DNA from: Desulfatiglandales bacterium
GTDB lineage: Bacteria > Desulfobacterota > DSM-4660 > Desulfatiglandales > Desulfatiglandaceae
Reading direction: 5' to 3'
Length of the DNA: 64,000 bases
Assembly: GCA_963662465.1 (NCBI GenBank)
Contig: OY759599.1
Coordinates: forward strand, 1,088,001 to 1,152,000
Shown here: positions 1 to 64,000 of the stretch, one piece after another
Numbering within the stretch: position 1 is the stretch's first letter
Layout of the letters: each line of letters opens with the position of its first letter
Program-made: the position numbers and the translations under genes
The notes under the pieces: generated by a model
What the model was told of the DNA's origin: nothing
Database searches by the model: none
What the model saw: the letters and a program-made list of their open reading frames with translations, nothing else

Positions 1-1
1 T

Positions 2-178
2 CAACTTCTGGATGCCGTTGCCGGACGGAATTATGAGGTTTTTGATCGCTCCGTGGATGTCCATATCTCCCTGTTGCGGCGCAAGCTCGGGGAAAATCCC
101 CGCAAGCCCGGATTCATTCAAACGGTCAGAAGCGTCGGCTATATGTTTAAGGCCCCCGAAGATCAAACATCATGTTAA
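2..178 (+). CDS. 3' end of an OmpR/CpxR-family response regulator (partial, starts before window)
   Basis: Manual translation from nt 2: ...FDRSVDVHISLLRRKLGENPRKPGFIQTVRSVGYMF..., a typical winged-helix C-terminus; TAA at 176-178. Confidence 0.85.
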   Translation, partial: QLLDAVAGRNYEVFDRSVDVHISLLRRKLGENPRKPGFIQTVRSVGYMFKAPEDQTSC

Positions 179-207
179 TTATTTTTGGTTGCTGTTTCCC
201 AGGGGGA

Positions 208-1590
208 TTATTCTCCAGAGCTTCGCGTGTAATGTAGCATAGGAATGTGCTTAAGAATCGATGCGACAATTTTTTTCGTGATGTCGTCCTGCAACTGGAA
301 AATGTCCGCCAATTCACCGTCGTATTTCTCGGCCCAAAGGTGATTTCCCGTAACGCCGTCGATCAGCTGAGCTGTCACCCGGAGCCTGTTCCCCGCCTTG
401 CGGACACTCCCTTCGAGAATATACCGAACGCCCAGTTCACTGCTGATGTTTTTAATGTTGGCGGATGTGTCGCGATATGAAAAGCTTGATGTCCTGGAAA
501 CCACGAAAAGGGAATCGAAATGGGACAGGCGCGTGGTGATGTCTTCACTGAGTCCATCTGAAAAATATTCCAACTCCGGATCACCGCTCATACTGACAAA
601 GGGGAGTACGGCAATGGCGGGTTTGTCGGGCAACCCCTCATCTCCCTGGGATTCCGAACCACCCCCCTCCATGACGACCCGGTATACCCGCAGGGGATCC
701 TGAATGTTTTTGACGGCGTGTTCCCCCTGATATTCAAACCGCCAGGGGAGCTTGTTCTTCACCTGGTCGTATGCGGTGCCCGAGATGCTGATGCCGCCGC
801 CGTCCGCCAGTCCCTCGATTCTGGCGGCTATGTTGATCCCATCTCCGTAGATTTTCTTCCCCTGTTGAATCACGTCTCCTAAATTGACGCCGATTCGGAA
901 TTCCATTCTGCGATTTTTGGGAAGATCCGCGTTTTTCCCTTTGAGCTCCTCCTGGATCCTGACCGCACATGCCACCGCATCCACGACGCTTGAAAATTCC
1001 AATAACATATTGTCCCCCGGGGAGTCCACCACCCGAGCACTGTATTGGTGGACGAGAGAGGAAATGACGGCACGGTAATGGTTCAAGGTTTGCACAGTGG
1101 CAATCTCATCCTCACCCATTAAACGGCTGTATCCCTTGACATCCGCGCTGAGAATCGCCGTGAGCTTGCGCCTGGCCGGATGGCGTGATTCATCGAGGAG
1201 GTGTTCTTCCCCAAACCCGGACCCCGCCCCGGTGCGGCGCAGAACCGCTTTGATCCTGCCGATCACTTCCCGGGGACTGAAGGGTTTACAGATATAATCA
1301 TCCGCACCCAGTTCCAGTCCCAGCAATCGATCGATTTCCTCCACCCGGGCTGTCACCATGATGATGGGCACGTTTGAAAAGGTTCGGATCTCCTTGCAGA
1401 TATCGAGTCCGTCCCGCCCGGGCAGCATAAGATCGAGCAGGATCAGGTCGGGATTTCGCTCCCGCACCCAGGGCGCCACCTCAAGACCGTCGGTAAGACA
1501 AAAGGGTGTAAATCCCGATTGTTTCAGATAATCGATCAAAATTCCGGCCAGCTTTTCCTCGTCTTCAACCACTAAAATTGTACGACTCAA
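208..1590 (-). CDS. BaeR-like receiver domain fused to class III nucleotidyl cyclase and TolB-like domain
   Basis: REC motifs LVVEDE, LILLDLMLP, KPFSPRE; then AILSADVKGYSRLM, GDN, FRIGVNLGDV, GDGINIAARIE; then IAVLPF...YFSDGLSEDI. Confidence 0.85.
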   Translation of the reverse strand: MSRTILVVEDEEKLAGILIDYLKQSGFTPFCLTDGLEVAPWVRERNPDLILLDLMLPGRDGLDICKEIRTFSNVPIIMVTARVEEIDRLLGLELGADDYICKPFSPREVIGRIKAVLRRTGAGSGFGEEHLLDESRHPARRKLTAILSADVKGYSRLMGEDEIATVQTLNHYRAVISSLVHQYSARVVDSPGDNMLLEFSSVVDAVACAVRIQEELKGKNADLPKNRRMEFRIGVNLGDVIQQGKKIYGDGINIAARIEGLADGGGISISGTAYDQVKNKLPWRFEYQGEHAVKNIQDPLRVYRVVMEGGGSESQGDEGLPDKPAIAVLPFVSMSGDPELEYFSDGLSEDITTRLSHFDSLFVVSRTSSFSYRDTSANIKNISSELGVRYILEGSVRKAGNRLRVTAQLIDGVTGNHLWAEKYDGELADIFQLQDDITKKIVASILKHIPMLHYTRSSGE

Positions 1591-3068
1591 TGTGCTCCTC
1601 CCGCCGGCGGCAGTTCGATTTTGAACGAAACACCCCCCAGGTCCGAAGATTCGGCGACAATGGTTCCTTCATGGGCTTCCACAATTTTTTTACAGATGGC
1701 CAATCCCAATCCCGCACCTCCCAAAGCACGGTTGCGAGAGGTTTCCACCCGGTACAGGCGTTCGAAAAGCCTTTCTATTTCAGCTGGACCCACACCCGGT
1801 GCGCTATCCTGCCAGATGATGGTGAGCATAGGGTCGGTCCTCTCCAATTCGATATGGACTTGTCCACCGTGATCCGTGTATTTTAAGGAGTTGCTCAACA
1901 GGTTCTCAAAAAGCTGCTGCAAACGCCCGGGATCTCCGAATAGCTCAAATTCTCCTTCAGGGGGTCGGTTTAAGATTATGGATATGGCTTTTTCGGAAAA
2001 TCTGGTTCTGAATGATTCCACGGTCTCACCCAGAAGGGCAGCCAGGTCCAGATTCTCTTTCCGGTAAGCCAATGCACCCATATCAGACAGGGAGAGCTGA
2101 AAAAGATCGCCCACAAGCCGGTCCAGTTGCATAACTTCAGCGTGCAAAGAGCTTAGCGCTTCGGGAGTCACGGGCCGGATATTATCCTGAAGCGCTTCAA
2201 TTTCACCCCGCAGCACGGCCAGCGGCGTGCGAAGCTCATGGGAGACATCACCCACCAGCTGTCGCCGCATTTTTTCATTGCGCTCAAGGGTGTCCGCCAG
2301 GGTGTTAAAATCCCGTATGAGCCGACCCAGCTCATCCTTTGCCCCCACAGGGAGTCTGGTATCATAATGCCCGGCGGTCAGGCGATGTGTCCCGGCCGCC
2401 AAAGTCTTGATGCGCTTCACCATCTGTCGAGCCAGCGGAAGCGAGAGCAGTGCGGCGACGCAGGCCGTCAACAGAGCGATGATAAAGAAAGCGCGTTTCT
2501 GGGTCTTGACAAAGCGAAGCTGTAAGTTTTCGGTGAGATGCCGCTGCAAGATGAGCCCCAGAGATCCCACCGGTTTATGGTTATATCGCAATTCAATGGT
2601 CTTCATGGGGTCCGGATGATTGGGAGGGCCGAAAAGCGTCTTTCCGTCGCCATCCATCAGCATAATCCGAGCCCCGAATGGCCTTCTTCCTTCAGGCACA
2701 TCATGGGGGGGTGGTCGGTTTGCCATGCCCGGCGCTAACGGTGGTGGACGTCCCTGGGGCCCACCCGGCCTGTCTGACTTCGAAAAGCCGACATTCCGTC
2801 TCGAATGTAAGTCTTCCGGCATGGCATCCTTAAGGAAATTGTTCAAAAACCTGGGGTTATCACGCACAAACCCCCAGCCTCCGGTTTCCGCATAGGCTTT
2901 TTCCAAAGATCCGGCCAGCGTTTCAAGCTGTTTTTCTTCCATGGTGTTGACGTAATTTAAAAACCCGCGGTTAAAGCTGTATTGAATGAGAAATACCATA
3001 CTGACGACCACAATACCGATGGCCACCAGGAGGTTCAGAAAAAATTTGGTTGTCAGGCTCAATTTCAT
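1587..3068 (-). CDS. BaeS-like sensor histidine kinase (ORF extends to 3176; MKLSLTTK start preferred)
   Basis: Two TM segments, HAMP (DELGRL), H-box DVSHELRTPL, N-box NLLSNSLKY, GAGLGLAI; 4-bp overlap with the downstream regulator. Confidence 0.9.
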   Translation of the reverse strand: MKLSLTTKFFLNLLVAIGIVVVSMVFLIQYSFNRGFLNYVNTMEEKQLETLAGSLEKAYAETGGWGFVRDNPRFLNNFLKDAMPEDLHSRRNVGFSKSDRPGGPQGRPPPLAPGMANRPPPHDVPEGRRPFGARIMLMDGDGKTLFGPPNHPDPMKTIELRYNHKPVGSLGLILQRHLTENLQLRFVKTQKRAFFIIALLTACVAALLSLPLARQMVKRIKTLAAGTHRLTAGHYDTRLPVGAKDELGRLIRDFNTLADTLERNEKMRRQLVGDVSHELRTPLAVLRGEIEALQDNIRPVTPEALSSLHAEVMQLDRLVGDLFQLSLSDMGALAYRKENLDLAALLGETVESFRTRFSEKAISIILNRPPEGEFELFGDPGRLQQLFENLLSNSLKYTDHGGQVHIELERTDPMLTIIWQDSAPGVGPAEIERLFERLYRVETSRNRALGGAGLGLAICKKIVEAHEGTIVAESSDLGGVSFKIELPPAGGAH

Positions 3069-3214
3069 AATGTTCAGGGTTCCCTTACCCCGGATACGCC
3101 ATAAGTGCCGGTTAGGATTTTCGGTTTGCAGATAAAACCATTTTTCGGACCAACGGGAGAAGGATTTGAAAAACATTCCCCATGGTCGAAAATATTTTAC
3201 ACTACTTTGAGCAT

Positions 3215-3280
3215 CAATATAAACAATGAATGTAAAGAAATTTTGTCATTCTGGAATAAAATTGTAAAGATCCTGTAAAA
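3215..3280 (-). promoter_or_regulatory. TTTACA direct-repeat promoter (type 2) upstream of the kinase
   Basis: Minus strand TTTACAggatcTTTACA...ctTTACATTCATTGTTTATATT, matching 19900-19963. Confidence 0.65.
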
Positions 3281-3352
3281 AAAATGTTCAGAAATCATGA
3301 CATCCTGTCCATCAAGAACAGCATATTGCGCGAGGGAGAAACGTCTATAGGT

Positions 3353-3800
3353 TTAAAAGATTATTTTATAGGGCAGGTCCATCAGGGGGAGGTAGCTTAG
3401 CCAGCCTATCAGATGCTTCTCATTCCAGACTTTAGCGGCCTCGGCATCCGTGCGCGGCCCTGAACGTGCGCTCGTGTCTGGATCGCCTTCGTTATAGGGC
3501 GTGCGAAAAATCAATACGGGGAATGTGGATCCAAGGGGTGGTTTCCACAGGTTAGGGAACTGGAAGAAAATAATATACGTATATCGTGCAGAACTTTTGT
3601 TCGTCTTCAAGGCGTGATGGCAGGTGCATAGTGGGCTATGTGCCTGTTATCACAACGTAGAAGACGGGCAAAAGGGCAAACAGGATGCGTAGATTATTTT
3701 TTGGAAGTTCCCTTAGCGCGTAGTATCACGCCATCGCGCATGGGAATCGATACGTTCGACTCAATGATATAGTCACTTTGATTTTGGGCATCGTTACCAT
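3353..3800 (-). pseudogene. CocE/NonD hydrolase N-terminal remnant interrupted by a MITE
   Basis: Removing 3555-3712 and one TSD restores SNVSIPMRDGVILRANLWKPPLGSTFPVLIFRTPYNE. Confidence 0.75.
3555..3712. mobile_element. 158-bp MITE with 28-bp imperfect TIRs and TTA target duplication
   Basis: Left GGGAACTGGAAGAAAATAATATACGTAT vs right (rc) GGGAACTTCCAAAAAATAATCTACGCAT; TTA at 3552-3554 and 3713-3715. Confidence 0.85.
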
Positions 3801-3898
3801 GACAACCGTTGTTTTCCTCCTTCGGATTTTCGGAGCGCCGATACAGGTCGCTCCGACCTTTGAGAAATGCCCAGTCTTCGGTGCCATGTGCTTTGTGT

Positions 3899-6781
3899 CT
3901 AAGTGTTCCGCCGGCGGGTTATTGGGCGAATGCCCGCGGCGGCCATCAGGAGAATGAAAAGGATCATCCCCCATTCCGACAGGGTGGGGATCGGCGCCGC
4001 GGTCACCCCCACATTTCCGGGATCCACGATTTCGCCGTTTTGGATCCCGTCCTGATCGCCTTCTCCGCCGTCGGTCAAAATCAGGACAAAGGTATTGTCC
4101 CCGTCGTCCAGCCCTTCCACATTCCCGTAAGGGGTGTAGGCGCCGGTTTGCGCGTCGAACTTGTAGAAAACGGATCCCGCTGAAATGTTTTCGGTCATAG
4201 TGAAAACCATACGGATTGTCCCGCCCTGCGGCACATTCACCACTTTGAAGTCCATAAGGCCCCACGGAAAGGTGGTATCGACCGGCAGGGTTCCGCCGGC
4301 CTCCCCGCTGTCCATGGAGAGCGCATAGGGTCCGCCCGTCGTCCGCTCAATTTGCATGCGGCATCCGGCCGCCGGTCCTTCGGCAAAAACGGCGTCGGCC
4401 GTTCCCTGAACCACGGTGCAGGTTTCCCCCGCAATGGTCATGGTTCCGGTTCGGGGCGGGTTTTGGGAACCGTTTTCAGCGACCCGGTAGGTCACGGTTC
4501 CCTTCCCCGTGCTCCGGGTTCCGTCGGTGATGCTGATCCAGTCATTGTTGGAAGCGGCGGTCCACTGGCAAACCGCATCAATGGTGACCGCAACCGTTCG
4601 GTCGGCCATGGCCTCCGGGCCGTATTGAACATTTGTGGGGTTGATCACCGCCTGGCAAGTGCTCCACTGGGCGTAGAGGGTCACATTGGCTTCGGGCATG
4701 TCAAATTTTTCTCCCGGGTTGTAAGAGGTGCCGCTGCCGTCCGGTGTCGTGTTCCAGTGGCTGAAGGTCGCGTCGGTTTTCACCAGGGTCCCTTTATCCA
4801 GTACCGTGACCTCATCTCCCTGCTGGTAGGCCTTGTCGTCGGTGGGGGATTCGCCCCCGGTATTGCCGTTGCCGTTGTAGGTCACCCGGTAGGTGGGGGC
4901 AAAATTGGCGGTGACGCTCTTCGCCTCGTCCATGGTGAGGGTGGCCGGATTGTTCGAACCCGTAAGTGCACCCGACCAGTCGGTAAAGGTGTAATGGGCG
5001 TTGGCGTTGGCGGTCAATTCAACCTGTTCCCCATGTTCGTACTGAACCTTATCGGGATTTTTGGTCACCGTGCCGCCCGCTGCCGGATTCGCGGTGGTGG
5101 TGAGGGAATACACGTTGATGCTCCAGTGCGCATAGAGCCTGTGATTCTCGGCAGTGTCCACAGGGGTGCTGGATGTCACCTGCGTCCCACCCGTAGCGAC
5201 CGTGAACCACCCGGCAAAGGTGTACCCGGCATGACTGGTCGTCGCCAGATCCCCATAAGTTTCGCCGTACGTCACCGACTTTTCTTCCGGTACGGGAGTG
5301 CTCCCGCCGTTGGCGTCGAAGGTCACTGTGTACTCATTGGCTGTCCACTGGGCGTAAAGGGTCACATTGGCGCCGGGCATGTTGAAGGAGTCTCCCGGGT
5401 TGTAAGGCGCGCCGCCGCCGTTTGCCGCCGTGTTCCAGTTTTTGAAGGTATGGCCGGTTTTGACCAGGGTCCATTTATCTAGAACCTCGACCTTTTCCCC
5501 CTGCTGGTAGGCATTGCTGTCGCAGAGGGCTTTACCGCTGGTATTGCCGTTGCCGTCATAGGTCACTCGGTAGGTGGGGAACGTATAGGCTCCGATGGTG
5601 GGGCTGGTGGGCTGCCGAAGCGCCCCCCGTTGGTCCGTGGTGATTTTGTCGGCTTCCTGCACCGTGGGCACATTATCCCAGTCGGTGAGTTTGTGAGGAT
5701 TATTGTCGTTGTCAAGAAAATAGTAGTATCCGCCCGCGGCATTGTAATAGACGTACGCGCCGCCGAATACCGCCGGGCAGGATGAATTGAGCACCGCCAT
5801 GGTTTGGGTGGGACCGCCGTTGTCTTCCAGGGGTCCCAGATCCCCGGCCGTGTAAGCGTCGGTATTGTTGGGCGCCAGGTTATTTCCGGAAATTGTTCCG
5901 TATGCGTCGCCATACCAGGTGTAATAGGCAGTGGCAGCATCGCTATTGACATCAACGTATACGTCGCCTCCATCTGGAGCCGAGTTATTGACGACGATGC
6001 TGTTCAACAGGTAGCAGTGACCACCGCTTTGATATATTCCACCACCACCCAGATCGGCCGTATTGCCGCTGACGGTGCAGTTGGTCAGGGTCGCCGTTCC
6101 TGAGACAAATATCCCCCCGCCTCTACGAGAGCGGGAGCCTCCGGCAGTGTTCCCGCTGACGGTGCAGTTGGTCAGGGTCGCCGTTCCTGAGACATATATC
6201 CCCCCGCCTGAACCGATTTGGTTAAAGCCTTCGGCAGTGTTTCCGCTGATAGTGCAGTTGGTCAGGGTCGCCGTTCCTGAGACATATATCCCCCCGCCAG
6301 CATAGTAAGCCTTGGACCCGGACACCGTGACCGCATCCATCTTCAGGGTGCTGCCCGAAAAATAAATCGCCCCCCCATACCTAGTAACACTACCTCCGTT
6401 AACGGCCATATTGGAAATATTGACCGTCTTGTCGGCGGCGTCAATGTTGAACACACGCCACGGGCTCCCACCCGGGGTCGGAACCCGCACCGTCACGCAC
6501 GTCCCGCTCCCGGCCATGTTGGCCCCGTTGATGGTGAGGCTTTTATCGGTAATCTCCAATTCTGACTCAATCTCGATGGTCTCTGAACCGTTAGACAGAT
6601 TAAAGGTAATGATGTCGTCGTCCTCTGCATCGATAATGGCCTGGCGCAGGGTTCCCAAACCCGAATCGCCATTGTTGGTCACCACAATCGTATCGGCCCA
6701 TGCGATGCCACTCATCCCCAGGCTCAAAAACAACACCAAAATCACTCCCGTCAAAAAGCTGTAGATTCCACCTGTACGCAT
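3899..6781 (-). CDS. Surface protein: beta-helix/choice-of-anchor-Q-like region, InlB B-repeats, BACON-like domain, IPTL-CTERM sorting signal
   Basis: Signal peptide; 3x GGGI(Y/F)VSGTATLTNCTxSGNTA; LGPLEDNGGPTQT/DQRG; VTYxGNG...LYAQW repeats; C-terminal IPTLSEWG-TM-RRR. Confidence 0.85.
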   Translation of the reverse strand: MRTGGIYSFLTGVILVLFLSLGMSGIAWADTIVVTNNGDSGLGTLRQAIIDAEDDDIITFNLSNGSETIEIESELEITDKSLTINGANMAGSGTCVTVRVPTPGGSPWRVFNIDAADKTVNISNMAVNGGSVTRYGGAIYFSGSTLKMDAVTVSGSKAYYAGGGIYVSGTATLTNCTISGNTAEGFNQIGSGGGIYVSGTATLTNCTVSGNTAGGSRSRRGGGIFVSGTATLTNCTVSGNTADLGGGGIYQSGGHCYLLNSIVVNNSAPDGGDVYVDVNSDAATAYYTWYGDAYGTISGNNLAPNNTDAYTAGDLGPLEDNGGPTQTMAVLNSSCPAVFGGAYVYYNAAGGYYYFLDNDNNPHKLTDWDNVPTVQEADKITTDQRGALRQPTSPTIGAYTFPTYRVTYDGNGNTSGKALCDSNAYQQGEKVEVLDKWTLVKTGHTFKNWNTAANGGGAPYNPGDSFNMPGANVTLYAQWTANEYTVTFDANGGSTPVPEEKSVTYGETYGDLATTSHAGYTFAGWFTVATGGTQVTSSTPVDTAENHRLYAHWSINVYSLTTTANPAAGGTVTKNPDKVQYEHGEQVELTANANAHYTFTDWSGALTGSNNPATLTMDEAKSVTANFAPTYRVTYNGNGNTGGESPTDDKAYQQGDEVTVLDKGTLVKTDATFSHWNTTPDGSGTSYNPGEKFDMPEANVTLYAQWSTCQAVINPTNVQYGPEAMADRTVAVTIDAVCQWTAASNNDWISITDGTRSTGKGTVTYRVAENGSQNPPRTGTMTIAGETCTVVQGTADAVFAEGPAAGCRMQIERTTGGPYALSMDSGEAGGTLPVDTTFPWGLMDFKVVNVPQGGTIRMVFTMTENISAGSVFYKFDAQTGAYTPYGNVEGLDDGDNTFVLILTDGGEGDQDGIQNGEIVDPGNVGVTAAPIPTLSEWGMILFILLMAAAGIRPITRRRNT

Positions 6782-6882
6782 TTTTATTCCTCCTCCGTAG
6801 CAAATTGAGCGTAGTCCGCAAATACCCGTCCGCTAAAAACAAGGGTCCGGGATGAAAAGGGTGCATCCGCGGTTTCTGACAT

Positions 6883-6954
6883 GTGCGGCTAAAGCCGCAC
6901 CTACAGCACTTCGAAAACAGTACGACGGAACGGTAGGTGCGAAGTTATTCGCAC
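6883..6954. repeat. Inverted pair of GTAG-type REP palindromes
   Basis: rc GTAGGTGCGGCTTTAGCCGCAC (6883-6904) and GTAGGTGCGAAGTTATTCGCAC (6933-6954). Confidence 0.7.
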
Positions 6955-7314
6955 CGTGACGGATGAGTCGCTGTTCTGTTTGAAACATCGGATGCACCTG
7001 ACGGAAACCCCGCCAATTGCATGCTTCGCAAAAAGACGCCGGCAGCATCTTATATTTGTCGCATGCTGCGGCAAAAGCTTTTATAAGCCTTGGCGGAGGC
7101 GGGCATCAGAGTGACTGGTGTTCAGACCTCGGTCCGGTTTTCTTTGAACGAAATCCCGTCGGAAATGCCGATTAGTGAAAAAACATATATTCCGTGATTT
7201 CCCTTGTGTCAAGGGGAAAATATGCGGGTATTTTCCGTTCACCGTTGGTCAAGGTTCCCTCCCCTGTTTCTTCAAATGAAAAAAATCCCATGGGTCCTTC
7301 CATGAAAACCCATT

Positions 7315-7393
7315 TTTACAAAACATTTACAAAACCTTGAAAAGCCCCTGATAAAGGATTTACGAACGGGTGATAGATTGAAGGCAATATGAA
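7315..7393 (+). promoter_or_regulatory. Repeated promoter box (type 1), copy 1
   Basis: TTTACAAAACATTTACAAAACCTTGAAAA...ATAAAGGATTTACGAAC, near-identical at 12199, 16715 and 21906. Confidence 0.8.
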
Positions 7394-7423
7394 AATTGAA
7401 TTGATGGCCATGAGGAATGATTG

Positions 7424-8107
7424 ATGCCTGACATACTGACACTGCAAACCACTTCGGCGCACCCGACGCTGATCACCGTAATCTATATGGTAATGATGTC
7501 TTTTCTGCTGTCCGTTCTGGTGGCAATGACCTATGAAAAAACATTCCGCGGACTTTCCTATTCCAGAAATTTTGTTCAGGCTCTGGTGCTTGCTTCCATT
7601 GTGGCGGCAACCGTCATGCAGGCCATCGGCGACAGTCTGGCCAGCGGCCTTGGCATGATGGGAGCGCTGGCCATCATCCGTTTCCGTACCGGCCTGAAAG
7701 ATCCCAGAGACATTATTTTCATGTTCGCATCCCTGGCTTCCGGTATTTCCTGCGGTGTGGGGGCCTGTTATATTGCCGTTGTCGGCACCTTGGGCTTTTG
7801 CATTTCGGCCTTTATTCTATATCTTTCACCTTTCGGTCAAACGAGTTGTTTTGACGGCATGCTGCGATTTAATATGGAAAATGATGCAAAAGACAAAGGA
7901 CTTTTAGGGGATATTTTAAAAAAGAACTGTCAAAAATTCGCCCTGATCACGCTTCGGGATGCCGCTCAGGGAAAACGTCTGGACTATGCCTATCATATTA
8001 AGATGAAAAGAGGGCGGGACATGGCCCAACTGGTGGACGAGCTCAATGCCATCGCCCATATCGGAGGCGTTAACCTTCTACTTCAAGAGACAACAGTGGA
8101 ACTCTAG
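7424..8107 (+). CDS. DUF4956 family membrane protein
   Basis: YSRNFVQAL, GLGMMGALAIIRFRT, KDPRDIIFMF; soluble C-terminal domain; next to VTC/CotH genes. Confidence 0.85.
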   Translation: MPDILTLQTTSAHPTLITVIYMVMMSFLLSVLVAMTYEKTFRGLSYSRNFVQALVLASIVAATVMQAIGDSLASGLGMMGALAIIRFRTGLKDPRDIIFMFASLASGISCGVGACYIAVVGTLGFCISAFILYLSPFGQTSCFDGMLRFNMENDAKDKGLLGDILKKNCQKFALITLRDAAQGKRLDYAYHIKMKRGRDMAQLVDELNAIAHIGGVNLLLQETTVEL

Positions 8108-8126
8108 TACTCCAGGGAGATCAACA

Positions 8127-10118
8127 ATGCGAAAAAGAAAATTGCTTTGGCTGGTATGGATTCTGGCATTTTTGATCATCGCCAAAATCAATATGGACGG
8201 GAGTCAGGAAAACACGGCTTTTCAGGGGATTGCCGAAAGTCGTGAGGTGATTGTCAATTCGGAGAATGCCGTTGAAATCCGCAATATCCATGTCGCACCG
8301 GGTCAGTCAATAGAAAAAGGCCGGCTGCTGGTGGCGCTGGAACGCCGGGAGCTGACGCTTAAGATCAACGAAATCTCCCACCGCCTGGAGGAACTCAAGT
8401 TGCAGGGGGGGGTAGACCGTGACGGCATTCGGTCTCAAATCGTCGAGTTCCAGGCAGAGCAAAAAATAATCATCGCCCGGGCGGATCATGAAATCAACCG
8501 GCTCCAGTCCCGATTGGCCCTGAACAAAGAACTGACCCAAGGGCTGACAAGCCTGGCGCCGGAAGACCGGAATGACAAAAAACGCAGCCCCGTTGAAACG
8601 GAAATCAAGAATCTGAAAGAGGAAAAGCGACTGAAGCGCTCACAAATTCAGTTGCGAATTAATGCGCTTAAAAAGCAGCTTTCTTCACCGGAAAAGCCGG
8701 TAGATATCAGGACACAAAGCCTGGAAAAGGAACTGGCCTTATTGCTGACGGAAAAAAAGAAGCTGCTGGTGTATGCCCAAATGGATGCCGTGGTGGGGTC
8801 GATTCTATGCAAGGTGGGGGAAAAAGTATCGCCCTTTGTTCCGATCCTGACCCTGTACCGGCCATCCCCTTCTTTTGTAAAGGCATATATCCACGAGGCC
8901 GTGCATCACAGGGCCAAAGTGGGAGAAACAGTGACGCTTGTATCCCAGAGTGGCAGAAGGAAACGCGTGACGGGGAAAATCGAGGGGACCGGTTCCCGGA
9001 TTGTGGAATACCCCGTAAGGCTCCAAAAAAGGCCCGACCTTGTGATACTGGGACGGGAGGTGGAAATCCGTCTTCCGGAGGGAAATCCGTTCCTGCTGGG
9101 AGAAAAGGTGATGGTCTATCCTTTGAAAAGGACGGAAAACCGGTATCTGGCCTGGATAAAAAAGAAAGTCAGCCCGTGGCTGGGGTTGAACCTTTTTGCG
9201 GCGGAGCCGGAAAACTCGGATCAAAAGCGAAACGTACCCGTTGATATTCAACGGTCCGCTTCCCTGAATGATATTCCCGAAATTGAGGCATCCGGCCTGA
9301 TTTACCTGCCGGATCTGAACCGCTTTCTTCTGATCAGCGATGAGACAAAACAGATGGCGCCCGTGCTTTACCTGATGGATCCCGACGGCGTTATTCGAAG
9401 CCAAACCCGAATTCGAGGGATGGATGCCATTGATGATATGGAGGCCATATGCGCGGATGCGTCCGGCAATATCTTTCTTGCCGGTTCACAGAGCCGGAAA
9501 AAGGACGGTACGCTCCCGGACAACCGAAAGATCCTGGCAAAAATCAAAAGAACCGGAACCGATTTTGAGATTTTGAAACGATGTTATCTCTTCGATCTGC
9601 TGAAAAATGCCGCCGGGAAAAATCGTGACGCACAGTGGGCCCGCTTTATCAAGAGTGGGGACATTGAAATTGAAGGGATGTTTTACGAGCAGCAGGACCT
9701 GTATCTGGGATTTAAAAAACCGCTTAAAGACGGACGGGCTGTTATATTGAGAATCAGAGAGATTGAAAAGGCCCTGGAAGAGAACCGGATTCGCCCGGAT
9801 CGGGTGGACATCCGGTGGGAATTGGACTTGCAAAGTGATGATTCCAAGAAAGGAGCGGGAATTTCAGATTTGCTCTTTCATGACAACCGGCTGTATGTGC
9901 TCTTCAGAGCGAGAAAAAAGGGCTGCCGAACAGGTATGCTGCGGATATTTGATGCGGAGGGAATCCTGATGGAAGAATACGGTTTCGGGAATCTGAATCC
10001 GGAAGGCATTGCCTTTTGTAAAGACCCCATGGATGCAAAAAAAAGGAATCTTGTGATCACTTTTGACGGCGGCGGCAAAAATCCTTCAAAAATGCTCCGG
10101 ATCGGAGTCCCGAAATGA
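8127..10118 (+). CDS. HlyD-like periplasmic adaptor fused to a C-terminal beta-propeller-like domain (DUF3616/SdiA-regulated-like)
   Basis: N-terminal TM, lipoyl-like IHVAPGQSIEKGRLL, coiled coil; C-terminal EASGL/ISDE/DMEAI/IEIEG/NPEGI blades; GGGAGA SD. Confidence 0.65.
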   Translation: MRKRKLLWLVWILAFLIIAKINMDGSQENTAFQGIAESREVIVNSENAVEIRNIHVAPGQSIEKGRLLVALERRELTLKINEISHRLEELKLQGGVDRDGIRSQIVEFQAEQKIIIARADHEINRLQSRLALNKELTQGLTSLAPEDRNDKKRSPVETEIKNLKEEKRLKRSQIQLRINALKKQLSSPEKPVDIRTQSLEKELALLLTEKKKLLVYAQMDAVVGSILCKVGEKVSPFVPILTLYRPSPSFVKAYIHEAVHHRAKVGETVTLVSQSGRRKRVTGKIEGTGSRIVEYPVRLQKRPDLVILGREVEIRLPEGNPFLLGEKVMVYPLKRTENRYLAWIKKKVSPWLGLNLFAAEPENSDQKRNVPVDIQRSASLNDIPEIEASGLIYLPDLNRFLLISDETKQMAPVLYLMDPDGVIRSQTRIRGMDAIDDMEAICADASGNIFLAGSQSRKKDGTLPDNRKILAKIKRTGTDFEILKRCYLFDLLKNAAGKNRDAQWARFIKSGDIEIEGMFYEQQDLYLGFKKPLKDGRAVILRIREIEKALEENRIRPDRVDIRWELDLQSDDSKKGAGISDLLFHDNRLYVLFRARKKGCRTGMLRIFDAEGILMEEYGFGNLNPEGIAFCKDPMDAKKRNLVITFDGGGKNPSKMLRIGVPK

Positions 10119-11389
10119 GAATTTTTTTCTTGAGTATGTTGTGGGGTCTCTGTTTCATGCTGTTCACGCCTGTTTGTCAGTGTGAAACGCCCATTCGAAT
10201 CAGTGATTTTCTGTCCGGCGCTTCAACGGATGACTTTCTGCCGGCAGAGAAAGAGGTCCTTTCCTTTTTGGAGAAAAATCAGGACGCGCCTTTTTTGAAT
10301 GAGTTGGAATTCCGGTTGAACGTTGATGAGTTTGATTACGATCGGCAGGAGTTTGCCATCCGTTTCAAAACCCGGAGCTTTGGTGAAATGCGGGATCTCA
10401 AAAAGCTTGCCCTTGCAGGCATGGCATCCCAGGAAGCACAATACGGACTGCTGCTCCAGCGGGCCTTGAAAAGGAGATATGATATTGTTCTTGAATACCT
10501 TTACTGCCGTGAAATGATCACCGCTTATGGGGAACTGACGAAAGTGTGTGAAGATCGGCTTCATGTGCTTAAAAGGAGTTCAGAGGTTCCAGGCGTGGAT
10601 CCGTTGAAACTCAGTTATGCGCTTGTGGATGCTGAAAACGATCTACTGGATGTGGAGATGGAAACCGAAAGGTTAAAAGACCGTTCCAGGCTGATTTCCG
10701 ATGAAATCCGGAGAGATATGGGGACGAACAGCCCCATTGCCTTTGAAAATGAAAAAAGAGTGGCGATAAATGACATTACAAATGAGATTCGGCAAATTGC
10801 CGAAGTTCCGGCGGTGACAGCCGAAATTCAAAGCGCCCAAAAAAAAGCTGATCTGGCGGCGGCCCGTTATGCGCTGGAAAAATCGCGGAATGGCGCGTGG
10901 TTCAGCTTTATTGAAACCGCCTACGATCTGGAACAACGGTATGATTTTGAAAAAGCCTTTTCCATTGGATTCGGCATTACAATACCCATCGGCACAACGA
11001 GCAGGCCGGAGATGCGGGAAAAAAAGCTAAAGGAATTGAATGCCAAAAGGGTCTGCGAAATGCTCAAACAACGGAACCGGGACGAGACGCTCCGTCTTTC
11101 AAATGAGTTGCTGCACTTGATTCGCCGGTATGAACGCTTTTACGAAAAAAAGCGATCCAGCGGTGGAAAATGCCACTACGATGTCTGGCAACGCACGGAG
11201 GGAACTGATCCCATGATTTTGCTGAAAATCAGGGAATCCATGTTGAAAAAACAGATCGGGAAAACAAAGCGCCTCTTTGAAATCTTCAGGTGCTACACCA
11301 ACCTGCTGGATGTTTCCGGAAAACTGCTCGAAAAACCGTTTAGAAATTATCTGACCCATGCCCGGGAGCATTTCGAATTCCATGTCTGA
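10115..11389 (+). CDS. Exported helical protein, probable divergent TolC-like outer membrane factor
   Basis: Signal peptide, long helices with short beta segments (FSIGFGITIPIG); coupled to the HlyD-like gene. Confidence 0.5.
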   Translation: MRIFFLSMLWGLCFMLFTPVCQCETPIRISDFLSGASTDDFLPAEKEVLSFLEKNQDAPFLNELEFRLNVDEFDYDRQEFAIRFKTRSFGEMRDLKKLALAGMASQEAQYGLLLQRALKRRYDIVLEYLYCREMITAYGELTKVCEDRLHVLKRSSEVPGVDPLKLSYALVDAENDLLDVEMETERLKDRSRLISDEIRRDMGTNSPIAFENEKRVAINDITNEIRQIAEVPAVTAEIQSAQKKADLAAARYALEKSRNGAWFSFIETAYDLEQRYDFEKAFSIGFGITIPIGTTSRPEMREKKLKELNAKRVCEMLKQRNRDETLRLSNELLHLIRRYERFYEKKRSSGGKCHYDVWQRTEGTDPMILLKIRESMLKKQIGKTKRLFEIFRCYTNLLDVSGKLLEKPFRNYLTHAREHFEFHV

Positions 11390-12164
11390 GATGCCCTCCT
11401 TGCTGGAACGTTATGAGTTGAAATTCGTCATACCGGAGCGCATGGTGGATTCCATTTCCGATTTTGCTTCGGTTTATTGCAGGCCCGACCGCCATTCGGA
11501 ACAAAGCCCGGACGGATTTTATTCCGTTTACAGCCTTTATTTTGATTCCCCGGATTTTCTTTTCCTCCGAAGAAGGCAGGAGGGGGTGGCAAACCGATTC
11601 AATATGCGGGTTCGCACCTATAACAAAGACAGCGGGATGCCCTGTTTTCTCGAAGTCAAACAGAAAAGAGACGGGATCACTCGAAAATACCGGACAAAGG
11701 TTGAAGATGAAAACTGGGAGTGCATACTGGAAAGGGCGGACCGCGGATATCGGGGGGTTGGCGAAAAAGAGAATGCCGACCTTTTTGTCCGACTGGCCTG
11801 TTCCTACGGGGCTTCACCTAAGGTGCTTACCTCTTACCGCCGAAAAGCCTGGGTTTCGGTGGTGGATGACTACGCGCGTGTCACCTTTGACAGGGAACTG
11901 AGATGTCAGCCCGAAGAACGATGCATGCTTATTCCCGATTCCCGACGCATGACTGCTTATGATAACAGCACCCTGTTCGCTTCTGAATGCAGTATTGTTC
12001 TGGAACTGAAATGTTATGCCGCCAAAGTTCCCTTGTGGATGCTGGACCTGATCCGATATTTTGATCTTTGTCGGTGCAGTTTTTCAAAATATGTGAACAG
12101 CATGAGCGCCATATGGGAACAATGGGGCTACGACCGGGGAGACAGGACGGCCGCGGTACAGTGA
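11382..12164 (+). CDS. VTC (polyphosphate polymerase) domain protein
   Basis: RYELKF, YSLYFDS, RVRTY, FLEVKQK, RVTFD, VLELK, FSKY. Confidence 0.9.
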   Translation: MSEMPSLLERYELKFVIPERMVDSISDFASVYCRPDRHSEQSPDGFYSVYSLYFDSPDFLFLRRRQEGVANRFNMRVRTYNKDSGMPCFLEVKQKRDGITRKYRTKVEDENWECILERADRGYRGVGEKENADLFVRLACSYGASPKVLTSYRRKAWVSVVDDYARVTFDRELRCQPEERCMLIPDSRRMTAYDNSTLFASECSIVLELKCYAAKVPLWMLDLIRYFDLCRCSFSKYVNSMSAIWEQWGYDRGDRTAAVQ

Positions 12165-12198
12165 AACCTACGGGCTTTCTGAAAAATGAAAATTCATT

Positions 12199-12278
12199 TT
12201 TACAAAACATTTACAAAACCTTGAAAAGCTCCTGATAAAGGATTTACGAACAGATGATATATTGAGGGCAGCATGAAA
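12199..12278 (+). promoter_or_regulatory. Repeated promoter box (type 1), copy 2
   Basis: Same sequence as 7315 copy. Confidence 0.8.
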
Positions 12279-12330
12279 GCGGATGCTTGGGTAACGATTC
12301 CAACAAAAAATCAAACAGGGGAGTTGAATT

Positions 12331-14361
12331 ATGGAAAGAACAAAATGGAAAGTAAAAACTTATTTTACATCTCTAAAGGTCATGGGAGCAGTTTTTTCCG
12401 TGCTGCTGCTTGTGGGGCTGTTTTACAGTCATGCGCGTGCGGCTTCGGAGGCGCCGGACATCAAACTAAACGGCATGGATGACTTGACCACCCTCGCATC
12501 TACCGACACCCTTACAGCCACCATCCAAATGGATGCGGGCGATCAGATGGGAGAACCGGCCGATTGGTGGATTGTCGCTCAAACGCCCATGGGATGGTAT
12601 TATTATGAATATCCCGACGGCTGGAATTCGGGTGGGGACGACATAGCGGATCTTAAGCCCGCTTATCAGGGCGCTCTTTTCAACCTGACGGATCCCATGG
12701 CGGTTCTGCGCGTGTCCGGACTTCCGGTGGGAAACTATGTATTCTATTTCGGGATTGACACCACGGTAAACGGTGTGATGGATGAAGGGTCCCTGGTGTA
12801 CGACCAGGTTGCTTTGCAGGTGGTGGAAGCTACAACTCCCGTTCTTTCATATATTTTTCCGGCAACGACCTATGCAGGTGCTTCCGATCAGACGCTTACC
12901 CTGTTGGGAAGCAATTTCGTGGAGGGGGCTACCGTGAATTTCAATGGTGTCAGCCGTGAAGCCACGGTTGTCAGTTCGACGCATCTCACGACCGAAATCA
13001 CGGCGGAAGAGCTGACCGATGCCGGCACGTATTCCGTCAGCGTCGCCAACGGAGGTGAAACGTCGGAGAGTCTCAATTTTACACTCCTCACCGTGACATT
13101 CGGTGAGACAGACATCGATGTTCCGGATTGGACCGCCGCGACCCATGAAAAGCTGGAGACGGAAGAGATCATCGCCAACCTGGATACGGTCTTCGATACA
13201 ACCCAGGTTCAACGCATGGATATCACCATTGACGCCGCTAACTGGAGCGTGATGCAGAGCAACCTGGCCGGCCTCAAAGCGCAAGTCGGGGGATCAACTG
13301 ATTTTTCATTGATGGATGATCCCATCGATGTTCCTTGTGATATCGAATACAACGGCAAGCAATGGTATCGGGTCGGTATCCGCTTCAAGGGCAATTCCAG
13401 TCTTTATGGCGCCAACAGCAACAAACTGCCTTTTAAACTCAACTTCGATAAATTCGAGGATATTTATCCGGCCATCAACAACCAGCGCTTCTATGGGTTT
13501 AAAAAGTTCAGTCTCAAAAATAACTGCAAGGACGCGTCGGAAATCCACGAATTGACGGCATCTGAACTTTTCCGTGATTTCGGCCTGAAAAGCTCCCATA
13601 CCGCTTTTTACAAGCTCTATGTGGATGTAGGCGGCGGGCCTGTTTATTTTGGGCTTTATACCCTGGTGGAGGAAGTGGACGACACCGTCATTAAAACCCA
13701 ATACAACGATAACGACGGCAATCTCTACAAGCCCGAGGAGGATGCGGCGACCTTCGCAACGGGCACTTTCAACACCTATGAATTTAGCAAGAAGACCAAT
13801 GAGAGCGATTTGGACTACAGCGATGTACAGGCGCTTTATGATGCTCTGAACTCCGATCTTCGCGTAACGGATCCAAGCACCTGGAAAACCAACCTTGAGG
13901 CAATTTTGGATGTTCCCGTCTTCCTCAAATGGTTTGCGGCGAATAATGTGCTCCAGAATTGGGACACCTATGGCGTCATGCCCCACAACTATTATCTGTA
14001 TCGGAATCCTGACACCCAGCTTTTCGAATGGATACCCTGGGACAACAACGAAGCCCTCGAACGGCGCTGCCTGAGTCTGGACGCGTCGGAAGTGACATCC
14101 CAATGGCCGCTGCTCCGCTACCTGCTGGATGATTCGGATTACGCGGAACAGTACCGGCAAAACGTGCATGAATTCGCCGAAAGCCTTTTCAATGCCACGC
14201 GGATGGCGCCTCTTTATGATGCCCTGGCGGCCTTGATAGAGGATGCGGTCCTGAGCGAAACCGCGGGCTATACCTTCACATCACCCAGGCAATTTTCCGA
14301 GGCTATCTCCACGCTGAAGGCCCATGTTACGGCTCGCGAGACGGCGGCTCTGGCATTTTAG
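12331..14361 (+). CDS. Secreted CotH kinase family protein with IPT/TIG domain (paralog 1)
   Basis: VGIRFKGNSS, KLPFKLNFD, YFGLYTLVEEVD, HNYYLY, WIPWDNNEA. Confidence 0.9.
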   Translation: MERTKWKVKTYFTSLKVMGAVFSVLLLVGLFYSHARAASEAPDIKLNGMDDLTTLASTDTLTATIQMDAGDQMGEPADWWIVAQTPMGWYYYEYPDGWNSGGDDIADLKPAYQGALFNLTDPMAVLRVSGLPVGNYVFYFGIDTTVNGVMDEGSLVYDQVALQVVEATTPVLSYIFPATTYAGASDQTLTLLGSNFVEGATVNFNGVSREATVVSSTHLTTEITAEELTDAGTYSVSVANGGETSESLNFTLLTVTFGETDIDVPDWTAATHEKLETEEIIANLDTVFDTTQVQRMDITIDAANWSVMQSNLAGLKAQVGGSTDFSLMDDPIDVPCDIEYNGKQWYRVGIRFKGNSSLYGANSNKLPFKLNFDKFEDIYPAINNQRFYGFKKFSLKNNCKDASEIHELTASELFRDFGLKSSHTAFYKLYVDVGGGPVYFGLYTLVEEVDDTVIKTQYNDNDGNLYKPEEDAATFATGTFNTYEFSKKTNESDLDYSDVQALYDALNSDLRVTDPSTWKTNLEAILDVPVFLKWFAANNVLQNWDTYGVMPHNYYLYRNPDTQLFEWIPWDNNEALERRCLSLDASEVTSQWPLLRYLLDDSDYAEQYRQNVHEFAESLFNATRMAPLYDALAALIEDAVLSETAGYTFTSPRQFSEAISTLKAHVTARETAALAF

Positions 14362-14382
14362 ACTGACCGGGCGGCTTTGGTC

Positions 14383-14411
14383 ATCGTTCCCACGCGGAGC
14401 GTGGGAACGAT
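14383..14411. repeat. REP-like palindrome
   Basis: ATCGTTCCCACGCGGAGCGTGGGAACGAT; same family as 44640-44785. Confidence 0.7.
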
Positions 14412-14479
14412 GCGCCTGACAATGAAAGCGGATCCTGAGTGACGATATCTTTGGAAACCATAAAAAGGGGTTGGATTGA

Positions 14480-16057
14480 ATGATGGAAAAGAGAAGATCG
14501 AAATCAAAAGCTTATTGTTCATCCGTAAACCTCATGGCCGCAATATTTTCCATACTGCTGCTATTGGGGCTCTTTCACTGCCATTCGTGGGCCGCCTCGG
14601 CGGCGCCGGATATCAAAGTGAACGGCGTGGATGAATTGACCACCCTCACAACCACCAGCACCCTCACGGCGACCATCCAAATGGACGCCGGAGAACAGAC
14701 CGGAGAGCAGGCCGACTGGTGGATTGTCGCTGAAACGCCCATGGGGTGGTATTATTATGGATATCCCGACGGATGGTATTTGGGTGGAAACGGCATAGAA
14801 GATCTTAAGCCTGCTTACCAGGGTTCCCTTTTCAAGCTGACGGATCCCCTGGAGGTATTGCGGATATCAGCGCTTCCGGTCGGAGATTATGTGTTTTATT
14901 TCGCTGTGGACACGACGGTAAACGGTGTGGTGGATGAAGGGGGGCTATCCTACGACCTGGTTGCCTTCGAGGTGGTGGAAGCGATGGAAACCGTATCCTA
15001 CCCCGTGGTGGATACCGGCCAGACCGCCTGTTATGATGATAATGGAGACGAAATCAGCTGCCCTGAATCGGGTGATGCTTTTGCCGGCCAGGATGCCCAG
15101 CATGAGGGCTTTCAGTTCAGCTACACCGACAATGGCAATGGCGCCATTACCGATAATGTCACCGGCCTGATGTGGCAGCAGACCCCCGGTAATAGGGGCT
15201 TAAGTCGGCAAGAGGCGGTTGACTATTGTGAATCCCTGGAACTGGCGGGCTTTGATGACTGGCGCATACCCACCTTGAAGGAGTTGTTTTCCATCAGTGA
15301 CTTTTCAAAAGGATGGCCCTATTTGAATACGGACTATTTCGATCTGGCCGGAACAAGCGTCAGTAAAGATGAACAATATTGGGCGGATTCTTACGTGGGC
15401 ATGACCGTAGAGGGTGGCTCGGAAGCAGCTTTCGGCGTGAATCACGGCACGGGTCATATCAAGGCTTATCCGGCCAAGGTCTCCGGTCCCATGGGAAATT
15501 ATGTGCGTGCCGTTCGCGGAAACACGTATGGCGTCAATGAATTCGTGGACAATGGCGACGGCACCATCACCGACAATGCCACGGGGTTGATGTGGCAACA
15601 GGCGGACAGCGGCAGCGGCATGGATTGGGAAGATGCCCTGGCTTACGCCGAGAGTGCCACGCTGGCTGGGTACAATGACTGGCGTCTGCCCAATATCAAG
15701 GAACTCCAGAGCATCGTCGATTACACCCATTCCCCCAGTGCAAGCGAGGCGGCCAACCTTGGACCCGCCATTGATACGGATTATTTCCAAATCACCGAAC
15801 TTCCCTCCGGCACGACGAACACCACCACCGATTATGGCTACTTCTGGAGCAGCACGAGCGCCTATTTCGGTGGGGACAGTCCTGAATATTACTATGCCTG
15901 GTATGTGGCCTTTGGAACCGCAGTGGACGGTAATGGTGATGATTTTCATGGCGCCGGCGCCGTCCGATTTGACACAAAGGCCGAAGACGGACCTCTGGGA
16001 GAAGGCGGTGAGCGGTATTACAATTATGTCCGCCTGGTGCGCGACGCGAACAATTAA
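14480..16057 (+). CDS. Secreted protein with two DUF1566 (Lcl C-terminal) domains
   Basis: DTGQTACYD; two DNGxGxITDNxTGLMWQQ...DWRxPxxKEL...YVRxVR units. Confidence 0.9.
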   Translation: MMEKRRSKSKAYCSSVNLMAAIFSILLLLGLFHCHSWAASAAPDIKVNGVDELTTLTTTSTLTATIQMDAGEQTGEQADWWIVAETPMGWYYYGYPDGWYLGGNGIEDLKPAYQGSLFKLTDPLEVLRISALPVGDYVFYFAVDTTVNGVVDEGGLSYDLVAFEVVEAMETVSYPVVDTGQTACYDDNGDEISCPESGDAFAGQDAQHEGFQFSYTDNGNGAITDNVTGLMWQQTPGNRGLSRQEAVDYCESLELAGFDDWRIPTLKELFSISDFSKGWPYLNTDYFDLAGTSVSKDEQYWADSYVGMTVEGGSEAAFGVNHGTGHIKAYPAKVSGPMGNYVRAVRGNTYGVNEFVDNGDGTITDNATGLMWQQADSGSGMDWEDALAYAESATLAGYNDWRLPNIKELQSIVDYTHSPSASEAANLGPAIDTDYFQITELPSGTTNTTTDYGYFWSSTSAYFGGDSPEYYYAWYVAFGTAVDGNGDDFHGAGAVRFDTKAEDGPLGEGGERYYNYVRLVRDANN

Positions 16058-16100
16058 AGGAACAAACCGGTATTGACAACCCATAAAAGGAGATAAAACC

Positions 16101-16382
16101 ATGAAGACCATTAAAAAAATCGCTATCGCAGGTGTGATATTCAGCTTGTGTACCGTAAACGCATTTGGAGCGGATACTGAAAAACAGCGGCCTGGGGGAC
16201 GACATCAGGGGCCGCCGCCGGAGGCCTACACCGCCTGCGAAGACAAAGCCGCGGGCGATACGGCTGAGTTTGTAAGCCCCCATGGGGATACGGTAACGGG
16301 CGTTTGTGAACAGGAAGGCGATCGGATGGTCCTGCGCCCTGATAATCCGCCTCCTGACAACAGGGAAAAGGGGAAGAACTGA
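16101..16382 (+). CDS. Small secreted protein (PPPEAxxAC family)
   Basis: AGGAGA SD, signal peptide, GPPPEAYTACEDK...TGVC. Confidence 0.75.
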   Translation: MKTIKKIAIAGVIFSLCTVNAFGADTEKQRPGGRHQGPPPEAYTACEDKAAGDTAEFVSPHGDTVTGVCEQEGDRMVLRPDNPPPDNREKGKN

Positions 16383-16589
16383 TTGGAACAGAAAACCGCG
16401 CCAAGGTCTTTTTGCCTGTTCATAAACAGCGGAAGAAACCTATGCGGCAATCATTAAATCTGAAGTAGTTCCCAGCATCCACATTTCTCTTTCGGTGGGT
16501 GCTGGGATGGATATTCAACAATTCAGCGGCGATAATTCTGATTTCAGTGTTGTTCTGGATACCGATGGTTAGAAACATCGCCAGGCCCC

Positions 16590-16714
16590 TTTCCCGCATG
16601 ACCGACGCATCGGACGGCGTTCCTCAAAATGTTTGACAGGGTACGGCGAAGAAGGTTGTCAACACCCCAGATGGAAGCATCGTCAACCACACGCTTCAGA
16701 ATCTTCACCTCCTC
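16590..16714 (-). pseudogene. Histidine kinase ATPase-domain remnant, copy 1
   Basis: LLRRTLSNILRNAVR N-box; homologous DNA at 21781-21905. Confidence 0.55.
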
Positions 16715-16795
16715 TTTACAAAACATTTACAAAACCTTGAAAAGACCCTGATAAAGGATTTACGAACAAATGACACATTGAAGGCAGCATGAAAA
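16715..16795 (+). promoter_or_regulatory. Repeated promoter box (type 1), copy 3
   Basis: Same sequence; similarity to copy 2 continues into the CotH start. Confidence 0.8.
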
Positions 16796-16847
16796 TGGAT
16801 ACTTGGGTAACGATTCCAACAAAAAAATTAAACAGGGGGATTGAATC

Positions 16848-18845
16848 ATGGAAAAGACAAGATGGAAAGCAAAAGCTTATTATGCTCCTGTAAACGCCAT
16901 GGCTGCCATATTTTCCGTGCTATTGCTGTTGGGTGTGCTCTACAGCCATTCCTGGGCCGCTTCGGCGGCGCCGGATATCAAACTGATGCGCGACGCAAGC
17001 AGCACGGAATCTACGGATATCTATATAAACCAAAATGACGGCAACTGCGGTGAAAAGAGTCCTTGTTATTCAACCATTCAGGCTGGGATTGATGCCGCCA
17101 ACGATGCGTCGACGGTAAACATCGCTCAGGGGACCTATACCGAATCGTTGTCTCTTAACTCGCCGAAAACCATAACGCTGAAGGGCGGATGGAATGATGA
17201 CTTTTCGGCGCAGGAAAACATCACCGTGATCCAGGCCCCAAAGGTCGGCAATGGTGGTACACTCAAGATGCGGGATATCGTTATCAGGCCGGTGGTGGAA
17301 GCCACACCCGTTCTTTCATACCTTTTTCCGGCAACAACCTATGCAGGCGCTTCCGATCAGACACTTACCCTGTTGGGAAGCAATTTCGTGGAGGGGGCTA
17401 CTGTTAATTTCAACGGTGTCAGTCGTGAAACCACGCTTGTCAGCGCTACTCATCTTACGACCGAAATAACGGCGACGGAATTGGCCAATGCCGGTACTTA
17501 TTCCGTGAGCGTCACCAACCCCGGGGCCGGCGGTAAAACCTCCGGCAGTCTGAATTTCACACTACTCGCCTTGACATTCGGTGAAACGGATATTTCGACG
17601 CCGGATTGGACCGCCGCCACCCATGAAAAACTGGACGCGGAAGAGATCATGGCCAACATGGATACGGTCTTCGATACAGCCCAGGTTCAACGCATGGATA
17701 TTACCATCGACGCCGCTAACTGGAGCGTGATGCAAAGCAACCTGGCCGATCTCAAAGCGCAACTGGGGGGATCAAATGATTTTTCATTGATGGATGATCC
17801 CATCGATGTGCCTTGTGATATCGAGTACAACGGCAAGCAATGGTATCGGGTCGGTATCCGGTTCAAGGGGAATTCCAGTCTTTATAGTGCCAACAGCAAC
17901 AAACTCCCTTTTAAACTCAATTTCGATAAATTCGAGGATATTTATCCCCCCATCAAAAACCAGCGATTCTATGGATTTAAAAAGTTTAGTCTTAAGAGCA
18001 ATTACAAGGACGAGTCGGAAATCCACGAATTGACGGCATCCGAACTCTACCGTGATTTTGGCCTGAAAAGCTCACATGCCGCTTTCTACAAGCTCTATGT
18101 GGATGTAGGTGGCGGGCCTGTTTACTTCGGGCTTTATACCCTGGTGGAGGAAGTGGACGACACCGTCATTAAAACCCAGTACAACGATAACGACGGCAAC
18201 CTTTACAAGCCCGAGGAGGATGCGGCGACCTTCGCAACCGGAACTTTCAACACCTATGAATTTGCCAAGAAGACCAATGAGAGCGACTTGGACTACAGCG
18301 ATGTGCAGGCGCTTTATGATGTTCTGAACTCCGATCTTCGCGTGACGGATGCAGGCGCCTGGAAAACCAACCTTGAGATGATTTTGGACGTTCCCGTTTT
18401 CCTCAAATGGTTTGCGGCGAATAATGTACTCCAGAATTGGGACACCTATGGCGTCATGCCCCATAACTATTACCTGTACCGTAATCCCGACACCCAGCGC
18501 TTCGAATGGATCCCCTGGGATAACAACGAAGCTCTGGTTTCCAACCCGCGTTGTCTGAGTCTGAACGCATCGGAAGTGACATCCCAGTGGCCGATTCTCC
18601 GCTACCTGCTGGATGATTCTGCTTATGCGGAACAGTACCGACAAAACGTGCATGAATTCGCTACCAACCTGTTCAATGCCACGCGGATGGCGTCTCTTTA
18701 TGATGCCCGGGCGGCCTTGATAGAGGATGCCGTCCTGAGCGAAAGTGCGGACTATACCTTCACATCACGCAGGCAATTTTCCGAGGCTATCTCCGCTCTG
18801 AAGGCCCATGTTGCGGCCCGTGAGACGGCGGCTTTGGCATATTAG
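16848..18845 (+). CDS. Secreted CotH kinase family protein (paralog 2, different N-terminal module)
   Basis: Kinase region nearly identical to paralog 1; N-terminal CGEKSPCYSTIQAGIDAA module. Confidence 0.9.
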   Translation: MEKTRWKAKAYYAPVNAMAAIFSVLLLLGVLYSHSWAASAAPDIKLMRDASSTESTDIYINQNDGNCGEKSPCYSTIQAGIDAANDASTVNIAQGTYTESLSLNSPKTITLKGGWNDDFSAQENITVIQAPKVGNGGTLKMRDIVIRPVVEATPVLSYLFPATTYAGASDQTLTLLGSNFVEGATVNFNGVSRETTLVSATHLTTEITATELANAGTYSVSVTNPGAGGKTSGSLNFTLLALTFGETDISTPDWTAATHEKLDAEEIMANMDTVFDTAQVQRMDITIDAANWSVMQSNLADLKAQLGGSNDFSLMDDPIDVPCDIEYNGKQWYRVGIRFKGNSSLYSANSNKLPFKLNFDKFEDIYPPIKNQRFYGFKKFSLKSNYKDESEIHELTASELYRDFGLKSSHAAFYKLYVDVGGGPVYFGLYTLVEEVDDTVIKTQYNDNDGNLYKPEEDAATFATGTFNTYEFAKKTNESDLDYSDVQALYDVLNSDLRVTDAGAWKTNLEMILDVPVFLKWFAANNVLQNWDTYGVMPHNYYLYRNPDTQRFEWIPWDNNEALVSNPRCLSLNASEVTSQWPILRYLLDDSAYAEQYRQNVHEFATNLFNATRMASLYDARAALIEDAVLSESADYTFTSRRQFSEAISALKAHVAARETAALAY

Positions 18846-18936
18846 ACTGCCCGGACGGCCTTGATGATTGCCATCATATGCCTGCATATTTTGGCTGAAA
18901 ACATTGATTTTGTGAAAACTGGGCTAAGGAGAAGAA

Positions 18937-19809
18937 ATGGAACTTACGAAAACCCTTAATTTAGGTGAAATTATTTTACTCCTATTCATCCTCTCAACAT
19001 CCATGTTTTTGACAGCCTGCGAAGAGGAGGATGTGAAAACGCTCAGTTCACAGCGGGATCGTGAGATCCTCATCGATGGAAAGGATCCGGAGTGGCAGGG
19101 CGTTATGCAATATTATGATGAAAAATCGAGAACCGTGGTCAGTTTCCTTCACGATGAAAAATATTTGTTCATGAGACTTGCTTCAAACGATCGCAACATC
19201 CAGCGACAGATTCTGGTGCAGGGTCTTACCGTGTGGTTTGAACAACCCCATGAAGGGAATCGAAAAACAGGCGTCCATTTTCCGGTGGGCCTTCCCCGCG
19301 AAAAGAGAATGTCAATGTTTCAGAGACCGCCGGAAGAAGAAACAAGAACAGAAAAAGATCCTAAAAACAGAGATGATGGTTTGCTTGAAAAAGGCCTGGT
19401 TGAAATTCAGTTATGGGGACCGGGAGAATATGAGCAAAAAACAATGCCATTCAAAGAAATGGAAAAGTTTGATGTGGCGGTAAAAATCGGCAAGACGGAA
19501 AAAAACCTCATATACGAACTCAAGTTGCCGTTTACCCAAAGCGATATGAGCCGGTTTGGGCTGTTAAAGCCGGGCAAAAAAGGGATTCGGGTGGGTTTTC
19601 AGACCGGTGATGGTGAAGAAAAGAAGGGAAGATCCATGGACACCCAACCCTCCAATGGCAAACAACGCTCCGAAGGTCGCGGGGGACGTGGGATGGGGGG
19701 CGGCATGAAAGGGGGTGCGCCGGATCGAAAAGAGGGGAAACCCGAAGGCCGGCGGATCGAACCACTGGAACTGTGGGTGACGTTAACATTTGCCGAAAAT
19801 GGAGATTAA
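18937..19809 (+). CDS. Hypothetical lipoprotein
   Basis: Lipobox LTAC; IDGKDPEW; Gly/Arg-rich C-terminal segment; AGGAGA SD. Confidence 0.7.
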   Translation: MELTKTLNLGEIILLLFILSTSMFLTACEEEDVKTLSSQRDREILIDGKDPEWQGVMQYYDEKSRTVVSFLHDEKYLFMRLASNDRNIQRQILVQGLTVWFEQPHEGNRKTGVHFPVGLPREKRMSMFQRPPEEETRTEKDPKNRDDGLLEKGLVEIQLWGPGEYEQKTMPFKEMEKFDVAVKIGKTEKNLIYELKLPFTQSDMSRFGLLKPGKKGIRVGFQTGDGEEKKGRSMDTQPSNGKQRSEGRGGRGMGGGMKGGAPDRKEGKPEGRRIEPLELWVTLTFAENGD

Positions 19810-19876
19810 ACAAGCCATCGGAATCAACACAAACGGATCTGAAATACACAGTCGATATGCGGAAAACGAGACCCAT

Positions 19877-20025
19877 TTTACAACAACAAAGCAAACAGTT
19901 TTACAAAAGCTTAACAATTTTTTTCGGAATCAACAAAATTCCTTTACATTCATTGTTTATATTACAGTCAAAACTGCGGGGGATCGTCCCCCGGGAAACA
20001 GCAACCCAAATAAACCAAGGAGGTA
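19877..20025 (+). promoter_or_regulatory. TTTACA promoter (type 2) with conserved leader hairpin
   Basis: TTTACAaaagcTTAACA...TTTACATTC; hairpin CGGGGGA-TCG-TCCCCCG (19977-19993) followed by GGAAACAGCAA. Confidence 0.7.
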
Positions 20026-20029
20026 CATC

Positions 20030-20572
20030 ATGACTTCGAGACTCGGAAAAAAAATCGGTACGGGGATAATGGCTTTTCTATTCACAATATGCTTTATTCC
20101 CGCAATTTCGGGGGCATTCGCACCTGGAGACGGAAGACAAGAGAGTGGGTTTCACAGGAGCGGCCATCGCGGGCCAGGTCTGGGAATCTGGCGGGATTCG
20201 CGAATGGTTCAAAAACTGGGCCTTACGCCGGATCAGGTCAAACAGATTCGGGATGCGGATTTTACCTTCCGTGAAAAGCATCTGGTCTTGAAAGCACAAC
20301 TCGACGGCTTGCGATTGCAAATGGATAAGGCCTTTTCCCAAGATGTCGTTGACGATAAAGCCGTCCTTAAAACGGCGCAAACAATTTCAGAGGTAAAAGG
20401 AAAACTGTTTGTCAGGGAAATAGAAGCCCTTCTAACCCTTGGGAAAATTCTAAATGCGGATCAAATCAAAAAGCTGAAGTTCTATGACATGCCTCAGAAA
20501 GGGAAAGGGCTGACGCAGTGTCTAAAACAACTCTCAGACCGTCGTTTTATGGAAAAAGTTGACGATCTGTAG
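20030..20572 (+). CDS. Spy/CpxP-like periplasmic protein
   Basis: AGGAGG SD, signal peptide, KLGLTPDQ and ILNADQ (LTxxQ) motifs. Confidence 0.8.
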   Translation: MTSRLGKKIGTGIMAFLFTICFIPAISGAFAPGDGRQESGFHRSGHRGPGLGIWRDSRMVQKLGLTPDQVKQIRDADFTFREKHLVLKAQLDGLRLQMDKAFSQDVVDDKAVLKTAQTISEVKGKLFVREIEALLTLGKILNADQIKKLKFYDMPQKGKGLTQCLKQLSDRRFMEKVDDL

Positions 20573-20622
20573 TTCATTGGGCCGAATTTGAAAAGGTCAA
20601 CGCTGATAAAGGAGAAAAAACA

Positions 20623-20850
20623 ATGAAAGGCAAGGCAAGACGCATCTTAGACGTCTGGGGTTACTATCGCCTCTCAACCCTACTCCTGCTGATGATCATC
20701 TTTTTGGTTTTTGCGGGGTTTGTATGTTCATCAGCCAGCGGGGCCGGCTTTGACAGGGGTCTCCAGCCAGGATGTTCGGCCATGGGACCAGATTACATCC
20801 CGTCCGGGACACGGGTATCGGACCTATGGCATACTCCCATACCTTTTTAA
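20623..20850 (+). CDS. Small hypothetical membrane protein
   Basis: AGGAGA SD; one hydrophobic segment. Confidence 0.45.
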   Translation: MKGKARRILDVWGYYRLSTLLLLMIIFLVFAGFVCSSASGAGFDRGLQPGCSAMGPDYIPSGTRVSDLWHTPIPF

Positions 20851-21075
20851 AGAAGTTCAGATCGATAATTTGGGTAGTCCCTGTAGAACAGTGCATGTCA
20901 ATAATTTCAGCATGTTGCATATGATGTCTGCTGGCAGATCTTGACACAAAATCAGGCGTTTGCAAGGTAATGCGGGGCAAGTACCTCCACCAACCTGCAT
21001 TGCTTTGTAGGGACTACCGAATTGTTGAAAAGGCCGACACAAGGGTGAAACATGGAGAAACCAAAGTCGTCAAAC

Positions 21076-21227
21076 ATGAAAATTCTGATTGTCGATGATG
21101 ATAAAAGACTGTGCGGACTACCTGGAGCCCATGGGGTATGAGGTAAAAAAAGCCCACAACGGGCAGGATCGGCGCAAGCTCGGGGAAAATCCCCGCTACC
21201 CCGGATTCATTCAAACAGTCAGAAGCG
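21076..21227 (+). pseudogene. Internally deleted OmpR/CpxR-family regulator
   Basis: MKILIVDDDKRL / DYLEPMGYEVKKAHNGQD joined directly to RRKLGENPRYPGFIQTVRS; the latter matches nt 77-134. Confidence 0.75.
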
Positions 21228-21615
21228 AAAGAATCTCTTTCAATTCATTTCCCATCAGGGGTTTCATGATCACGGCCTTAATGCCCATTTGCGCGGCCTC
21301 TTCTTTGGAAAAATTGATGTCGGATCCCGTACACATGATAATAGGTATGCTTTTTCGGATCTTCACGATTTCGAGAGCCAGCCGGTCCCCCGTCATGATC
21401 GGCATATTCATATCGGTGATGACCAGATTAAAATCGAACCGTTTTCGTTGGAAATGATCCAAAGCCTCCATTGGATCTGTTTGGAAATCGACCTGATATC
21501 CCAAATGCTCAAGCATTTCGCATGCCACATTTCCAACCATCCAATCGTCGTCTACCAAGAGAATTTTCTTCCTGCCGTTTGAGGATTTCCGTGCCTTCTT
21601 TTTGCAAGGATACAT
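21211..21615 (-). CDS. Stand-alone receiver-domain protein
   Basis: ILLVDDD, LVITDMNMP, IIMCTG, MKP. Confidence 0.8.
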   Translation of the reverse strand: MYPCKKKARKSSNGRKKILLVDDDWMVGNVACEMLEHLGYQVDFQTDPMEALDHFQRKRFDFNLVITDMNMPIMTGDRLALEIVKIRKSIPIIMCTGSDINFSKEEAAQMGIKAVIMKPLMGNELKEILSLLTV

Positions 21616-21650
21616 CCGTTGTTTCCCCCATGTTGATGGTGTATTTCAGA

Positions 21651-21770
21651 TTAATTATTTTTGCTTGCTGTTTCCCAGGGGGATTATTCCCCGGAGCTTC
21701 GCATGTAATATAGCAGGGGAATGTAAAGGGATTTTGTTGATCACGTTAAGCTTTTGTAAAATTGTAAAGT
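21651..21770 (-). promoter_or_regulatory. Type-2 promoter/leader copy; 21651-21724 is duplicated at 175-248
   Basis: Direct comparison of TTAATTATTTTTG(C/G)TTGCTGTTTCCCAGGGGGATTATTC... Confidence 0.7.
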
Positions 21771-21780
21771 AGACGAGATG

Positions 21781-21905
21781 GGTCCCTTATGACCGGCGCA
21801 TTGGACGGCGTTTCTCAAAACGTTTGAAAGTGCCCGGCGAAGAAGGTTGTCAACGGCCTAGACGGAAATATTGTCAACCACACGGTTCAGAATCTTCACC
21901 TCCTC
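21781..21905 (-). pseudogene. Histidine kinase ATPase-domain remnant, copy 2
   Basis: LLRRALSNVLRNAVQ preceded by an in-frame stop. Confidence 0.55.
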
Positions 21906-21973
21906 TTTACAAAACATTTACAAAACCTTGAAAAATCCCTCAAAAGGATTTTACAAACAAGTGATAGGTTGAA
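21906..21973 (+). promoter_or_regulatory. Repeated promoter box (type 1), copy 4
   Basis: TTTACAAAACATTTACAAAACCTTGAAAA...AAGGATTTTACAAAC. Confidence 0.75.
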
Positions 21974-22038
21974 TCGAAACGGTGAAGGTGTTTCGAATAA
22001 CGGTGGTCATCAAACAAAAAGGAATGGAAGGAAGTTTT

Positions 22039-22482
22039 ATGATGGGAAAGATAAAATTGATATTAAATGTCCTGTGTTTTACCGTCATAACAATGAATTC
22101 CGCATTTGCCTTGGAGAGCGCTGGGGAAAATTCTTCACAGAGCATGATTGAACGTCATGACCGGGATGGCGACAACAGGGTATCCATGGAAGAATTCCCA
22201 GGTCCGGATGATCATTTCATCCGCATGGATCTGGACGGCGATGGCTTCATCAATCAGGAAGAAGCCCGACAGGCCCCTCGACCTGACGGGCAGGAAGGCC
22301 GCGTACCAGGCAAATTCACGGAAGATGATGGCGATGGAGACGGGGTTGTTTCCCGCACCGAGTTCTCGGGGCCGGCCGATCATTTTGACCGACTGGATTT
22401 GAATGGAGATGGCGCCATCCAGGAAAGCGAAGCGCGGCAGAGTCCTCCCGGCATGGCACGCTCAAACCAAAGGAATCGGTGA
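22039..22482 (+). CDS. Secreted EF-hand calcium-binding protein
   Basis: Signal peptide; four loops DRDGDNRVSMEE, DLDGDGFINQEE, DGDGDGVVSRTE, DLNGDGAIQESE. Confidence 0.85.
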   Translation: MMGKIKLILNVLCFTVITMNSAFALESAGENSSQSMIERHDRDGDNRVSMEEFPGPDDHFIRMDLDGDGFINQEEARQAPRPDGQEGRVPGKFTEDDGDGDGVVSRTEFSGPADHFDRLDLNGDGAIQESEARQSPPGMARSNQRNR

Positions 22483-23174
22483 ACGAATCCATGAGCCAAA
22501 AAACGGTTTTATTAATTGCCGGGACCACGGAAATCTATTTAGACTTAAAGCATATTTTGGAACGGGACCATGTCCTCATCCGTCGGATTGAACGCTGGGA
22601 GAGCAAACAATCCCTTTCCGAAACCGACGGCCCTCAGCTGATTGTGCTCTATTGCTCCGGATCGGGAGTGGACGGGCTGAACGTATGTCAGGAGATCCGT
22701 GGGCGATATTCGGGGCTTCTGGTTCTTGTTTCAGAATACAGAGACGAACAGTTTCATGTCCTTGCATTGGGTTTGGGCGCGGATGCCTCTCTCCCCGCAT
22801 CAGCAGGTGCGCCGCTGGTGGCGGCAAATATCAGAGCGTTGTTGCGACGGTTTGTGCCTGCCGGACCTTCGTCGGTGCTGATTTTCGGCGAGTTGATGGT
22901 CAATGCCAACAGGCGGGATGTCTTTGTGGCGGGTCGGGCGGTACAGCTTTCCACCATCGAATTTCAACTTTTCTGGTGTCTTTGCCAAAAACCCGGGCTT
23001 GTGGTCACCCGCGATGAAATTTTCCTCGAAATTTATCACGCGGCCTATAACGGATACGACCGCAATATTGATCTGTATGTGTCACGAATCCGGCAGAAAA
23101 TCGGGGATGACCCCACGTTCCCCCGTTACTTGAAAACCGTCCGCGGTGTCGGGTATCAATTTGTGGGGGAGTAG
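22479..23174 (+). CDS. OmpR/RstA-family regulator with degenerate receiver
   Basis: DRNIDLYVSRIRQKIGDDP...KTVRGVGY; receiver lacks the acidic pocket. Confidence 0.85.
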   Translation: MNESMSQKTVLLIAGTTEIYLDLKHILERDHVLIRRIERWESKQSLSETDGPQLIVLYCSGSGVDGLNVCQEIRGRYSGLLVLVSEYRDEQFHVLALGLGADASLPASAGAPLVAANIRALLRRFVPAGPSSVLIFGELMVNANRRDVFVAGRAVQLSTIEFQLFWCLCQKPGLVVTRDEIFLEIYHAAYNGYDRNIDLYVSRIRQKIGDDPTFPRYLKTVRGVGYQFVGE

Positions 23175-23361
23175 CTCCGGCAGACTGTCGGCCAATTTCA
23201 AAATCGTTTCCCGGGAAATCAGATCACACCATGATACAAATTGTTACCTCCCAGTGACAATACCGCTATAAAGTATCCGTTAAACAGGACGATATAAAAA
23301 ACATGGAAAGACGGTCTATCAATTAAGACTCACCCAAAAAATAATTTCAAGGAGGTCAAAC

Positions 23362-23838
23362 ATGATCAATAGTATCGACAGCACAAACAGCACCATGTCC
23401 ATGATGCGCAGTGGTTCCATGGAAAGGCATCAGCCGCCTCCGGGCAAAGATGTTTTCCAAACGACGGACTCAGATCGAGACGGTCTGGTTTCCAGGTCCG
23501 AACTTGAGACCCTGGCGAAGGGCATTGAGGAAATTACCGGGTCCAGTATCGACGTTGATGAAGCGCTCAGCAGTTTTGATGCCGATGAGGATGGGGCCTT
23601 AAGCGGTGAGGAGTTGAAGGAATTTATGGAGAACAACGGATTTGCTCCACCTGGGATGTTCCAGAATGATAAAGGAGAAGCCGTGAGGATGCTGCCACCG
23701 CCTCCGCCCTCTTCTGAACATGCGATTTCGGCCTATGACGATAATTCAGGAGAAGATCAAATAGAGCAATTGATCGCGTTGTTGAAGGAGCAGAATGGTG
23801 ATAGCTGGGAAGTCTCTTCCGTTGATGTTACCGCTTGA
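23362..23838 (+). CDS. EF-hand protein
   Basis: AGGAGG SD; DSDRDGLVSRSE and DADEDGALSGEE. Confidence 0.8.
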   Translation: MINSIDSTNSTMSMMRSGSMERHQPPPGKDVFQTTDSDRDGLVSRSELETLAKGIEEITGSSIDVDEALSSFDADEDGALSGEELKEFMENNGFAPPGMFQNDKGEAVRMLPPPPPSSEHAISAYDDNSGEDQIEQLIALLKEQNGDSWEVSSVDVTA

Positions 23839-23976
23839 GAGTGAAATTTCCTGCCTTTTCATAAAACCTGATCAAAATCCGTATCGGCTGTGGGACATGC
23901 GTCAAAACCTGTCCCACAGATGTTAGTGCCTTGCCCTTCAACCGATGTTTGAAAACACGGAATTTCCGGGTCCATT

Positions 23977-24170
23977 CCATCAAAAATCAGCGTTTTTATG
24001 GTTTTAAAAAATTCAGTCTCAAGAACAACTGCAAGGACGCGTCGGCCATTCACGAATTGACGGCCTCTGAACTTTACCGTGATTTTGGCCTGAAAAGCTC
24101 ACATGCCGCTTTCTACAAGCTCTATGTGGATACCGGCAACGGGCCTGTTTACTTCGGGCTTTATACCCTG
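23977..24170 (+). pseudogene. Internal fragment of a third CotH gene
   Basis: IKNQRFYGFKKFSLKNNCKD...YFGLYTL, matching both paralogs. Confidence 0.85.
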
Positions 24171-24314
24171 TCGCTGACGCCCACTTTGATCGATGCCGCT
24201 CGGGGTTGACCATTATCAAGTATCCAGATCTGGCGACCATTACCGAAAATATCTCTTTTTTCATGGTTTTCCTTTGTCCGTTTGGGAGGGCCGGGCAAAA
24301 GCGAATCCATCAGT
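24170..24314 (-). repeat. 145-bp copy of the efflux adaptor gene 3' region (33868-34012)
   Basis: Near-identical direct repeat encoding LMDSLLPGPPKRTKENHEKRDI...IKVGVSD. Confidence 0.9.
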
Positions 24315-24400
24315 AAAGGGCGTCCATTTGTACACTTGACAGATGTCCTGTTTAAGAGAGCTTGATAAATAAGGTGATACATCCAGTTGTTGTAGTAAAA

Positions 24401-24415
24401 TTTCCTTATAGGAAA
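24401..24415. promoter_or_regulatory. Candidate operator palindrome
   Basis: TTTCCT-TAT-AGGAAA just upstream of TTGACA (24424) and the XRE gene. Confidence 0.4.
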
Positions 24416-24532
24416 CTTTTTGGTTGACAAACAGGATAAAGGTCTATTATTTTTCTTCTAAAATGAAATATATGCTTTTTTTAAGTAAACTTATTGATAG
24501 GTCTTTTTCGCAATCGCGAAGGGAATAGACAC

Positions 24533-25096
24533 ATGATTCCGGAATCGGAAATCGGAAAAAACATACGGCGAATACGAAAAGAAAGGGGTTTGACTCTCGA
24601 GGATGTGGCTCAAAAAGCCGGTTTCAGCAGGGGGTATTTGTCCAAAGTGGAGCATTCGGACAAAGCGCCCCCCGTTTCAACCCTGCTGAACATTTCGGAA
24701 GCACTTCATGTGAGCGTCTCTGAGATTCTAGGGGAAGTTCAGGAGCAACCCTCGTGTTCTCTGGTCAGATTGGCTGAACGCCAGCTCATGGCCCGCGGCG
24801 CCACCATGTTCGGGTATTCTTATGAGACGCTTGCCCATAAGTACCCTCAAAAACATATGGAACCCTATATTCTGACCATCCCCAAGGAATTGGCGCAGAC
24901 CCCCCTTTTTCAGCACAAAGGGGAAGAGATGATGATGATTCTGGAAGGGAGTATGAATTTTTTTCACGGGGAAAATGAATATGTGATGCACAAAGGGGAT
25001 TGCATCTATTTCGATTCGGGTATTTCCCACCGGGGTATCTCAGTGGGTGAGGGCGCCGTTAAGGTTCTGATGGTTATTTTTTCACCCCTGGGTTGA
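24533..25096 (+). CDS. XRE-family HTH-cupin transcriptional regulator
   Basis: IRRIRKERGLTLEDVA...YLSKVE; cupin HKGEE...GDCIYFDS..H. Confidence 0.9.
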   Translation: MIPESEIGKNIRRIRKERGLTLEDVAQKAGFSRGYLSKVEHSDKAPPVSTLLNISEALHVSVSEILGEVQEQPSCSLVRLAERQLMARGATMFGYSYETLAHKYPQKHMEPYILTIPKELAQTPLFQHKGEEMMMILEGSMNFFHGENEYVMHKGDCIYFDSGISHRGISVGEGAVKVLMVIFSPLG

Positions 25097-25109
25097 GGAG
25101 TTTGAATTT

Positions 25110-26060
25110 ATGGAACAGCGTCATTTGAAACAGATCGGTGTACTGGGCGCCGGTCTTATGGGACATGGCATCGCACAAATATTTGCACGACACGGGTTAA
25201 CGGTCAATCTTTTTGATATTGATTCCAAAATGCTTGATTCCGCTCCCGAGCGCATCCGCCGAAACTTTGAACCCTTCATTCGTCTGAAAATGGCCGGTCC
25301 TGAAGATGTTGAAAATACCTTGGCCCATATTCATCTCTGCCAAAGCCTGGATGAATTCTGCCGGGGGGTGGATCTGATCATTGAAGCGGTGAGTGAACGG
25401 CTCGAAGTCAAACGCCGGATATTTTCCCAACTGGAAGAAAAAGTTTCTTCGGATACAATCCTGGCGAGCAATACCTCCGCCATCAGCATCAGCGAAATTG
25501 CCCATGATACCCACTATCCCGAGCGGATACTGGGAACCCATTTCTGGAACCCGCCCCATGTCATTCCCTGTGTAGAGGTCATCAAAGGTAACGAAACCAG
25601 TTCACAGGTATTTGATACGGTCTATGGACTCCTTCTGGACGTGGGTAAAAAGCCGGTAAAGGTTCTTAAAGACGTACCCGGTTTTCTAGGGAACCGAATG
25701 CAGCACGCCCTCTGGCGCGAGGCCATCAAACTGGTAGAAGAGGGCATTGCCGCGCCCCAGGATGTGGATGACGTGGTGCGCTACGGATTCGGCATCAGGC
25801 TGGCATTCCTGGGGCCATTGCAGACCGCCGATTTGGCGGGTCTTGACCTGACTTGTCTTATTCAGAAAGATCTGTTTCCCCATTTGGACCGTTCCACGGC
25901 GCCTTCGTCAATTTTGGAGCGCAAAGTTCAGGAAGGAGATCTTGGCGTCAAAACGGGCCGCGGGTTTCATGACTGGCCCCCTGAAGTCATTCGGCAGGTT
26001 ATACCGGTTCGGGATGAAGTGCTGTTGCGGCTCATTGAACAGGTAAAAGCATTCGAATGA
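25110..26060 (+). CDS. 3-hydroxyacyl-CoA dehydrogenase family protein
   Basis: GAGLMGHG, IEAVSE, SNTS, HFWNPP, PGFLGNR. Confidence 0.9.
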   Translation: MEQRHLKQIGVLGAGLMGHGIAQIFARHGLTVNLFDIDSKMLDSAPERIRRNFEPFIRLKMAGPEDVENTLAHIHLCQSLDEFCRGVDLIIEAVSERLEVKRRIFSQLEEKVSSDTILASNTSAISISEIAHDTHYPERILGTHFWNPPHVIPCVEVIKGNETSSQVFDTVYGLLLDVGKKPVKVLKDVPGFLGNRMQHALWREAIKLVEEGIAAPQDVDDVVRYGFGIRLAFLGPLQTADLAGLDLTCLIQKDLFPHLDRSTAPSSILERKVQEGDLGVKTGRGFHDWPPEVIRQVIPVRDEVLLRLIEQVKAFE

Positions 26061-26097
26061 AACATCGGGTCCGGCTTGAGGTATCGGAGGATTTCTC

Positions 26098-26958
26098 ATG
26101 AATGAAATCGCCGTCTTTTTTCTGCACGGTCTAGCCTACGCAGGCTTATTGTTCCTTGTTTCCTCCGGGCTCACGCTGGTGTTCGGCATGATGAGCGTAT
26201 TGAACTTCGCACATGCATCGTTTTACATGCTGGGGGCTTATTTCGCCTACTGGCTGCTTCAGGTAACTGGAAATTTCTGGCTGGCGCTGCTCATCAGTCC
26301 ACTGCTGCTGCTGATCATTGGCGCCCTGGTGGAGCGATTTCTCCTGCGAAAGGTCCATGTGCTGGGGCATGTCCATGAACTGCTTTTGACCTTTGGTCTG
26401 GCCTACATTATCGACGAGGGCGTCAAATTGATCTGGGGAACGGACCCCCACGCCATCATCATCAGCGGATTTCTGGCGGGGACGGTAAACATTATGGGCA
26501 TCACCTACCCGGTGTACCGCCTTTTTGTTTTCGGTGTGTCGGTGGCCCTGGGTCTGCTCATGTGGCTGATTCTGTTTAAGACCCGAATCGGTATCATCGT
26601 TCGCGCTGCTGTGGAAGACAGTCCCATGGTGGGGTCACTGGGCATTAATGTTCCGTTTGTGTTCATGGGCGTTTTTTCGGTGGGTGCCGCCCTGTCGGGT
26701 TTGGCGGGGGTTACCGCGGGACCACTGCTCAGTGTGGACCCGGGCATGGCGGGTGCGATTCTGGTGGATGCATTCGTTGTGATTGTGGTGGGCGGCATGG
26801 GCAGTCTGGGGGGAGCGGTCCTGGCCTCCTTCATTATCGGAGAACTTCAGGCCTTCGGGGTGCTGCTGTTTCCGGATTTTTCCCTGGCGCTGATCTATAT
26901 GCTCATGGCGGCGGTTCTGATTATTCGGCCGGAAGGCCTCTTTGGGGAGAAGCAATGA
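26098..26958 (+). CDS. Branched-chain amino acid-type ABC permease (LivH-like)
   Basis: GLTLVFGMMSVLNFAH; IRPEGLFG. Confidence 0.9.
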   Translation: MNEIAVFFLHGLAYAGLLFLVSSGLTLVFGMMSVLNFAHASFYMLGAYFAYWLLQVTGNFWLALLISPLLLLIIGALVERFLLRKVHVLGHVHELLLTFGLAYIIDEGVKLIWGTDPHAIIISGFLAGTVNIMGITYPVYRLFVFGVSVALGLLMWLILFKTRIGIIVRAAVEDSPMVGSLGINVPFVFMGVFSVGAALSGLAGVTAGPLLSVDPGMAGAILVDAFVVIVVGGMGSLGGAVLASFIIGELQAFGVLLFPDFSLALIYMLMAAVLIIRPEGLFGEKQ

Positions 26959-27977
26959 TGGCGCGCAGGCATATCTCCGTTTCCAGTTTCGGTGTGTGGG
27001 CTGTATTTCTTGCGGCGGCCATGCTGCCGTGGATTATCCAAGGATATCAACTGCGTCTCATGACCGAAGTCATCATCTTTTCCCTTTTTGCGGTGAGTTA
27101 TAATCTCCTTTTGGGCTACGCGGGTCTCCTCTCCTTTGGCCATGCCATGTTTTTTGGCACCGGCGCATTTGCCGTGGCCATCCTGCTCGAACATTTTTCG
27201 GGCCTTCCCCTCCTTTTGGCTGTGACCCTGGCCACGGCCGTGACGACTTTGGCGGGCTTTTTGGTGGGATGCCTTTTGCTTCGTGTCAAAGGGACACCCT
27301 TTGCGCTGTTGACACTGGCATTTAATGCCCTGTTTTACGCCATCGCCGTCAAATGGTCCGGTCTCACCGGTGGCGATGATGGACTGATTATTGACCCCCC
27401 GAAGCTCGATCTGTGGCTGGTAACCCTGGACCCCGCCAAAGGCCCGGATTTCTATTATCTGACCCTGGCGATTTTGGGGCCGGTGATGCTTTTTTGCTGG
27501 TATTTCACGCACACGGCCATGGGGCGTACGGTTCTTCTGATGCGTGAAAATGAGGACCGCATGCGTTTTCTCGGATACAATACGCTTCTGGTCCGTTTAA
27601 ACCTTTTCACCCTGACCGCGGGATTGGCCGGTTTGGCGGGTTCTTTCTACAGCCTTTTTTTTGCCTTTGTCTCCGTTGATGCCATCAGCATTGAAATGAC
27701 CACCACGGTGCTGCTTATGACGTTTATCGGGGGCACGGGGCATTTTGTAGGCCCCATTCTGGGGGTTGGTGTATTTACCTATCTTCAGAATTTTCTCAGC
27801 GAATTGACCGAAAACTGGCCTTTAATCATGGGAGTGCTGTTCATTCTCATGGTGTTGTTTACTCCCGGCGGGCTGGTGGGTATCATCAGAGGGATGGCTG
27901 GATGGTTACAATCCCGAAAAAAAATACGGGGCCTGCCGAAAGGAGAAAACAGTCGTCATGTCCATTCTGGAAGCTAA
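26955..27977 (+). CDS. Branched-chain amino acid-type ABC permease (LivM-like)
   Basis: GYAGLLSFGHAMFFG; TGGDDG; PGGLVG. Confidence 0.9.
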   Translation: MMARRHISVSSFGVWAVFLAAAMLPWIIQGYQLRLMTEVIIFSLFAVSYNLLLGYAGLLSFGHAMFFGTGAFAVAILLEHFSGLPLLLAVTLATAVTTLAGFLVGCLLLRVKGTPFALLTLAFNALFYAIAVKWSGLTGGDDGLIIDPPKLDLWLVTLDPAKGPDFYYLTLAILGPVMLFCWYFTHTAMGRTVLLMRENEDRMRFLGYNTLLVRLNLFTLTAGLAGLAGSFYSLFFAFVSVDAISIEMTTTVLLMTFIGGTGHFVGPILGVGVFTYLQNFLSELTENWPLIMGVLFILMVLFTPGGLVGIIRGMAGWLQSRKKIRGLPKGENSRHVHSGS

Positions 27978-28704
27978 GGGGATTGAAAAGGATTTCTCGG
28001 GGCTGAAAGTCCTTACCGGGGTGGACTTTCAGGTGGCGGCGGGTGAGCGTTTTGCCATCATTGGACCCAACGGGGCGGGAAAAACCACCTTGTTCAATAT
28101 TTTGAGTGGGGCCTTTTCCCCTACCAGAGGAAATGTTTTGTTCAAAGGAAAAGACATTTCAGGAAAGCCTCCCCATCAGCGCAACCGCCTGGGTATGTCC
28201 AGATCCTTTCAGATTACCAATGTATTCCGGGAACTTTCGGTGTTTGACAATGTGATGGCGGGGGTGCGGTCCCGGGCGGGGTTGCGCTGCCATTTCTTTC
28301 GCCGTCCTCTTAAGAATCGTAAGCTGCGGGATCGTACCGAGGAAATTTTAAAGCAGGTGGGTCTCCTGGATGAACGGGATACCCCGGCCCATGAACTGGC
28401 TTACGGACAGCAGCGGGCGCTGGAAATGGGAATTACCCTGTCAACCATGCCGGATTTGATCCTTCTGGACGAACCCACCGCCGGCATGAGTCGGCAGGAG
28501 ACGGAAGACGCCATTCAAATGATCCGACGGGTCACCCAATCGAAGACCTGTATCATCATTGAACATGACATGAACGTGGTTTTTTCTTTGGCCGACCGAA
28601 TTTCCGTGCTTCATTACGGGGTGATTCTGGCCTGCGGCCTACCGGACGATATTCGCAACGATCAGCGGGTGAAAGATGCCTATCTGGGACAGGACAGCCA
28701 ATGA
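27958..28704 (+). CDS. ABC ATPase (LivG-like)
   Basis: GPNGAGKTT; LAYGQQR; LLDEP; AYLG. Confidence 0.9.
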   Translation: MSILEAKGIEKDFSGLKVLTGVDFQVAAGERFAIIGPNGAGKTTLFNILSGAFSPTRGNVLFKGKDISGKPPHQRNRLGMSRSFQITNVFRELSVFDNVMAGVRSRAGLRCHFFRRPLKNRKLRDRTEEILKQVGLLDERDTPAHELAYGQQRALEMGITLSTMPDLILLDEPTAGMSRQETEDAIQMIRRVTQSKTCIIIEHDMNVVFSLADRISVLHYGVILACGLPDDIRNDQRVKDAYLGQDSQ

Positions 28705-29411
28705 TTCTGGAAATTAAAGACCTTCACGCCTATTACGGAGAAAGCCACATTCTGCAGTCTGTGGACCTGGCTTTGGATCAAGGGGAACTGGTTTGTCTGC
28801 TGGGCCGAAACGGGGTGGGCAAGTCCACGACCCTGAAAAGCATCATGGGGCTGGTCCCTCCCAGAAATGGCAGCGTGTTGTTCCATGGACGGCAGCTGGC
28901 CGGTTTGGCCCCGTATCAAATTGCCCGTCTGGGGGTGGGTTACGTACCTGAAGAGCGCCAGATTTTCAAAGGGCTCACGGTCCTGGAGAATTTGATGATC
29001 GGTATCAAAAAGGCGCATGTCCAAACGGACCGGGATCCCTGGAGCGTCGAAATGATATTTGAAATGTTCACCCGGCTGGGTGAACGTCGCCATCAAAAGG
29101 GCGGACATCTTTCCGGCGGTGAGCAGCAGATGCTCACCGTTGCACGCACCCTCATGGGAAACCCCGAGCTGATTCTGGTGGATGAACCGACTGAAGGGCT
29201 GGCGCCTCTGGTGGCCGACAGCGTTTTAAGAATGCTCGGCACCATCAGCCATTCGGGGGTGACCATTTTGATGGTGGAACAAAACTACAAAGCTGCCCTC
29301 AAAATGGCAGGCAGTTTTTACATTATGAGTAAAGGTCGAATGATCTTTCATGGAGACGGCAAGGCACTGGTGGCCGCCGAAGACATACGGAAAAAATATC
29401 TGGAGGTCTAG
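28701..29411 (+). CDS. ABC ATPase (LivF-like)
   Basis: GRNGVGKST; LSGGEQQM; DEPTEGLAP. Confidence 0.9.
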   Translation: MILEIKDLHAYYGESHILQSVDLALDQGELVCLLGRNGVGKSTTLKSIMGLVPPRNGSVLFHGRQLAGLAPYQIARLGVGYVPEERQIFKGLTVLENLMIGIKKAHVQTDRDPWSVEMIFEMFTRLGERRHQKGGHLSGGEQQMLTVARTLMGNPELILVDEPTEGLAPLVADSVLRMLGTISHSGVTILMVEQNYKAALKMAGSFYIMSKGRMIFHGDGKALVAAEDIRKKYLEV

Positions 29412-29501
29412 TTTATGCGGGAGGTGATGAAAAGGGATTGAGGAATCGGATGGTGAGGGAAAAAACCTGAAATTTTAAAAAATCAAATGGGAGGTAGCAA
29501 A

Positions 29502-30710
29502 ATGAAGAGACTGCTGACAATCTGTATCGGGCTTTTAACGGTCTTCATGCTGGCGACAACAGCCATGGCTGAGGGGACCATAAAAATTGCCGTGGTTGAG
29601 CCCCTTTCCGGAAACTTCAAAGACATCGGAGACCGTTATTTGGAAGGTGTGCAGTATGCCGCCAAAATGATCAATGAAAACGGTGGACTTCTGGGGAAAA
29701 AGGTCGAAGTCATTCCCATGGACAGTGAATTGAAACCCGCGGTTGCCGTGCGAAAGGCCACCAAATTGATGATGAAGGACGGCGTCAACTTCTTCGTGGG
29801 GGGGACAGGCAGTTCGGTGGGCGGCGCCATGTCGGTTCTGGCCGGCAAGAAAAACGCCATAATGCTCAGTTATGGCATGGCAGCCACGAGTCTCACCGGA
29901 GAAAAATGCAGCCGCAACTTCTTCCGAGCCTGTGCTACCACCGACAATCAGTCCTATGCCCTGGCCCACTGGGTGGCTGATCAGAAATTCAAGAAAGTCT
30001 TCTGTATTGCGCAGGACTACTCCTTCGGAAAACAGGCCGTGGACGCATTTGTGAGCAAACTCAAGGAACTCAATCCTGAAGCCGAAATCGTGGGAACGGC
30101 GATGCACCCCACCGGCACCAAGGATTTTGCCCCTTATGTGAGCCAGATCATCTCATCGGGCGCCGAGGTGGTGTTTACCTCCAACTGGGGAAATGATCTC
30201 ACCCTGCTCCTCAAACAGGCTAAGCCGCTGGGATTGAAGGCCAGGTTTGCCTGCTATTATCTCAATGACGAAAACGCCATTCAAGTGGTGGCTGACGATG
30301 ACGCGGTCGTCGGCAGTGTGACCGCCGAGATCTATATGTTGACCATTCCCACTGAAGCCAACAAGAAGTTCGTGGAGATGTTCAAAAAGACCGAGGGGCA
30401 CTACCCCACCTGGCTGCGTGGCAAATCTTATCTGGCCACCGCTTTTCTTTTCAAAGCCATTGAGAAAGCCGGCAGTACGGACGTGGACAAAGTGATTGCG
30501 GCATGGGAAGGCCTGGTTTACGATGGCCCGGCCGGAAAATGGACCATGCGGGCATGTGATCATCAGGCCCAGATGCCGGTGTGGATCGCTGAAATTGTCA
30601 AAAGCAATCCTTATTTTAAGCACGCTTATGTGGGCACACCCGAGGAAGTGTCTCCTGAAAAGGTGGCAGTCCCTTGTGATAAGACCGGTTGCCCCGGTTT
30701 TGCAAAATAG
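29502..30710 (+). CDS. ABC substrate-binding protein (Liv family)
   Basis: Signal peptide; INENGGLLGKKVE; DYSFG; MRACDHQ. Confidence 0.9.
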   Translation: MKRLLTICIGLLTVFMLATTAMAEGTIKIAVVEPLSGNFKDIGDRYLEGVQYAAKMINENGGLLGKKVEVIPMDSELKPAVAVRKATKLMMKDGVNFFVGGTGSSVGGAMSVLAGKKNAIMLSYGMAATSLTGEKCSRNFFRACATTDNQSYALAHWVADQKFKKVFCIAQDYSFGKQAVDAFVSKLKELNPEAEIVGTAMHPTGTKDFAPYVSQIISSGAEVVFTSNWGNDLTLLLKQAKPLGLKARFACYYLNDENAIQVVADDDAVVGSVTAEIYMLTIPTEANKKFVEMFKKTEGHYPTWLRGKSYLATAFLFKAIEKAGSTDVDKVIAAWEGLVYDGPAGKWTMRACDHQAQMPVWIAEIVKSNPYFKHAYVGTPEEVSPEKVAVPCDKTGCPGFAK

Positions 30711-30845
30711 TGCTGTTTGAAAAATATGATTCTTTGCCTCCATTCTGATCCGTGACGAATGGAGGCGACCCTGTTTTGAAAAGAATCGGTTTATGGGCGA
30801 CACAGGGCCGCACATTAAGAAAATCCGGAGATACCCGAGAAAATT

Positions 30846-31781
30846 ATGAATACTATTTCACCCAACAAGAGAATATTTACCGCAGCCGTCACCGGCGCTA
30901 TTCATACCCCCAGCATGTCTCCCCACTTACCGGTGACCCCGGATGAGATCATTGCGGATGTCATGAGTGTCTACGAAGCGGGAGGTGCGGTGGCCCACGT
31001 ACATGTCCGTGACCCGGCGACCGGTATGCCCAATGCGGACCAGGAGACCTTTAGATATATCGCCTCTGAAGTCAAAAAGCGCTGCGATATTATTCTTTGC
31101 ACCACCACCGGCGGTCGGTTGGGCGAACCGGTGGAAAACCGGGTTCGCGTGGTCAACTCCCTGAGTCCGGAACTGGCCTCTTTAAATGCCGGCTCTCTCA
31201 ATTTTGCCCTCTTTCATGTGGCGGATAAATTTCCCGACTGGAAATACGATTGGGAAAAGGATTATCTGGCTGGAACAGAGGACTTCATCTTTCCGAACAC
31301 CTTTTATACCATGCGGAAATTTTTGGAGAACTTTGCTCAGCAGGGGACCAAACCCGAATTTGAGATTTATGATGCGGGTATGATCAACAACGTAGCCCAT
31401 TTGATACAGTCAGGTCACATCAAACCACCAGTGTATCTACAGTTTGTGCTGGGGATTTTGGGTGGTATACCCGCTTCCGTGGAAAATTTGGTTAATCTCT
31501 TAAATGAAGCGCAACGGCGTATCGGGAAATTTGTGTGGTCGGTATGCGCGGCCGGGCGCCACCAGTTTCCAATGGTCACGCAGGCGCTGATCATGAACGG
31601 TAACGGCCGGGTGGGACTTGAAGATAATCTGTACCTGGAAAAGGGTGTCCTGGCGAAGAACAGCGGTGAGCAGGTGTCCAAAATCATCCGTATTGCCCGG
31701 GAGCTGGGTATTACACCTGCGACCCCTGGAGAGGCCAGAGAAATTCTGGGTCTAAAGGGCCTGGATAAGGTTGGTTTTTGA
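30846..31781 (+). CDS. Beta-keto acid cleavage enzyme (BKACE/DUF849)
   Basis: TGAIHTPSMSPHLP, HVHVRD, SLNAGS, KPEFEIYD, RVGLEDN. Confidence 0.9.
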   Translation: MNTISPNKRIFTAAVTGAIHTPSMSPHLPVTPDEIIADVMSVYEAGGAVAHVHVRDPATGMPNADQETFRYIASEVKKRCDIILCTTTGGRLGEPVENRVRVVNSLSPELASLNAGSLNFALFHVADKFPDWKYDWEKDYLAGTEDFIFPNTFYTMRKFLENFAQQGTKPEFEIYDAGMINNVAHLIQSGHIKPPVYLQFVLGILGGIPASVENLVNLLNEAQRRIGKFVWSVCAAGRHQFPMVTQALIMNGNGRVGLEDNLYLEKGVLAKNSGEQVSKIIRIARELGITPATPGEAREILGLKGLDKVGF

Positions 31782-31845
31782 GAAAGCGCTTCTTACATTA
31801 CGGATGACCCGCTCAAAAAAATGGCAGCATAGGTTCAAGGATCGA

Positions 31846-33057
31846 TTATTCGTACCGGAGCGCCTGAATGGGATCCAACCGGGCGGCCTTTCGTGCCGGA
31901 AAATAGCCGAAGATGACGCCGACTGCGGCGGAAAAGCCAAAGGCCGTGGCAACAATGCCCGGCTGAAAGATAAACGGGATGCCGAGGAGGTTGCTCCCCC
32001 CGCCCGCGGCGCCAAGCCCCATGAGAATGCCGCAAACGCCGCCAAAGGAGGATAACACCACCGCCTCCACCAGAAACTGCATGAGAACATCCCGCTCCCT
32101 CGCTCCGATGGCCAGGCGGGTGCCGATCTCCCGGGTTCGTTCCGTCACCGACACCAGCATGATGTTCATGATGCCGATGCCCCCCACCAGAAGGCTCACC
32201 GCCGCTACCGCGCTCAACAAGGCGGTTAAAACGCGCGTTGTGCCGGTCAGCATGGAAACGAGTTCCTGCATGTCATTGACGTGGAAATTATTCTCTTTGC
32301 CCGGTTTAATGCGGCGTCGTTCGCGCAGCAGCCGCTCAATGTCGGCTTTGGCTTGTTCCGTGGGGATACCGTCCTTGACGGATACGGAGATGGAGTCCAC
32401 ATCCGTATTGCCCACCAGGCGGCGTTGCAGGGTTCGAAGGGGAATGAGCGCCAGATCGTCTTGATCGTTGCCGAAGCTGTTTTGGCCTTTGGCAACCAGC
32501 ACCCCGATCACCTTGAAGGAGATTTTTCCCAGGCGGATGGTCGCCCCTATTGGATCCTGGCTCCCGAAAAGTTCTTTGCGCACGGTTTCGCCCAGAATGC
32601 AGACCGCTTTTCCCGCCCGCACTTCGCCTTCCGTAAAGGCCCTGCCCACGGCCAGGGGCCAGTCTCGCACCGTCAGAAATTCCGAGGTGGCGCCTTGGAC
32701 CCTGGTGGACCGGTTTTCATTGCCGTAGATGGCCTGAGAGGTTTGTGAAGCCATGGGGGCAACCGCCTGAAGACTGGAGATTTCCCGTTGGATGGCTGTT
32801 GCGTCGGCGGCTTTGAAAGGTTCGGCGTCCGCTCTGGCGCCGCCCGATCCGTGTCGCATCTGACCGCGCCGAATGTCTATCAGGTTGCTGCCCATGCTGG
32901 TGATATCCGAGGTGACCTTGGCCGTGGCGCCCCGGCCCAGGGTTACCATGGTAATCACTGCCGCTACGCCGATAACGATCCCCAGAATGGTCAGGGCGGA
33001 CCGGAGGACATTGCGGCGAATTTCCCTCAATGCGAGGTTAATGTTTTCCCAGAGCAT
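31846..33057 (-). CDS. MacB/FtsX-like ABC permease
   Basis: LGIVIGVAAV; GGIGIMNIMLVSVTERTREIG; PARKAARLDPIQALRYE. Confidence 0.95.
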   Translation of the reverse strand: MLWENINLALREIRRNVLRSALTILGIVIGVAAVITMVTLGRGATAKVTSDITSMGSNLIDIRRGQMRHGSGGARADAEPFKAADATAIQREISSLQAVAPMASQTSQAIYGNENRSTRVQGATSEFLTVRDWPLAVGRAFTEGEVRAGKAVCILGETVRKELFGSQDPIGATIRLGKISFKVIGVLVAKGQNSFGNDQDDLALIPLRTLQRRLVGNTDVDSISVSVKDGIPTEQAKADIERLLRERRRIKPGKENNFHVNDMQELVSMLTGTTRVLTALLSAVAAVSLLVGGIGIMNIMLVSVTERTREIGTRLAIGARERDVLMQFLVEAVVLSSFGGVCGILMGLGAAGGGSNLLGIPFIFQPGIVATAFGFSAAVGVIFGYFPARKAARLDPIQALRYE

Positions 33058-33072
33058 CGGTATAGTTTCTCC

Positions 33073-33780
33073 TCAGTTCTCTTGACTGCGCTTGATCCGA
33101 CCGTCCAGAAAATGAATGCGGCGATTCGCATAACCGGCCATTTCCGCTTCATGGGTTACCATGATAATGGTAATCCCGCGGTTTTGATTGAGATCCACCA
33201 GAAGTTCCATGATCTCCCGGCTTCGGACCGAATCCAGGTTGCCGGTGGGTTCGTCGGCCAGGAGAACCTGGGGGTTGGTGACGATGGCACGGGCAATGGC
33301 CACCCGCTGTTGCTGGCCTCCGGAAAGTTCCGCGGGGGTATGGGTTTCCCATCCTCCAAGCCCCACGGTATTAAGGGATGATTGCGCCATTTTACGACGG
33401 CGACGTCGGGAAATGCCGCGATAGATCAACGGCAGCTCCACATTTTCGAGGGCCGTGGTGCGATTCAGCAGGTTAAACCCCTGAAACACAAAGCCCAGGT
33501 AATTGCGGCGCAGAAGCGCTCGCTGGTCCCGGGAAAGTTTTATTACCTCCACCCCTTCAAATCGGTAGCTTCCGGATGTGGGAACATCCAGGCATCCCAG
33601 GATGTTCATGCATGTGCTTTTCCCGGAGCCGCTGGCGCCCATTACGGCCGCAAAATCACCCCTGTCGATCCGCAGATCCACATCTCGAAGTGCATGCACC
33701 GCGGTGTCGCCGGCGCCGTAAACCTTGCTGACGCCCTTCAGCTGAATGACGGCCGGGGGGGCTGACGCTGATGCCGGCAT
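33073..33780 (-). CDS. ABC ATPase (MacB/LolD-like)
   Basis: [32 protein letters not shown]. Confidence 0.95.
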
Positions 33781-33783
33781 AGG

Positions 33784-35076
33784 TTACCCTTTTCCGTCGT
33801 TCAGACGTTCCAAAATCACCTGCATACCGGGCGTAAGGGAGTCGTCCATCACCTGGGTCATCACCTCGTCGCTAACGCCCACTTTGATCGATGCCGCCCG
33901 GGGTTGACCATTATCAAGTATCCAGATTCGGCGACCATTACCGGAAATATCTCTTTTTTCATGGTTTTCCTTTGTCCGTTTGGGAGGGCCGGGCAAAAGC
34001 GAGTCCATCAGTGACCGGCCGGGTTTTGTTTTCTTTTCCACCGGCGGGCTGAAACGCAATGCCGCACTGGGAATCAGGACAACGTCTTTCAGGTTTTTGA
34101 CGATAATATCCGCGGTGGCGGTCATGCCGGGCCGAAGGGACAGGTCCTTATTGTCCAGCTTCAGGACGGTTTCGTACGTGACCACGCCGTCCGTGGCGTC
34201 CGAGCCGTAGCAGACGCGGGTAATCAGGGCCTTGAACGTTCGATCCGGATAGGCGTCCACAACGAATGTGGCCTCCTGGCCTTCCTGCACCAGGCCCACA
34301 TCCGCCTCATCCACGTCCACTTTAAGTTCCATCTGGGCCAGATCTTCGGCCAGGGTAAACAGCACGGGCGCCTGCAATGATGCGGCTACGGTCTGTCCCG
34401 GTTCCACATCCCGGTCCAGGACCACGCCGTTCATGGGAGAACGGATCACTGCCTTTTTAAGATCCGTTTCCGTCACTTCAAGGGCGGCTTGTGCCTGTGA
34501 AACATCGGCTTTTGCGGATGCCTCGTCGGCGTGAGCGCGGGCCAGGGTCGCGTCGGCCGCATCCAGCTCGTATTGAGAAGGGACCTTGTTGTGGCTCAGT
34601 TGGCGTACATGTTTCAGTCTGGCCAGGTTGTTCACGGCTTCACGGGTAGTGGCACGAGTCTGCAGAACCTTGGCTTCGGCCGATGCCAACTTCGCTTTGG
34701 CCGCCAGATATTGGGCTTTTAGCTTGGTCGTGTCTAGTCCGGCCAGTACCTGCCCCACTTTTACCCGGCTGTTTTCTTCTACCAAAACATCGCGGATGGT
34801 TCCCGACAATTCACTGCCCACTTCCACCTGGTTGGTGGGTTCTAGATTTCCCGTGGCCGTTACCGTGACGATGAGATTTCCCCGTTCCACCTTTTGGGTT
34901 CTGTAATGGACCGGATCGGGCCGATCCATTCTTTTGATCGCCAATGCGCTGGCAACGCAAGCCACCGGAAGAAGGATCAGGATGACCAGCCATTTAAAGC
35001 GTTTTTTTCGGCGCGGCATTCCGTTTGCACCCAGGGCTTCGGCCACTGAAATTGAAGGATTTGCGTTAGTTTCCAT
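33784..35076 (-). CDS. MacA-like periplasmic adaptor
   Basis: VEVGSELSG; GQTVAASLQAPVLF; LRPGMTA. Confidence 0.95.
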   Translation of the reverse strand: METNANPSISVAEALGANGMPRRKKRFKWLVILILLPVACVASALAIKRMDRPDPVHYRTQKVERGNLIVTVTATGNLEPTNQVEVGSELSGTIRDVLVEENSRVKVGQVLAGLDTTKLKAQYLAAKAKLASAEAKVLQTRATTREAVNNLARLKHVRQLSHNKVPSQYELDAADATLARAHADEASAKADVSQAQAALEVTETDLKKAVIRSPMNGVVLDRDVEPGQTVAASLQAPVLFTLAEDLAQMELKVDVDEADVGLVQEGQEATFVVDAYPDRTFKALITRVCYGSDATDGVVTYETVLKLDNKDLSLRPGMTATADIIVKNLKDVVLIPSAALRFSPPVEKKTKPGRSLMDSLLPGPPKRTKENHEKRDISGNGRRIWILDNGQPRAASIKVGVSDEVMTQVMDDSLTPGMQVILERLNDGKG

Positions 35077-36580
35077 TTTTGCTCATCCGCTTTTCGATTT
35101 CCCCCCGAATATCGGGTTTTTTATCCGGCGCATAGTCGTATATCCTTTCTTGCGGGTCCAGGGTTGTCCACCCGCCACCCAGGGCCTTGTAGAGTGTAAT
35201 CAGGTTGGCGGTAACCTGCCCTTCACTCTGGGCCAGTTCATCTTCAAAGGAAAGCTGAGACCTTTGGGCATCCAGTACTTCATTAAAATCAATGATGCCC
35301 GCTTCGTATTTGTTTTGGGCCAAGGTGACGGCCTGACGCGCGGCATCGCCTGCCTGTGCCAGAGCCACCCTACGGTTTTGCTCCTCCGCATAGGCTTTTA
35401 AGGCGTTTTCCACCTCCTCCAATGCTTCAAGGACCGTTCGTTCGTACTGGGCCAACGCCTGATCCTGAAGGGCTGTCCGGATGTTTATGTTTTGCCGGAT
35501 AGCGCCGCCGTCGAACAGGCGCCAGCTGAATCTGGGGCCGATACTGTGAGTCAGCCCTTCCGAGGAGGCAAAATTTCCGATGGAAAGTGACTCAAGGCCG
35601 ATGGAGCCCAGAAGGGAAAATTTCGGATACAGTTCGGCCTCGGCCACGCCTATTCGCGCGGTTTGGCTGGCCACTTCCTGTTCCGCCTGCCTTATGTCGG
35701 GCCGTTGTCGAATACAGTCGGCGGGAATGCCCACCGCCACCTTCAGGGGCGTTACGGGGATGGGGGCGGGTGTTCCCAAATTGAGGGAGATGGCGCCCGG
35801 CTGTTTTCCCAAAAGTACGGCCAGCCGGTTCCGGGAGGCTGTGAGCCCGGAACGAAGTGTTGGAAGCCGGGAACGCGTGCTTTCCATGTTGTAGCGGGCC
35901 TGTTCTACCGCAAGGGCGTCGCTGAGCCCGGCCTGATAGCGCCACTTTGTAAGCCGACAGGTTTCTTCCTGGGTTTCCAGATTCGTGGTGACGACCTTCA
36001 ATCGGGTCTGGTAGGTCCTCATCTCCACATAATTGATGGCCGTTTCAGCGGTCAGGGTGACCAGTACATCCCGAAGGGATGCGTTTTCAGCCTCGAGGTC
36101 CGCTTCCGCGGCTTCCACTGACCGTCGGACACCGCCGAAAATGTCCACTTCCCAGCCGGCGTCAAAGCCTGACGAATAGAGTGTGCGTGTTGTTCCCGCG
36201 CCAGTCTCGTCGCTCCCCTTGCTTTGGGTGATCTGCCCCGAAACGTCAAAGGTCGGAAACAGGCCGGCAGAGGCCACTCCCCGCTTTGCGCGGGCTTCCC
36301 GGACTCTGGCCTGTGCTTCTTTCAGATCAAGATTGCCGACAACGGCCTGATGGATCAACGCAGACAGGACAGGGTCGTCAAGGACTTGCCACCATTGGGA
36401 CAACGCTTCGGGATTCGGGGTTGTTGCATCGAGACCACCGTCCATGGCGGTATGCCATGTTTCCGATACCTTTGTTTCGGGCGGTGTGTAATTCGGTCCC
36501 ACGGCCGCACATCCGCCAAGGATGAGAATCGCCGTGATCGCTGTAAATCGAGCCGGCCTATTTCCGTGAAAGAGAAACAA
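35066..36580 (-). CDS. NodT/OprM-family outer membrane efflux lipoprotein
   Basis: LGGCAAVGPNY lipobox; RPDIRQAE; LYKALGGGW. Confidence 0.95.
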   Translation of the reverse strand: MFLFHGNRPARFTAITAILILGGCAAVGPNYTPPETKVSETWHTAMDGGLDATTPNPEALSQWWQVLDDPVLSALIHQAVVGNLDLKEAQARVREARAKRGVASAGLFPTFDVSGQITQSKGSDETGAGTTRTLYSSGFDAGWEVDIFGGVRRSVEAAEADLEAENASLRDVLVTLTAETAINYVEMRTYQTRLKVVTTNLETQEETCRLTKWRYQAGLSDALAVEQARYNMESTRSRLPTLRSGLTASRNRLAVLLGKQPGAISLNLGTPAPIPVTPLKVAVGIPADCIRQRPDIRQAEQEVASQTARIGVAEAELYPKFSLLGSIGLESLSIGNFASSEGLTHSIGPRFSWRLFDGGAIRQNINIRTALQDQALAQYERTVLEALEEVENALKAYAEEQNRRVALAQAGDAARQAVTLAQNKYEAGIIDFNEVLDAQRSQLSFEDELAQSEGQVTANLITLYKALGGGWTTLDPQERIYDYAPDKKPDIRGEIEKRMSKNGN

Positions 36581-36773
36581 TGAAACATACCGCGATCAGA
36601 AGAGCCATTGCCCCAGTGCTGATTTTTTTGCCGAGTCTCGAATTCATGATGTGCCTTCCTTTTATTAGATTGCCATTTCCCGGGGCCTTTCCCCGTAGTT
36701 TCACCTGTAATATAGACGATGAATGTAAAGGAATTTTGTCGATCACGGATAAAATTGTTAAGCTTTTGTAAAG
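36575..36773 (-). promoter_or_regulatory. Copy of the spy promoter/leader and first ~23 codons in front of the efflux operon
   Basis: MNSRLGKKISTGAMALLIAVCFI vs MTSRLGKKIGTGIMAFLFTICFI (20030); same TTTACA boxes and hairpin. Confidence 0.75.
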
Positions 36774-36828
36774 TTCATTGCTCCGGCGTTATGAATAGGG
36801 GTCAATATAGGTGAGAATTAGTTTTAAT

Positions 36829-37896
36829 TCAATCGCTTTTTGATTGTTTTAAATCGTTTTTCACTGTTCGATAGAGGCCGCGGAACTGGTGATAGGTCAA
36901 CCCCAGGATGTCTGCTGCTTTTTTCTGGTTGTAGCGGGCCAATGAGAGTGCCCGGTTCATCATGCGAACCTTTAACTCCCGAACGGCTTCTTGGAGCGAC
37001 ATCTTGAAAAGATCTCCCTCCATGACGGAGGTTCCGGCATCAACCGGCGCCTTCGGAACATCCGGCAGGTCCCTGCTCGTGCGAAAATTTTGAAAAGGGT
37101 CAAAAACGATTTCCGTGATGACCACGTCATCGGTTCGATACACAGCCCGCTCCACCACATTCTTCAGCTCCCGGATATTTCCCGGCCATGGATACTTCTC
37201 CAGGAGGGCCATGGTTTCGGGTCTGAATACGGGGATTTCTCGACGTTCCATCTCAAAGGCCATCCTGGCTGCAAAATGATTTGCCAAAAGTGGGATATCC
37301 TCACCCCTTTCCCTGAGAGGTGGAAGAAAAATCACTTCAAAAGACAGTCTGTCCAACAGGTCAGGCTTAAACCGTCCTTTTCGGGTTTTCTTCACCAGGT
37401 CCACATTGGTGGCCGCCACCAGGCGAACATCCACTTCAACGCTTTTAGCGCTGCCCACCCGTTCAAACGCGCCGTATTCCACCAGTCGAAGTGTTTTTTC
37501 CTGTACTTCAAGGGGCATGTTGCCGAGTTCATCCAGGAAGAGCGTGCCCTCGTGAGCGGCTTCAAACCGACCGGTTCGGCGTCGTTCCGCCCCGGTGAAA
37601 GCGCCTTTTTCATATCCGAAAAGTTCGCTTTCAATCAGGGACGGCGCCAGAGCCGAGCAATTCAAGGCCACCAGGGGGCCTTTCCAGCGCTTGGAAAGAA
37701 AGTGGATGCGTTTAGCGGCCAATTCCTTGCCGGTTCCCCTCTCCCCGATCAGGAGTACCGGCCGGTCGATGGGTGCGACCCGGCTTAAACGCTCCTGAAG
37801 GTCCAGAAAGGCTTCCGATTGTCCCAGGGCCTCATGGGTTTTGGAAACAGACTCATCGGAAATAGAGGTTCTTGAAGGTGTCTGATAACGATTCAT
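36829..37896 (-). CDS. pspF: Phage shock protein activator (sigma54 EBP)
   Basis: GERGTGKE, ESELFG, GAFTGA, WPGNIREL, LGLTYHQFRGLY; divergent from pspA. Confidence 0.92.
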   Translation of the reverse strand: MNRYQTPSRTSISDESVSKTHEALGQSEAFLDLQERLSRVAPIDRPVLLIGERGTGKELAAKRIHFLSKRWKGPLVALNCSALAPSLIESELFGYEKGAFTGAERRRTGRFEAAHEGTLFLDELGNMPLEVQEKTLRLVEYGAFERVGSAKSVEVDVRLVAATNVDLVKKTRKGRFKPDLLDRLSFEVIFLPPLRERGEDIPLLANHFAARMAFEMERREIPVFRPETMALLEKYPWPGNIRELKNVVERAVYRTDDVVITEIVFDPFQNFRTSRDLPDVPKAPVDAGTSVMEGDLFKMSLQEAVRELKVRMMNRALSLARYNQKKAADILGLTYHQFRGLYRTVKNDLKQSKSD

Positions 37897-38018
37897 GGCG
37901 AAAAAAACCATTATGAAAGGGTAAAAAAACAATATTTTGGCTATTATCGCCATCATCCCCTGATTTGTCAATAACCTAAATTCCTGATTTCTTTTGAAAT
38001 TGAAATAAACGGAGCCTT

Positions 38019-38034
38019 TGGCACGATTTCTGCT
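38019..38034 (+). promoter_or_regulatory. Sigma54 -24/-12 promoter
   Basis: TGGCAC-GATTT-CTGCT upstream of pspA. Confidence 0.85.
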
Positions 38035-38093
38035 TTCCAGACTTGACAGAATTTGCGAAACTTAAGATGCTTTTTTTTAATGGAGGTATGAAT

Positions 38094-38774
38094 ATGGGAA
38101 TTTTTACACGCTTTCGGGATATTGTCAGCTCAAACATCAATGTTATGCTGGAGGGGGCTGAAGACCCGGAAAAGTTGATTAAACTGATGATTCGTGAAAT
38201 GGAAGACACTGTGGTGGAATTGAAAGCATCCTGTGCCGGCGTGATCGCCAGGGCTTCCAAGACCCGGCGTCAATTGGAAGAGATCAAGGAGCGCGTCAAA
38301 GTATGGGAAGGGCGGGCCGAACTCGCGGTCAATAAGGGCCGCGATGATCTGGCGAGGGAAGCCCTGATGGAAAAGCGAAAATACGCTGGTCGCGTCCAGG
38401 ACCAGGAACAGGAGCTTATCGAATTGGACACTTTGGTGGGGCAGTATCATGAGGATATCCAGCAATTGGAGGAAAAACTGCAAAAAGCGCGCGATAAGCA
38501 GCGGATGTTGGTTCAGCGCCATATTCACGCGGTTCGGAAGCGACGCGCCCAGGAGGACATTCGCAGAATCGAAAGCACGGATGCCGTGATGAAATTCGAG
38601 GCCCTTGAAAACCGCATCGAGCGGATGGAGGCGGAAGCGGATCTGGTGAATTATGGGAAAAAGTCCGGTCTTGAGGCGGAATTCGAGGGTTTGATGATGG
38701 ATGATGAGATCGAAAATGATTTGAATCGTCTCAAAACGTCCATGAACCGAGGGGAAGAAAGGGTCGCATCGTGA
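38094..38774 (+). CDS. pspA: Phage shock protein A
   Basis: MGIFTRFRDIVSSNIN...AEDPEKLIKLMIREMEDT. Confidence 0.95.
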   Translation: MGIFTRFRDIVSSNINVMLEGAEDPEKLIKLMIREMEDTVVELKASCAGVIARASKTRRQLEEIKERVKVWEGRAELAVNKGRDDLAREALMEKRKYAGRVQDQEQELIELDTLVGQYHEDIQQLEEKLQKARDKQRMLVQRHIHAVRKRRAQEDIRRIESTDAVMKFEALENRIERMEAEADLVNYGKKSGLEAEFEGLMMDDEIENDLNRLKTSMNRGEERVAS

Positions 38775-39022
38775 TGCATGGCGTATTGATTGTGGCAATC
38801 ATATTCGGTGGATTGATCCTGTGTCTGGCCATTGTGGGGGGTACAATTCTCATGGGCATCAAGGTCAAAAAGGGGGGCCTGTCTCGAAAGGATCAACGGT
38901 CCCAGGCAGAGGACACGCGTATGATTCAGGAGATTTACCAGGGTCTCGAAAGTATGGAAAAACGGATGGAGGCCCTGGAATCTATTATTTTAAAAGGCCG
39001 AAGAAAGGATTGTGAGCCATGA
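38771..39022 (+). CDS. pspB: Phage shock protein B-like
   Basis: TM segment plus MEKRMEALESII; lies between pspA and pspC. Confidence 0.75.
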   Translation: MMHGVLIVAIIFGGLILCLAIVGGTILMGIKVKKGGLSRKDQRSQAEDTRMIQEIYQGLESMEKRMEALESIILKGRRKDCEP

Positions 39023-39402
39023 AATTTATGAACAGGAGTTTTCCAAGAGGCCTTTATCGTTCCCGAAATGGAATTATTCTCGGGGTGATTCGCGGCATAT
39101 CGGAATATTTTGATTTTTCCGTTTTTTGGGGCAGGACCATTGCCGTGATTCTGTTGCTGGTGAGCGGATTCTGGCCGGTGACGGGCCTGTATTTTCTGGC
39201 GGCGTTGCTCATGAAGCCGGCCCCGGTCCTTCGCATTGACAGCGACGACGCCCATGACTTTTACGATAGTTACGTTCATTCCAGGCCCCGTGCCGTAAAC
39301 CGGATCAAGCGCAGATACGACAATATTGAACAACGCATCCGGCGTATGGAGGATGCTGTGACATCCCGGGATTATGATTGGAAAAGACGCTTTGATGCTT
39401 GA
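39019..39402 (+). CDS. pspC: Phage shock protein C
   Basis: LYRSRNGIILGV.RGISEYF; RIRRMEDAVTS. Confidence 0.9.
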   Translation: MKFMNRSFPRGLYRSRNGIILGVIRGISEYFDFSVFWGRTIAVILLLVSGFWPVTGLYFLAALLMKPAPVLRIDSDDAHDFYDSYVHSRPRAVNRIKRRYDNIEQRIRRMEDAVTSRDYDWKRRFDA

Positions 39403-39459
39403 GGGATTTTGGGTGGTTTTAGCGACAATTCAGACAACAGAGTGTAGGGGGGGACCACT

Positions 39460-40558
39460 ATGATACGAAAGGCCGTTTTTCCAGGGTGTTATTTGCAGGG
39501 GAAGGATATCCTCCGAAATCTTGGGGGAATCGATGAACTTGAAAAGAAAAAAGTCTTCATTCTCGCCACGAATATGGCCGTGAAGAGAATTATTCCGGAA
39601 AACTTCTCTGCCTGGAAAAAAATATGCGACATCCAATATGAGAAATTCAGCGGAGCGTGTACCTGGGATGAAATCAACAGGGTATCCAAGATAGCAGGCG
39701 TCGGCGCCTATGATTTTATCATCGGCATGGGAGGAGGGAAGGCCATTGATACCGCCAGGGTGGTTGCCGGGCAGTTGGGCGTAAAATATATCGCGGCGCC
39801 CACCATCGCCGCTACCGACGCACCCACCGCAAGTGCGTGCGTCGTCTACGGCAACGGAGGTTCGGTTGTGAACTATTTTACGACACGTAATCCCGATTAC
39901 GTTCTGGTGGATACGAGGGTCATTGCTGAAGCGCCGGCAAGGTTTCTTGTTTCCGGAATGGGCGATGCGCTTGCGACCTGGTTTGAAGCGGAGACCTGTG
40001 ATCGATCCCATTTCCGAAACGTATGCGGAGGGTTTAATCTCAGGGCCATCATGTCCCTCGCCGATACGTGCTACCAGCCTTCTAACATACGGCAGATCAG
40101 CCATGATCGCCTGCGAAAATAACGTGGTAAGTCCGGCGCTTGAATACATTGTGGAAGCCAATACCCTGCTCAGTGGACTTGGTTTCGAATCCGGGGGGCT
40201 ATCAACCGCACACGGCATTCATGACTGTCTCTGCAATCTGGAAGGCACGCACGCATATTATCACGGTGAAAAGGTGGCATTCGGCATCCTGGCCGGGTTA
40301 TTCCTTGAAGCGAGGCCACAGCCTTTGATAGAAGAGGTGTACGCATTCTGCGGATCCGTCGGACTGCCGACCACATTGGCCCGGATTGGTCTGGCGGGTG
40401 TTACAAACAGGGAATTGGATGCTGCCATTTGTCCGGTTCTTGAGAACAAACAAAGCTATCTGCATAACGTGAGATTCGAGTTGACATCCGAAGGGATCAT
40501 CGAGGCCCTCCGAATGGCGGATGCCATGGGTCGTCAACACCGAAGCAGCCTACCATAA
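39460..40558 (+). pseudogene. gldA: Glycerol dehydrogenase, frameshifted near 40075
   Basis: GGGKAID, PTIAATDAPT, GMGDALATWFEA in one frame; EANTLLSGLGFESGGL, HGEKVAFG in the next. Confidence 0.85.
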
Positions 40559-40813
40559 GACCATGGCGGCTTTTGACGGAATCCTGGGACTGGACCGGCT
40601 CAAAGTGATTCACCTTAACGATGCCCGCCGGGAGCTGGGTTCCAGGGTTGACCGTCACCATCACATCGGAAAAGGGAAAATCGGCGCTTTGGGGTTTTCA
40701 CTGATCATGAACGATGGACGTTTGGCCCACATACCGAAAATACTGGAAACTCCCAAGAAAGAGGGCGGTATCGACTGGGATCGAAAGAACCTGGATTGTC
40801 TGTCAGCCATGTT
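40538..40813 (+). pseudogene. Duplicate of the endonuclease IV 3' end
   Basis: Highly similar to 50453-50728 (HLNDA...DRHHHIG...ILETP). Confidence 0.9.
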
Positions 40814-40855
40814 CAGGGGCGGGGATTGTCATATGACGCCCAAGGAAATTCCTTT

Positions 40856-41490
40856 TTACGGTAAACATCCGGGAACCCAGTAGGGTTTTTTAACCTTTCG
40901 GTTGAGGCATTCCCCAACGAGTTTTTGATAAGCGGCCGCAGAGGACAGCACGATTTTCCGGGCTTCCGCTGCCCCCAGCCAGACCGGATCGGCGTTAACT
41001 TTCTTCAAGGATTTCGGGTCGTAAAAGAAATTTTCGTTTAAGCCTTTTGCCGTCTTGTAGAAGCGCCAGAAAATTCCCCATTGATCCCTGGTTTCCTGAA
41101 GTACATCCGAAATATCCTTTATCTTTTCCGCCATGGGGTCTTTCACGTTAATTACAAAGATTTTCCAGTCAGTCTCAAGATCCGTACCGTCGATCATTCC
41201 CAGCGCCCCGATCACCTTCACCTGGTATACCAGTCCCAGAGGGGATGGCGTGGAACCCACATCGACAGCATCGATGGGGTCCGCATCCCCCGGGAACCCG
41301 GTGACGGGGTCCTCTTCCAGAACGTTTTCCCAGGTGCGGGGCAAAGCCCCGTAATTGCCCGGCGCCGGGGACCAGGCATAATACCGGGGTCGCTTGAAAT
41401 TCTGGTCCTTCACCTTTTTGCGGTCCTGCCACATGGGGTTGTGGGGCGCCCATTTGTTCAGTTCAACCTTGGCTTGAGTGCCTTGGCTTA
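40856..41490 (-). pseudogene. Family I inorganic pyrophosphatase, long-insert type, apparently 5'-truncated
   Basis: NYGALPRTWE, GDADPIDA, MIDG..ETDWK, FWRFYK; frame extends upstream of 41434 to QGTQAKVE with no credible start. Confidence 0.7.
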
Positions 41491-41684
41491 GGGTAGGATC
41501 TCTAAAAACCGCCTTTTCCGACCGATTTTCTGTTGCGGAAAATGTTCCCTCTATTTCTGGGAGGCTATCACGGTTATGCGGCGTCCTGACTTACTGAACC
41601 TATCATGGGGGAAGCAAATTCAATCTTGCAATTGTCCACGGATGCGTGTACAGTAATCCGAAAAGCAAGAAGAGGAGGCCGATC

Positions 41685-42104
41685 ATGAGATTCTCAGGGA
41701 AAATATATAAAAATGGTAAATTCTGGCTGGCGGAAATTCCAATACTCGATTTGATGACTCAAGGATTTACCAAAAAAGAAGCGTATGAGATGGTTGCCGA
41801 CATGTTGGAAACAATGGTTAACAAAGAAGGATTTAAAATCGAGGTTTATAAAGGAAAAAAGGACAACTTCGAAGTTGGTTCATCAGAGCCGAAACATATG
41901 GTAAGTTTACTATTACAACGAAAACGTGAAATCAGTGGCCTTTCACTGGCTCAAGTTGCCGGTAGATTAGGAATGACATCCCGAAATACTTATTCTCGAT
42001 ATGAGCAGGGAAGAACAGTGCCAAGCGTCGAAAAACTCGATGAATTACTTCGTGCCGTATGCTCAAAAACCGACATCGTCATCAACGAAAGCATCATTTC
42101 CTGA
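41685..42104 (+). CDS. HicB-like antitoxin with C-terminal XRE HTH
   Basis: WLAEIPILDLMTQGFTKKEA; GLSLAQVA...YSRYEQG. Confidence 0.75.
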   Translation: MRFSGKIYKNGKFWLAEIPILDLMTQGFTKKEAYEMVADMLETMVNKEGFKIEVYKGKKDNFEVGSSEPKHMVSLLLQRKREISGLSLAQVAGRLGMTSRNTYSRYEQGRTVPSVEKLDELLRAVCSKTDIVINESIIS

Positions 42105-42184
42105 AAATTCTGGAAAGAGGCGCCACATGACCAAATGTTGGATCGGATTAGCTGGATACGCGGCATTAAAGCTGGAGATTTGCA

Positions 42185-43774
42185 ATGACCCGTTACAATA
42201 AACCGAAACGATATTTTGAAAAATCGGGAGTGGTTGATCCGAAGGCTTCCTATTACGTTCCCCTGGAAAACGTGACCAATATGGACAATCAGGATATCAA
42301 GACCATGGTTGATCTAGGTCGCTACTTTTCCATATTCGCTCCGAGACAGAGCGGCAAAACCACTTTTTTTAAGGAATTCTGCCGCAAACTTGAAAAAGAC
42401 CTCACCTATGTTCCTATTCTGCTGAGTTTTCAAGACTACAAGAGCCTTCAACCGCAACGGTTTTATGATTTGATGGGGAAAGCCCTCTCCAGGCAGCTCA
42501 TCGGCAGGCTGAGCCAAGTGGCGTGCCCACGATTGGACGTTATCAAATCATTTATTGAAACCTGTGCAATGTCTGATCATATCTCCTTTCGTGAGCTGTT
42601 TGAGGCGTTGAACAGGATTGTGGAACAGAAAAAGATCGTGATTTTCATAGATGAATTTGACGGCGTCCCCAGAGGCGAGCTTGAGAATTTTTTGACGACC
42701 CTGCGGGAACTGTACCAGGAATATAAAGGCCGTGAGGACAAGGCCCTCTACTCCGTTGGCCTTGTGGGAATCAGGAACATCACCAAACTCATCGTTGGCG
42801 GCGTCTCTCCGTTTAATATCGCGGATCAGGTAACGCTTCCGCCTTTCTCCTTGAAAAATGTGCATGATCTCTATGCCCAATACACAGCGGAAACAAACCA
42901 GCCGTTTACAGAAGGGGCGGTAAAAAAGGCATTTGAAGAGACCCGCGGGCAGCCCTGGTTGGTGAACCGTTTGGGCACAATCCTCACTATCAACATAAGG
43001 CCGGAAACCGCGGAACCGATCTCTGAAGAGGATGTGGAAAAGGGTGTTGAGATGCTCCTCTATGAGGAAAACAGCCACTTTGACAACATCACAGAGAAGG
43101 CAAAGCAGTTCAAAGAGACCTTCGTAGAGATTGTGTTTGACGGGGTTGAATATGTCCCCGGCGATGAGGAACAATCCCTTCTTCTGACCCACGGTCTGAT
43201 CAAGGCGGAAGGAAGGAATCTCTTTGTCAGCAACCCCATCTATAAAAAGAGGTTTACCAGGACTTTCTTTCGGGAGACCGGGGCCGGCGCGGATATGACC
43301 CACAAAGGATATTTTACTGCCGACGGATTCCTGAATATGGAGGCCGTTCTTTCTGATTTTGAGGAATATATCATCCAGATAGGCGTAAACGCCTTTTATA
43401 CGAATAAGAAACCTTATGAGAAGACAGGCCAATTCCTGCTGACTGCCTGGCTGTACCAGTTTGTGGAGGGGGGGAGAGGTGATCTTCGCTATGAAATGCC
43501 TACCGGATTGGGAAGAATGGACATCCTCCTAACCTACCGGGAGCGAAAATACATTATAGAAACAAAAATAAATCGCGCAAATATTGACAAAACCATTGAC
43601 CGGGCGGTTGAACAGCTCAGTGGAAAATATCTTTTGACCGAAATGGCGGAGGAAGGATACGTTGTTGTGTTTGATGTCAAAACAAAGGTCGGTGAAATGC
43701 GCGCCCCCAGGAAGCGGCTTGTTGAAGAAAAAGAGATATTGATCTTCGAAATTGGAATAGGGAGAGGCCTATAG
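42185..43774 (+). CDS. AAA-like ATPase with C-terminal PD-(D/E)XK-like domain
   Basis: APRQSGKTT, IFIDEFD, SPFNIA, GQPWLVN, GRMDI...IIETK. Confidence 0.8.
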   Translation: MTRYNKPKRYFEKSGVVDPKASYYVPLENVTNMDNQDIKTMVDLGRYFSIFAPRQSGKTTFFKEFCRKLEKDLTYVPILLSFQDYKSLQPQRFYDLMGKALSRQLIGRLSQVACPRLDVIKSFIETCAMSDHISFRELFEALNRIVEQKKIVIFIDEFDGVPRGELENFLTTLRELYQEYKGREDKALYSVGLVGIRNITKLIVGGVSPFNIADQVTLPPFSLKNVHDLYAQYTAETNQPFTEGAVKKAFEETRGQPWLVNRLGTILTINIRPETAEPISEEDVEKGVEMLLYEENSHFDNITEKAKQFKETFVEIVFDGVEYVPGDEEQSLLLTHGLIKAEGRNLFVSNPIYKKRFTRTFFRETGAGADMTHKGYFTADGFLNMEAVLSDFEEYIIQIGVNAFYTNKKPYEKTGQFLLTAWLYQFVEGGRGDLRYEMPTGLGRMDILLTYRERKYIIETKINRANIDKTIDRAVEQLSGKYLLTEMAEEGYVVVFDVKTKVGEMRAPRKRLVEEKEILIFEIGIGRGL

Positions 43775-43784
43775 TGAAAATTCA

Positions 43785-43841
43785 GGGGGCGCCATACGTA
43801 ATTCATAGGCTGATTGACAAAGAATTCACTATGGTGTCCCC
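43785..43841. repeat. Small inverted-repeat element
   Basis: GGGGGCGCCATACGTAATT ... AATTCACTATGGTGTCCCC. Confidence 0.55.
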
Positions 43842-43924
43842 AGAACCTGCCGGAACCTACAGAACCGCTAAAAGGCGCAGACACCTACCTGACCGGGTGG
43901 GCCTCAAATGATGGAATAGAGACT

Positions 43925-44494
43925 GTGGAAAAAAATTTCTTTATTACTGAATACAATCCGAATTGGAGAATATTTTTTAAAAATGAAAAAATATTGTTAA
44001 AAAAGATGTTTTCCAATCAATATAAATCTATAAATCATATAGGGAGTACTTCTATACCAAGTTTAGTTTCACGACCAATAGTTGACATAAGCATAGGAGT
44101 AATAAAGCTTAAAGAAAAGGACTTTTATTTAAGAATGCTAAATCCAATTGGATATCAGTATAATGTTGGTTCAGAATTTGAAGATTGGATGTTATTTAAA
44201 AAAATGGCATTAAAACAAGTGTTTAATTTACATATTATGCCATACAACAGCAAAAGATTATTAGACCAATTAATTTTCAAGCATTGTCTTTTAGATAATA
44301 AAAAGTTAATTGAAAATTATGGATGGTTAAAAAAAAGCTATATGGAACATGACGATAATTTGTTTTACTATATGAATAAACTCCCATTTGTTACAAGATT
44401 GGTTGAAGGTTTTAAAGAAGGTTTTACCAAATCGTTAAAATGTTCTGAAAAAGAACTTTATCAATATGTGCAAAATAATTTTATTGAGAAATAA
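43925..44494 (+). CDS. GrpB/UPF0157 nucleotidyltransferase-fold protein, AT-rich cassette gene
   Basis: EYNPNW, HIGSTSIP, PIVDI, NLHI; visibly more AT-rich than flanks; start uncertain. Confidence 0.8.
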   Translation: MEKNFFITEYNPNWRIFFKNEKILLKKMFSNQYKSINHIGSTSIPSLVSRPIVDISIGVIKLKEKDFYLRMLNPIGYQYNVGSEFEDWMLFKKMALKQVFNLHIMPYNSKRLLDQLIFKHCLLDNKKLIENYGWLKKSYMEHDDNLFYYMNKLPFVTRLVEGFKEGFTKSLKCSEKELYQYVQNNFIEK

Positions 44495-44496
44495 TC

Positions 44497-44558
44497 ACCC
44501 AACAAGGCTTTTGCAGGGGAACGCAAAAAGCCGTGGTCACTGAAAAGCAGCGTTGTGT
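44497..44558 (+). other. Integron attC-like recombination site
   Basis: ACCCAAC ... GTTGTGT ends; GCTTTTGCAG pairs with CTGAAAAGC leaving one extrahelical base; starts 3 bp after the stop codon. Confidence 0.65.
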
Positions 44559-44639
44559 TCCAATCGGCAGACCTAAAGGATAAAATTTGAGGCTCATCGC
44601 GGATTAACGTGAAAATCGCTACTGACTTCGTTTTCGCAC

Positions 44640-44785
44640 TCGTTCCCACGCTCTGCGTGGGAACGGTTTTCGGACGCTCTGCGTCCCGGTTTAGACCTCT
44701 AAGAAATGGGCTTGTAGCGGTTCAAAAGACGAATTGTCGGACGCGGGAGCGTCCAAGGTAGGTTCCCACGCAAAGCATGGGAACC
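44640..44785. repeat. Composite REP/MITE-like palindrome
   Basis: CGTTCCCACGCTCTGCGTGGGAACG, GGACGCTCTGCGTCC, GGACGCGGGAGCGTCC, GTTCCCACGCAAAGCATGGGAAC. Confidence 0.75.
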
Positions 44786-44832
44786 AGAAGGGTCTTTTGC
44801 CCCTGCAAATGGCCGGAATGATGATCAAGGCC

Positions 44833-44935
44833 GAACCTTGATGAAAAAGACGTCCTTGATTGCCTTGATGATGCTCGGCTGCGTGAATAAAAAATCAAGG
44901 AATCAAGGCAATCAAGAAAATCAAGGTTCAGACAA
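44833..44935. repeat. Inverted cluster of ATCAAG short repeats ending GGTTCAGACAA
   Basis: GAACCTTGAT / ATCAAGGTTC and CCTTGATTGCCTTGAT / ATCAAGGCAATCAAG. Confidence 0.65.
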
Positions 44936-44955
44936 ATGAAAAACTGTCCCGGCTT

Positions 44956-45314
44956 ATGTCGGTAGCCGAATATACGACCGGACGGACGCCGGGCGCCCGC
45001 GGGGGCGAACCGGGGAAGAAGAAAATCGATTACAAAGAGGTCTTGTCCCCGGAAGATTTTTCCATTTTTGTAAAATTGCGGATTGGCGCAAGGAGAGGGC
45101 CGTCCGGGAAGCGGTTCCGCTTTACACCGTTTTCATGAATGACCAGCTTGCGGCCATGGTTCAAAAAAAGATCACCACCAAGGCGGGATTAAAGCAGATT
45201 GAAGGGGTAGGGGATGCCAGGGTTGAAAAGTACGGGGATGCCGTACTCGCCATTTTAAAGCAGTCCTATACGCCTCCGGACCAAAAAAATGAAACGGGCA
45301 AATCACCTGTATGA
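44956..45314 (+). pseudogene. HRDC-domain DGR accessory gene, frameshifted near 45080 and probably 5'-truncated
   Basis: KIDYKEVLSPEDFSIFVKLR / DWRKERAVREAVPLYTVFMNDQLAAM...QIEGVGDARVEKYG; overlaps the RT start. Confidence 0.8.
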
Positions 45315-46293
45315 CAAAATTTCCACCCATGAGAATTTGCACCTTGCTTTCCGGAAGGCTGCCAAAGGTAAGCAGTCCCATGCGGAAGTGGTGCAGTTTA
45401 AAAATCAATTTGACGCCAATATCCAAAACCTAAGAGAACAATTGGCGACCGGCAAGCCGGATATCGGGCATTACCATTTTTTTACGGTGCATGATCCCAA
45501 AGTAAGGAACATTTGTGCGGCCTCATTTCCGGAGCGGGTCCTTCATCATGCGGTCATGAATTTGTGCGAACCTCATCTGGATGCCTACGCTATTCACGAT
45601 TCCTATGCCTGCCGGATAGGGAAAGGGAATCGGAAAGCGCTGGCACGGGCGCAGGAATTTGCCCGCAAATACCCCTGGTATTTGAAACTGGATATCGCCC
45701 GGTATTTTGATTCCATTGACCACGAAATTGCATTGCACTTGCTGTCGCGGCAGTTCAAAGAGAAAAAGCTGTTGGCATTGTTTGCCGCAATTTTGAATAC
45801 CTATCACTCAAAACCGGGCAAAGGGGCGCCCATCGGCAACCTCATATCCCAGCACCTGACCAATTTTTACCTGGGGGCATTGGATCACTGGATAAAGGAA
45901 ACCCGGAAAATCAAAGGCTATGTCCGATACATGGATGATTTTATCCTTTTTTCCGATCAAAAAGCACATCTCAAATTGGAACTGGCGGAAATAATCCAAT
46001 TCCTGGAAACCCAACTGGCCTTGAAACTGAAAGAGAATATTCAAATCAACCGGACCGTTCTAGGTATCCCTTTTCTGGGGTTCCGTGTGTTTCCGGCTCA
46101 CACTCGGTTGTTGCCCCGAACCCGAAAACGGTTTTCACAAAAATTGAGGGAATATGAACGGAAATATATTGAAGGTCAATGGACTGAAACTGATTTGGTT
46201 CGGCATGCTGAACCGCTGATGGCGTTTACCGATGCCGAGGACAGCGTGCCGTTCAGGCGCATGGTCCTCCATCGTTTTGGGGTTTTGTCCTGA
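45289..46293 (+). CDS. DGR-type reverse transcriptase
   Basis: [59 protein letters not shown]; 334 aa, no maturase or endonuclease domain. Confidence 0.92.
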
Positions 46294-46295
46294 GA

Positions 46296-46420
46296 GGCTC
46301 AAACCGTGTGATTCGGGGCGGCAGTTGGAACAACAACGTGCGGAACTGTCGGTCGGCTAATCGCAACAACAACAATCCGGACAACAGGAACAACAACATA
46401 GGGTTTAGGCTTCTTCTCTC
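46296..46420 (+). repeat. DGR template repeat (TR)
   Basis: Non-genic stretch reading [39 protein letters not shown], with 14 AAY codons. Confidence 0.9.
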
Positions 46421-46501
46421 CTCAGCTCACCAGATCAGCGGATGCTGACTGCTGACCCATGGACAAAATCCCGTCCCTTGCAAAAAGGGCAAAAAGCAGA
46501 C

Positions 46502-46557
46502 ACCCGACCGGGGTTGGTAACCGGAACGGAACGTTCCGGCGAACATCCCGATCGGGT
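46502..46557 (+). other. Nested stem-loop downstream of TR
   Basis: ACCCGACCGGG / CCCGATCGGGT enclosing CCGGAACG-GAA-CGTTCCGG. Confidence 0.6.
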
Positions 46558-46594
46558 TTTTACCATGAAAATACATCGCGGGGGCCTGCTGTGA

Positions 46595-46622
46595 GTAGAG
46601 ACAAGGCATGTTTTGTCTCTAC
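46595..46622. repeat. GTAG REP-like palindrome
   Basis: GTAGAGACAAGGCATGTTTTGTCTCTAC. Confidence 0.65.
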
Positions 46623-46794
46623 AGCCTCGACTGTCGCGGCAGGATGGGGTTTGAAGGAAATTGGCCGTATCCTAATCCTGTTCATCGTGTTTAATCCTGT
46701 GAATCGTGTTCAAAACGGGAAGGATGCCGACAATGACGGATGCCCCGTACACATGGTGTTGACAACCCACCCAAAATACGTTTAAATACTTCCC

Positions 46795-47844
46795 ATGGTC
46801 GAACATGACAACAGTTATAAGCTTCTTTTTTCCCATAAGGAAATGGTGCGGGACCTGCTTCTGGGGTTTGTGAAGGAGGAGTGGGTTCAGGGGCTGGATA
46901 CGGAAAGCCTTGAACGGGTGAATGGATCGTATGTGAGCGATAATATCCGGGATCGGCATGATGATATCGTCTGGCGGGTGAAATGGGGCAGGGAGTGGCT
47001 CTATGTGTATATTGTGATTGAATTTCAATCCACCATCGACATATACATGCCGCTTCGCGTACTGGTGTATGTTGGGCTTTTGTACCAGGATCTGATCCGG
47101 GAAAAGAAGTTGAGTCCTTCAGGCAAACTGCCGCCCGTATTGCCGGTGGTATTGTACAACGGAAAGCCCCGGTGGAATGGGCCTGTTGAAATATCGGATT
47201 TGATAGAATTCGTGCCCGGAGGTCTTTCCCGATATTGTCCCCGATTCACCTTTTTGCTGCTGGATGAGGGGGCATATGCCGATGAAACCCTGAAGCCGCT
47301 CAAAAATGTGGTGTCGGCCCTGTTTCGCCTTGAAAACAGCCGGGACCCGGAAGTGATCATGGAGATTGTGTCTTCCCTTTTGAAGTGGTTGTCCGTCCCG
47401 GAACAGGCAAGTTTGAGACGGGCTTTTACGGTTTGGTTTAACCGGGTGTTTTTTACCTCGTGGCGGCGGACGAATAAAAAGGCGTTGCCTGAATTTCATG
47501 AGCTTACGGAGGTACACGCAATGCTGGCGGAAACAGTTGCGGAATGGCAAGAAGAATGGAAACGGGAGGGCCTGAAAAAAGGACTGAAAAAAGGACTGAA
47601 AAAAGGACTGAAAAAAGGACTGAAAAAAGGACTGAAAAAAGGCCGTGAGGAAGGCCGTGAGGAAGGCCGTGAGGAAGGCCGGAAACAGTGGGGCGCCAGT
47701 ATCCTTTTGAAGCATCTGGAGTTCAAATTTGGAACGCTGAATCTGAAAGATCGTAAAAGAGTTGAATCAGCCGACAGCGAGACGCTCCTGAAATGGAGCG
47801 AAAAGGTTTTAACCGCTGGGAGCGTTGAGGAAATTTTTGAATAG
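46795..47844 (+). CDS. Rpn/YhgA-like PD-(D/E)XK nuclease family protein
   Basis: HDNSYKLLFS, DIVWRV, IEFQS, LPPVLPVVLYNG, EG-repeat linker, DUF4351-like tail. Confidence 0.9.
   Translation: MVEHDNSYKLLFSHKEMVRDLLLGFVKEEWVQGLDTESLERVNGSYVSDNIRDRHDDIVWRVKWGREWLYVYIVIEFQSTIDIYMPLRVLVYVGLLYQDLIREKKLSPSGKLPPVLPVVLYNGKPRWNGPVEISDLIEFVPGGLSRYCPRFTFLLLDEGAYADETLKPLKNVVSALFRLENSRDPEVIMEIVSSLLKWLSVPEQASLRRAFTVWFNRVFFTSWRRTNKKALPEFHELTEVHAMLAETVAEWQEEWKREGLKKGLKKGLKKGLKKGLKKGLKKGREEGREEGREEGRKQWGASILLKHLEFKFGTLNLKDRKRVESADSETLLKWSEKVLTAGSVEEIFE
47569..47682 (+). repeat. In-frame 12-bp tandem repeats (GLKK x6, GREE x3)
   Basis: GG(A/C)CTGAAAAAA x6 then GGCCGTGAGGAA x3. Confidence 0.95.
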
Positions 47845-47901
47845 AAAATGAGTACTCTTCATTTAAAGCTTACCTGAAAAGTCAAGGGACAAAGCGCCGG
47901 A

Positions 47902-47994
47902 ATGCCTCCAATGGCAGACACACCGCAACCCGGTGAGACATGGACCAATCCGGTCGCCGGCATGGTCTTTGCTAGACCCCCACTTGACCTTTAG
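47902..47994 (+). pseudogene. Possible N-terminal stub of an FGE-sulfatase/CLec-domain gene
   Basis: MADTPQPGETWTNPVAGMVF then early stop; resembles the usual lead-in to FGE domains. Confidence 0.45.
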
Positions 47995-48030
47995 CAACCG
48001 GAAGAATTCAGAGAGCAGGGAGGTGAATCG

Positions 48031-49815
48031 ATGAAATTTCCTTATGGCATGTCTGATTTTAAAGCGATTACAACACAGAATTATTTTTACTGCGATAGAA
48101 CAGACAAAATATCCTTACTCGAAAATTCAAAATCACAACTTTTTATACGTCCCAGACGATTTGGGAAGAGCCTTGTTCTATCGATGCTGGAAAATTACTA
48201 TGATGTGGCAAGGGCGGATGAATTTGATGAAATGTTTGGTGATCTTGCAATCGGCAAAAACCCCACAAAATTGCGGAACGCCTATTTTATCTTGAGGTGG
48301 GATTTTTCATGTGTTGATACAACAGGAAGCGTCGAAGATCTTAAACGGTCATTCTATAATCATCTAAACGTAAGAATTGAAAGCTTTATTCGGTATTATG
48401 TTTTTGCGGGATATGATTTACCGCCGGTAAAAATCAAAGACGACGATGCCCTCTATTCCATAGAGTCATTATTGAGTTCAATTAGAACTACCTCCTATCC
48501 CATTTATCTCCTCATAGATGAGTACGATAATTTTGCCAATACCATCATGATGGGAACGCAGAATGAAAAAGGCAGATATAATGCGCTGGTTCATGATGAA
48601 GGTGTTTTAAGGACCCTGTTCAAAGCCATCAAATCTTCCACGTCCGGCCCGATGTTTGATCGGGTATTTATAACAGGCGTTTCGCCTGTTGTGATGAGCG
48701 ATATTACCAGCGGTTATAATATCGCTAAAAATATCTATTTTGAACCTGAATTTAACGATTTATGCGGTTTCAGAGAAAAGGAGGTACGTGGCGTCATTGA
48801 ACAAATTGTGGATGAATGCGATTTTGGCACGGAAAAAGCTGATGAAGCGCTTGATTTAATGAAAACATACTATAATGGATACCTTTTTGCGTTTGGCCTG
48901 GATGAATATATTTATAACCCAACATTATGCCTTTATTTTTTTGAGCAGTTTCAAAAAATGTGCTGTTCTCCAAGAGAAATGCTCGATGATAATCTTGCAA
49001 CGGATGAATCTAAACTGGAATATATTGCGCAATTACCTGAGGGTCAGGATCTGCTTGTCGGTTTGACGCAAAAAGCGCATGAAGTGGCGGTCTCTAAAGT
49101 AAGCAAACGTTTTGGCGTTAAAGAGATGCTGACCGACAAGTCAAAGGACAACGCTTTTCTGATTTCATTTCTTTATTATTTTGGTGTACTGACGCTGGCG
49201 GGCGAGAATTCTGAAGGTGACGTGATTTTAAAAGTTCCAAATCTGGTGATACAGAGTTTGTATGTGGAACGGGTTCAAAGAATGCTCTTATCTGAACCGG
49301 GCGACAGGGACGATGGTACATTCGCGGCAAAACAGGTTTACCAGAAAGGCAATATCCAACCCCTGTGCGATTTTGTGGAAAACAGGTATTTCACGGTTTT
49401 CAAGAATCGAGATTACAGGTGGGCCAATGAATTGACGTTAAAAACCGCCTTCTTAACGCTTGTGTACAATGATATTTTGTACATAATGGACTCCGAACCC
49501 GAGATCGACCGCAGGTATGCGGATCTCACCATGATGATCCGGCCGGATAAGCGACATTTTACAATATTTGATGTGCTGATCGAGTTCAAATTTGTAACGC
49601 TAAAAGATGCTGGGATAACAGGGGCGCAGGCCAAACAATTGACGGAAGATGAATTATATGGCATGCCGAACATAAAAGAGGCGTTTAAAGAGGGAAGGCG
49701 TCAGGTTGTGCTTTACGGTAAAAAGCTCGATGAGAAATACGGCAATCTGCGCTTGAAAAAATTTGTGGTAACGGCCCTTGGTTTTGAAAGGGTTTGTTTC
49801 GAAAAGATCGATTAA
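48031..49815 (+). CDS. AAA-ATPase-like protein with PD-(D/E)XK nuclease domain
   Basis: FPYGMSDF, RPRRFGKSL, LIDEYDN, FITGVSP, YYNGY, YNP, YADL...IEFK. Confidence 0.9.
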   Translation: MKFPYGMSDFKAITTQNYFYCDRTDKISLLENSKSQLFIRPRRFGKSLVLSMLENYYDVARADEFDEMFGDLAIGKNPTKLRNAYFILRWDFSCVDTTGSVEDLKRSFYNHLNVRIESFIRYYVFAGYDLPPVKIKDDDALYSIESLLSSIRTTSYPIYLLIDEYDNFANTIMMGTQNEKGRYNALVHDEGVLRTLFKAIKSSTSGPMFDRVFITGVSPVVMSDITSGYNIAKNIYFEPEFNDLCGFREKEVRGVIEQIVDECDFGTEKADEALDLMKTYYNGYLFAFGLDEYIYNPTLCLYFFEQFQKMCCSPREMLDDNLATDESKLEYIAQLPEGQDLLVGLTQKAHEVAVSKVSKRFGVKEMLTDKSKDNAFLISFLYYFGVLTLAGENSEGDVILKVPNLVIQSLYVERVQRMLLSEPGDRDDGTFAAKQVYQKGNIQPLCDFVENRYFTVFKNRDYRWANELTLKTAFLTLVYNDILYIMDSEPEIDRRYADLTMMIRPDKRHFTIFDVLIEFKFVTLKDAGITGAQAKQLTEDELYGMPNIKEAFKEGRRQVVLYGKKLDEKYGNLRLKKFVVTALGFERVCFEKID

Positions 49816-49865
49816 TGAACTTCGGATGAATGCCATCAATGAGAAGAACCGGTAAACAGAAAAAT

Positions 49866-50822
49866 ATGACGCAAGGATTATGTCACCCTCTTCTCGGCGC
49901 CCATTTTTCTATTGCTGGCGGTTTTCATAAGGCATTGTATACGGCCATGGACTACGGCTGCACCGCTGTCCAAATCTTCACCAAGAACGCCAGTACCTGG
50001 AAAGAACGGATTTTGACCGATCAAGATATTGAAACCTTCGATCGGGCACGGCGGGAAACCGGCATTAAAGCCATCGCTTCCCATACGGCCTACCTGATCA
50101 ATCTCGGTTCCCCGGAAAAGAAAAAATTCGACCGGGCCTGCACCGCTCTGACTTGTGAGATGACCCGATCCGCCCAACTCGGCATTCCCTGGGTGGTCCA
50201 TCATCCCGGCGCCCACATGGGGACCGGCGAGGCCGTGGGCATTTCCCGGATTGCGGAAGGCATCAACCGGGTGCTTCATGAAAGCCGGGACAAGGGCCCG
50301 CGGCTTCTGCTGGAAACCTGCGCCGGCCAGGGCACGACCCTGGGGCATACCTTTGAACAGCTCGCCGCCATTTTCGAAAGGGTCGAACAGCGCGATCGCC
50401 TCGGGTTTTGTCTCGATACCTGCCATATCTTTGTCGCCGGCTATGATATCCGCACTGAAGCAGCCTATCATAAGACCATGGCGGCCTTTGACGGAATCCT
50501 GGGGTTGGACCGGCTTAAACTGATCCACCTTAACGATGCCCGACGGGAGCTGGGTTCCAGGGTTGACCGTCATCATCATATCGGAAAAGGGGAAATCGGT
50601 CCTCTGGGGTTTTCACTGATCATGAACGATAGACGTCTGGCCCGCATACCGAAAATACTGGAAACCCCCAAGAAAGAGGGCGATATCGACTGGGATCGAA
50701 AGAACCTGGATTGCCTGTTGGCCATGTTGGCGCAAAGATCCTCAGGAAGGGGGCCCAAAAAAACCCATTCCCTGCTGCCCTTGCCCATCCTGGTAGATGT
50801 GCAGCAGGTGACCGCCCGTTGA
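49866..50822 (+). CDS. nfo: Endonuclease IV
   Basis: GAHFSIAGG, YLINL, HPG, LLET, CLDTCH, HLND, DRH, ILETP. Confidence 0.95.
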   Translation: MTQGLCHPLLGAHFSIAGGFHKALYTAMDYGCTAVQIFTKNASTWKERILTDQDIETFDRARRETGIKAIASHTAYLINLGSPEKKKFDRACTALTCEMTRSAQLGIPWVVHHPGAHMGTGEAVGISRIAEGINRVLHESRDKGPRLLLETCAGQGTTLGHTFEQLAAIFERVEQRDRLGFCLDTCHIFVAGYDIRTEAAYHKTMAAFDGILGLDRLKLIHLNDARRELGSRVDRHHHIGKGEIGPLGFSLIMNDRRLARIPKILETPKKEGDIDWDRKNLDCLLAMLAQRSSGRGPKKTHSLLPLPILVDVQQVTAR

Positions 50823-53030
50823 CGCCGGCACATGGATCAGATGCACCACCGAGGCATGATGGGCCATTTCCGGGACCATGGAGGCGAGTTCATTGGGAGC
50901 CTTTAACAGGAAGCGTTCATCAATATGCGTTCCCTTCTGATCCGGATAGATGGCCATGGGGATAATCTCCGCTTCCACGAGATCGTTGAAAAAATGAGTG
51001 CCGTAGGAGACTTCCGGTGTAGATCCGTCGGCTTCAAAGGCGATTTCGCCTAAAGTGAGGGTGTTATTGATGTCTTCATATCCTACGCGGACACCGAGAT
51101 TGATGTCGTTGCTGCCCCATCGCCCCGGACCGAAAAGGGCATACCGTTTTTCCGCCAGAAGCCTGTTTATTTTGCCCACAACACGACCGATCTCCATTTT
51201 TTCGTCATAGCGGGTGATGTTGTTATAGGACCGGGGGTCCACATAAACCACGTATTCAATATCCTCGATGAGGCCGTTGGTGACGCCGCGGTTATTGGTG
51301 AAAAGGACCTGGGTACGGGGAATATCCGTTGGCAGGGAGACTTTTGCCAATTGGGCTCTCATGGAGAGGGTGCGGCATTGAAGGAGATAAAGTCTGCCGT
51401 TATCCCAGGCAAATTCCACATCCACCGGCCGTCCATAGGCGGTTTCCAGCTTATTGAGGATCTTTTTCATGCTGCTGATGAACGGGGTTCGGGTGAGAAG
51501 GTTATGGAAGGTGAGGCAGCTGTGATCAATATCGATTGTTCGGCCTTTGAACATGGGGGCGGCCAGATTGCCTTCCTGGTCCACCGATACGGCATCATAT
51601 AGATCCGGATGGTCAATCTGGCGCATCAAATCCAGAAAGGCAACGGGTTCCACCCGGCTCGTTTTCAGGTTGAAGACATCCACCGTTTTCTGGGAATATT
51701 TGCGGATCTGTCCCGGGTCCACCTCGGGCCTCAGAAGGGGATGGCTCACGGGAATCATTCTGGGATAATCATCTCCCACCCGATCCACGGCGCGCGTACC
51801 CAACCCGAAAACCAGTCGAATGATCCCGTCTTCCTTTTTAATGCGGGGGGTCCATCCATAGGCATTGAAGGAGAAGGCGACGCCCGCGGCAAAGGGAAAG
51901 AAATAGTCGCCGAAACGACGCCCCACCACCTTCTGGGCCAGAACGCTCATCCTTTCGTCAAAATCCAGAAGTTTCCGCTCTTTGCGGTAAAGGATGGGGG
52001 CTGGTCCAAAGGTGCTCATGAGTACCTGTTTCACTCCCCAGATGAATTCTTTAAGCCGTTCTTCGATATCTCCGTGGTTTGAAATAAATACGGAGTTGTA
52101 TTTCCCCGAAAAAGCGTGACCGAAATTATCTTCCAGAAGGCTGGAGGATCTCAAAATCAGCGGATGTTCCCCCACCTCATCGAGGAACTTGCGAAACAGG
52201 CTCACAGTATCGGGTGGAAAGGTGGTGTTGGCCATGATGCCGGGGATTTTTTGGAAGGCTTCCTCAATGTCGTCCCGGTTTTTGTATTTGTGGGTGTGCA
52301 GTTCATAGAGATGGTTGTAATCCACAAAATCGGAGAAAATGCCGGAGTTGAAATAATAGGATTCGGGGATGGCCAAATAACGTTCCAGCTCGGGATCCCT
52401 TTCCGTGAGTCGCGGCAGGATGATTCGGTAGGCCAGCAGTAATCCGGCCGCCTTGCCGCCGATCCGTCCCGGATACCGCGGGCTCCAGTAGGAGCGTTCA
52501 ACCATTTCATCGATGTCGCGTATGGTGATGTGTTGCTTGGCGATTCCCAGGAACGGAAGCTGGTTGGAGATAAAATGGTTGATCAGGGCTACCCGGACCC
52601 CCTCCGCTTCACTGGGGGACACAAATGTGGTTCCCTCGGGAATTTCACAGAATTCCCGCAGGGCCTTCTTCATCCGAAGGGATGTAACCCCTTCGGTGCT
52701 GACCACCTTGACCAGGTTTTGCAGCCGGTCTTCTTTTCGGGCAAGGTTGATATACTGGTCGATCTCCGGGTCGTTAAAATGTTGAACCAGCGCAAGATCA
52801 ACGGCTGCATCCATGTATTCACGGAGCGTTTTTTCCGTAGGGGGTAGCTGTTCCCTCGAAATAGCGTTTTCGGCATCTCTTCTGATCTGCTCCGGATGAA
52901 GAAATGCCTTTTCCAGCAGAACAGCCCGGAAAATTTTCCGCATGGCCTCCACAAGATGGGGGTGCCGCATCATTTTCCGATACATGCGGCAGGCACGCAC
53001 CAGATGGTGTTGTGTCTGTTCATCGGCCAT
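50742..53030 (-). CDS. PEP/pyruvate-binding (PPDK N-terminal-like) domain protein
   Basis: IGGKAAG, RSSSLLED, GKYNS, GLGTRAV, VDVEFA, LLQCR, GPGRWGS, SYGTHFF. Confidence 0.85.
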   Translation of the reverse strand: MADEQTQHHLVRACRMYRKMMRHPHLVEAMRKIFRAVLLEKAFLHPEQIRRDAENAISREQLPPTEKTLREYMDAAVDLALVQHFNDPEIDQYINLARKEDRLQNLVKVVSTEGVTSLRMKKALREFCEIPEGTTFVSPSEAEGVRVALINHFISNQLPFLGIAKQHITIRDIDEMVERSYWSPRYPGRIGGKAAGLLLAYRIILPRLTERDPELERYLAIPESYYFNSGIFSDFVDYNHLYELHTHKYKNRDDIEEAFQKIPGIMANTTFPPDTVSLFRKFLDEVGEHPLILRSSSLLEDNFGHAFSGKYNSVFISNHGDIEERLKEFIWGVKQVLMSTFGPAPILYRKERKLLDFDERMSVLAQKVVGRRFGDYFFPFAAGVAFSFNAYGWTPRIKKEDGIIRLVFGLGTRAVDRVGDDYPRMIPVSHPLLRPEVDPGQIRKYSQKTVDVFNLKTSRVEPVAFLDLMRQIDHPDLYDAVSVDQEGNLAAPMFKGRTIDIDHSCLTFHNLLTRTPFISSMKKILNKLETAYGRPVDVEFAWDNGRLYLLQCRTLSMRAQLAKVSLPTDIPRTQVLFTNNRGVTNGLIEDIEYVVYVDPRSYNNITRYDEKMEIGRVVGKINRLLAEKRYALFGPGRWGSNDINLGVRVGYEDINNTLTLGEIAFEADGSTPEVSYGTHFFNDLVEAEIIPMAIYPDQKGTHIDERFLLKAPNELASMVPEMAHHASVVHLIHVPASTGGHLLHIYQDGQGQQGMGFFGPPS

Positions 53031-53059
53031 TTTGTTGCCTTTTTCTCTCGTGGGCCAAA

Positions 53060-53091
53060 AAACTTAAAACTTAAAACCTAAAACTTAAAAC
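53060..53091. repeat. Short heptamer tandem repeat
   Basis: About four AAAC(T/C)TA units between gdh and the next gene. Confidence 0.8.
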
Positions 53092-53105
53092 CGCGGCTTG
53101 CCGCA

Positions 53106-54356
53106 CTACACCCACCCCCGCAGCTTGCAGGCTTCGGCTACCCGTGCCACGGCCACCAGATAGGCGGCATTTCGCATGTGGATGGCGTGGTTTCGACTCA
53201 TCTCGTAAACGCTTTCAAAAGCGCGGCGCATGGTATCTTTCAGGCGAAAGTGAATCTCATCCAGATTCCAGTAGAGATTGTAGGTGTTCTGGACCTGTTC
53301 CAGGTAGGAGACCGTGACGCCGCCCGCATTGGCCAGAAAATCCGGGAGAACGAATACGTTGTTTTCGTAAAGGATATCATCGGCATCCGGGGTGGTGGGG
53401 CCGTTTGCCAGCTCGCACAAAATGGCGCAGCGGATTTTGGAAGCGTTTTCCTTCGTGATGACGTTTTCAAGGGCTGCCGGGAAAAGCACCGATGTTTCCA
53501 GTTCCAGCAGCTCTTTGTTGGTGATGGCATCGGCATCGGCAAAACCCTTAAGACTGCCGGTACGGATTTTGTGGTCAATGAGGGCTTTTGCGTCAATCCC
53601 CCTGGGGTTGTAAACGCCCCCTTTGGAATCCGTTGCGCCCACCAGTTTCATGCCGATCAGTTCCTCGCCGATGCGTGCCGCATGTTGGCCTGCGTTCCCG
53701 AAGCCCTGGATGGCCATGGCGCCGCCCTTGAGGTCCATTTCAAGGGCTTTGGCTGCCTCTCTAACCACGTATATGCCCCCTCGGGCCGTGGCATCCCCCC
53801 GCCCCTGGGAGCCTCCCAGGGCGATGGGTTTTCCGGTGATGACACCCGGATGGTGTTCTCCCGTAATGACTTCATATTCATCCATCATCCAGGCCATAAT
53901 CTGGGGAGTGGTGTAGACGTCCGGCGCCGGTACATCTTTCGTAACGCCCAGGGTTCTCCCCACGGCGCGTACGTAAGCACGGGCCAGACGTTCTTTTTCG
54001 TTTTCGGTCAACTCCTTGGGATTGCAGACCACGCCGCCCTTGCCGCCGCCTAAAGGAATATCCACCACGGCTGTTTTCCAGGTCATCCAGGCGGCCAGGG
54101 CACGCACCGTATCGATGGTTTCATCGGGATGCCATCGGATGCCCCCCTTTGCCGGGCCGCGCGCCGTGTTGTACTGAATGCGGAACCCATGAAACACCCG
54201 TGTGGTCCCGTCATCCATCTTGACGGGCATGGTCACCTCCAATTCGCGCATGGGCCACCGAAGGAGTTCGTGGGTGGCTTCGTCGAGTCCCAGTTTTTCC
54301 GCTGCATGATCCAGTTGTTGCTGTGCGATCCGAAATGGGTTTAACTTTTCTGACAT
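53106..54356 (-). CDS. gdhA: Glutamate dehydrogenase
   Basis: KGGIRWHP, GGGKGG, DVPAPD, GFGNAG, ANGP, NAGGVTVSY. Confidence 0.92.
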   Translation of the reverse strand: MSEKLNPFRIAQQQLDHAAEKLGLDEATHELLRWPMRELEVTMPVKMDDGTTRVFHGFRIQYNTARGPAKGGIRWHPDETIDTVRALAAWMTWKTAVVDIPLGGGKGGVVCNPKELTENEKERLARAYVRAVGRTLGVTKDVPAPDVYTTPQIMAWMMDEYEVITGEHHPGVITGKPIALGGSQGRGDATARGGIYVVREAAKALEMDLKGGAMAIQGFGNAGQHAARIGEELIGMKLVGATDSKGGVYNPRGIDAKALIDHKIRTGSLKGFADADAITNKELLELETSVLFPAALENVITKENASKIRCAILCELANGPTTPDADDILYENNVFVLPDFLANAGGVTVSYLEQVQNTYNLYWNLDEIHFRLKDTMRRAFESVYEMSRNHAIHMRNAAYLVAVARVAEACKLRGWV

Positions 54357-54619
54357 TTCTCACTCCTTAATGGCCGAAATCTATTAACCGCTATTCTGTT
54401 AATGCAATGATGCGATAGAAAACCTAGCCTCCTCAGCATACCTTGTAAAGGGATGCAGTTGCAAGGGCAAGTTCACGACTTTTCTCTTGACATGATAGGA
54501 GGCAGCATTTCCTTACTTCAATAAAATCAACAACTTAACATGACTAAACAGGGCGCAGGGAGCAAGATAATATACGGATAATGCTCCCTAAATGCAACCA
54601 AATTACCGCGTTTTACCAG

Positions 54620-54658
54620 GGGAGGCTGCCAAAATTATCCGGCAGCCTCTTTTTTTTG
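54620..54658 (+). terminator. Rho-independent terminator
   Basis: GAGGCTGCC-loop-GGCAGCCTC followed by a T run. Confidence 0.8.
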
Positions 54659-54770
54659 TGATTTTTTTGAAAAAAAACAACCGGAGGGGTTGACATCACA
54701 TAAATAATGATGATAGTATTGTCATTAAGCAATACGCATATAAATATAGAGATACAGGGGGATGTAAAAA

Positions 54771-55043
54771 ATGAGCAAAAAATCGGTGACTATAAAATTG
54801 GAAGAGGACCGCGTGCAGCTATTGAATGACGCTGCCGATGAAATGAAAATTACGAAAACGGATATTATTAGCAGAGGCATACCGCTGGCGATTGTATGGC
54901 AGCGAGCAAAAGACGTGCTGCCCATGCCGAAAAAACTGATCTTTAACGAAAAAAGGGGTGTGTATCAAGCGGAGGCAGATTATCGAAAAGAATTTTTTGC
55001 GAAATTTGTGGAGCTGGCGGAGCGCAGCATAGCGATTCCATAG
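54771..55043 (+). CDS. Ribbon-helix-helix-like regulator
   Basis: KKSVTIKL...LLNDAA...KTDIISRGI. Confidence 0.55.
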   Translation: MSKKSVTIKLEEDRVQLLNDAADEMKITKTDIISRGIPLAIVWQRAKDVLPMPKKLIFNEKRGVYQAEADYRKEFFAKFVELAERSIAIP

Positions 55044-55197
55044 CACCGAAAACACAATTTAATATCTCAACTGGCGGGTGCCGCTCCCCTGGAATGGAGC
55101 ATCGAAAGATGAGGACCCCTTAATGGATGCCACGGAGATCAATTTCATTTTTGATTTTTGTGGCATTTTTTTTGTGCCACGGGAAGGGGAAGTTAAA

Positions 55198-55428
55198 ATG
55201 GCACAAGCATGGGGAGGAATCAAAGACGCTTGCCAGTATGCAGGGCGATGTGAGCGAACAGTAAGAAACTGGCTGGCGGAGGGATTAAGGCACAGTAGGT
55301 TGCCGAGCGGAAGAATCCTTATCAAATTTGACGACATCGATAATTACCTTTCGCAATTTGCAGTGACCGAATCCGAGATTGACCGGCAGGTGAGCGAGAT
55401 GCTGCGCGGCATGGGACGGAGGTGTTGA
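55198..55428 (+). CDS. Excisionase-like HTH protein
   Basis: IKDACQYAGRCERTVRNWLAEGL...GRILIKFDDIDNYL. Confidence 0.8.
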   Translation: MAQAWGGIKDACQYAGRCERTVRNWLAEGLRHSRLPSGRILIKFDDIDNYLSQFAVTESEIDRQVSEMLRGMGRRC

Positions 55429-55430
55429 CC

Positions 55431-56612
55431 ATGGGCTCATCACAACCAGGTTTTTTTAGTGCAGATGAACTGGCAGCGGATTTCGGAATTGAAAATCCCA
55501 TCGACAAAAAGAGCCTAACTGCTCGCTGGATCGTGCCTCCATTTAGCGTGCTGGATAGCCGTCAATCTTATTGGCAAAAGCGCAAAAGGCAGTGGCTCAA
55601 TTTGGGAATCCAGAGCGAGTTGGGCAGAGGCGAGGCATTAACGCTCGGCATCACGCCCGATGGAAAATCCACAAAAGATAAAAATGTAGCATGGACGGAC
55701 CGTGGCAAAGCCAAATTATCACCTGGTGGCTCGCCCATGCCAGCCGCAGACTACAGCCGACGCGAGAGAGGCGATGGGCGTGGACGACCAATGGCCAGAT
55801 GTTTCGGGGAGGATTTGATGAAGGGCGAAAACGCCAAATTTGCAAAAGCGCAACCGGCAATTAACTCCTTATATAATAGGAGCGAAACCGCAGGCGGCAC
55901 CGAATCCAAGACCGGCACATCCATTTTTGATCCGTGCTTGTGCGAGCTGGCAAATCAATGGTTTTGCCGTCCGGGTGGCCACCTGCTTGATCCTTTTGCT
56001 GGTGGCTCTGTTAGAGGCATCGTGGCATCAGTAACCGGACGGAATTACACCGGAATTGACCTATCTGAGAGGCAAATTGTGGCCAACAGGGAGCAAGGCC
56101 AGGAGCTATGCAAGGAGCCCATGCCGGAATGGATTGTGGGCGATGCTGGCGACGTGAGAACCCTTGCTGGCGGACCTTTTGATCTGCTTTTTTCATGTCC
56201 GCCCTATGGGAATCTTGAGGTTTATAGTGATGATCCACAAGACCTTTCAACCATGAGCTGGGATGAGTTTTTGAGCGCCTATCAACACATCATTAAAGAG
56301 TGCTGCCGGATGCTGCGCCCTCATCGTTTTGCAATTTTTGTGGTGGGCGACATCAGAGACAAGGACGGGCACTATCGCAATTTACCAGGCGCAACCATCA
56401 CCGCGTTTCAAGCAGCCGGACTGCAATTATACAACCATGCAATCTTACTTAACGCGCTGGGCTCCTTGCCGATCAGGGCGCACAAGCAGATGGCAGCATC
56501 ACGCAAACTGGGGAAGGGGCACCAGGATGTGCTGGTGTTTTGCAAGGGTTCATGGCGCAAAGCGGTGGCGGAGCTGGCGGATGAACAGATAAGAGGCAGT
56601 TATTTACGTTAA
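55431..56612 (+). CDS. Phage-type amino (N4C/N6A) DNA methyltransferase
   Basis: TSIFDP, LDPFAGGSVRG, GIDL, SCPPY, HQDVLVF. Confidence 0.85.
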   Translation: MGSSQPGFFSADELAADFGIENPIDKKSLTARWIVPPFSVLDSRQSYWQKRKRQWLNLGIQSELGRGEALTLGITPDGKSTKDKNVAWTDRGKAKLSPGGSPMPAADYSRRERGDGRGRPMARCFGEDLMKGENAKFAKAQPAINSLYNRSETAGGTESKTGTSIFDPCLCELANQWFCRPGGHLLDPFAGGSVRGIVASVTGRNYTGIDLSERQIVANREQGQELCKEPMPEWIVGDAGDVRTLAGGPFDLLFSCPPYGNLEVYSDDPQDLSTMSWDEFLSAYQHIIKECCRMLRPHRFAIFVVGDIRDKDGHYRNLPGATITAFQAAGLQLYNHAILLNALGSLPIRAHKQMAASRKLGKGHQDVLVFCKGSWRKAVAELADEQIRGSYLR

Positions 56613-56705
56613 GCCGTCTGGGCCCGTGCCGCTCCGGGAATGGGGCGGCAAGCGCTTCCTCCAACAGCGTGGGCCCAGATTTTTAAAATTTTGAAAGGGT
56701 TTGAA

Positions 56706-56960
56706 ATGGAACAGATACGGGTGAAATCATCAACAGAATTGATGGATATGAAATTTGAGCCAAAAGTAATTTGTGACGGAAAATGGATCACCATATTAAA
56801 TGATCACGGTGGTTATGACATCGAATTATCACGGTGTAATACCGCACAATCAATACTGGCGTGGGTTGCTCATCTGAGCGAAAAAATCTGGATTGAAACA
56901 CAAATGATTAATGAATTTGTGAAAATTGCTACGAAAAAAGCAGGCATAAAAATTTATTGA
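56706..56960 (+). CDS. Hypothetical phage protein
   Basis: Co-oriented ORF, YDIELSRC...WVAHLSEK. Confidence 0.6.
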   Translation: MEQIRVKSSTELMDMKFEPKVICDGKWITILNDHGGYDIELSRCNTAQSILAWVAHLSEKIWIETQMINEFVKIATKKAGIKIY

Positions 56961-57047
56961 ACGGCTTGCTCGGGGTGCCTCCTTGCAGGGAGGTAAAGGG
57001 CTCCTGCAAAGCCCAACTCCGAGCAATTTTCCATTGCAGGAGGAAAT

Positions 57048-59114
57048 ATGGACACAACACAATTAACAAGATTTGAACCTGATAAAATACCTCGGCGGAT
57101 GAGGATGCACAAGCAATGGATATGCTGGCGTCCGGTGCCACGAGACGGCGGCAAGGTAGATAAAATCCCGATTGATCCACAAACCCTCCGAGCGGCAAAG
57201 ACAAATGATAAGACCACCTGGACAGATTTCAAAACGGCGGTGGCATCGGCAAAGGCTAACAGCCTCGGGCTCGGTTTTGTGTTTTCAGAAACGGATACTT
57301 TTTGCGGGATCGACCTTGACGACTGCTTTGAGAACGGCAGACCGGTTGACTGGGCGCAAAACCTAGTTGAACAAATGGGCTCATATGCGGAGGTGACTCC
57401 ATCGGGCAAGGGGTTGCATATCATAGCCATGGGCGAGCTGCGAGGCAAGAGGCGGAGGAAGGGCCAGGTTGAGGCGTACCAGACCGGGCGCTTTTTTACG
57501 GTTACAGGTGCGAGATTGACGGACATCAATTATGTGGCCGAAAACCAGGACGGGATTGATCAGTTTTATCAGACCCATTTTGATGAGCCTGAGCCTGTGC
57601 CGGTTGCGCCACCGAAACCTGAGCCAGTATCGACACCGACACACACAGAAAATAATATCTTAAATGGGCTCAAATCCATATCAGCTTTTGAGCGTTTGTT
57701 CAATGGCGACATGGGCACCTATCCAAGTCAATCGGAGGCGGACCTCGCCTTGTGTAGCATGATTGCGCGGAGGACGGATGATCCACAGATGATTGATGAG
57801 ATTTTTCGTCAGTCAAGACTTTACCGTGACAAATGGGACCAGCTTAGGGGAGCCCAAACCTATGGTGGGATCACCATCGGCAAGGCGCTTGAGGGTGCGC
57901 CAGCTATCCCCACCATTGGCATAAGCACAAGGGATATGGATGTAGAGATCGAGCAATACAAGCCATTTCCCATGGATATTATGGGCGGACTTGCTGGTGA
58001 CTTTGCCATGGCGCAAAGCCAATGCGTGGAGGCGCCACCGGAGTTTTTGTATATGGCGTTTTTAACCTGCCTTGGATCAATACTATCCGGCAGAGCAACC
58101 ATTGCCATGGGGTGGGAGATACAGCCGAGGCTATACGTTTTGATCCTGGGTGAAACCGCAGAAGGGCGAAAATCCACAGCACTTAAGATTGTGACAAACT
58201 TCTTCAAGGATGCGTTTCGGGAAGACGAGCCAGCAAGTTTGAATTCTTCCTGGGGTTTCGGAAGCGCTGAAGGTTTACAAAAAGCTCTATCGGAGAATAA
58301 CAATTTATTGCTGTGTCTGGATGAGTTTAAAGCTTTTGTCTCAAAAGCCAGCATCAAAGGCAGCGTGCTACTCCCTGCCGTGACGCAGCTCTTTGAGAGT
58401 AACAGTTATGAGAACCAGACGAAAACCACACACCTTAAAATACAGGATGCTCATTTTTCGCTGTTGGCAGCGAGTACCATCGACACATATGAGAGAACAT
58501 GGGATGCGTCATTTTCGGATATCGGGTTCCTCAACCGGTTGTTTCTCATCGTGGGAAAGTCCGAGCGCAGGTTTGCATTCCCACAGCGATTAGACCAACA
58601 AACAGCCACCCATTACAAGGCGAGACTGCGCCAGATGATACACAAGATATATGCCGTTGATGGAGGCTTGATGCAGCTAGGATTTACACCTGATGCACAA
58701 GAGAAACACAGTGACTGGTATTTCAACCAGGATGAATCAATATACTCGCGCAGGCTGGACACATATGCACTAAGGTTGATGATCCTGCTGGCCATAAACG
58801 AGGGTAAAACGCTGATCGACAGCGAGGTGGTTGCTAAGGTTATCCGGCTTTGTGACTGGCAGCTTGATATCCGTAAATCACTGAGCCCGATTGACGGAGA
58901 TAATGCAGCGGCAATCATGGAGGAAAAGATCAGGAGAGCGCTGGCCACAAAGGGAGATTTAACTAAGAGAGAGTTGAGGAGATTTACAAATGCAGACCGG
59001 AGCGGTTTATGGTTATTCGATACTGCGTTAACGAATTTGATTAAAGCGGAGGAGGCGACACTTGCAAAAAGCGGACGCACGGAACTGTATCATTATATTC
59101 AACTGTCGTCATAA
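57048..59114 (+). CDS. NrS-1-like primase-polymerase fused to DUF3987-like P-loop domain
   Basis: GIDLDDC, YAEVTPSGKGLH, RFFTVTG, SQSEADLAL, SRLYRDKW; GETAEGRKST, LCLDEF. Confidence 0.85.
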   Translation: MDTTQLTRFEPDKIPRRMRMHKQWICWRPVPRDGGKVDKIPIDPQTLRAAKTNDKTTWTDFKTAVASAKANSLGLGFVFSETDTFCGIDLDDCFENGRPVDWAQNLVEQMGSYAEVTPSGKGLHIIAMGELRGKRRRKGQVEAYQTGRFFTVTGARLTDINYVAENQDGIDQFYQTHFDEPEPVPVAPPKPEPVSTPTHTENNILNGLKSISAFERLFNGDMGTYPSQSEADLALCSMIARRTDDPQMIDEIFRQSRLYRDKWDQLRGAQTYGGITIGKALEGAPAIPTIGISTRDMDVEIEQYKPFPMDIMGGLAGDFAMAQSQCVEAPPEFLYMAFLTCLGSILSGRATIAMGWEIQPRLYVLILGETAEGRKSTALKIVTNFFKDAFREDEPASLNSSWGFGSAEGLQKALSENNNLLLCLDEFKAFVSKASIKGSVLLPAVTQLFESNSYENQTKTTHLKIQDAHFSLLAASTIDTYERTWDASFSDIGFLNRLFLIVGKSERRFAFPQRLDQQTATHYKARLRQMIHKIYAVDGGLMQLGFTPDAQEKHSDWYFNQDESIYSRRLDTYALRLMILLAINEGKTLIDSEVVAKVIRLCDWQLDIRKSLSPIDGDNAAAIMEEKIRRALATKGDLTKRELRRFTNADRSGLWLFDTALTNLIKAEEATLAKSGRTELYHYIQLSS

Positions 59115-59340
59115 CTGTCGTCAGGGGGTTTACGACAGTTATGTGGTTGATATGTTTAAGGAAACTGAAACTGTCGTCAAGATTAGTATATGTGGTACAG
59201 CTCCAGGCAAAACAATAATAAAATCTCTATATATCTATATGGGGGTAAAAACTGACGACACAAAGATATAAATGTAGTTATTTAAAGGAGTTAACTGTCG
59301 TAAATGGGCGACGACACTTTGACGACAGTTGACGACAGTT
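59101..59340. repeat. Iteron-like array, candidate replication origin
   Basis: About nine copies of (AA)CTGTCGT(C)A or variants in both orientations around an AT-rich core. Confidence 0.8.
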
Positions 59341-59372
59341 TGAGATATATAAATCTGTGGAGGAAAAGAGTT

Positions 59373-59711
59373 ATGGGACGAAATTGGACCGACGAAATGA
59401 ACATTGATGAGGCGGTGGCGGTGGCGGATCTGCTCGGGATCAAGCACGAGCTGCGCCATACCAGCAACCAGGATTTTATGATTGATTTATACTGCCGTTT
59501 GATTGCGCTTGATAATGGCGTGATGTTTATCCGACGATATGAATTTGTGTGGAGTACCATATATGGCCAGGTAATTGAATGGTTTCAAAGGGCGCAGGAT
59601 GCTCTATGGAATTGCAATCGGTATGGAGCGGCAGACCATGGACCAGGCCAGCGGTGGGCGGCAGGACGGCAGGCACAGAAGAAATCTGACTCGGCACAAG
59701 TCTTGTCTTGA
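59373..59711 (+). CDS. Hypothetical phage protein
   Basis: GGAGG SD, co-oriented ORF. Confidence 0.55.
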   Translation: MGRNWTDEMNIDEAVAVADLLGIKHELRHTSNQDFMIDLYCRLIALDNGVMFIRRYEFVWSTIYGQVIEWFQRAQDALWNCNRYGAADHGPGQRWAAGRQAQKKSDSAQVLS

Positions 59712-59761
59712 AACTGTATCAGGTTAATCCATAATTATGATACAGTTTTTGGGAGGTAGAA

Positions 59762-60160
59762 ATGAAACGAATTAAGGCAAAAATAAGGCAAAAACCGACC
59801 GATGGAGACGCCATGGCGCAGACCATCAAGACCGACGCCATTGACGGCAGGACCAAGCAGGCACGGCACATCAAGCGGATAAAGGACGGCTTGACCGATG
59901 CTCCCATCAACACCGCAAAGGCGCTGCTCAAGGCGCTCGTGGCGCAGAACACGGTGATCTCGCAGGAGATCTATAACGCTGCGCTCAACTCCGGCAGCCT
60001 CATCGACGCAAAGGGCAAGCTCAATCCACTCATCGAAAAGTCCCTGGTCAAATACCAGAACGCCAGCAAATCGGCTTTGATCGAGCTATTGAAACTTGAG
60101 GGCGGCAAGGCAGAGGACAATCCGGAGGACATTTTCAGCGATGTTTTTGACGGTTGCTAG
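59762..60160 (+). CDS. Helical protein, candidate terminase small subunit
   Basis: GGAGG SD; IDGRT; KLNPLI; acidic tail; upstream of terL. Confidence 0.5.
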   Translation: MKRIKAKIRQKPTDGDAMAQTIKTDAIDGRTKQARHIKRIKDGLTDAPINTAKALLKALVAQNTVISQEIYNAALNSGSLIDAKGKLNPLIEKSLVKYQNASKSALIELLKLEGGKAEDNPEDIFSDVFDGC

Positions 60161-60286
60161 TATAGCATCAAGGCAAAACCTGGTGCCTATCCCTATGTTT
60201 TCTTTGTGGATTCCGTTTTCTCCTCTGCCGGTGGTTGCACCTGGGGAGCAATTCCGGCATGAAAACGGGGATTATCACCGGCTCCT

Positions 60287-60376
60287 GGGCCCAGGACCGG
60301 GTGCGGATATGCCGACGGACACCATGGCGCAGGGCCCAGGACCGGGTGCGGATATGACGACGGACACCATGGCGCA
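60287..60376 (+). repeat. 45-bp tandem duplication
   Basis: GGGCCCAGGACCGGGTGCGGATATG(C/A)CGACGGACACCATGGCGCA x2. Confidence 0.95.
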
Positions 60377-60661
60377 GGGCATGGGCAAGGCCATTGCAAG
60401 GGCGCTATCACTACCTCCGATTGTGGGGCGGATGTGGGTGTCACAAGGCATAATCTGTACCTTAAATCAATAGCTTGTGGGAGGCCCCGACCTCGCGGTG
60501 TTGAAAACGATTTTTAATCGGGTATGAGCCCACACCCAAAATGTCAAAAATTAAAAATTATAGCATGACGCAAAACGCCAAAACCCAAAATGTAAAATTC
60601 AAAAATTATAACACACTGGCCATGGCCAGACACATAAACCCAAAAGAGAGAGGTAAAGACA

Positions 60662-60967
60662 ATGTGGCAAATAATTGATGTGCATTTGACGAACGATAGT
60701 GAGGGCGAGATCAAACTCGTCCGGCTCAATGAACAGGGAAAACCCACAACCGAGCGGATGGTCTTGCCCATTACCGTGACGGATAAATTTGATTTTACAA
60801 CCGCACCCGAAACCTTAACCGACGGTGCGGTGGCTGAATTGCTTGACGACATCCTCGAAACCTTGGATGTGGACGAGGAGCCGTTTCAACCAGCGTATAT
60901 TGTCTCGACCATGGCAAAACCAGCGCAACCCACAAAGGCAAAAGTAGTGGGCAAACTCAACGCCTAA
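60662..60967 (+). CDS. Hypothetical phage protein
   Basis: GAGG SD, co-oriented ORF. Confidence 0.6.
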   Translation: MWQIIDVHLTNDSEGEIKLVRLNEQGKPTTERMVLPITVTDKFDFTTAPETLTDGAVAELLDDILETLDVDEEPFQPAYIVSTMAKPAQPTKAKVVGKLNA

Positions 60968-60997
60968 CACCAAATTATTAACACAAAAAATCACACA

Positions 60998-61043
60998 GAA
61001 CCTCTTTGAAGGTCCGTGATTGAACAGGACACCTAGGAGGTTC
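60998..61043 (+). promoter_or_regulatory. Hairpin sequestering the terminase RBS
   Basis: GAACCTC (60998-61004) pairs with GAGGTTC (61037-61043), covering GGAGG 61036-61040. Confidence 0.6.
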
Positions 61044-61045
61044 CC

Positions 61046-62860
61046 ATGGGCACCGAAACAGCGACAAAACCCAGCAACAAAGACAGAGTTAAGAAATGGC
61101 GAGCAAACACACCCGAGGCGTTTCTCCAGTGGGTTGATGACATCAAGCCTCGCATATTGATAAACTCAAGATACGAGATATTTCAACCGACCGAAAACCA
61201 GCTCAAACTTATACACCAAATCCTGAAGCCAGCCGAAAATCCTATTAATCAATCTGTGGATGAGCCCGTGCAAGCCATAGGCGAGCGGTCCCATAACGCC
61301 AGGAAAGCCAGACCTTCCCGCAAAACAAAACCGGTTGACGAGGAGCAGCAACAGGCAAGGCGCTCATCTTTTCAACACAGCCTATCATTAATAATAGAGC
61401 CCAGACGTCATGGCAAATCCACTCTATTTTGCTTGATGTGTTTGTGGTTGTTCACCAGCCGGAGAAACATCACCATCCAGCTCCTGGGAAACACGGAATC
61501 CCACTGCCGCAGGGTCCAGTTTTCAACCGTCAAGAAAATCATTGCTAACACGCCGACGCTGCGGAAGCTCATACCGGAAAAGCAGATGTTTGTGTATGAA
61601 ATCTTTTTCCCTGCGCTCGGCAATGTTTTGCAGATGAGCCCAGGAAATAATCCCTCCACTTCCTTTGGCGAAAAAATAGATGTCCTCTGGGTGTCCGATT
61701 TACACGCATCCACCGACCTGGCACCGTTCAACGCTCTTCAAGGCTCGCTCCTTGACTCCAAGGATTCTGTTTGCTGGCTCGACTCCAATGTGGACAGCAA
61801 GGGTGGCACCGTACACATGATCCAGGAGGAGGCGGTAAATGATCCGTCAATTTTCGCGCACCATACCTTTTACCGGGACTTGAATCATTACTGCGCAGAG
61901 GCACCGCCATGGATTTCCCGCACAAAGGCCAGACGCCTGGCGAAAACTTCTCTCCCTGCTGATTTCCGTAGAGATATTTTGGGCAAGCGCTCTGACGCTT
62001 CAAACGCTCTCTTCCCATCGGACGTTATTGAAATGTGCAAGAGCCCATATAAATGTCCGGTTGAGGATATTCAAACTTTGACGCAGGGACGAGCGTATTT
62101 TGTGGGTGGCGGTTTGGATAGATCGAAATCATTGCTGGGCAGTACATTTGGTGCCGATGCCACTATTTGGACCTGCGTTTTGAAAGTAGCAAATCCCAAA
62201 AATGAGGAACCCGAGATTTTCCTTTTGAACCAGGTGAACGTCATACCGAACACCGCAGCAAATATCAAAAAAATCATACTCAAGGACCACCAGCGTTATG
62301 GTTTGAAAATGGCTTGCCTTGAGGATTACGAAACCATGGATATTATCCCATGGCTGGAAGCCCAGAACATTCCCGTTGAAAAAATGTCACCTCATTCAAC
62401 GCGGCAGAATGCGTCATTTCCGGAGCTGGCCAGAATCTCACGAGAGGGCAGGCTCCATTTTCCCGAGGACGAAAAAGGGCTCGCCGATGAAATGGCCACA
62501 TTCAGCTATGTGAAAGCTCCCAGGGGTGAGGGTTATTCATTTGGCCATTCTAGCAAAAATCAGCACGACGACAGAGTTTATTCCCTGAACTGGGCCATTT
62601 ATGCTTTACGCAGTCAAATCATGAACCTTTACACCCTCAACCGTATCACCTGCACATCAAAACGACCGAACCGGCACCTCTGTTTTTTGATGGGCGGCAG
62701 CTTGGAATTACACTGCGCCCAAAACTGCGAGGCAGCAGTTGAAGTGCGCGACATGCACCGGCAGTTCCTTCAATATCAGCTCGACAGTGATATTGACTTA
62801 TCCCAATTTTACAAAAACCACGTAAAATTGACCGGAATAAAAACATATCAGGCCATATAG
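61046..62860 (+). CDS. Terminase large subunit-like protein
   Basis: Walker A PRRHGKS; nuclease GLD...D and HDDRVYSL; followed by portal. Confidence 0.85.
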   Translation: MGTETATKPSNKDRVKKWRANTPEAFLQWVDDIKPRILINSRYEIFQPTENQLKLIHQILKPAENPINQSVDEPVQAIGERSHNARKARPSRKTKPVDEEQQQARRSSFQHSLSLIIEPRRHGKSTLFCLMCLWLFTSRRNITIQLLGNTESHCRRVQFSTVKKIIANTPTLRKLIPEKQMFVYEIFFPALGNVLQMSPGNNPSTSFGEKIDVLWVSDLHASTDLAPFNALQGSLLDSKDSVCWLDSNVDSKGGTVHMIQEEAVNDPSIFAHHTFYRDLNHYCAEAPPWISRTKARRLAKTSLPADFRRDILGKRSDASNALFPSDVIEMCKSPYKCPVEDIQTLTQGRAYFVGGGLDRSKSLLGSTFGADATIWTCVLKVANPKNEEPEIFLLNQVNVIPNTAANIKKIILKDHQRYGLKMACLEDYETMDIIPWLEAQNIPVEKMSPHSTRQNASFPELARISREGRLHFPEDEKGLADEMATFSYVKAPRGEGYSFGHSSKNQHDDRVYSLNWAIYALRSQIMNLYTLNRITCTSKRPNRHLCFLMGGSLELHCAQNCEAAVEVRDMHRQFLQYQLDSDIDLSQFYKNHVKLTGIKTYQAI

Positions 62861-62862
62861 CC

Positions 62863-63090
62863 ATGATTGACGCAATAAATAACAAAACAGACCAAAAAAA
62901 AGACTGGACAAATCGGAAAACATCAATTATGGTTGATATTCGATGTTTTAACTGCAATCGGTTGTTATGCACGGGGCACATAACCGAGGGAGAAATAGTT
63001 ATCAAGTGTGGTAAGTGCGGCAAGATGATAACTATAGGCGCACATGGCGCACAACCGGCAACGGTTAAAACGGTCCGGTTAGTGCGCTAA
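62863..63090 (+). CDS. Com-family zinc-ribbon protein
   Basis: DIRCFNCNRLL...IVIKCGKCG. Confidence 0.75.
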   Translation: MIDAINNKTDQKKDWTNRKTSIMVDIRCFNCNRLLCTGHITEGEIVIKCGKCGKMITIGAHGAQPATVKTVRLVR

Positions 63091-63120
63091 AAATCACAAA
63101 AGAAATCAGAGCCCATTCAG

Positions 63121-63158
63121 AGGCCATTTGCGGATTATACCGCAGGTGGCCTTTTTTA
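63121..63158 (+). terminator. Terminator-like hairpin before the portal gene
   Basis: AGGCCATTTGCGG-ATTATA-CCGCAGGTGGCCT then TTTTT. Confidence 0.7.
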
Positions 63159-63180
63159 GTTTGCCCCAAAGGAAAAAACA

Positions 63181-64000
63181 ATGCTTTGGAATAGTACAGC
63201 AAAAGACGTGGTGCAGAAGATGTTCAAGGAAGCTGCGGAGAAGGAAACGCGAGCCAGGAAGGATGATACCATCAAGCGCTTGTCCTATTATCACGATGAG
63301 CAAGAGGCGTATATCACCGAGCAGCTCAATCAGCACCACGCCGATCCGGACGCTTTTACGCCTGTTTTTTTCAACGTCTGCAAAAAAATCATCAATCAGC
63401 TCTCCATGGTTTACATGGCGGACGCAACACGAGAGATTGACGGCAGCGTCCAAGACAAAGCCATATTCGACATGATTGTGGATTCTTCAAATCTGAATCT
63501 CAAGATGAAAACCGCCTCCCGTTATACGCAGCTCTTAAAAACAATCATGCTGCGTCCGATCTGGCGACAGGGAAAAATGGACCTGGATATATATGATGGG
63601 AGCATACTTGACGTTGAAACCGGTGACTCTCCCGAACACCTGGAAAGGGTGATGGTTACGCACTATCCACAGAGCGGAGAATCTAAGGACATCGAATATA
63701 GTTTATGGGACATCGAAACATACCGCAGGCTGGATTATAACGGCAACACCCTCGAAAACGCACAAAACCCATATCAAGTAATCCCTTTTGTGCCGATCTG
63801 GGCAAGCTATCCGGCAACCGGCAGTTTCTGGGCGGCAGGCGGTAATGATTTAATCTCGGTGCAAAGTACCATCAACCAAAAACTCACGGATTTAATGTTA
63901 GTTTTGGAATATCAGGGTTTTGGTGTTCCTGTGGCAAAAGGGTTGCCCACGGGTGGAAATTTGCACATCGGACCGAATACCGCAGTGGAAATCGAAAATC
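63181..64000 (+). CDS. Phage portal protein (SPP1 gp6-like), runs off window
   Basis: Manual translation MLWNSTAKD...SYYHDEQ...NVCKKIINQLSMVY...NPYQVIPFV...LISVQSTIN...YQGFG; open to the window end. Confidence 0.8.
   Translation, partial: MLWNSTAKDVVQKMFKEAAEKETRARKDDTIKRLSYYHDEQEAYITEQLNQHHADPDAFTPVFFNVCKKIINQLSMVYMADATREIDGSVQDKAIFDMIVDSSNLNLKMKTASRYTQLLKTIMLRPIWRQGKMDLDIYDGSILDVETGDSPEHLERVMVTHYPQSGESKDIEYSLWDIETYRRLDYNGNTLENAQNPYQVIPFVPIWASYPATGSFWAAGGNDLISVQSTINQKLTDLMLVLEYQGFGVPVAKGLPTGGNLHIGPNTAVEIEN

Follow-up and report, generated by a model that had tools for sequence, protein, structure and literature searches.

The question raised by this locus was whether a reverse transcriptase (RT) gene, preceded by an HRDC gene and followed by an asparagine-rich repeat, constitutes a diversity-generating retroelement (DGR) and, if so, where its target lies and whether the element still works. 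The window analysed was a 64-kb stretch (positions 1,088,001-1,152,000) of contig C1 of genome G000, which consists of this single contig of 8.16 Mb. A sequence-only reading had described an HRDC-RT-template repeat (TR) cassette, chromosomal and lying outside the prophage. In this study, we report that its identity as a DGR was borne out by the RT clade, an adenine-biased variable region (VR) and an FGE-sulfatase target. The complete working cassette which that description implied was not found, given that the window contains no target, the HRDC gene has lost its N-terminal domain and the exchange between TR and VR has seemingly stopped.

Reverse transcriptase, template repeat and variable region

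The RT gene (45289-46293, + strand) is intact, as had been described, with a stop-free ORF of 334 aa matching RVT_1 (E 1.4e-15). It carries the GxxxSQ motif as IGNLISQ (I182-Q188) together with YMDD (214-217), and R73 and D135 are also kept. In the alignment with the bRT of BPP-1, R73, I182 and Q188 correspond to R74, I181 and Q187; adenine mutagenesis was tied to R74 and I181 in the part of Handa et al. (PMC7826257) available to us. The best PDB match was bRT (8ub7_A, E 1.4e-40), while the best group II RT reached E 5.4e-16. In a tree of 23 rows, which included four group II intron RTs that this genome also encodes and contained no retron RT, our RT grouped with BPP-1 bRT and the ANMV-1 RT and was split from those four intron RTs with 100/100 support; forcing it together with them was rejected (p-AU 1.3e-5). 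A further RT of the genome, at 0.40 Mb, was also placed among the DGR RTs. The closest relatives came from Desulfatiglandales and Desulfobacterales records, and none of 79 metagenome loci contained a relative closer than 63%.

Other RT classes were considered and rejected. The group II intron RT/maturase model TIGR04416 scored 104 bits against a cut-off of 300, and neither the QGxxxSP motif nor the grouping with intron RTs that also define this class was found. The retron model NF038233 scored 45 against 235 bits, matches to retron and DRT models being weak and far below cut-off, and the Rfam scan gave one chance match. As a separate observation, a high-depth 422-nt contig of run X4 contains a 99%-identical RT 3' fragment (window 46066-46293) with unrelated flanks and no TR.

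The TR (46293-46433, + strand) begins 2 bp behind the RT stop and, as previously described, has 14 AAY codons and a translation ending in NRNNNIGFR. Its mutable part (46293-46407) is followed by an IMH*-like 3' end (46408-46433) seen in ungapped alignments, the boundary being a presumed one; the first 117 nt hold 38 adenines and there are 21 variable codons. A blast search of the TR against the genome, an alignment that had been proposed as a check, revealed the cognate VR at genome positions 7,469,356-7,469,496. The mismatches concentrate on TR adenines. Within the first 117 nt, the VR departs from the TR at 24 of 38 adenines, with 13 changes to G, 8 to T and 3 to C, but at just 4 of 79 other bases (Fisher p 1.9e-11). 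When the VR was read as the template the bias disappeared (1/15 against 27/102). In an adenine-masked scan of the genome, 74 of 78 non-A positions matched at 7,469,359, while the best score outside this DGR and a sister DGR (see below) was 50. Richness in AAY is common by itself, with 14 places in the genome having at least 12 AAY in 47 codons; it is therefore the VR match, and not the AAY count, that exceeds chance. The scan, covering both strands, found no further VR for this TR, the other FGE genes of the genome scoring at most 50 of 78.

The TR and VR ends resemble each other with the difference typical of the class, CAGCTCAC in the TR and CAGGTCAG in the VR, and both the IMH/IMH* pair and a GC-rich inverted repeat 3' of the VR are present as sequence features; the latter hairpin, folded as RNA, had a z of -3.8. 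Behind the TR there is a putative structured, spacer-like RNA segment (46428-46560, + strand) with a long GC-rich hairpin at its end. The stretch 46420-46562 folded better than its shuffles (z -3.3), and compensatory changes were seen in 8 of 16 predicted pairs of 46416-46530 across 16 relatives, in an alignment without shuffle control.

The VR makes up the final 47 codons of a gene at genome positions 7,465,363-7,469,499, which encodes a secreted-looking protein of about 1,380 aa with a C-terminal FGE-sulfatase (C-type lectin) domain, the kind of adenine-biased VR that had been predicted. The main frame of 1,300 aa contains InlB-B-like, Ig-like and FGE-sulfatase domains, the last at residues 1070-1294 (E 1.3e-42), and about 10^20 VR peptides are possible. 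A signal-peptide-like leader, recognised by eye, lies one frame off the main ORF owing to a 1-bp slip at about 7,465,522, probably an assembly error like that of the HRDC gene (see below), since the homologues in genomes G004 and G010 read through. In G010, the leader module (78-82% identical) also heads 570-aa kelch-like proteins lacking the FGE domain (L191-L193), which marks it as a shuffled secretion or anchoring module.

Taken together, it is practically certain that the locus is a genuine DGR, and neither outcome named beforehand as refuting it, an RT grouping with group II introns or retrons or a missing adenine-biased VR, occurred. That the RT belongs to a group II intron, a retron or a defence system and merely adjoins a chance asparagine-rich repeat, as the weak model matches might suggest, can be dismissed as extremely improbable, all those scores being far under cut-off, the tree and AU test placing the RT with DGR RTs, and the VR differences being adenine-specific.

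Accessory gene, sister element and present activity

The gene upstream of the RT (44956-45314, + strand) encodes a real HRDC domain (PF00570, E 1.8e-15) and overlaps the RT start by 26 nt, in agreement with the earlier description, but it is not intact. An assembly frameshift at 45079/45080 leaves no single ORF spanning the gene. This frameshift was rejected as a real lesion, the missing G being present in the contigs of all four public runs compared over this stretch of the window: an extra G after 45079 appeared at full depth in X1, X4 and X6 (53.8/53.8 in the best-covered run) and at about half depth in X3. Once this error is allowed for, the product has about 119 aa and keeps the linker, the KVDY motif and the HRDC domain, while the beta-alpha-beta-beta N-terminal domain of about 50 residues is gone. 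The 5' part of the gene has been replaced by a dispersed genomic repeat (44831-44970, + strand; blastn coverage and alignments), with some 10-14 similar stretches in the genome, which provides the ATG at 44956; most copies have ACG at that position. The truncation is real, as a contig of X1 bridges the 5' junction, being identical to the window over 44743-46332 with 0 other letters and a single gap (the missing G). It must be noted that X1 may be the window's own sample and thus checks the assembly without being independent support. The truncated junction was also found in another sample, X4 (contig covering 44901-45173). A 94%-identical relative in X6 is unlike the window left of 44968, as expected if it keeps the original HRDC start.

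According to the alignment, the lost domain includes four near-invariant residues (N23, F25, L26 and W47). Among 142 HRDC matches, the window's counted, 120 share their ORF with the N-terminal domain. The remaining 22 are the window's own, 4 frameshifted genes, 8 judged by eye to diverge in their N-terminal part, 7 lying close to contig ends, 1 from a wrecked cassette and 1 further case. When the genome was searched with an HMM of the domain, the single copy found was that of the sister DGR. Its structural model had a mean pLDDT of 89 and a beta-alpha-beta-beta topology, and a fold search with the whole protein gave weak S6/ACT-like matches (Z at most 5.0), which provide no assignment. The wrecked cassette, from a Desulfobacteraceae (L076:2050-4200), is an independent case in the same DGR family: HRDC is cut at nearly the same position, an rpn-like gene separates it from an RT that is frameshifted, and there is no TR. 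In addition, the reading frame of four of five close Planctomycete copies (L022, L025, L026 and L035, at about 5700-5750) is broken within the G-rich linker that joins the N-terminal and HRDC domains, whereas L036 is in frame; a long-read error or a slippage-prone site may be the reason. HRDC as the accessory class was upheld. There is no avd gene at the locus, and NF033474 gave three matches in the genome, all under cut-off (0.40, 3.61 and 7.11 Mb). In the literature found on this question, as far as the sources were available, the role of the HRDC accessory protein is only inferred.

In a complete element, the RNA of the TR and the structured 3' segment would be copied by the RT, adenines would be miscopied during cDNA synthesis, and the cDNA would take the place of the VR at the target's 3' end, with the IMH and the downstream DNA hairpin as guides; this mechanism comes from the literature, and the parts were identified here from sequence. 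Given the loss of the HRDC N-terminal part, the cassette is probably dormant. The TR and VR differ at 4 of 71 core non-A positions, against 54 of 4,340 (1.2%) in 59 related pairs in cis (binomial p 0.012, a test that treats related pairs as independent and includes pairs that may be dead), and 3 of those 59 pairs also have four such mismatches. At two of the four, the VR has the same state as the TR of G004 and the TR of the sister DGR, so that it is the TR that changed, without the change being copied to the VR. The RT has a private A191T substitution, absent from 59 other RTs (A190 in bRT); relatives from runs X3 and X6, 94-95% identical, have an Ala codon there (45859 A>G). Against dormancy, the RT is otherwise unremarkable, with 2 deviations at 90%-conserved columns (median 3), and its private residues, at 3.4 per 100 columns, fall in the middle of the range of 60 RTs; general decay was not seen. 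The 3' RNA has likewise kept its structure, and this part of the DGR tree often shows non-A changes: the available part of Wu et al. (2018; PMC5758913) gives non-A-to-N changes in 23% of DGRs, more commonly near lineage 4. We consider it likely, from the truncated HRDC gene, the uncopied TR changes and A191T, that the element is currently inactive.

Alternatively, the DGR could be active on its remote target, as that of Treponema is on its own, with the 119-aa HRDC protein sufficing or no accessory protein being needed. RT, TR, 3' RNA, IMH and VR hairpin are all there, the frameshift is an artefact with an in-frame ATG at hand, and the recurrence of the truncated junction in X4 also fits; the part of Wu et al. 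(2018; PMC5758913) at hand reports targets more than 100 kb away for 10 of 372 DGRs, as well as DGRs without avd. This alternative nevertheless appears unlikely, in view of the near-invariant residues lost, the TR-side changes absent from the VR, and the wrecked state of the cassette in L076, the sole other clear truncation among the cases examined. Furthermore, promoter and terminator scans stayed at chance level (6 promoter-like sites against 5.1 expected) and no Shine-Dalgarno motif was evident by eye.

The genome holds a sister HRDC-type DGR at 2,624,925-2,627,255 (L086:3925-6256, - strand). It comprises a 393-aa PEGA-FGE target, VR2 (genome 2,626,074-2,626,214), a strong hairpin (z -5.9), a full HRDC gene of 168 aa (HRDC2), an RT remnant (RT2) and TR2. 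VR2 was changed at 23 of 30 TR2 adenines against 4 of 87 other positions. RT2 consists of 94 codons with a stop and two large deletions, while HRDC2, TR2, VR2 and the hairpin are intact. This DGR is complete in G005 and G008, while G003 and G007 have the same target with no cassette after it. Cross-pairing of the two elements gave 14 non-A mismatches in 79 positions for TR1/VR2 and 16 in 87 for TR2/VR1, so that the cognate pairs are TR1/VR1 (the present element) and TR2/VR2.

One intact RT and one full-length HRDC of the family thus exist in the genome, in separate cassettes, which raises the idea of complementary degeneration: RT1 might act in trans with HRDC2, the composite machine diversifying VR2 via TR2 and perhaps VR1. 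The intact neighbours of the dead RT2, the background rate of TR2/VR2 mismatches (1 in 67 core positions), the likeness of IMH and 3' RNA between the cassettes (78%), and experiments in which DGR parts worked in trans (Wu et al., 2018, PMC5758913, in the part available) would agree with this. The few private residues of RT2 (2 in 93, one of them the stop) indicate, however, that it died recently, which itself explains its intact neighbours. Selection on HRDC2 outlasting RT2 was examined and rejected: an excess of amino-acid changes in RT2 (dN/dS 0.22 against 0.02 and 0), from a comparison in which the G008 target and one G008 HRDC row held alignment artefacts, did not hold after polarisation. 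Moreover, the two RTs are just 67% identical over the remnant, neither VR has a tract of the other TR's bases, and the targets of G003 and G007 indicate that plain loss of the cassette is a normal fate here. Action in trans is accordingly doubtful; if true, two sister DGRs that lost complementary parts would now form one machine, and the locus would show how a remote target can arise by cassette fission instead of target duplication.

Probable separation of the cassette from its target

On a circular chromosome, with which the GC skew agrees, target and cassette are 1.83 Mb from each other across the contig join; on a linear one the distance is 6.33 Mb. In the same-genus genome G004, the order target-VR-hairpin-HRDC-RT-TR is contiguous. 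Positions 4575-4826 and 4825-5362 of its locus L031 match the leader of the remote target and its 3' end with the hairpin (68 and 77%), and positions 5715-7142 match window 45013-46560 (76 and 88%), the TR and 3' structured segment being 88% identical; the RT of G004 is the sister of that of the window (81% identical, 100/100). The two loci of G000 complement each other as halves of the G004 cassette and have only TR/VR in common. At the target locus, a BrnT/BrnA-like pair, recognised by eye, stands in place of HRDC-RT-TR. The cassette is followed (46559-47844, + strand) by a module of two dispersed repeats with an rpn (YhgA-like) gene, the latter matching Transposase_31, and the target has the same module behind it; there the rpn copy (genome 7,470,443-7,471,208) is 97.1% identical over 766 nt, the next copies reaching 77%. 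This near-identical module is likely a mark of the rearrangement, and the dS of the rpn pair (0.065) is compatible with the depth of the TR1/VR1 mismatches.

Since the cassette is contiguous in G004, the remote target very probably arose by fission, the two loci being halves of one cassette. The split would have left target, VR and hairpin at 7.47 Mb and the truncated HRDC gene, RT and TR at 1.13 Mb, with the N-terminal HRDC domain cut off. The simplest route would be a duplication that took the rpn module along, with reciprocal loss afterwards; recombination at the repeats would be another. G004 does not settle the route, as its cassette is damaged and neither half shows synteny with its flanks. 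That cassette (L031:4580-7142) is itself decayed: the target has lost its middle, its leader being fused to FGE, the 3' end of the RT lacks 118 nt, and HRDC appears to be frameshifted where it starts.

An origin from two sister cassettes, acquired separately or duplicated long ago, with VR1 written by a sister TR since lost, would account for the four core non-A differences and further TR1-specific bases near IMH*, for the position of both loci in patches of mobile or accessory genes and for the absent synteny with G004. Such an origin is improbable, given the exact complementarity of the loci, the rpn neighbours being each other's closest copies, and the fact that no remnant was found in the genome of either a second HRDC N-terminal domain or a third RT of the family. 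Fission thus remains the preferred origin, and the case is a readable one, with a contiguous orthologue to compare.

With respect to the surroundings, the cassette belongs to a patch of accessory genes that includes AAA-ATPases, GrpB and rpn. Prophage-like genes (methyltransferase, primase, terminase large subunit) begin at 55.4 kb, about 9 kb downstream; the region 55078-63475 appears to be a prophage or satellite with a ParB-methyltransferase, an NrS-1-type primase-helicase and a terminase large subunit. As housekeeping genes intervene, namely an endonuclease IV-type TIM barrel, PPDK_N proteins and a glutamate dehydrogenase-like ORF (the last by eye), the DGR is chromosomal and outside the prophage-like region, as had been claimed. 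No structural phage gene was found among five neighbours scanned (41.6-49.8 kb), and a tRNA scan of the window gave none.

Several other traits of the window must be mentioned. A 276-nt piece of the 3' end of an endonuclease IV-like gene is duplicated (40538-40813 and 50453-50728, 92% identical), flanking the 41-50 kb accessory patch, and may mark an insertion or rearrangement boundary. An Fe-ADH (glycerol dehydrogenase-like) gene is split across two frames at 39460-40558, which could be a 1-bp assembly slip or a pseudogene. At 14480-16057 a 525-aa protein, not matched by TR1, has two Lcl_C (DUF1566) domains, whose fold is one that CLec2 DGRs use as a target. Directly 3' of the AT-rich GrpB gene there is an attC-like site (44497-44558, RYYYAAC ... 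GTT) with 83%-identical copies near genome position 654 kb; bottom-strand folding of this site gave no support (z -0.3). The identifications as rpn, BrnT/BrnA and attC are in part putative.

Comparison with known systems

Judged by its sequence features, the element is of a known kind, an HRDC (architecture C) DGR with a category-b target; the labels architecture C, CLec1, category b and IMH are those of Wu et al. (2018; PMC5758913), as used in the part available. We lean somewhat towards the reading of the whole as a canonical HRDC/CLec1 DGR that was split and damaged and is probably dormant. As a DGR it is ordinary, the target-HRDC-RT-TR cassette occurring in most of the related loci fetched. 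Among 83 such loci, two of which are the same G004 stretch and one of which was missed because its strand was misread, 58 had an adenine-biased TR/VR pair in cis, including 35 of the 42 with at least 3 kb upstream, and HRDC stood just before the RT in 63 of the 75 with room. Full HRDC, N-domain-less HRDC and an RT-less cassette provide a natural set of variants for testing the accessory role of HRDC. In the literature found, available in part, there was no report of split, degenerate or cross-acting DGRs, although the supplements of Wu et al. (2018) could list cases.

The closest counterparts are in the same genus: G004 (L002/L031) carries the orthologous cassette, with RT and target deletions, and G005 (L003) and G008 (L004) carry the complete sister DGR, all three keeping target-VR-HRDC-RT-TR together. 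Another DGR-like RT of G004 (L105:26-1130 on C3), with an AAC-rich repeat and a NACHT-like gene behind it, belongs to a different DGR class. With architecture C/CLec1 as presented in the available part of Wu et al. (2018; PMC5758913), the element shares the HRDC gene, the AAC-rich TR, the C-terminal VR in an FGE-sulfatase domain, the chromosomal location and a remote target more than 100 kb away; it differs in having no adjacent target, a truncated HRDC gene and a remote target traceable to a cassette break. The Treponema denticola DGR, as far as the accessible portion of PMC4891356 describes it, likewise has an HRDC gene that overlaps the start of the RT, shows no association with phage and acts on dispersed surface-protein targets, but there the accessory gene stands between the TR and the RT and a core target is kept, whereas here the order is HRDC-RT-TR with a single remote target. 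The BPP-1 DGR (mtd-avd-TR-brt; PDB 8UB7; PMC7826257 and PMC3240598, the latter also on the role of the hairpin in retrohoming, both in part) is alike in the [I/V/L]GxxxSQ motif, the IMH with its downstream hairpin and the structured 3' TR RNA. In contrast to it, the present element has no avd, its TR follows the RT, its RT is 34% identical (96/282), it is cellular, and its hairpin is long where that of BPP-1 has an 8-bp stem.

Follow-up and report, generated by a model that had tools for sequence, protein, structure and literature searches.

Two leaders of a tailless, head-packaging, integrated element in the window (the whole stretch of 64,000 nucleotides that was analysed), those of the terminase large subunit gene (terL) and of the portal gene, each carry a small hairpin motif of the type bound by the Com protein of phage Mu, which overlaps a larger inhibitory structure, and a gene for a Com-family zinc ribbon lies between them. 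This feature is real and conserved. The preferred reading, for which the probability is put at about 0.78, is that Com captures the hairpin in nascent RNA, by which translation of terL would be freed and termination before the portal gene would be blocked. It is very probable that the window's own Com binds these sites, and probable that it acts by antitermination at the portal site (site 2); translational activation at the terL site (site 1) is held to be equally probable.

The element and its com gene

The element has a size of 14,402 bp (~14.4-kb), and its relatives belong mostly to Thermodesulfobacteriota. A 10-bp direct repeat forms its boundaries, and breaks in public assembly contigs fall exactly on both copies. 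The plus-strand gene order begins with an RHH protein, an xis-like HTH protein, a methyltransferase, a primase-helicase and a likely terminase small subunit (terS, a lead only), and continues with terL, com, portal, a putative scaffold, the major capsid protein, one unknown protein and the integrase. The features of the window are:

54486..54495, + strand, left attachment core CTTGACATGA; right copy at L001 16878-16887
55422-56612, + strand, methyltransferase, 6 kb upstream of com
59762..60160, + strand, candidate terminase small subunit (lead only); Atlas neighbours 0.91-0.93
60986..61021, + strand, lower stem of the predicted ON hairpin; AATCAC (part of AAAAATCACA) pairs with GTGATT
60998..61015, + strand, site 1, Com-type hairpin GA-ACCT-C-TTT-GA-AGGT-C-C; length and pairing as in the Mu target
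60998..61043, + strand, predicted OFF structure over the terL ribosome-binding site; fold -19.5 kcal/mol
61046..62860, + strand, terL, terminase large subunit, 604 aa; phrog_2, E 7.5e-13
62863..63090, + strand, com, Com-family CxxC-x17-CxxC zinc ribbon, 75 aa; PF10122
62905..62933, + strand, predicted sigma70-like promoter signature TGGACA-17-TATGGT, 9/12, inside the 5' coding part of com
63109..63125, + strand, site 2, Com-type hairpin GA-GCC-C-ATTCA-GA-GGC-C with a 3-bp stem; its 3' half is the terminator base
63119..63159, + strand, intrinsic-terminator-like hairpin and T-run before portal; z -5.58
63181..64000, + strand, portal gene, 446 aa, extending beyond the window end; PHROG match

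The PRRH.K motif and acidic residues are invariant across 54 terL homologues, and a PDB sequence search with terL gave no match. Pfam and PHROG searches with the terS candidate (59762..60160) gave no matches, and some of its Atlas neighbour clusters have Terminase_4 on 10% and 56% of their members. The stretch from portal to integrase has PHROG matches to phrog_533 (E 2.2e-6), phrog_212 (E 3.8e-69) and phrog_1 (E 1.2e-63). The putative scaffold, located between portal and capsid, takes its name from position alone and has no family match, and a search with the 129-aa open reading frame 3' of the capsid gene gave no name. No tail or lysis genes were found among 19 protein queries, a scan outside which a few small open reading frames between capsid and integrase fall.

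An earlier note on this DNA had placed a Com-type zinc ribbon gene between the two sites, and its identification is upheld by PF10122, the profile score being 27.0-27.9 bits against a cut-off of 22.9. The open reading frame also matches phrog_6417/13819, and the protein is 35% identical to Mu Com over 43 aa. Four cysteines (C28, C31, C49 and C52), predicted to bind zinc, are invariant in 18/18 aligned Com proteins; among 15 com-bearing (com+) relatives scanned with PF10122, five score above the cut-off, seven score below it and three have no PF10122 row. A PDB sequence search with Com returned generic zinc ribbons only (E 0.014 or worse), and the host genome has no second PF10122/Com match and no second strong site. 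The com ATG is located 2 nt past the terL stop without a Shine-Dalgarno match (SD energy -2.5), and the six closest lineages have the same 2-nt interval, likewise without a Shine-Dalgarno match. An alternative com start at ATG 62929 was ruled out, being inside the -10 box and not conserved. The Mu order, in which com directly precedes mom/methyltransferase, was not found; com is instead situated between terL and portal.

Leader structures and the proposed switch

The SELEX motif of Com in the accessible text of PMC6483171 is NGAGNNCC(N)2-3GAGNNCCNN, with the loop motif CC(N)2-3GAG, and Com was shown there to bind a hairpin whose loop is C(N)2-3GA. The Mu target (NC_000929) is GA-ATGC-C-TGC-GA-GCAT-C. 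Like it, site 1 is 18 nt long and built as GA-4bp-C-N3-GA-4bp-C, with three stem pairs exchanged; it has a 4-bp stem, an A.C mismatch and the loop C-N3-GA, and its exact pattern has a single occurrence in 8.16 Mb. Site 2 is one pair shorter than the Mu target with a longer loop, and it deviates from the SELEX motif in having GAGNCC halves and a 5-nt loop core. The same 3-bp site is present in a classical com-to-methyltransferase pair (L234, PF10122 66.9 bits), which ties the 3-bp form to the Com family.

The earlier note had pointed to similar motifs in the two leaders, CAGAACCTCTTTGAAGGTCC beginning at 60996 and CAGAGCCCATTCAGAGGCCA beginning at 63107, each shortly after a copy of AAAAATCACA (60986 and 63089), and all of these positions are correct. 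Its statement that the 5' arms of both inhibitory structures overlap the motifs holds as to overlap, with the difference that site 1 contributes its 5' half and site 2 its 3' half. The two copies of AAAAATCACA are the only ones in the element (35 in the genome), and AAAAATCACA was rejected as a shared element because it is not conserved in relatives: the relatives shown do not retain it before site 2, and before site 1 only its TCAC recurs (L043, L119), pairing with GTGA after the site and extending the hairpin. This TCAC/GTGA lower stem is absent from L038, L037 and L009. The stem of site 1 itself has a compensatory TTCT/AGAA variant in L119.

Folding agreed with the claim that the terL ribosome-binding site is buried in a hairpin. 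In the OFF structure, 60998-61006 pairs with the ribosome-binding site AGGAGGTTC at 61035-61043, directly 5' of the ATG at 61046, and the 3' half of site 1 pairs with 61027-61030. The fold of the terL leader alone is modest (z -1.45 to -2.36). Holding the Com hairpin at site 1 costs 6.7 kcal/mol, and with this hairpin fixed the predicted opening cost of the terL ribosome-binding site falls from 11.8 to 7.4. The terminator-like hairpin described before portal was likewise recovered, with a stem of 15 pairs (63119-63154) and a T-run; its z value is -5.58, and 0/200 shuffles were equally stable. The site 2 hairpin is weak by itself (z 0.68), and holding it against the terminator costs 10-11.6 kcal/mol; when it is held, folding leaves a shorter stem with GGCC between the stem and the U-run.

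The same geometry was found at other Com-type sites. The probability of the Com hairpin in the full-length leader fold is at most 0.025 at 31/31 sites, which makes it exclusive with the inhibitory structure, and the cost of holding it across these sites ranges from 2.4 to 21.6 kcal/mol. In truncated window transcripts the Com hairpin is dominant (P 0.75-0.99) until the last arm is made, at 63149-63153 for site 2 and at 61038-61042 for site 1. Given the energy gaps in the window (10-11.6 and 6.7 kcal/mol), the switch would be workable only by capture during transcription. Fixing the Com hairpin reduces the opening cost of the ribosome-binding site in 6/6 terL and 6/6 capsid leaders. The median opening cost for terL is 12.3 in site-bearing leaders and 8.9 in others (n=6, 53; p 0.023), with wide overlap and with leaders of com-less (com-) lineages reaching 19.2 and being equally closed in some cases; for capsid the values are 11.2 and 5.2 (n=6, 64; p 0.0002). 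The same fold test on Mu changed the opening cost from 9.5 to 9.0 and did not reproduce the known Mu switch, because the Mu hairpin lies beside the inhibitory stem and not within it. No Rfam family was found over either leader at E up to 5; two chance snoRNA matches (E 1.4-1.8) fall outside them.

These folds bear on the possibility that Com is a brake that binds the paired form or blocks the leader, limiting terminase and head synthesis. According to the accessible text of PMC6483171, Com does bind the duplex form of its motif, weakly, and did so preferentially in an earlier study cited there. Such a role is nevertheless highly unlikely: the conserved object is a hairpin with a C-N-GA loop, exclusive with the OFF structures; these are the most stable folds without any assistance, and Mu Com is an activator.

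It is also conceivable that Com is purely translational, as in Mu, with site 2 controlling the portal start and the pre-portal hairpin being a constitutive, leaky attenuator or a processing or stability element. The sole activity of Com in the accessible text of PMC6483171 and PMC3299994 is translational, in several relatives the portal start region is able to pair with the 5' half of site 2, and displacement of the terminator would cost 7-17 kcal/mol. With the Com hairpin fixed, however, the opening cost of the window's portal ribosome-binding site is nearly unchanged (7.0 to 6.7), and in 4/14 loci it is raised; this hardly responsive ribosome-binding site favours a transcriptional role at site 2. 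Moreover, the base of the terminator is formed by the site also where the genes that follow are unrelated (early xis-like genes, endolysin and protease), and constitutive termination ahead of the genes for the most abundant proteins (capsid) would be a poor fit, so that a translation-only role is considered unlikely.

In the capture mechanism preferred here, the Com zinc ribbon would bind the small GA-stem-C-loop-GA-stem-C hairpin during RNA synthesis and hold it, while an uncaptured hairpin would form first and later be displaced by the OFF structure. A hairpin held at site 1 would leave the terL ribosome-binding site free, one held at site 2 would block closure of the terminator, and terminase, portal, scaffold and capsid would be switched on together. 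The proposal that Com gates DNA packaging thus fits terL and is too narrow for the remainder, since the terminator would gate portal, the putative scaffold and the major capsid protein.

The promoter signature inside com, and the location of com at the terL stop without a ribosome site of its own, are new here, and the latter arrangement suggests positive feedback. In 11/16 com genes, those of the window's group and of L057, the 5' coding part contains a TTGAC/TGGAC hexamer followed 17 nt on by TA; seven have it at exactly -39 relative to the first Cys codon, and none of the 11 has an in-frame start between the predicted transcription start and the zinc finger. A strict promoter rule is passed by 7/15 com genes as compared with 6/655 background windows. 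The signature is missing from the remaining five com genes, three of which have promoter-like sequences 30-35 nt before the site. Host polymerase starting at the promoter inside com may constitutively produce a short com-less transcript that would be stopped at the terminator until Com is present, and com, translated by coupling to terL, may allow Com to raise its own synthesis; the chances of this self-amplifying arrangement are judged to be about even. As there is no other com in the host genome, the simplest guess is that the first Com arises from leaky translation after induction.

Distribution and covariation of the sites

Relatives of the element were collected in three scans with the 54-protein terL alignment, which contributed 34, 80 (of 81) and 70 loci; a scan of viral contigs with a single terL sequence found nothing, whereas the alignment query gave matches. 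Together with the window locus these represent 110 lineages at 93% identity, of which 101 were placed on a FastTree tree, nine short fragments being left out. Of its rows, 16 are com+, 76 are com- and 9 are unclassifiable, and the com+ rows form three separate groups by terL: ten lineages including the window, five lineages, and L057 alone. A general site pattern, with a loop core of 2-8 and 3 or 4 pairs, was searched up to 150 nt upstream of gene starts. Rows in which the start could not be located or the upstream DNA was too short were excluded; one of these is L009 at portal, where the site is present.

The pattern was found before portal in 12/14 com+ and 0/76 com- lineages, before capsid in 8/12 and 1/62, and before terL in 6/16 (ten of the 16 having no terL site) and 1/67, comparisons whose Fisher p values overstate the case because the pattern was drawn after the com+ loci had been seen, the lineages are kin and most com- loci have almost no intergenic room. 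Before the scaffold gene, the negative control, it was found in 0/11 com+ and 3/44 com- lineages. The two com+ portal leaders that were missed have a loop core of 10 (L051) and a nested hairpin (L064). Most com- genes abut their neighbour, and the site is also absent from 12 com- loci where the gap measures between ~90 nt and 3.8 kb. In a 400-kb genome sample the pattern has a background frequency of 0.055 per kb per strand. From these sequences the portal terminator switch appears to be the core of the system and the terL switch an accessory, with a third, pre-capsid site predicted in many relatives.

It might be supposed that com, together with the site and the terminator, forms a passenger cassette or relic whose match with the terL and portal leaders is incidental, given that 76/92 classifiable lineages have no com yet possess the same head module and that the com+ groups are three only. 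This is scarcely credible in view of the separate sites before terL, portal, capsid and early genes, confined to com+ elements, the retention of the site at the portal leader with 1-3.7 kb between com and portal (L135, L068 and L100), and the invariance of the four cysteines.

Covariation was examined in 18 hand-picked site-plus-terminator sequences over 11 basal terminator pairs, a selection that favours pairing. In the terminator helix 94.4% of cells are paired, as compared with 82.8% in shuffled alignments and 41-67% (maximum 66.7%) in slid controls, and two-sided changes affect 6/11 pairs (3/500 shuffles) and 17 cells (0/500 shuffles). The halves of the site are swapped in L135 and L064, and the terminator arm has changed along with them, from GGCC to GGGC; L057 has the site-1 sequence type at its portal terminator. 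The 3-bp hairpin pairs alone, in a MAFFT alignment, gave a weak signal (12/500 shuffles; two-sided pairs 159/500), so that the covariation sought for these leaders exists between site and terminator helix and is weak for the short hairpin taken separately. Among sites chosen for pairing, an anchored count found a CG/GC exchange in 4/17 three-pair sites, and several pair types occur in 14 four-pair sites. An RNA model (R1) had 16 matches at E<0.01, all training members, missed the sites of L068, L100 and L079, which shows its limited sensitivity, and had no matches in 77 com-less or unclassified loci. The reading of the leaders as Com-gated, already put forward in the earlier note, is supported by the motif, which is conserved, occurs among relatives together with com, covaries with the terminator arm and, at all 31 sites folded, excludes the inhibitory structure, and from this we infer binding, activation and antitermination.

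Alternatively, the protein could recognise double-stranded DNA at the two GAGNCC-like direct repeats and act on RNA polymerase as a Q-type factor or activator; the site is a near-direct repeat downstream of promoter-like sequences, and a database label 'Com family DNA-binding transcriptional regulator' exists. The spacing between the halves, however, varies among sites from 2 to 10 nt, changes in the halves preserve pairing, and the positional sites are all on the sense strand and always over an RNA inhibitory stem. Com binds RNA hairpins in the accessible text of PMC6483171, and recognition of double-stranded DNA is considered very improbable here.

Hairpin sites joined to terminators were also found in unrelated phages. 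A motif-first scan of viral contigs found 12 with a terminator among the 120 matches listed, of which seven belong to the window element's own family; 11 of these 12 adjoin a CxxC-CxxC open reading frame and the twelfth adjoins an atypical one. Among the matches listed without a called terminator, 13/108 have a CxxC-CxxC open reading frame within 1.5 kb, three of them clearly Com. A full scan with the site-plus-terminator pattern found 24 loci, 16 with an adjacent zinc open reading frame: six of the window element's family, nine from four other lineages, and one probably spurious. Genes downstream of the cassettes encode head protease, scaffold, portal, head protein, HNH and endolysin. The exact site-1 pattern had at least 120 matches in viral contigs, mostly chance, and among those listed one has a terminator (the early site of L037) and none has a convincing adjacent Com. 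The swapped-halves pattern had at least 122 matches; three of those listed have a terminator, one of these adjoining a zinc open reading frame, and two further com loci overlooked by the terminator rule were found. A wider proposal is put forward tentatively, at somewhat less than even odds: Com zinc ribbons may be a widespread, portable master switch of phage late genes that uses one RNA hairpin in two modes, is gained and lost together with its sites and is also wired to replication genes, and that would here be self-amplifying through the com-internal promoter, the Com-gated terminator and terL-com coupling.

Comparison with known systems

A full-text literature search, with subscription papers outside its scope, found Com only as a translational activator of mom or methyltransferases (accessible text of PMC6483171 and PMC3299994) and found no description of antitermination by Com. 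The words 'terminator' and 'termination' do not occur in the accessible text of PMC6483171, nor, by term search, does 'Com' in the accessible main text of PMC5737381. If the preferred reading is true, Com also serves many phages and satellites as an antiterminator and as a switch for late genes, a role in which it offers a small alternative to Q, N or late sigma factors; for synthetic biology, a protein able to control both outputs through an 18-nt site would be a useful part. The element is a compact test case: it has a single 75-aa protein, a candidate translational switch and, 2 kb away, a candidate transcriptional one, and some of its natural relatives have the system while others lack it.

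The element has in common with the capsid-forming PICI satellites (cf-PICIs; accessible text of PMC10085698) a size of ~14 kb and genes for integrase, regulator, primase, terL, portal and capsid; cf-PICIs are also without tail and holin genes, neither of which was found in the element. The cf-PICI gene set (integrase, regulator, primase, capsid, terS, terL and portal, without tail or holin) is present in the element, with terS as a lead only. The head-tail connector, adaptor, HNH and prohead protease of cf-PICIs (accessible text of PMC10085698) are missing among the element's scanned open reading frames, where a putative scaffold is present instead; because these genes are missing, the element is not assigned to the cf-PICIs.

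Com and mom of Mu (PF10122; accessible text of PMC6483171 and PMC3299994) share with the element a CCCC zinc ribbon, and a Com site by a stem that hides start signals, as in com-mom, is predicted at terL. The pairs of Com homologue and methyltransferase in Mu-like prophages (FluMu and B3; accessible text of PMC3299994) likewise combine a Com homologue with a predicted site; the element differs in that its methyltransferase is 6 kb upstream of com and is not preceded by the general Com-site pattern. Unlike in Mu, where the hairpin lies beside the inhibitory stem and the target is a DNA-modification gene, the sites of the element overlap the inhibitory stem, its candidate targets are terminase, portal and capsid genes, and there are several sites, located outside com, one of which is built into a terminator.

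The terminator arrangement resembles a second class of switch. In the RAT systems of BglG, LicT and SacY, a protein holds a weak hairpin in the RNA, and this hairpin shares sequence with the 5' arm of an intrinsic terminator; in the element, by predicted structures and covariation, the hairpin overlaps and excludes the terminator stem. The element differs in having an unrelated 75-aa zinc ribbon without sensor domains, an unrelated site, phage late genes as targets and a predicted dual, also translational, use; CAT/PRD domains of the BglG/LicT type had no Pfam match, and an Rfam search of the leaders (E up to 5) gave no RAT RNA. The Q and N proteins of lambda modify polymerase processively. 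The pR'-tR'/Q and N/nut systems have in common with the element the logic of a promoter, a terminator and a phage read-through factor before late genes, whereas here a separate site overlaps each stop signal examined, an arrangement that suggests a switch acting locally on the RNA, unlike lambda Q or N.

Terminator-like hairpin and possible regulatory or packaging sequences

The window contains a second terminator-like hairpin besides the one that precedes the portal gene, and the region between the terS-like gene and terL holds a short motif and several repeats:

55125-55168, terminator-like hairpin flanked by the RHH and xis-like genes (18 pairs and a T-run)
60287-60376 and 60530-60613, repeats in the terS-like–terL interval (a 45-nt tandem duplication and two A-rich 36-nt repeats)
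60418-60428, CGATTGTGGGG motif 5' of terL

At the position equivalent to the second hairpin, the base of the terminator includes a clean Com site, the predicted RNA hairpin, in two related loci (L037 and L009); the window sequence 5' of this hairpin has at best a degenerate Com site (RNA model E 0.13). The motif CGATTGTGGGG was found again in four related loci (L123, L137, L043 and L091), 37-92 nt 5' of terL, and may be a packaging or regulatory site on the DNA. The copies of the 45-nt tandem duplication 5' of terL are 98% alike, and the repeat region is a candidate packaging origin. The C-terminal extension of terL itself (window about 62650-62730) contains four cysteines, C536, C546, C557 and C561, that are invariant in an alignment of 54 homologues and possibly form a metal site.

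Distribution and integration of the elements

The terL family marks integrated head-only elements of roughly 14-20 kb (L003-L186), hosted by Thermodesulfobacteriota and some Pseudomonadota. In some relatives, minor-head or adaptor-like ORFs were noted by eye 3' of the capsid gene. The attachment core (window 54486-54495; 16878-16887 of L001, a stretch of the same genome) includes TTGACA, a -35-like hexamer, and lies 5' of a host gene that was labelled by eye as resembling fabH. Contigs of a single study, possibly the source of the assembly, break at both attachment cores, and read depth in that study is lower within the element (about 30 vs 40-48); together these observations give a hint that empty attachment sites are present in the same sample. 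One contig of run X3 links L001 position 11346 back to 10121 and exits at 10950, a junction (10121-11346) that is probably an amplification chimera. Two multi-copy sequences, of 2.0 kb and 2.6 kb, that are located 3' of the element in the L001-L002 region of the genome (about 1161-1170 kb) are likely insertion elements.

Com-like genes in other contexts

Separate com-like genes, each with its own site and terminator, are present in two relatives:

L079, 2035-2240, com-like gene
L051, 404-620, com-like gene

The head module of the L079 element lacks com, and a 4-bp SELEX-type site is located 5' of its HTH gene and primase. In L188, a viral contig of an unrelated phage, a zinc-ribbon gene is followed by a site, a terminator and an HNH gene. 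This gene weakly matches PF14205 (Cys_rich_KTR), whose members may be Com-like, and, as in com of the element, its 5' coding part carries a promoter signature (TTGACG-17-TATACT).
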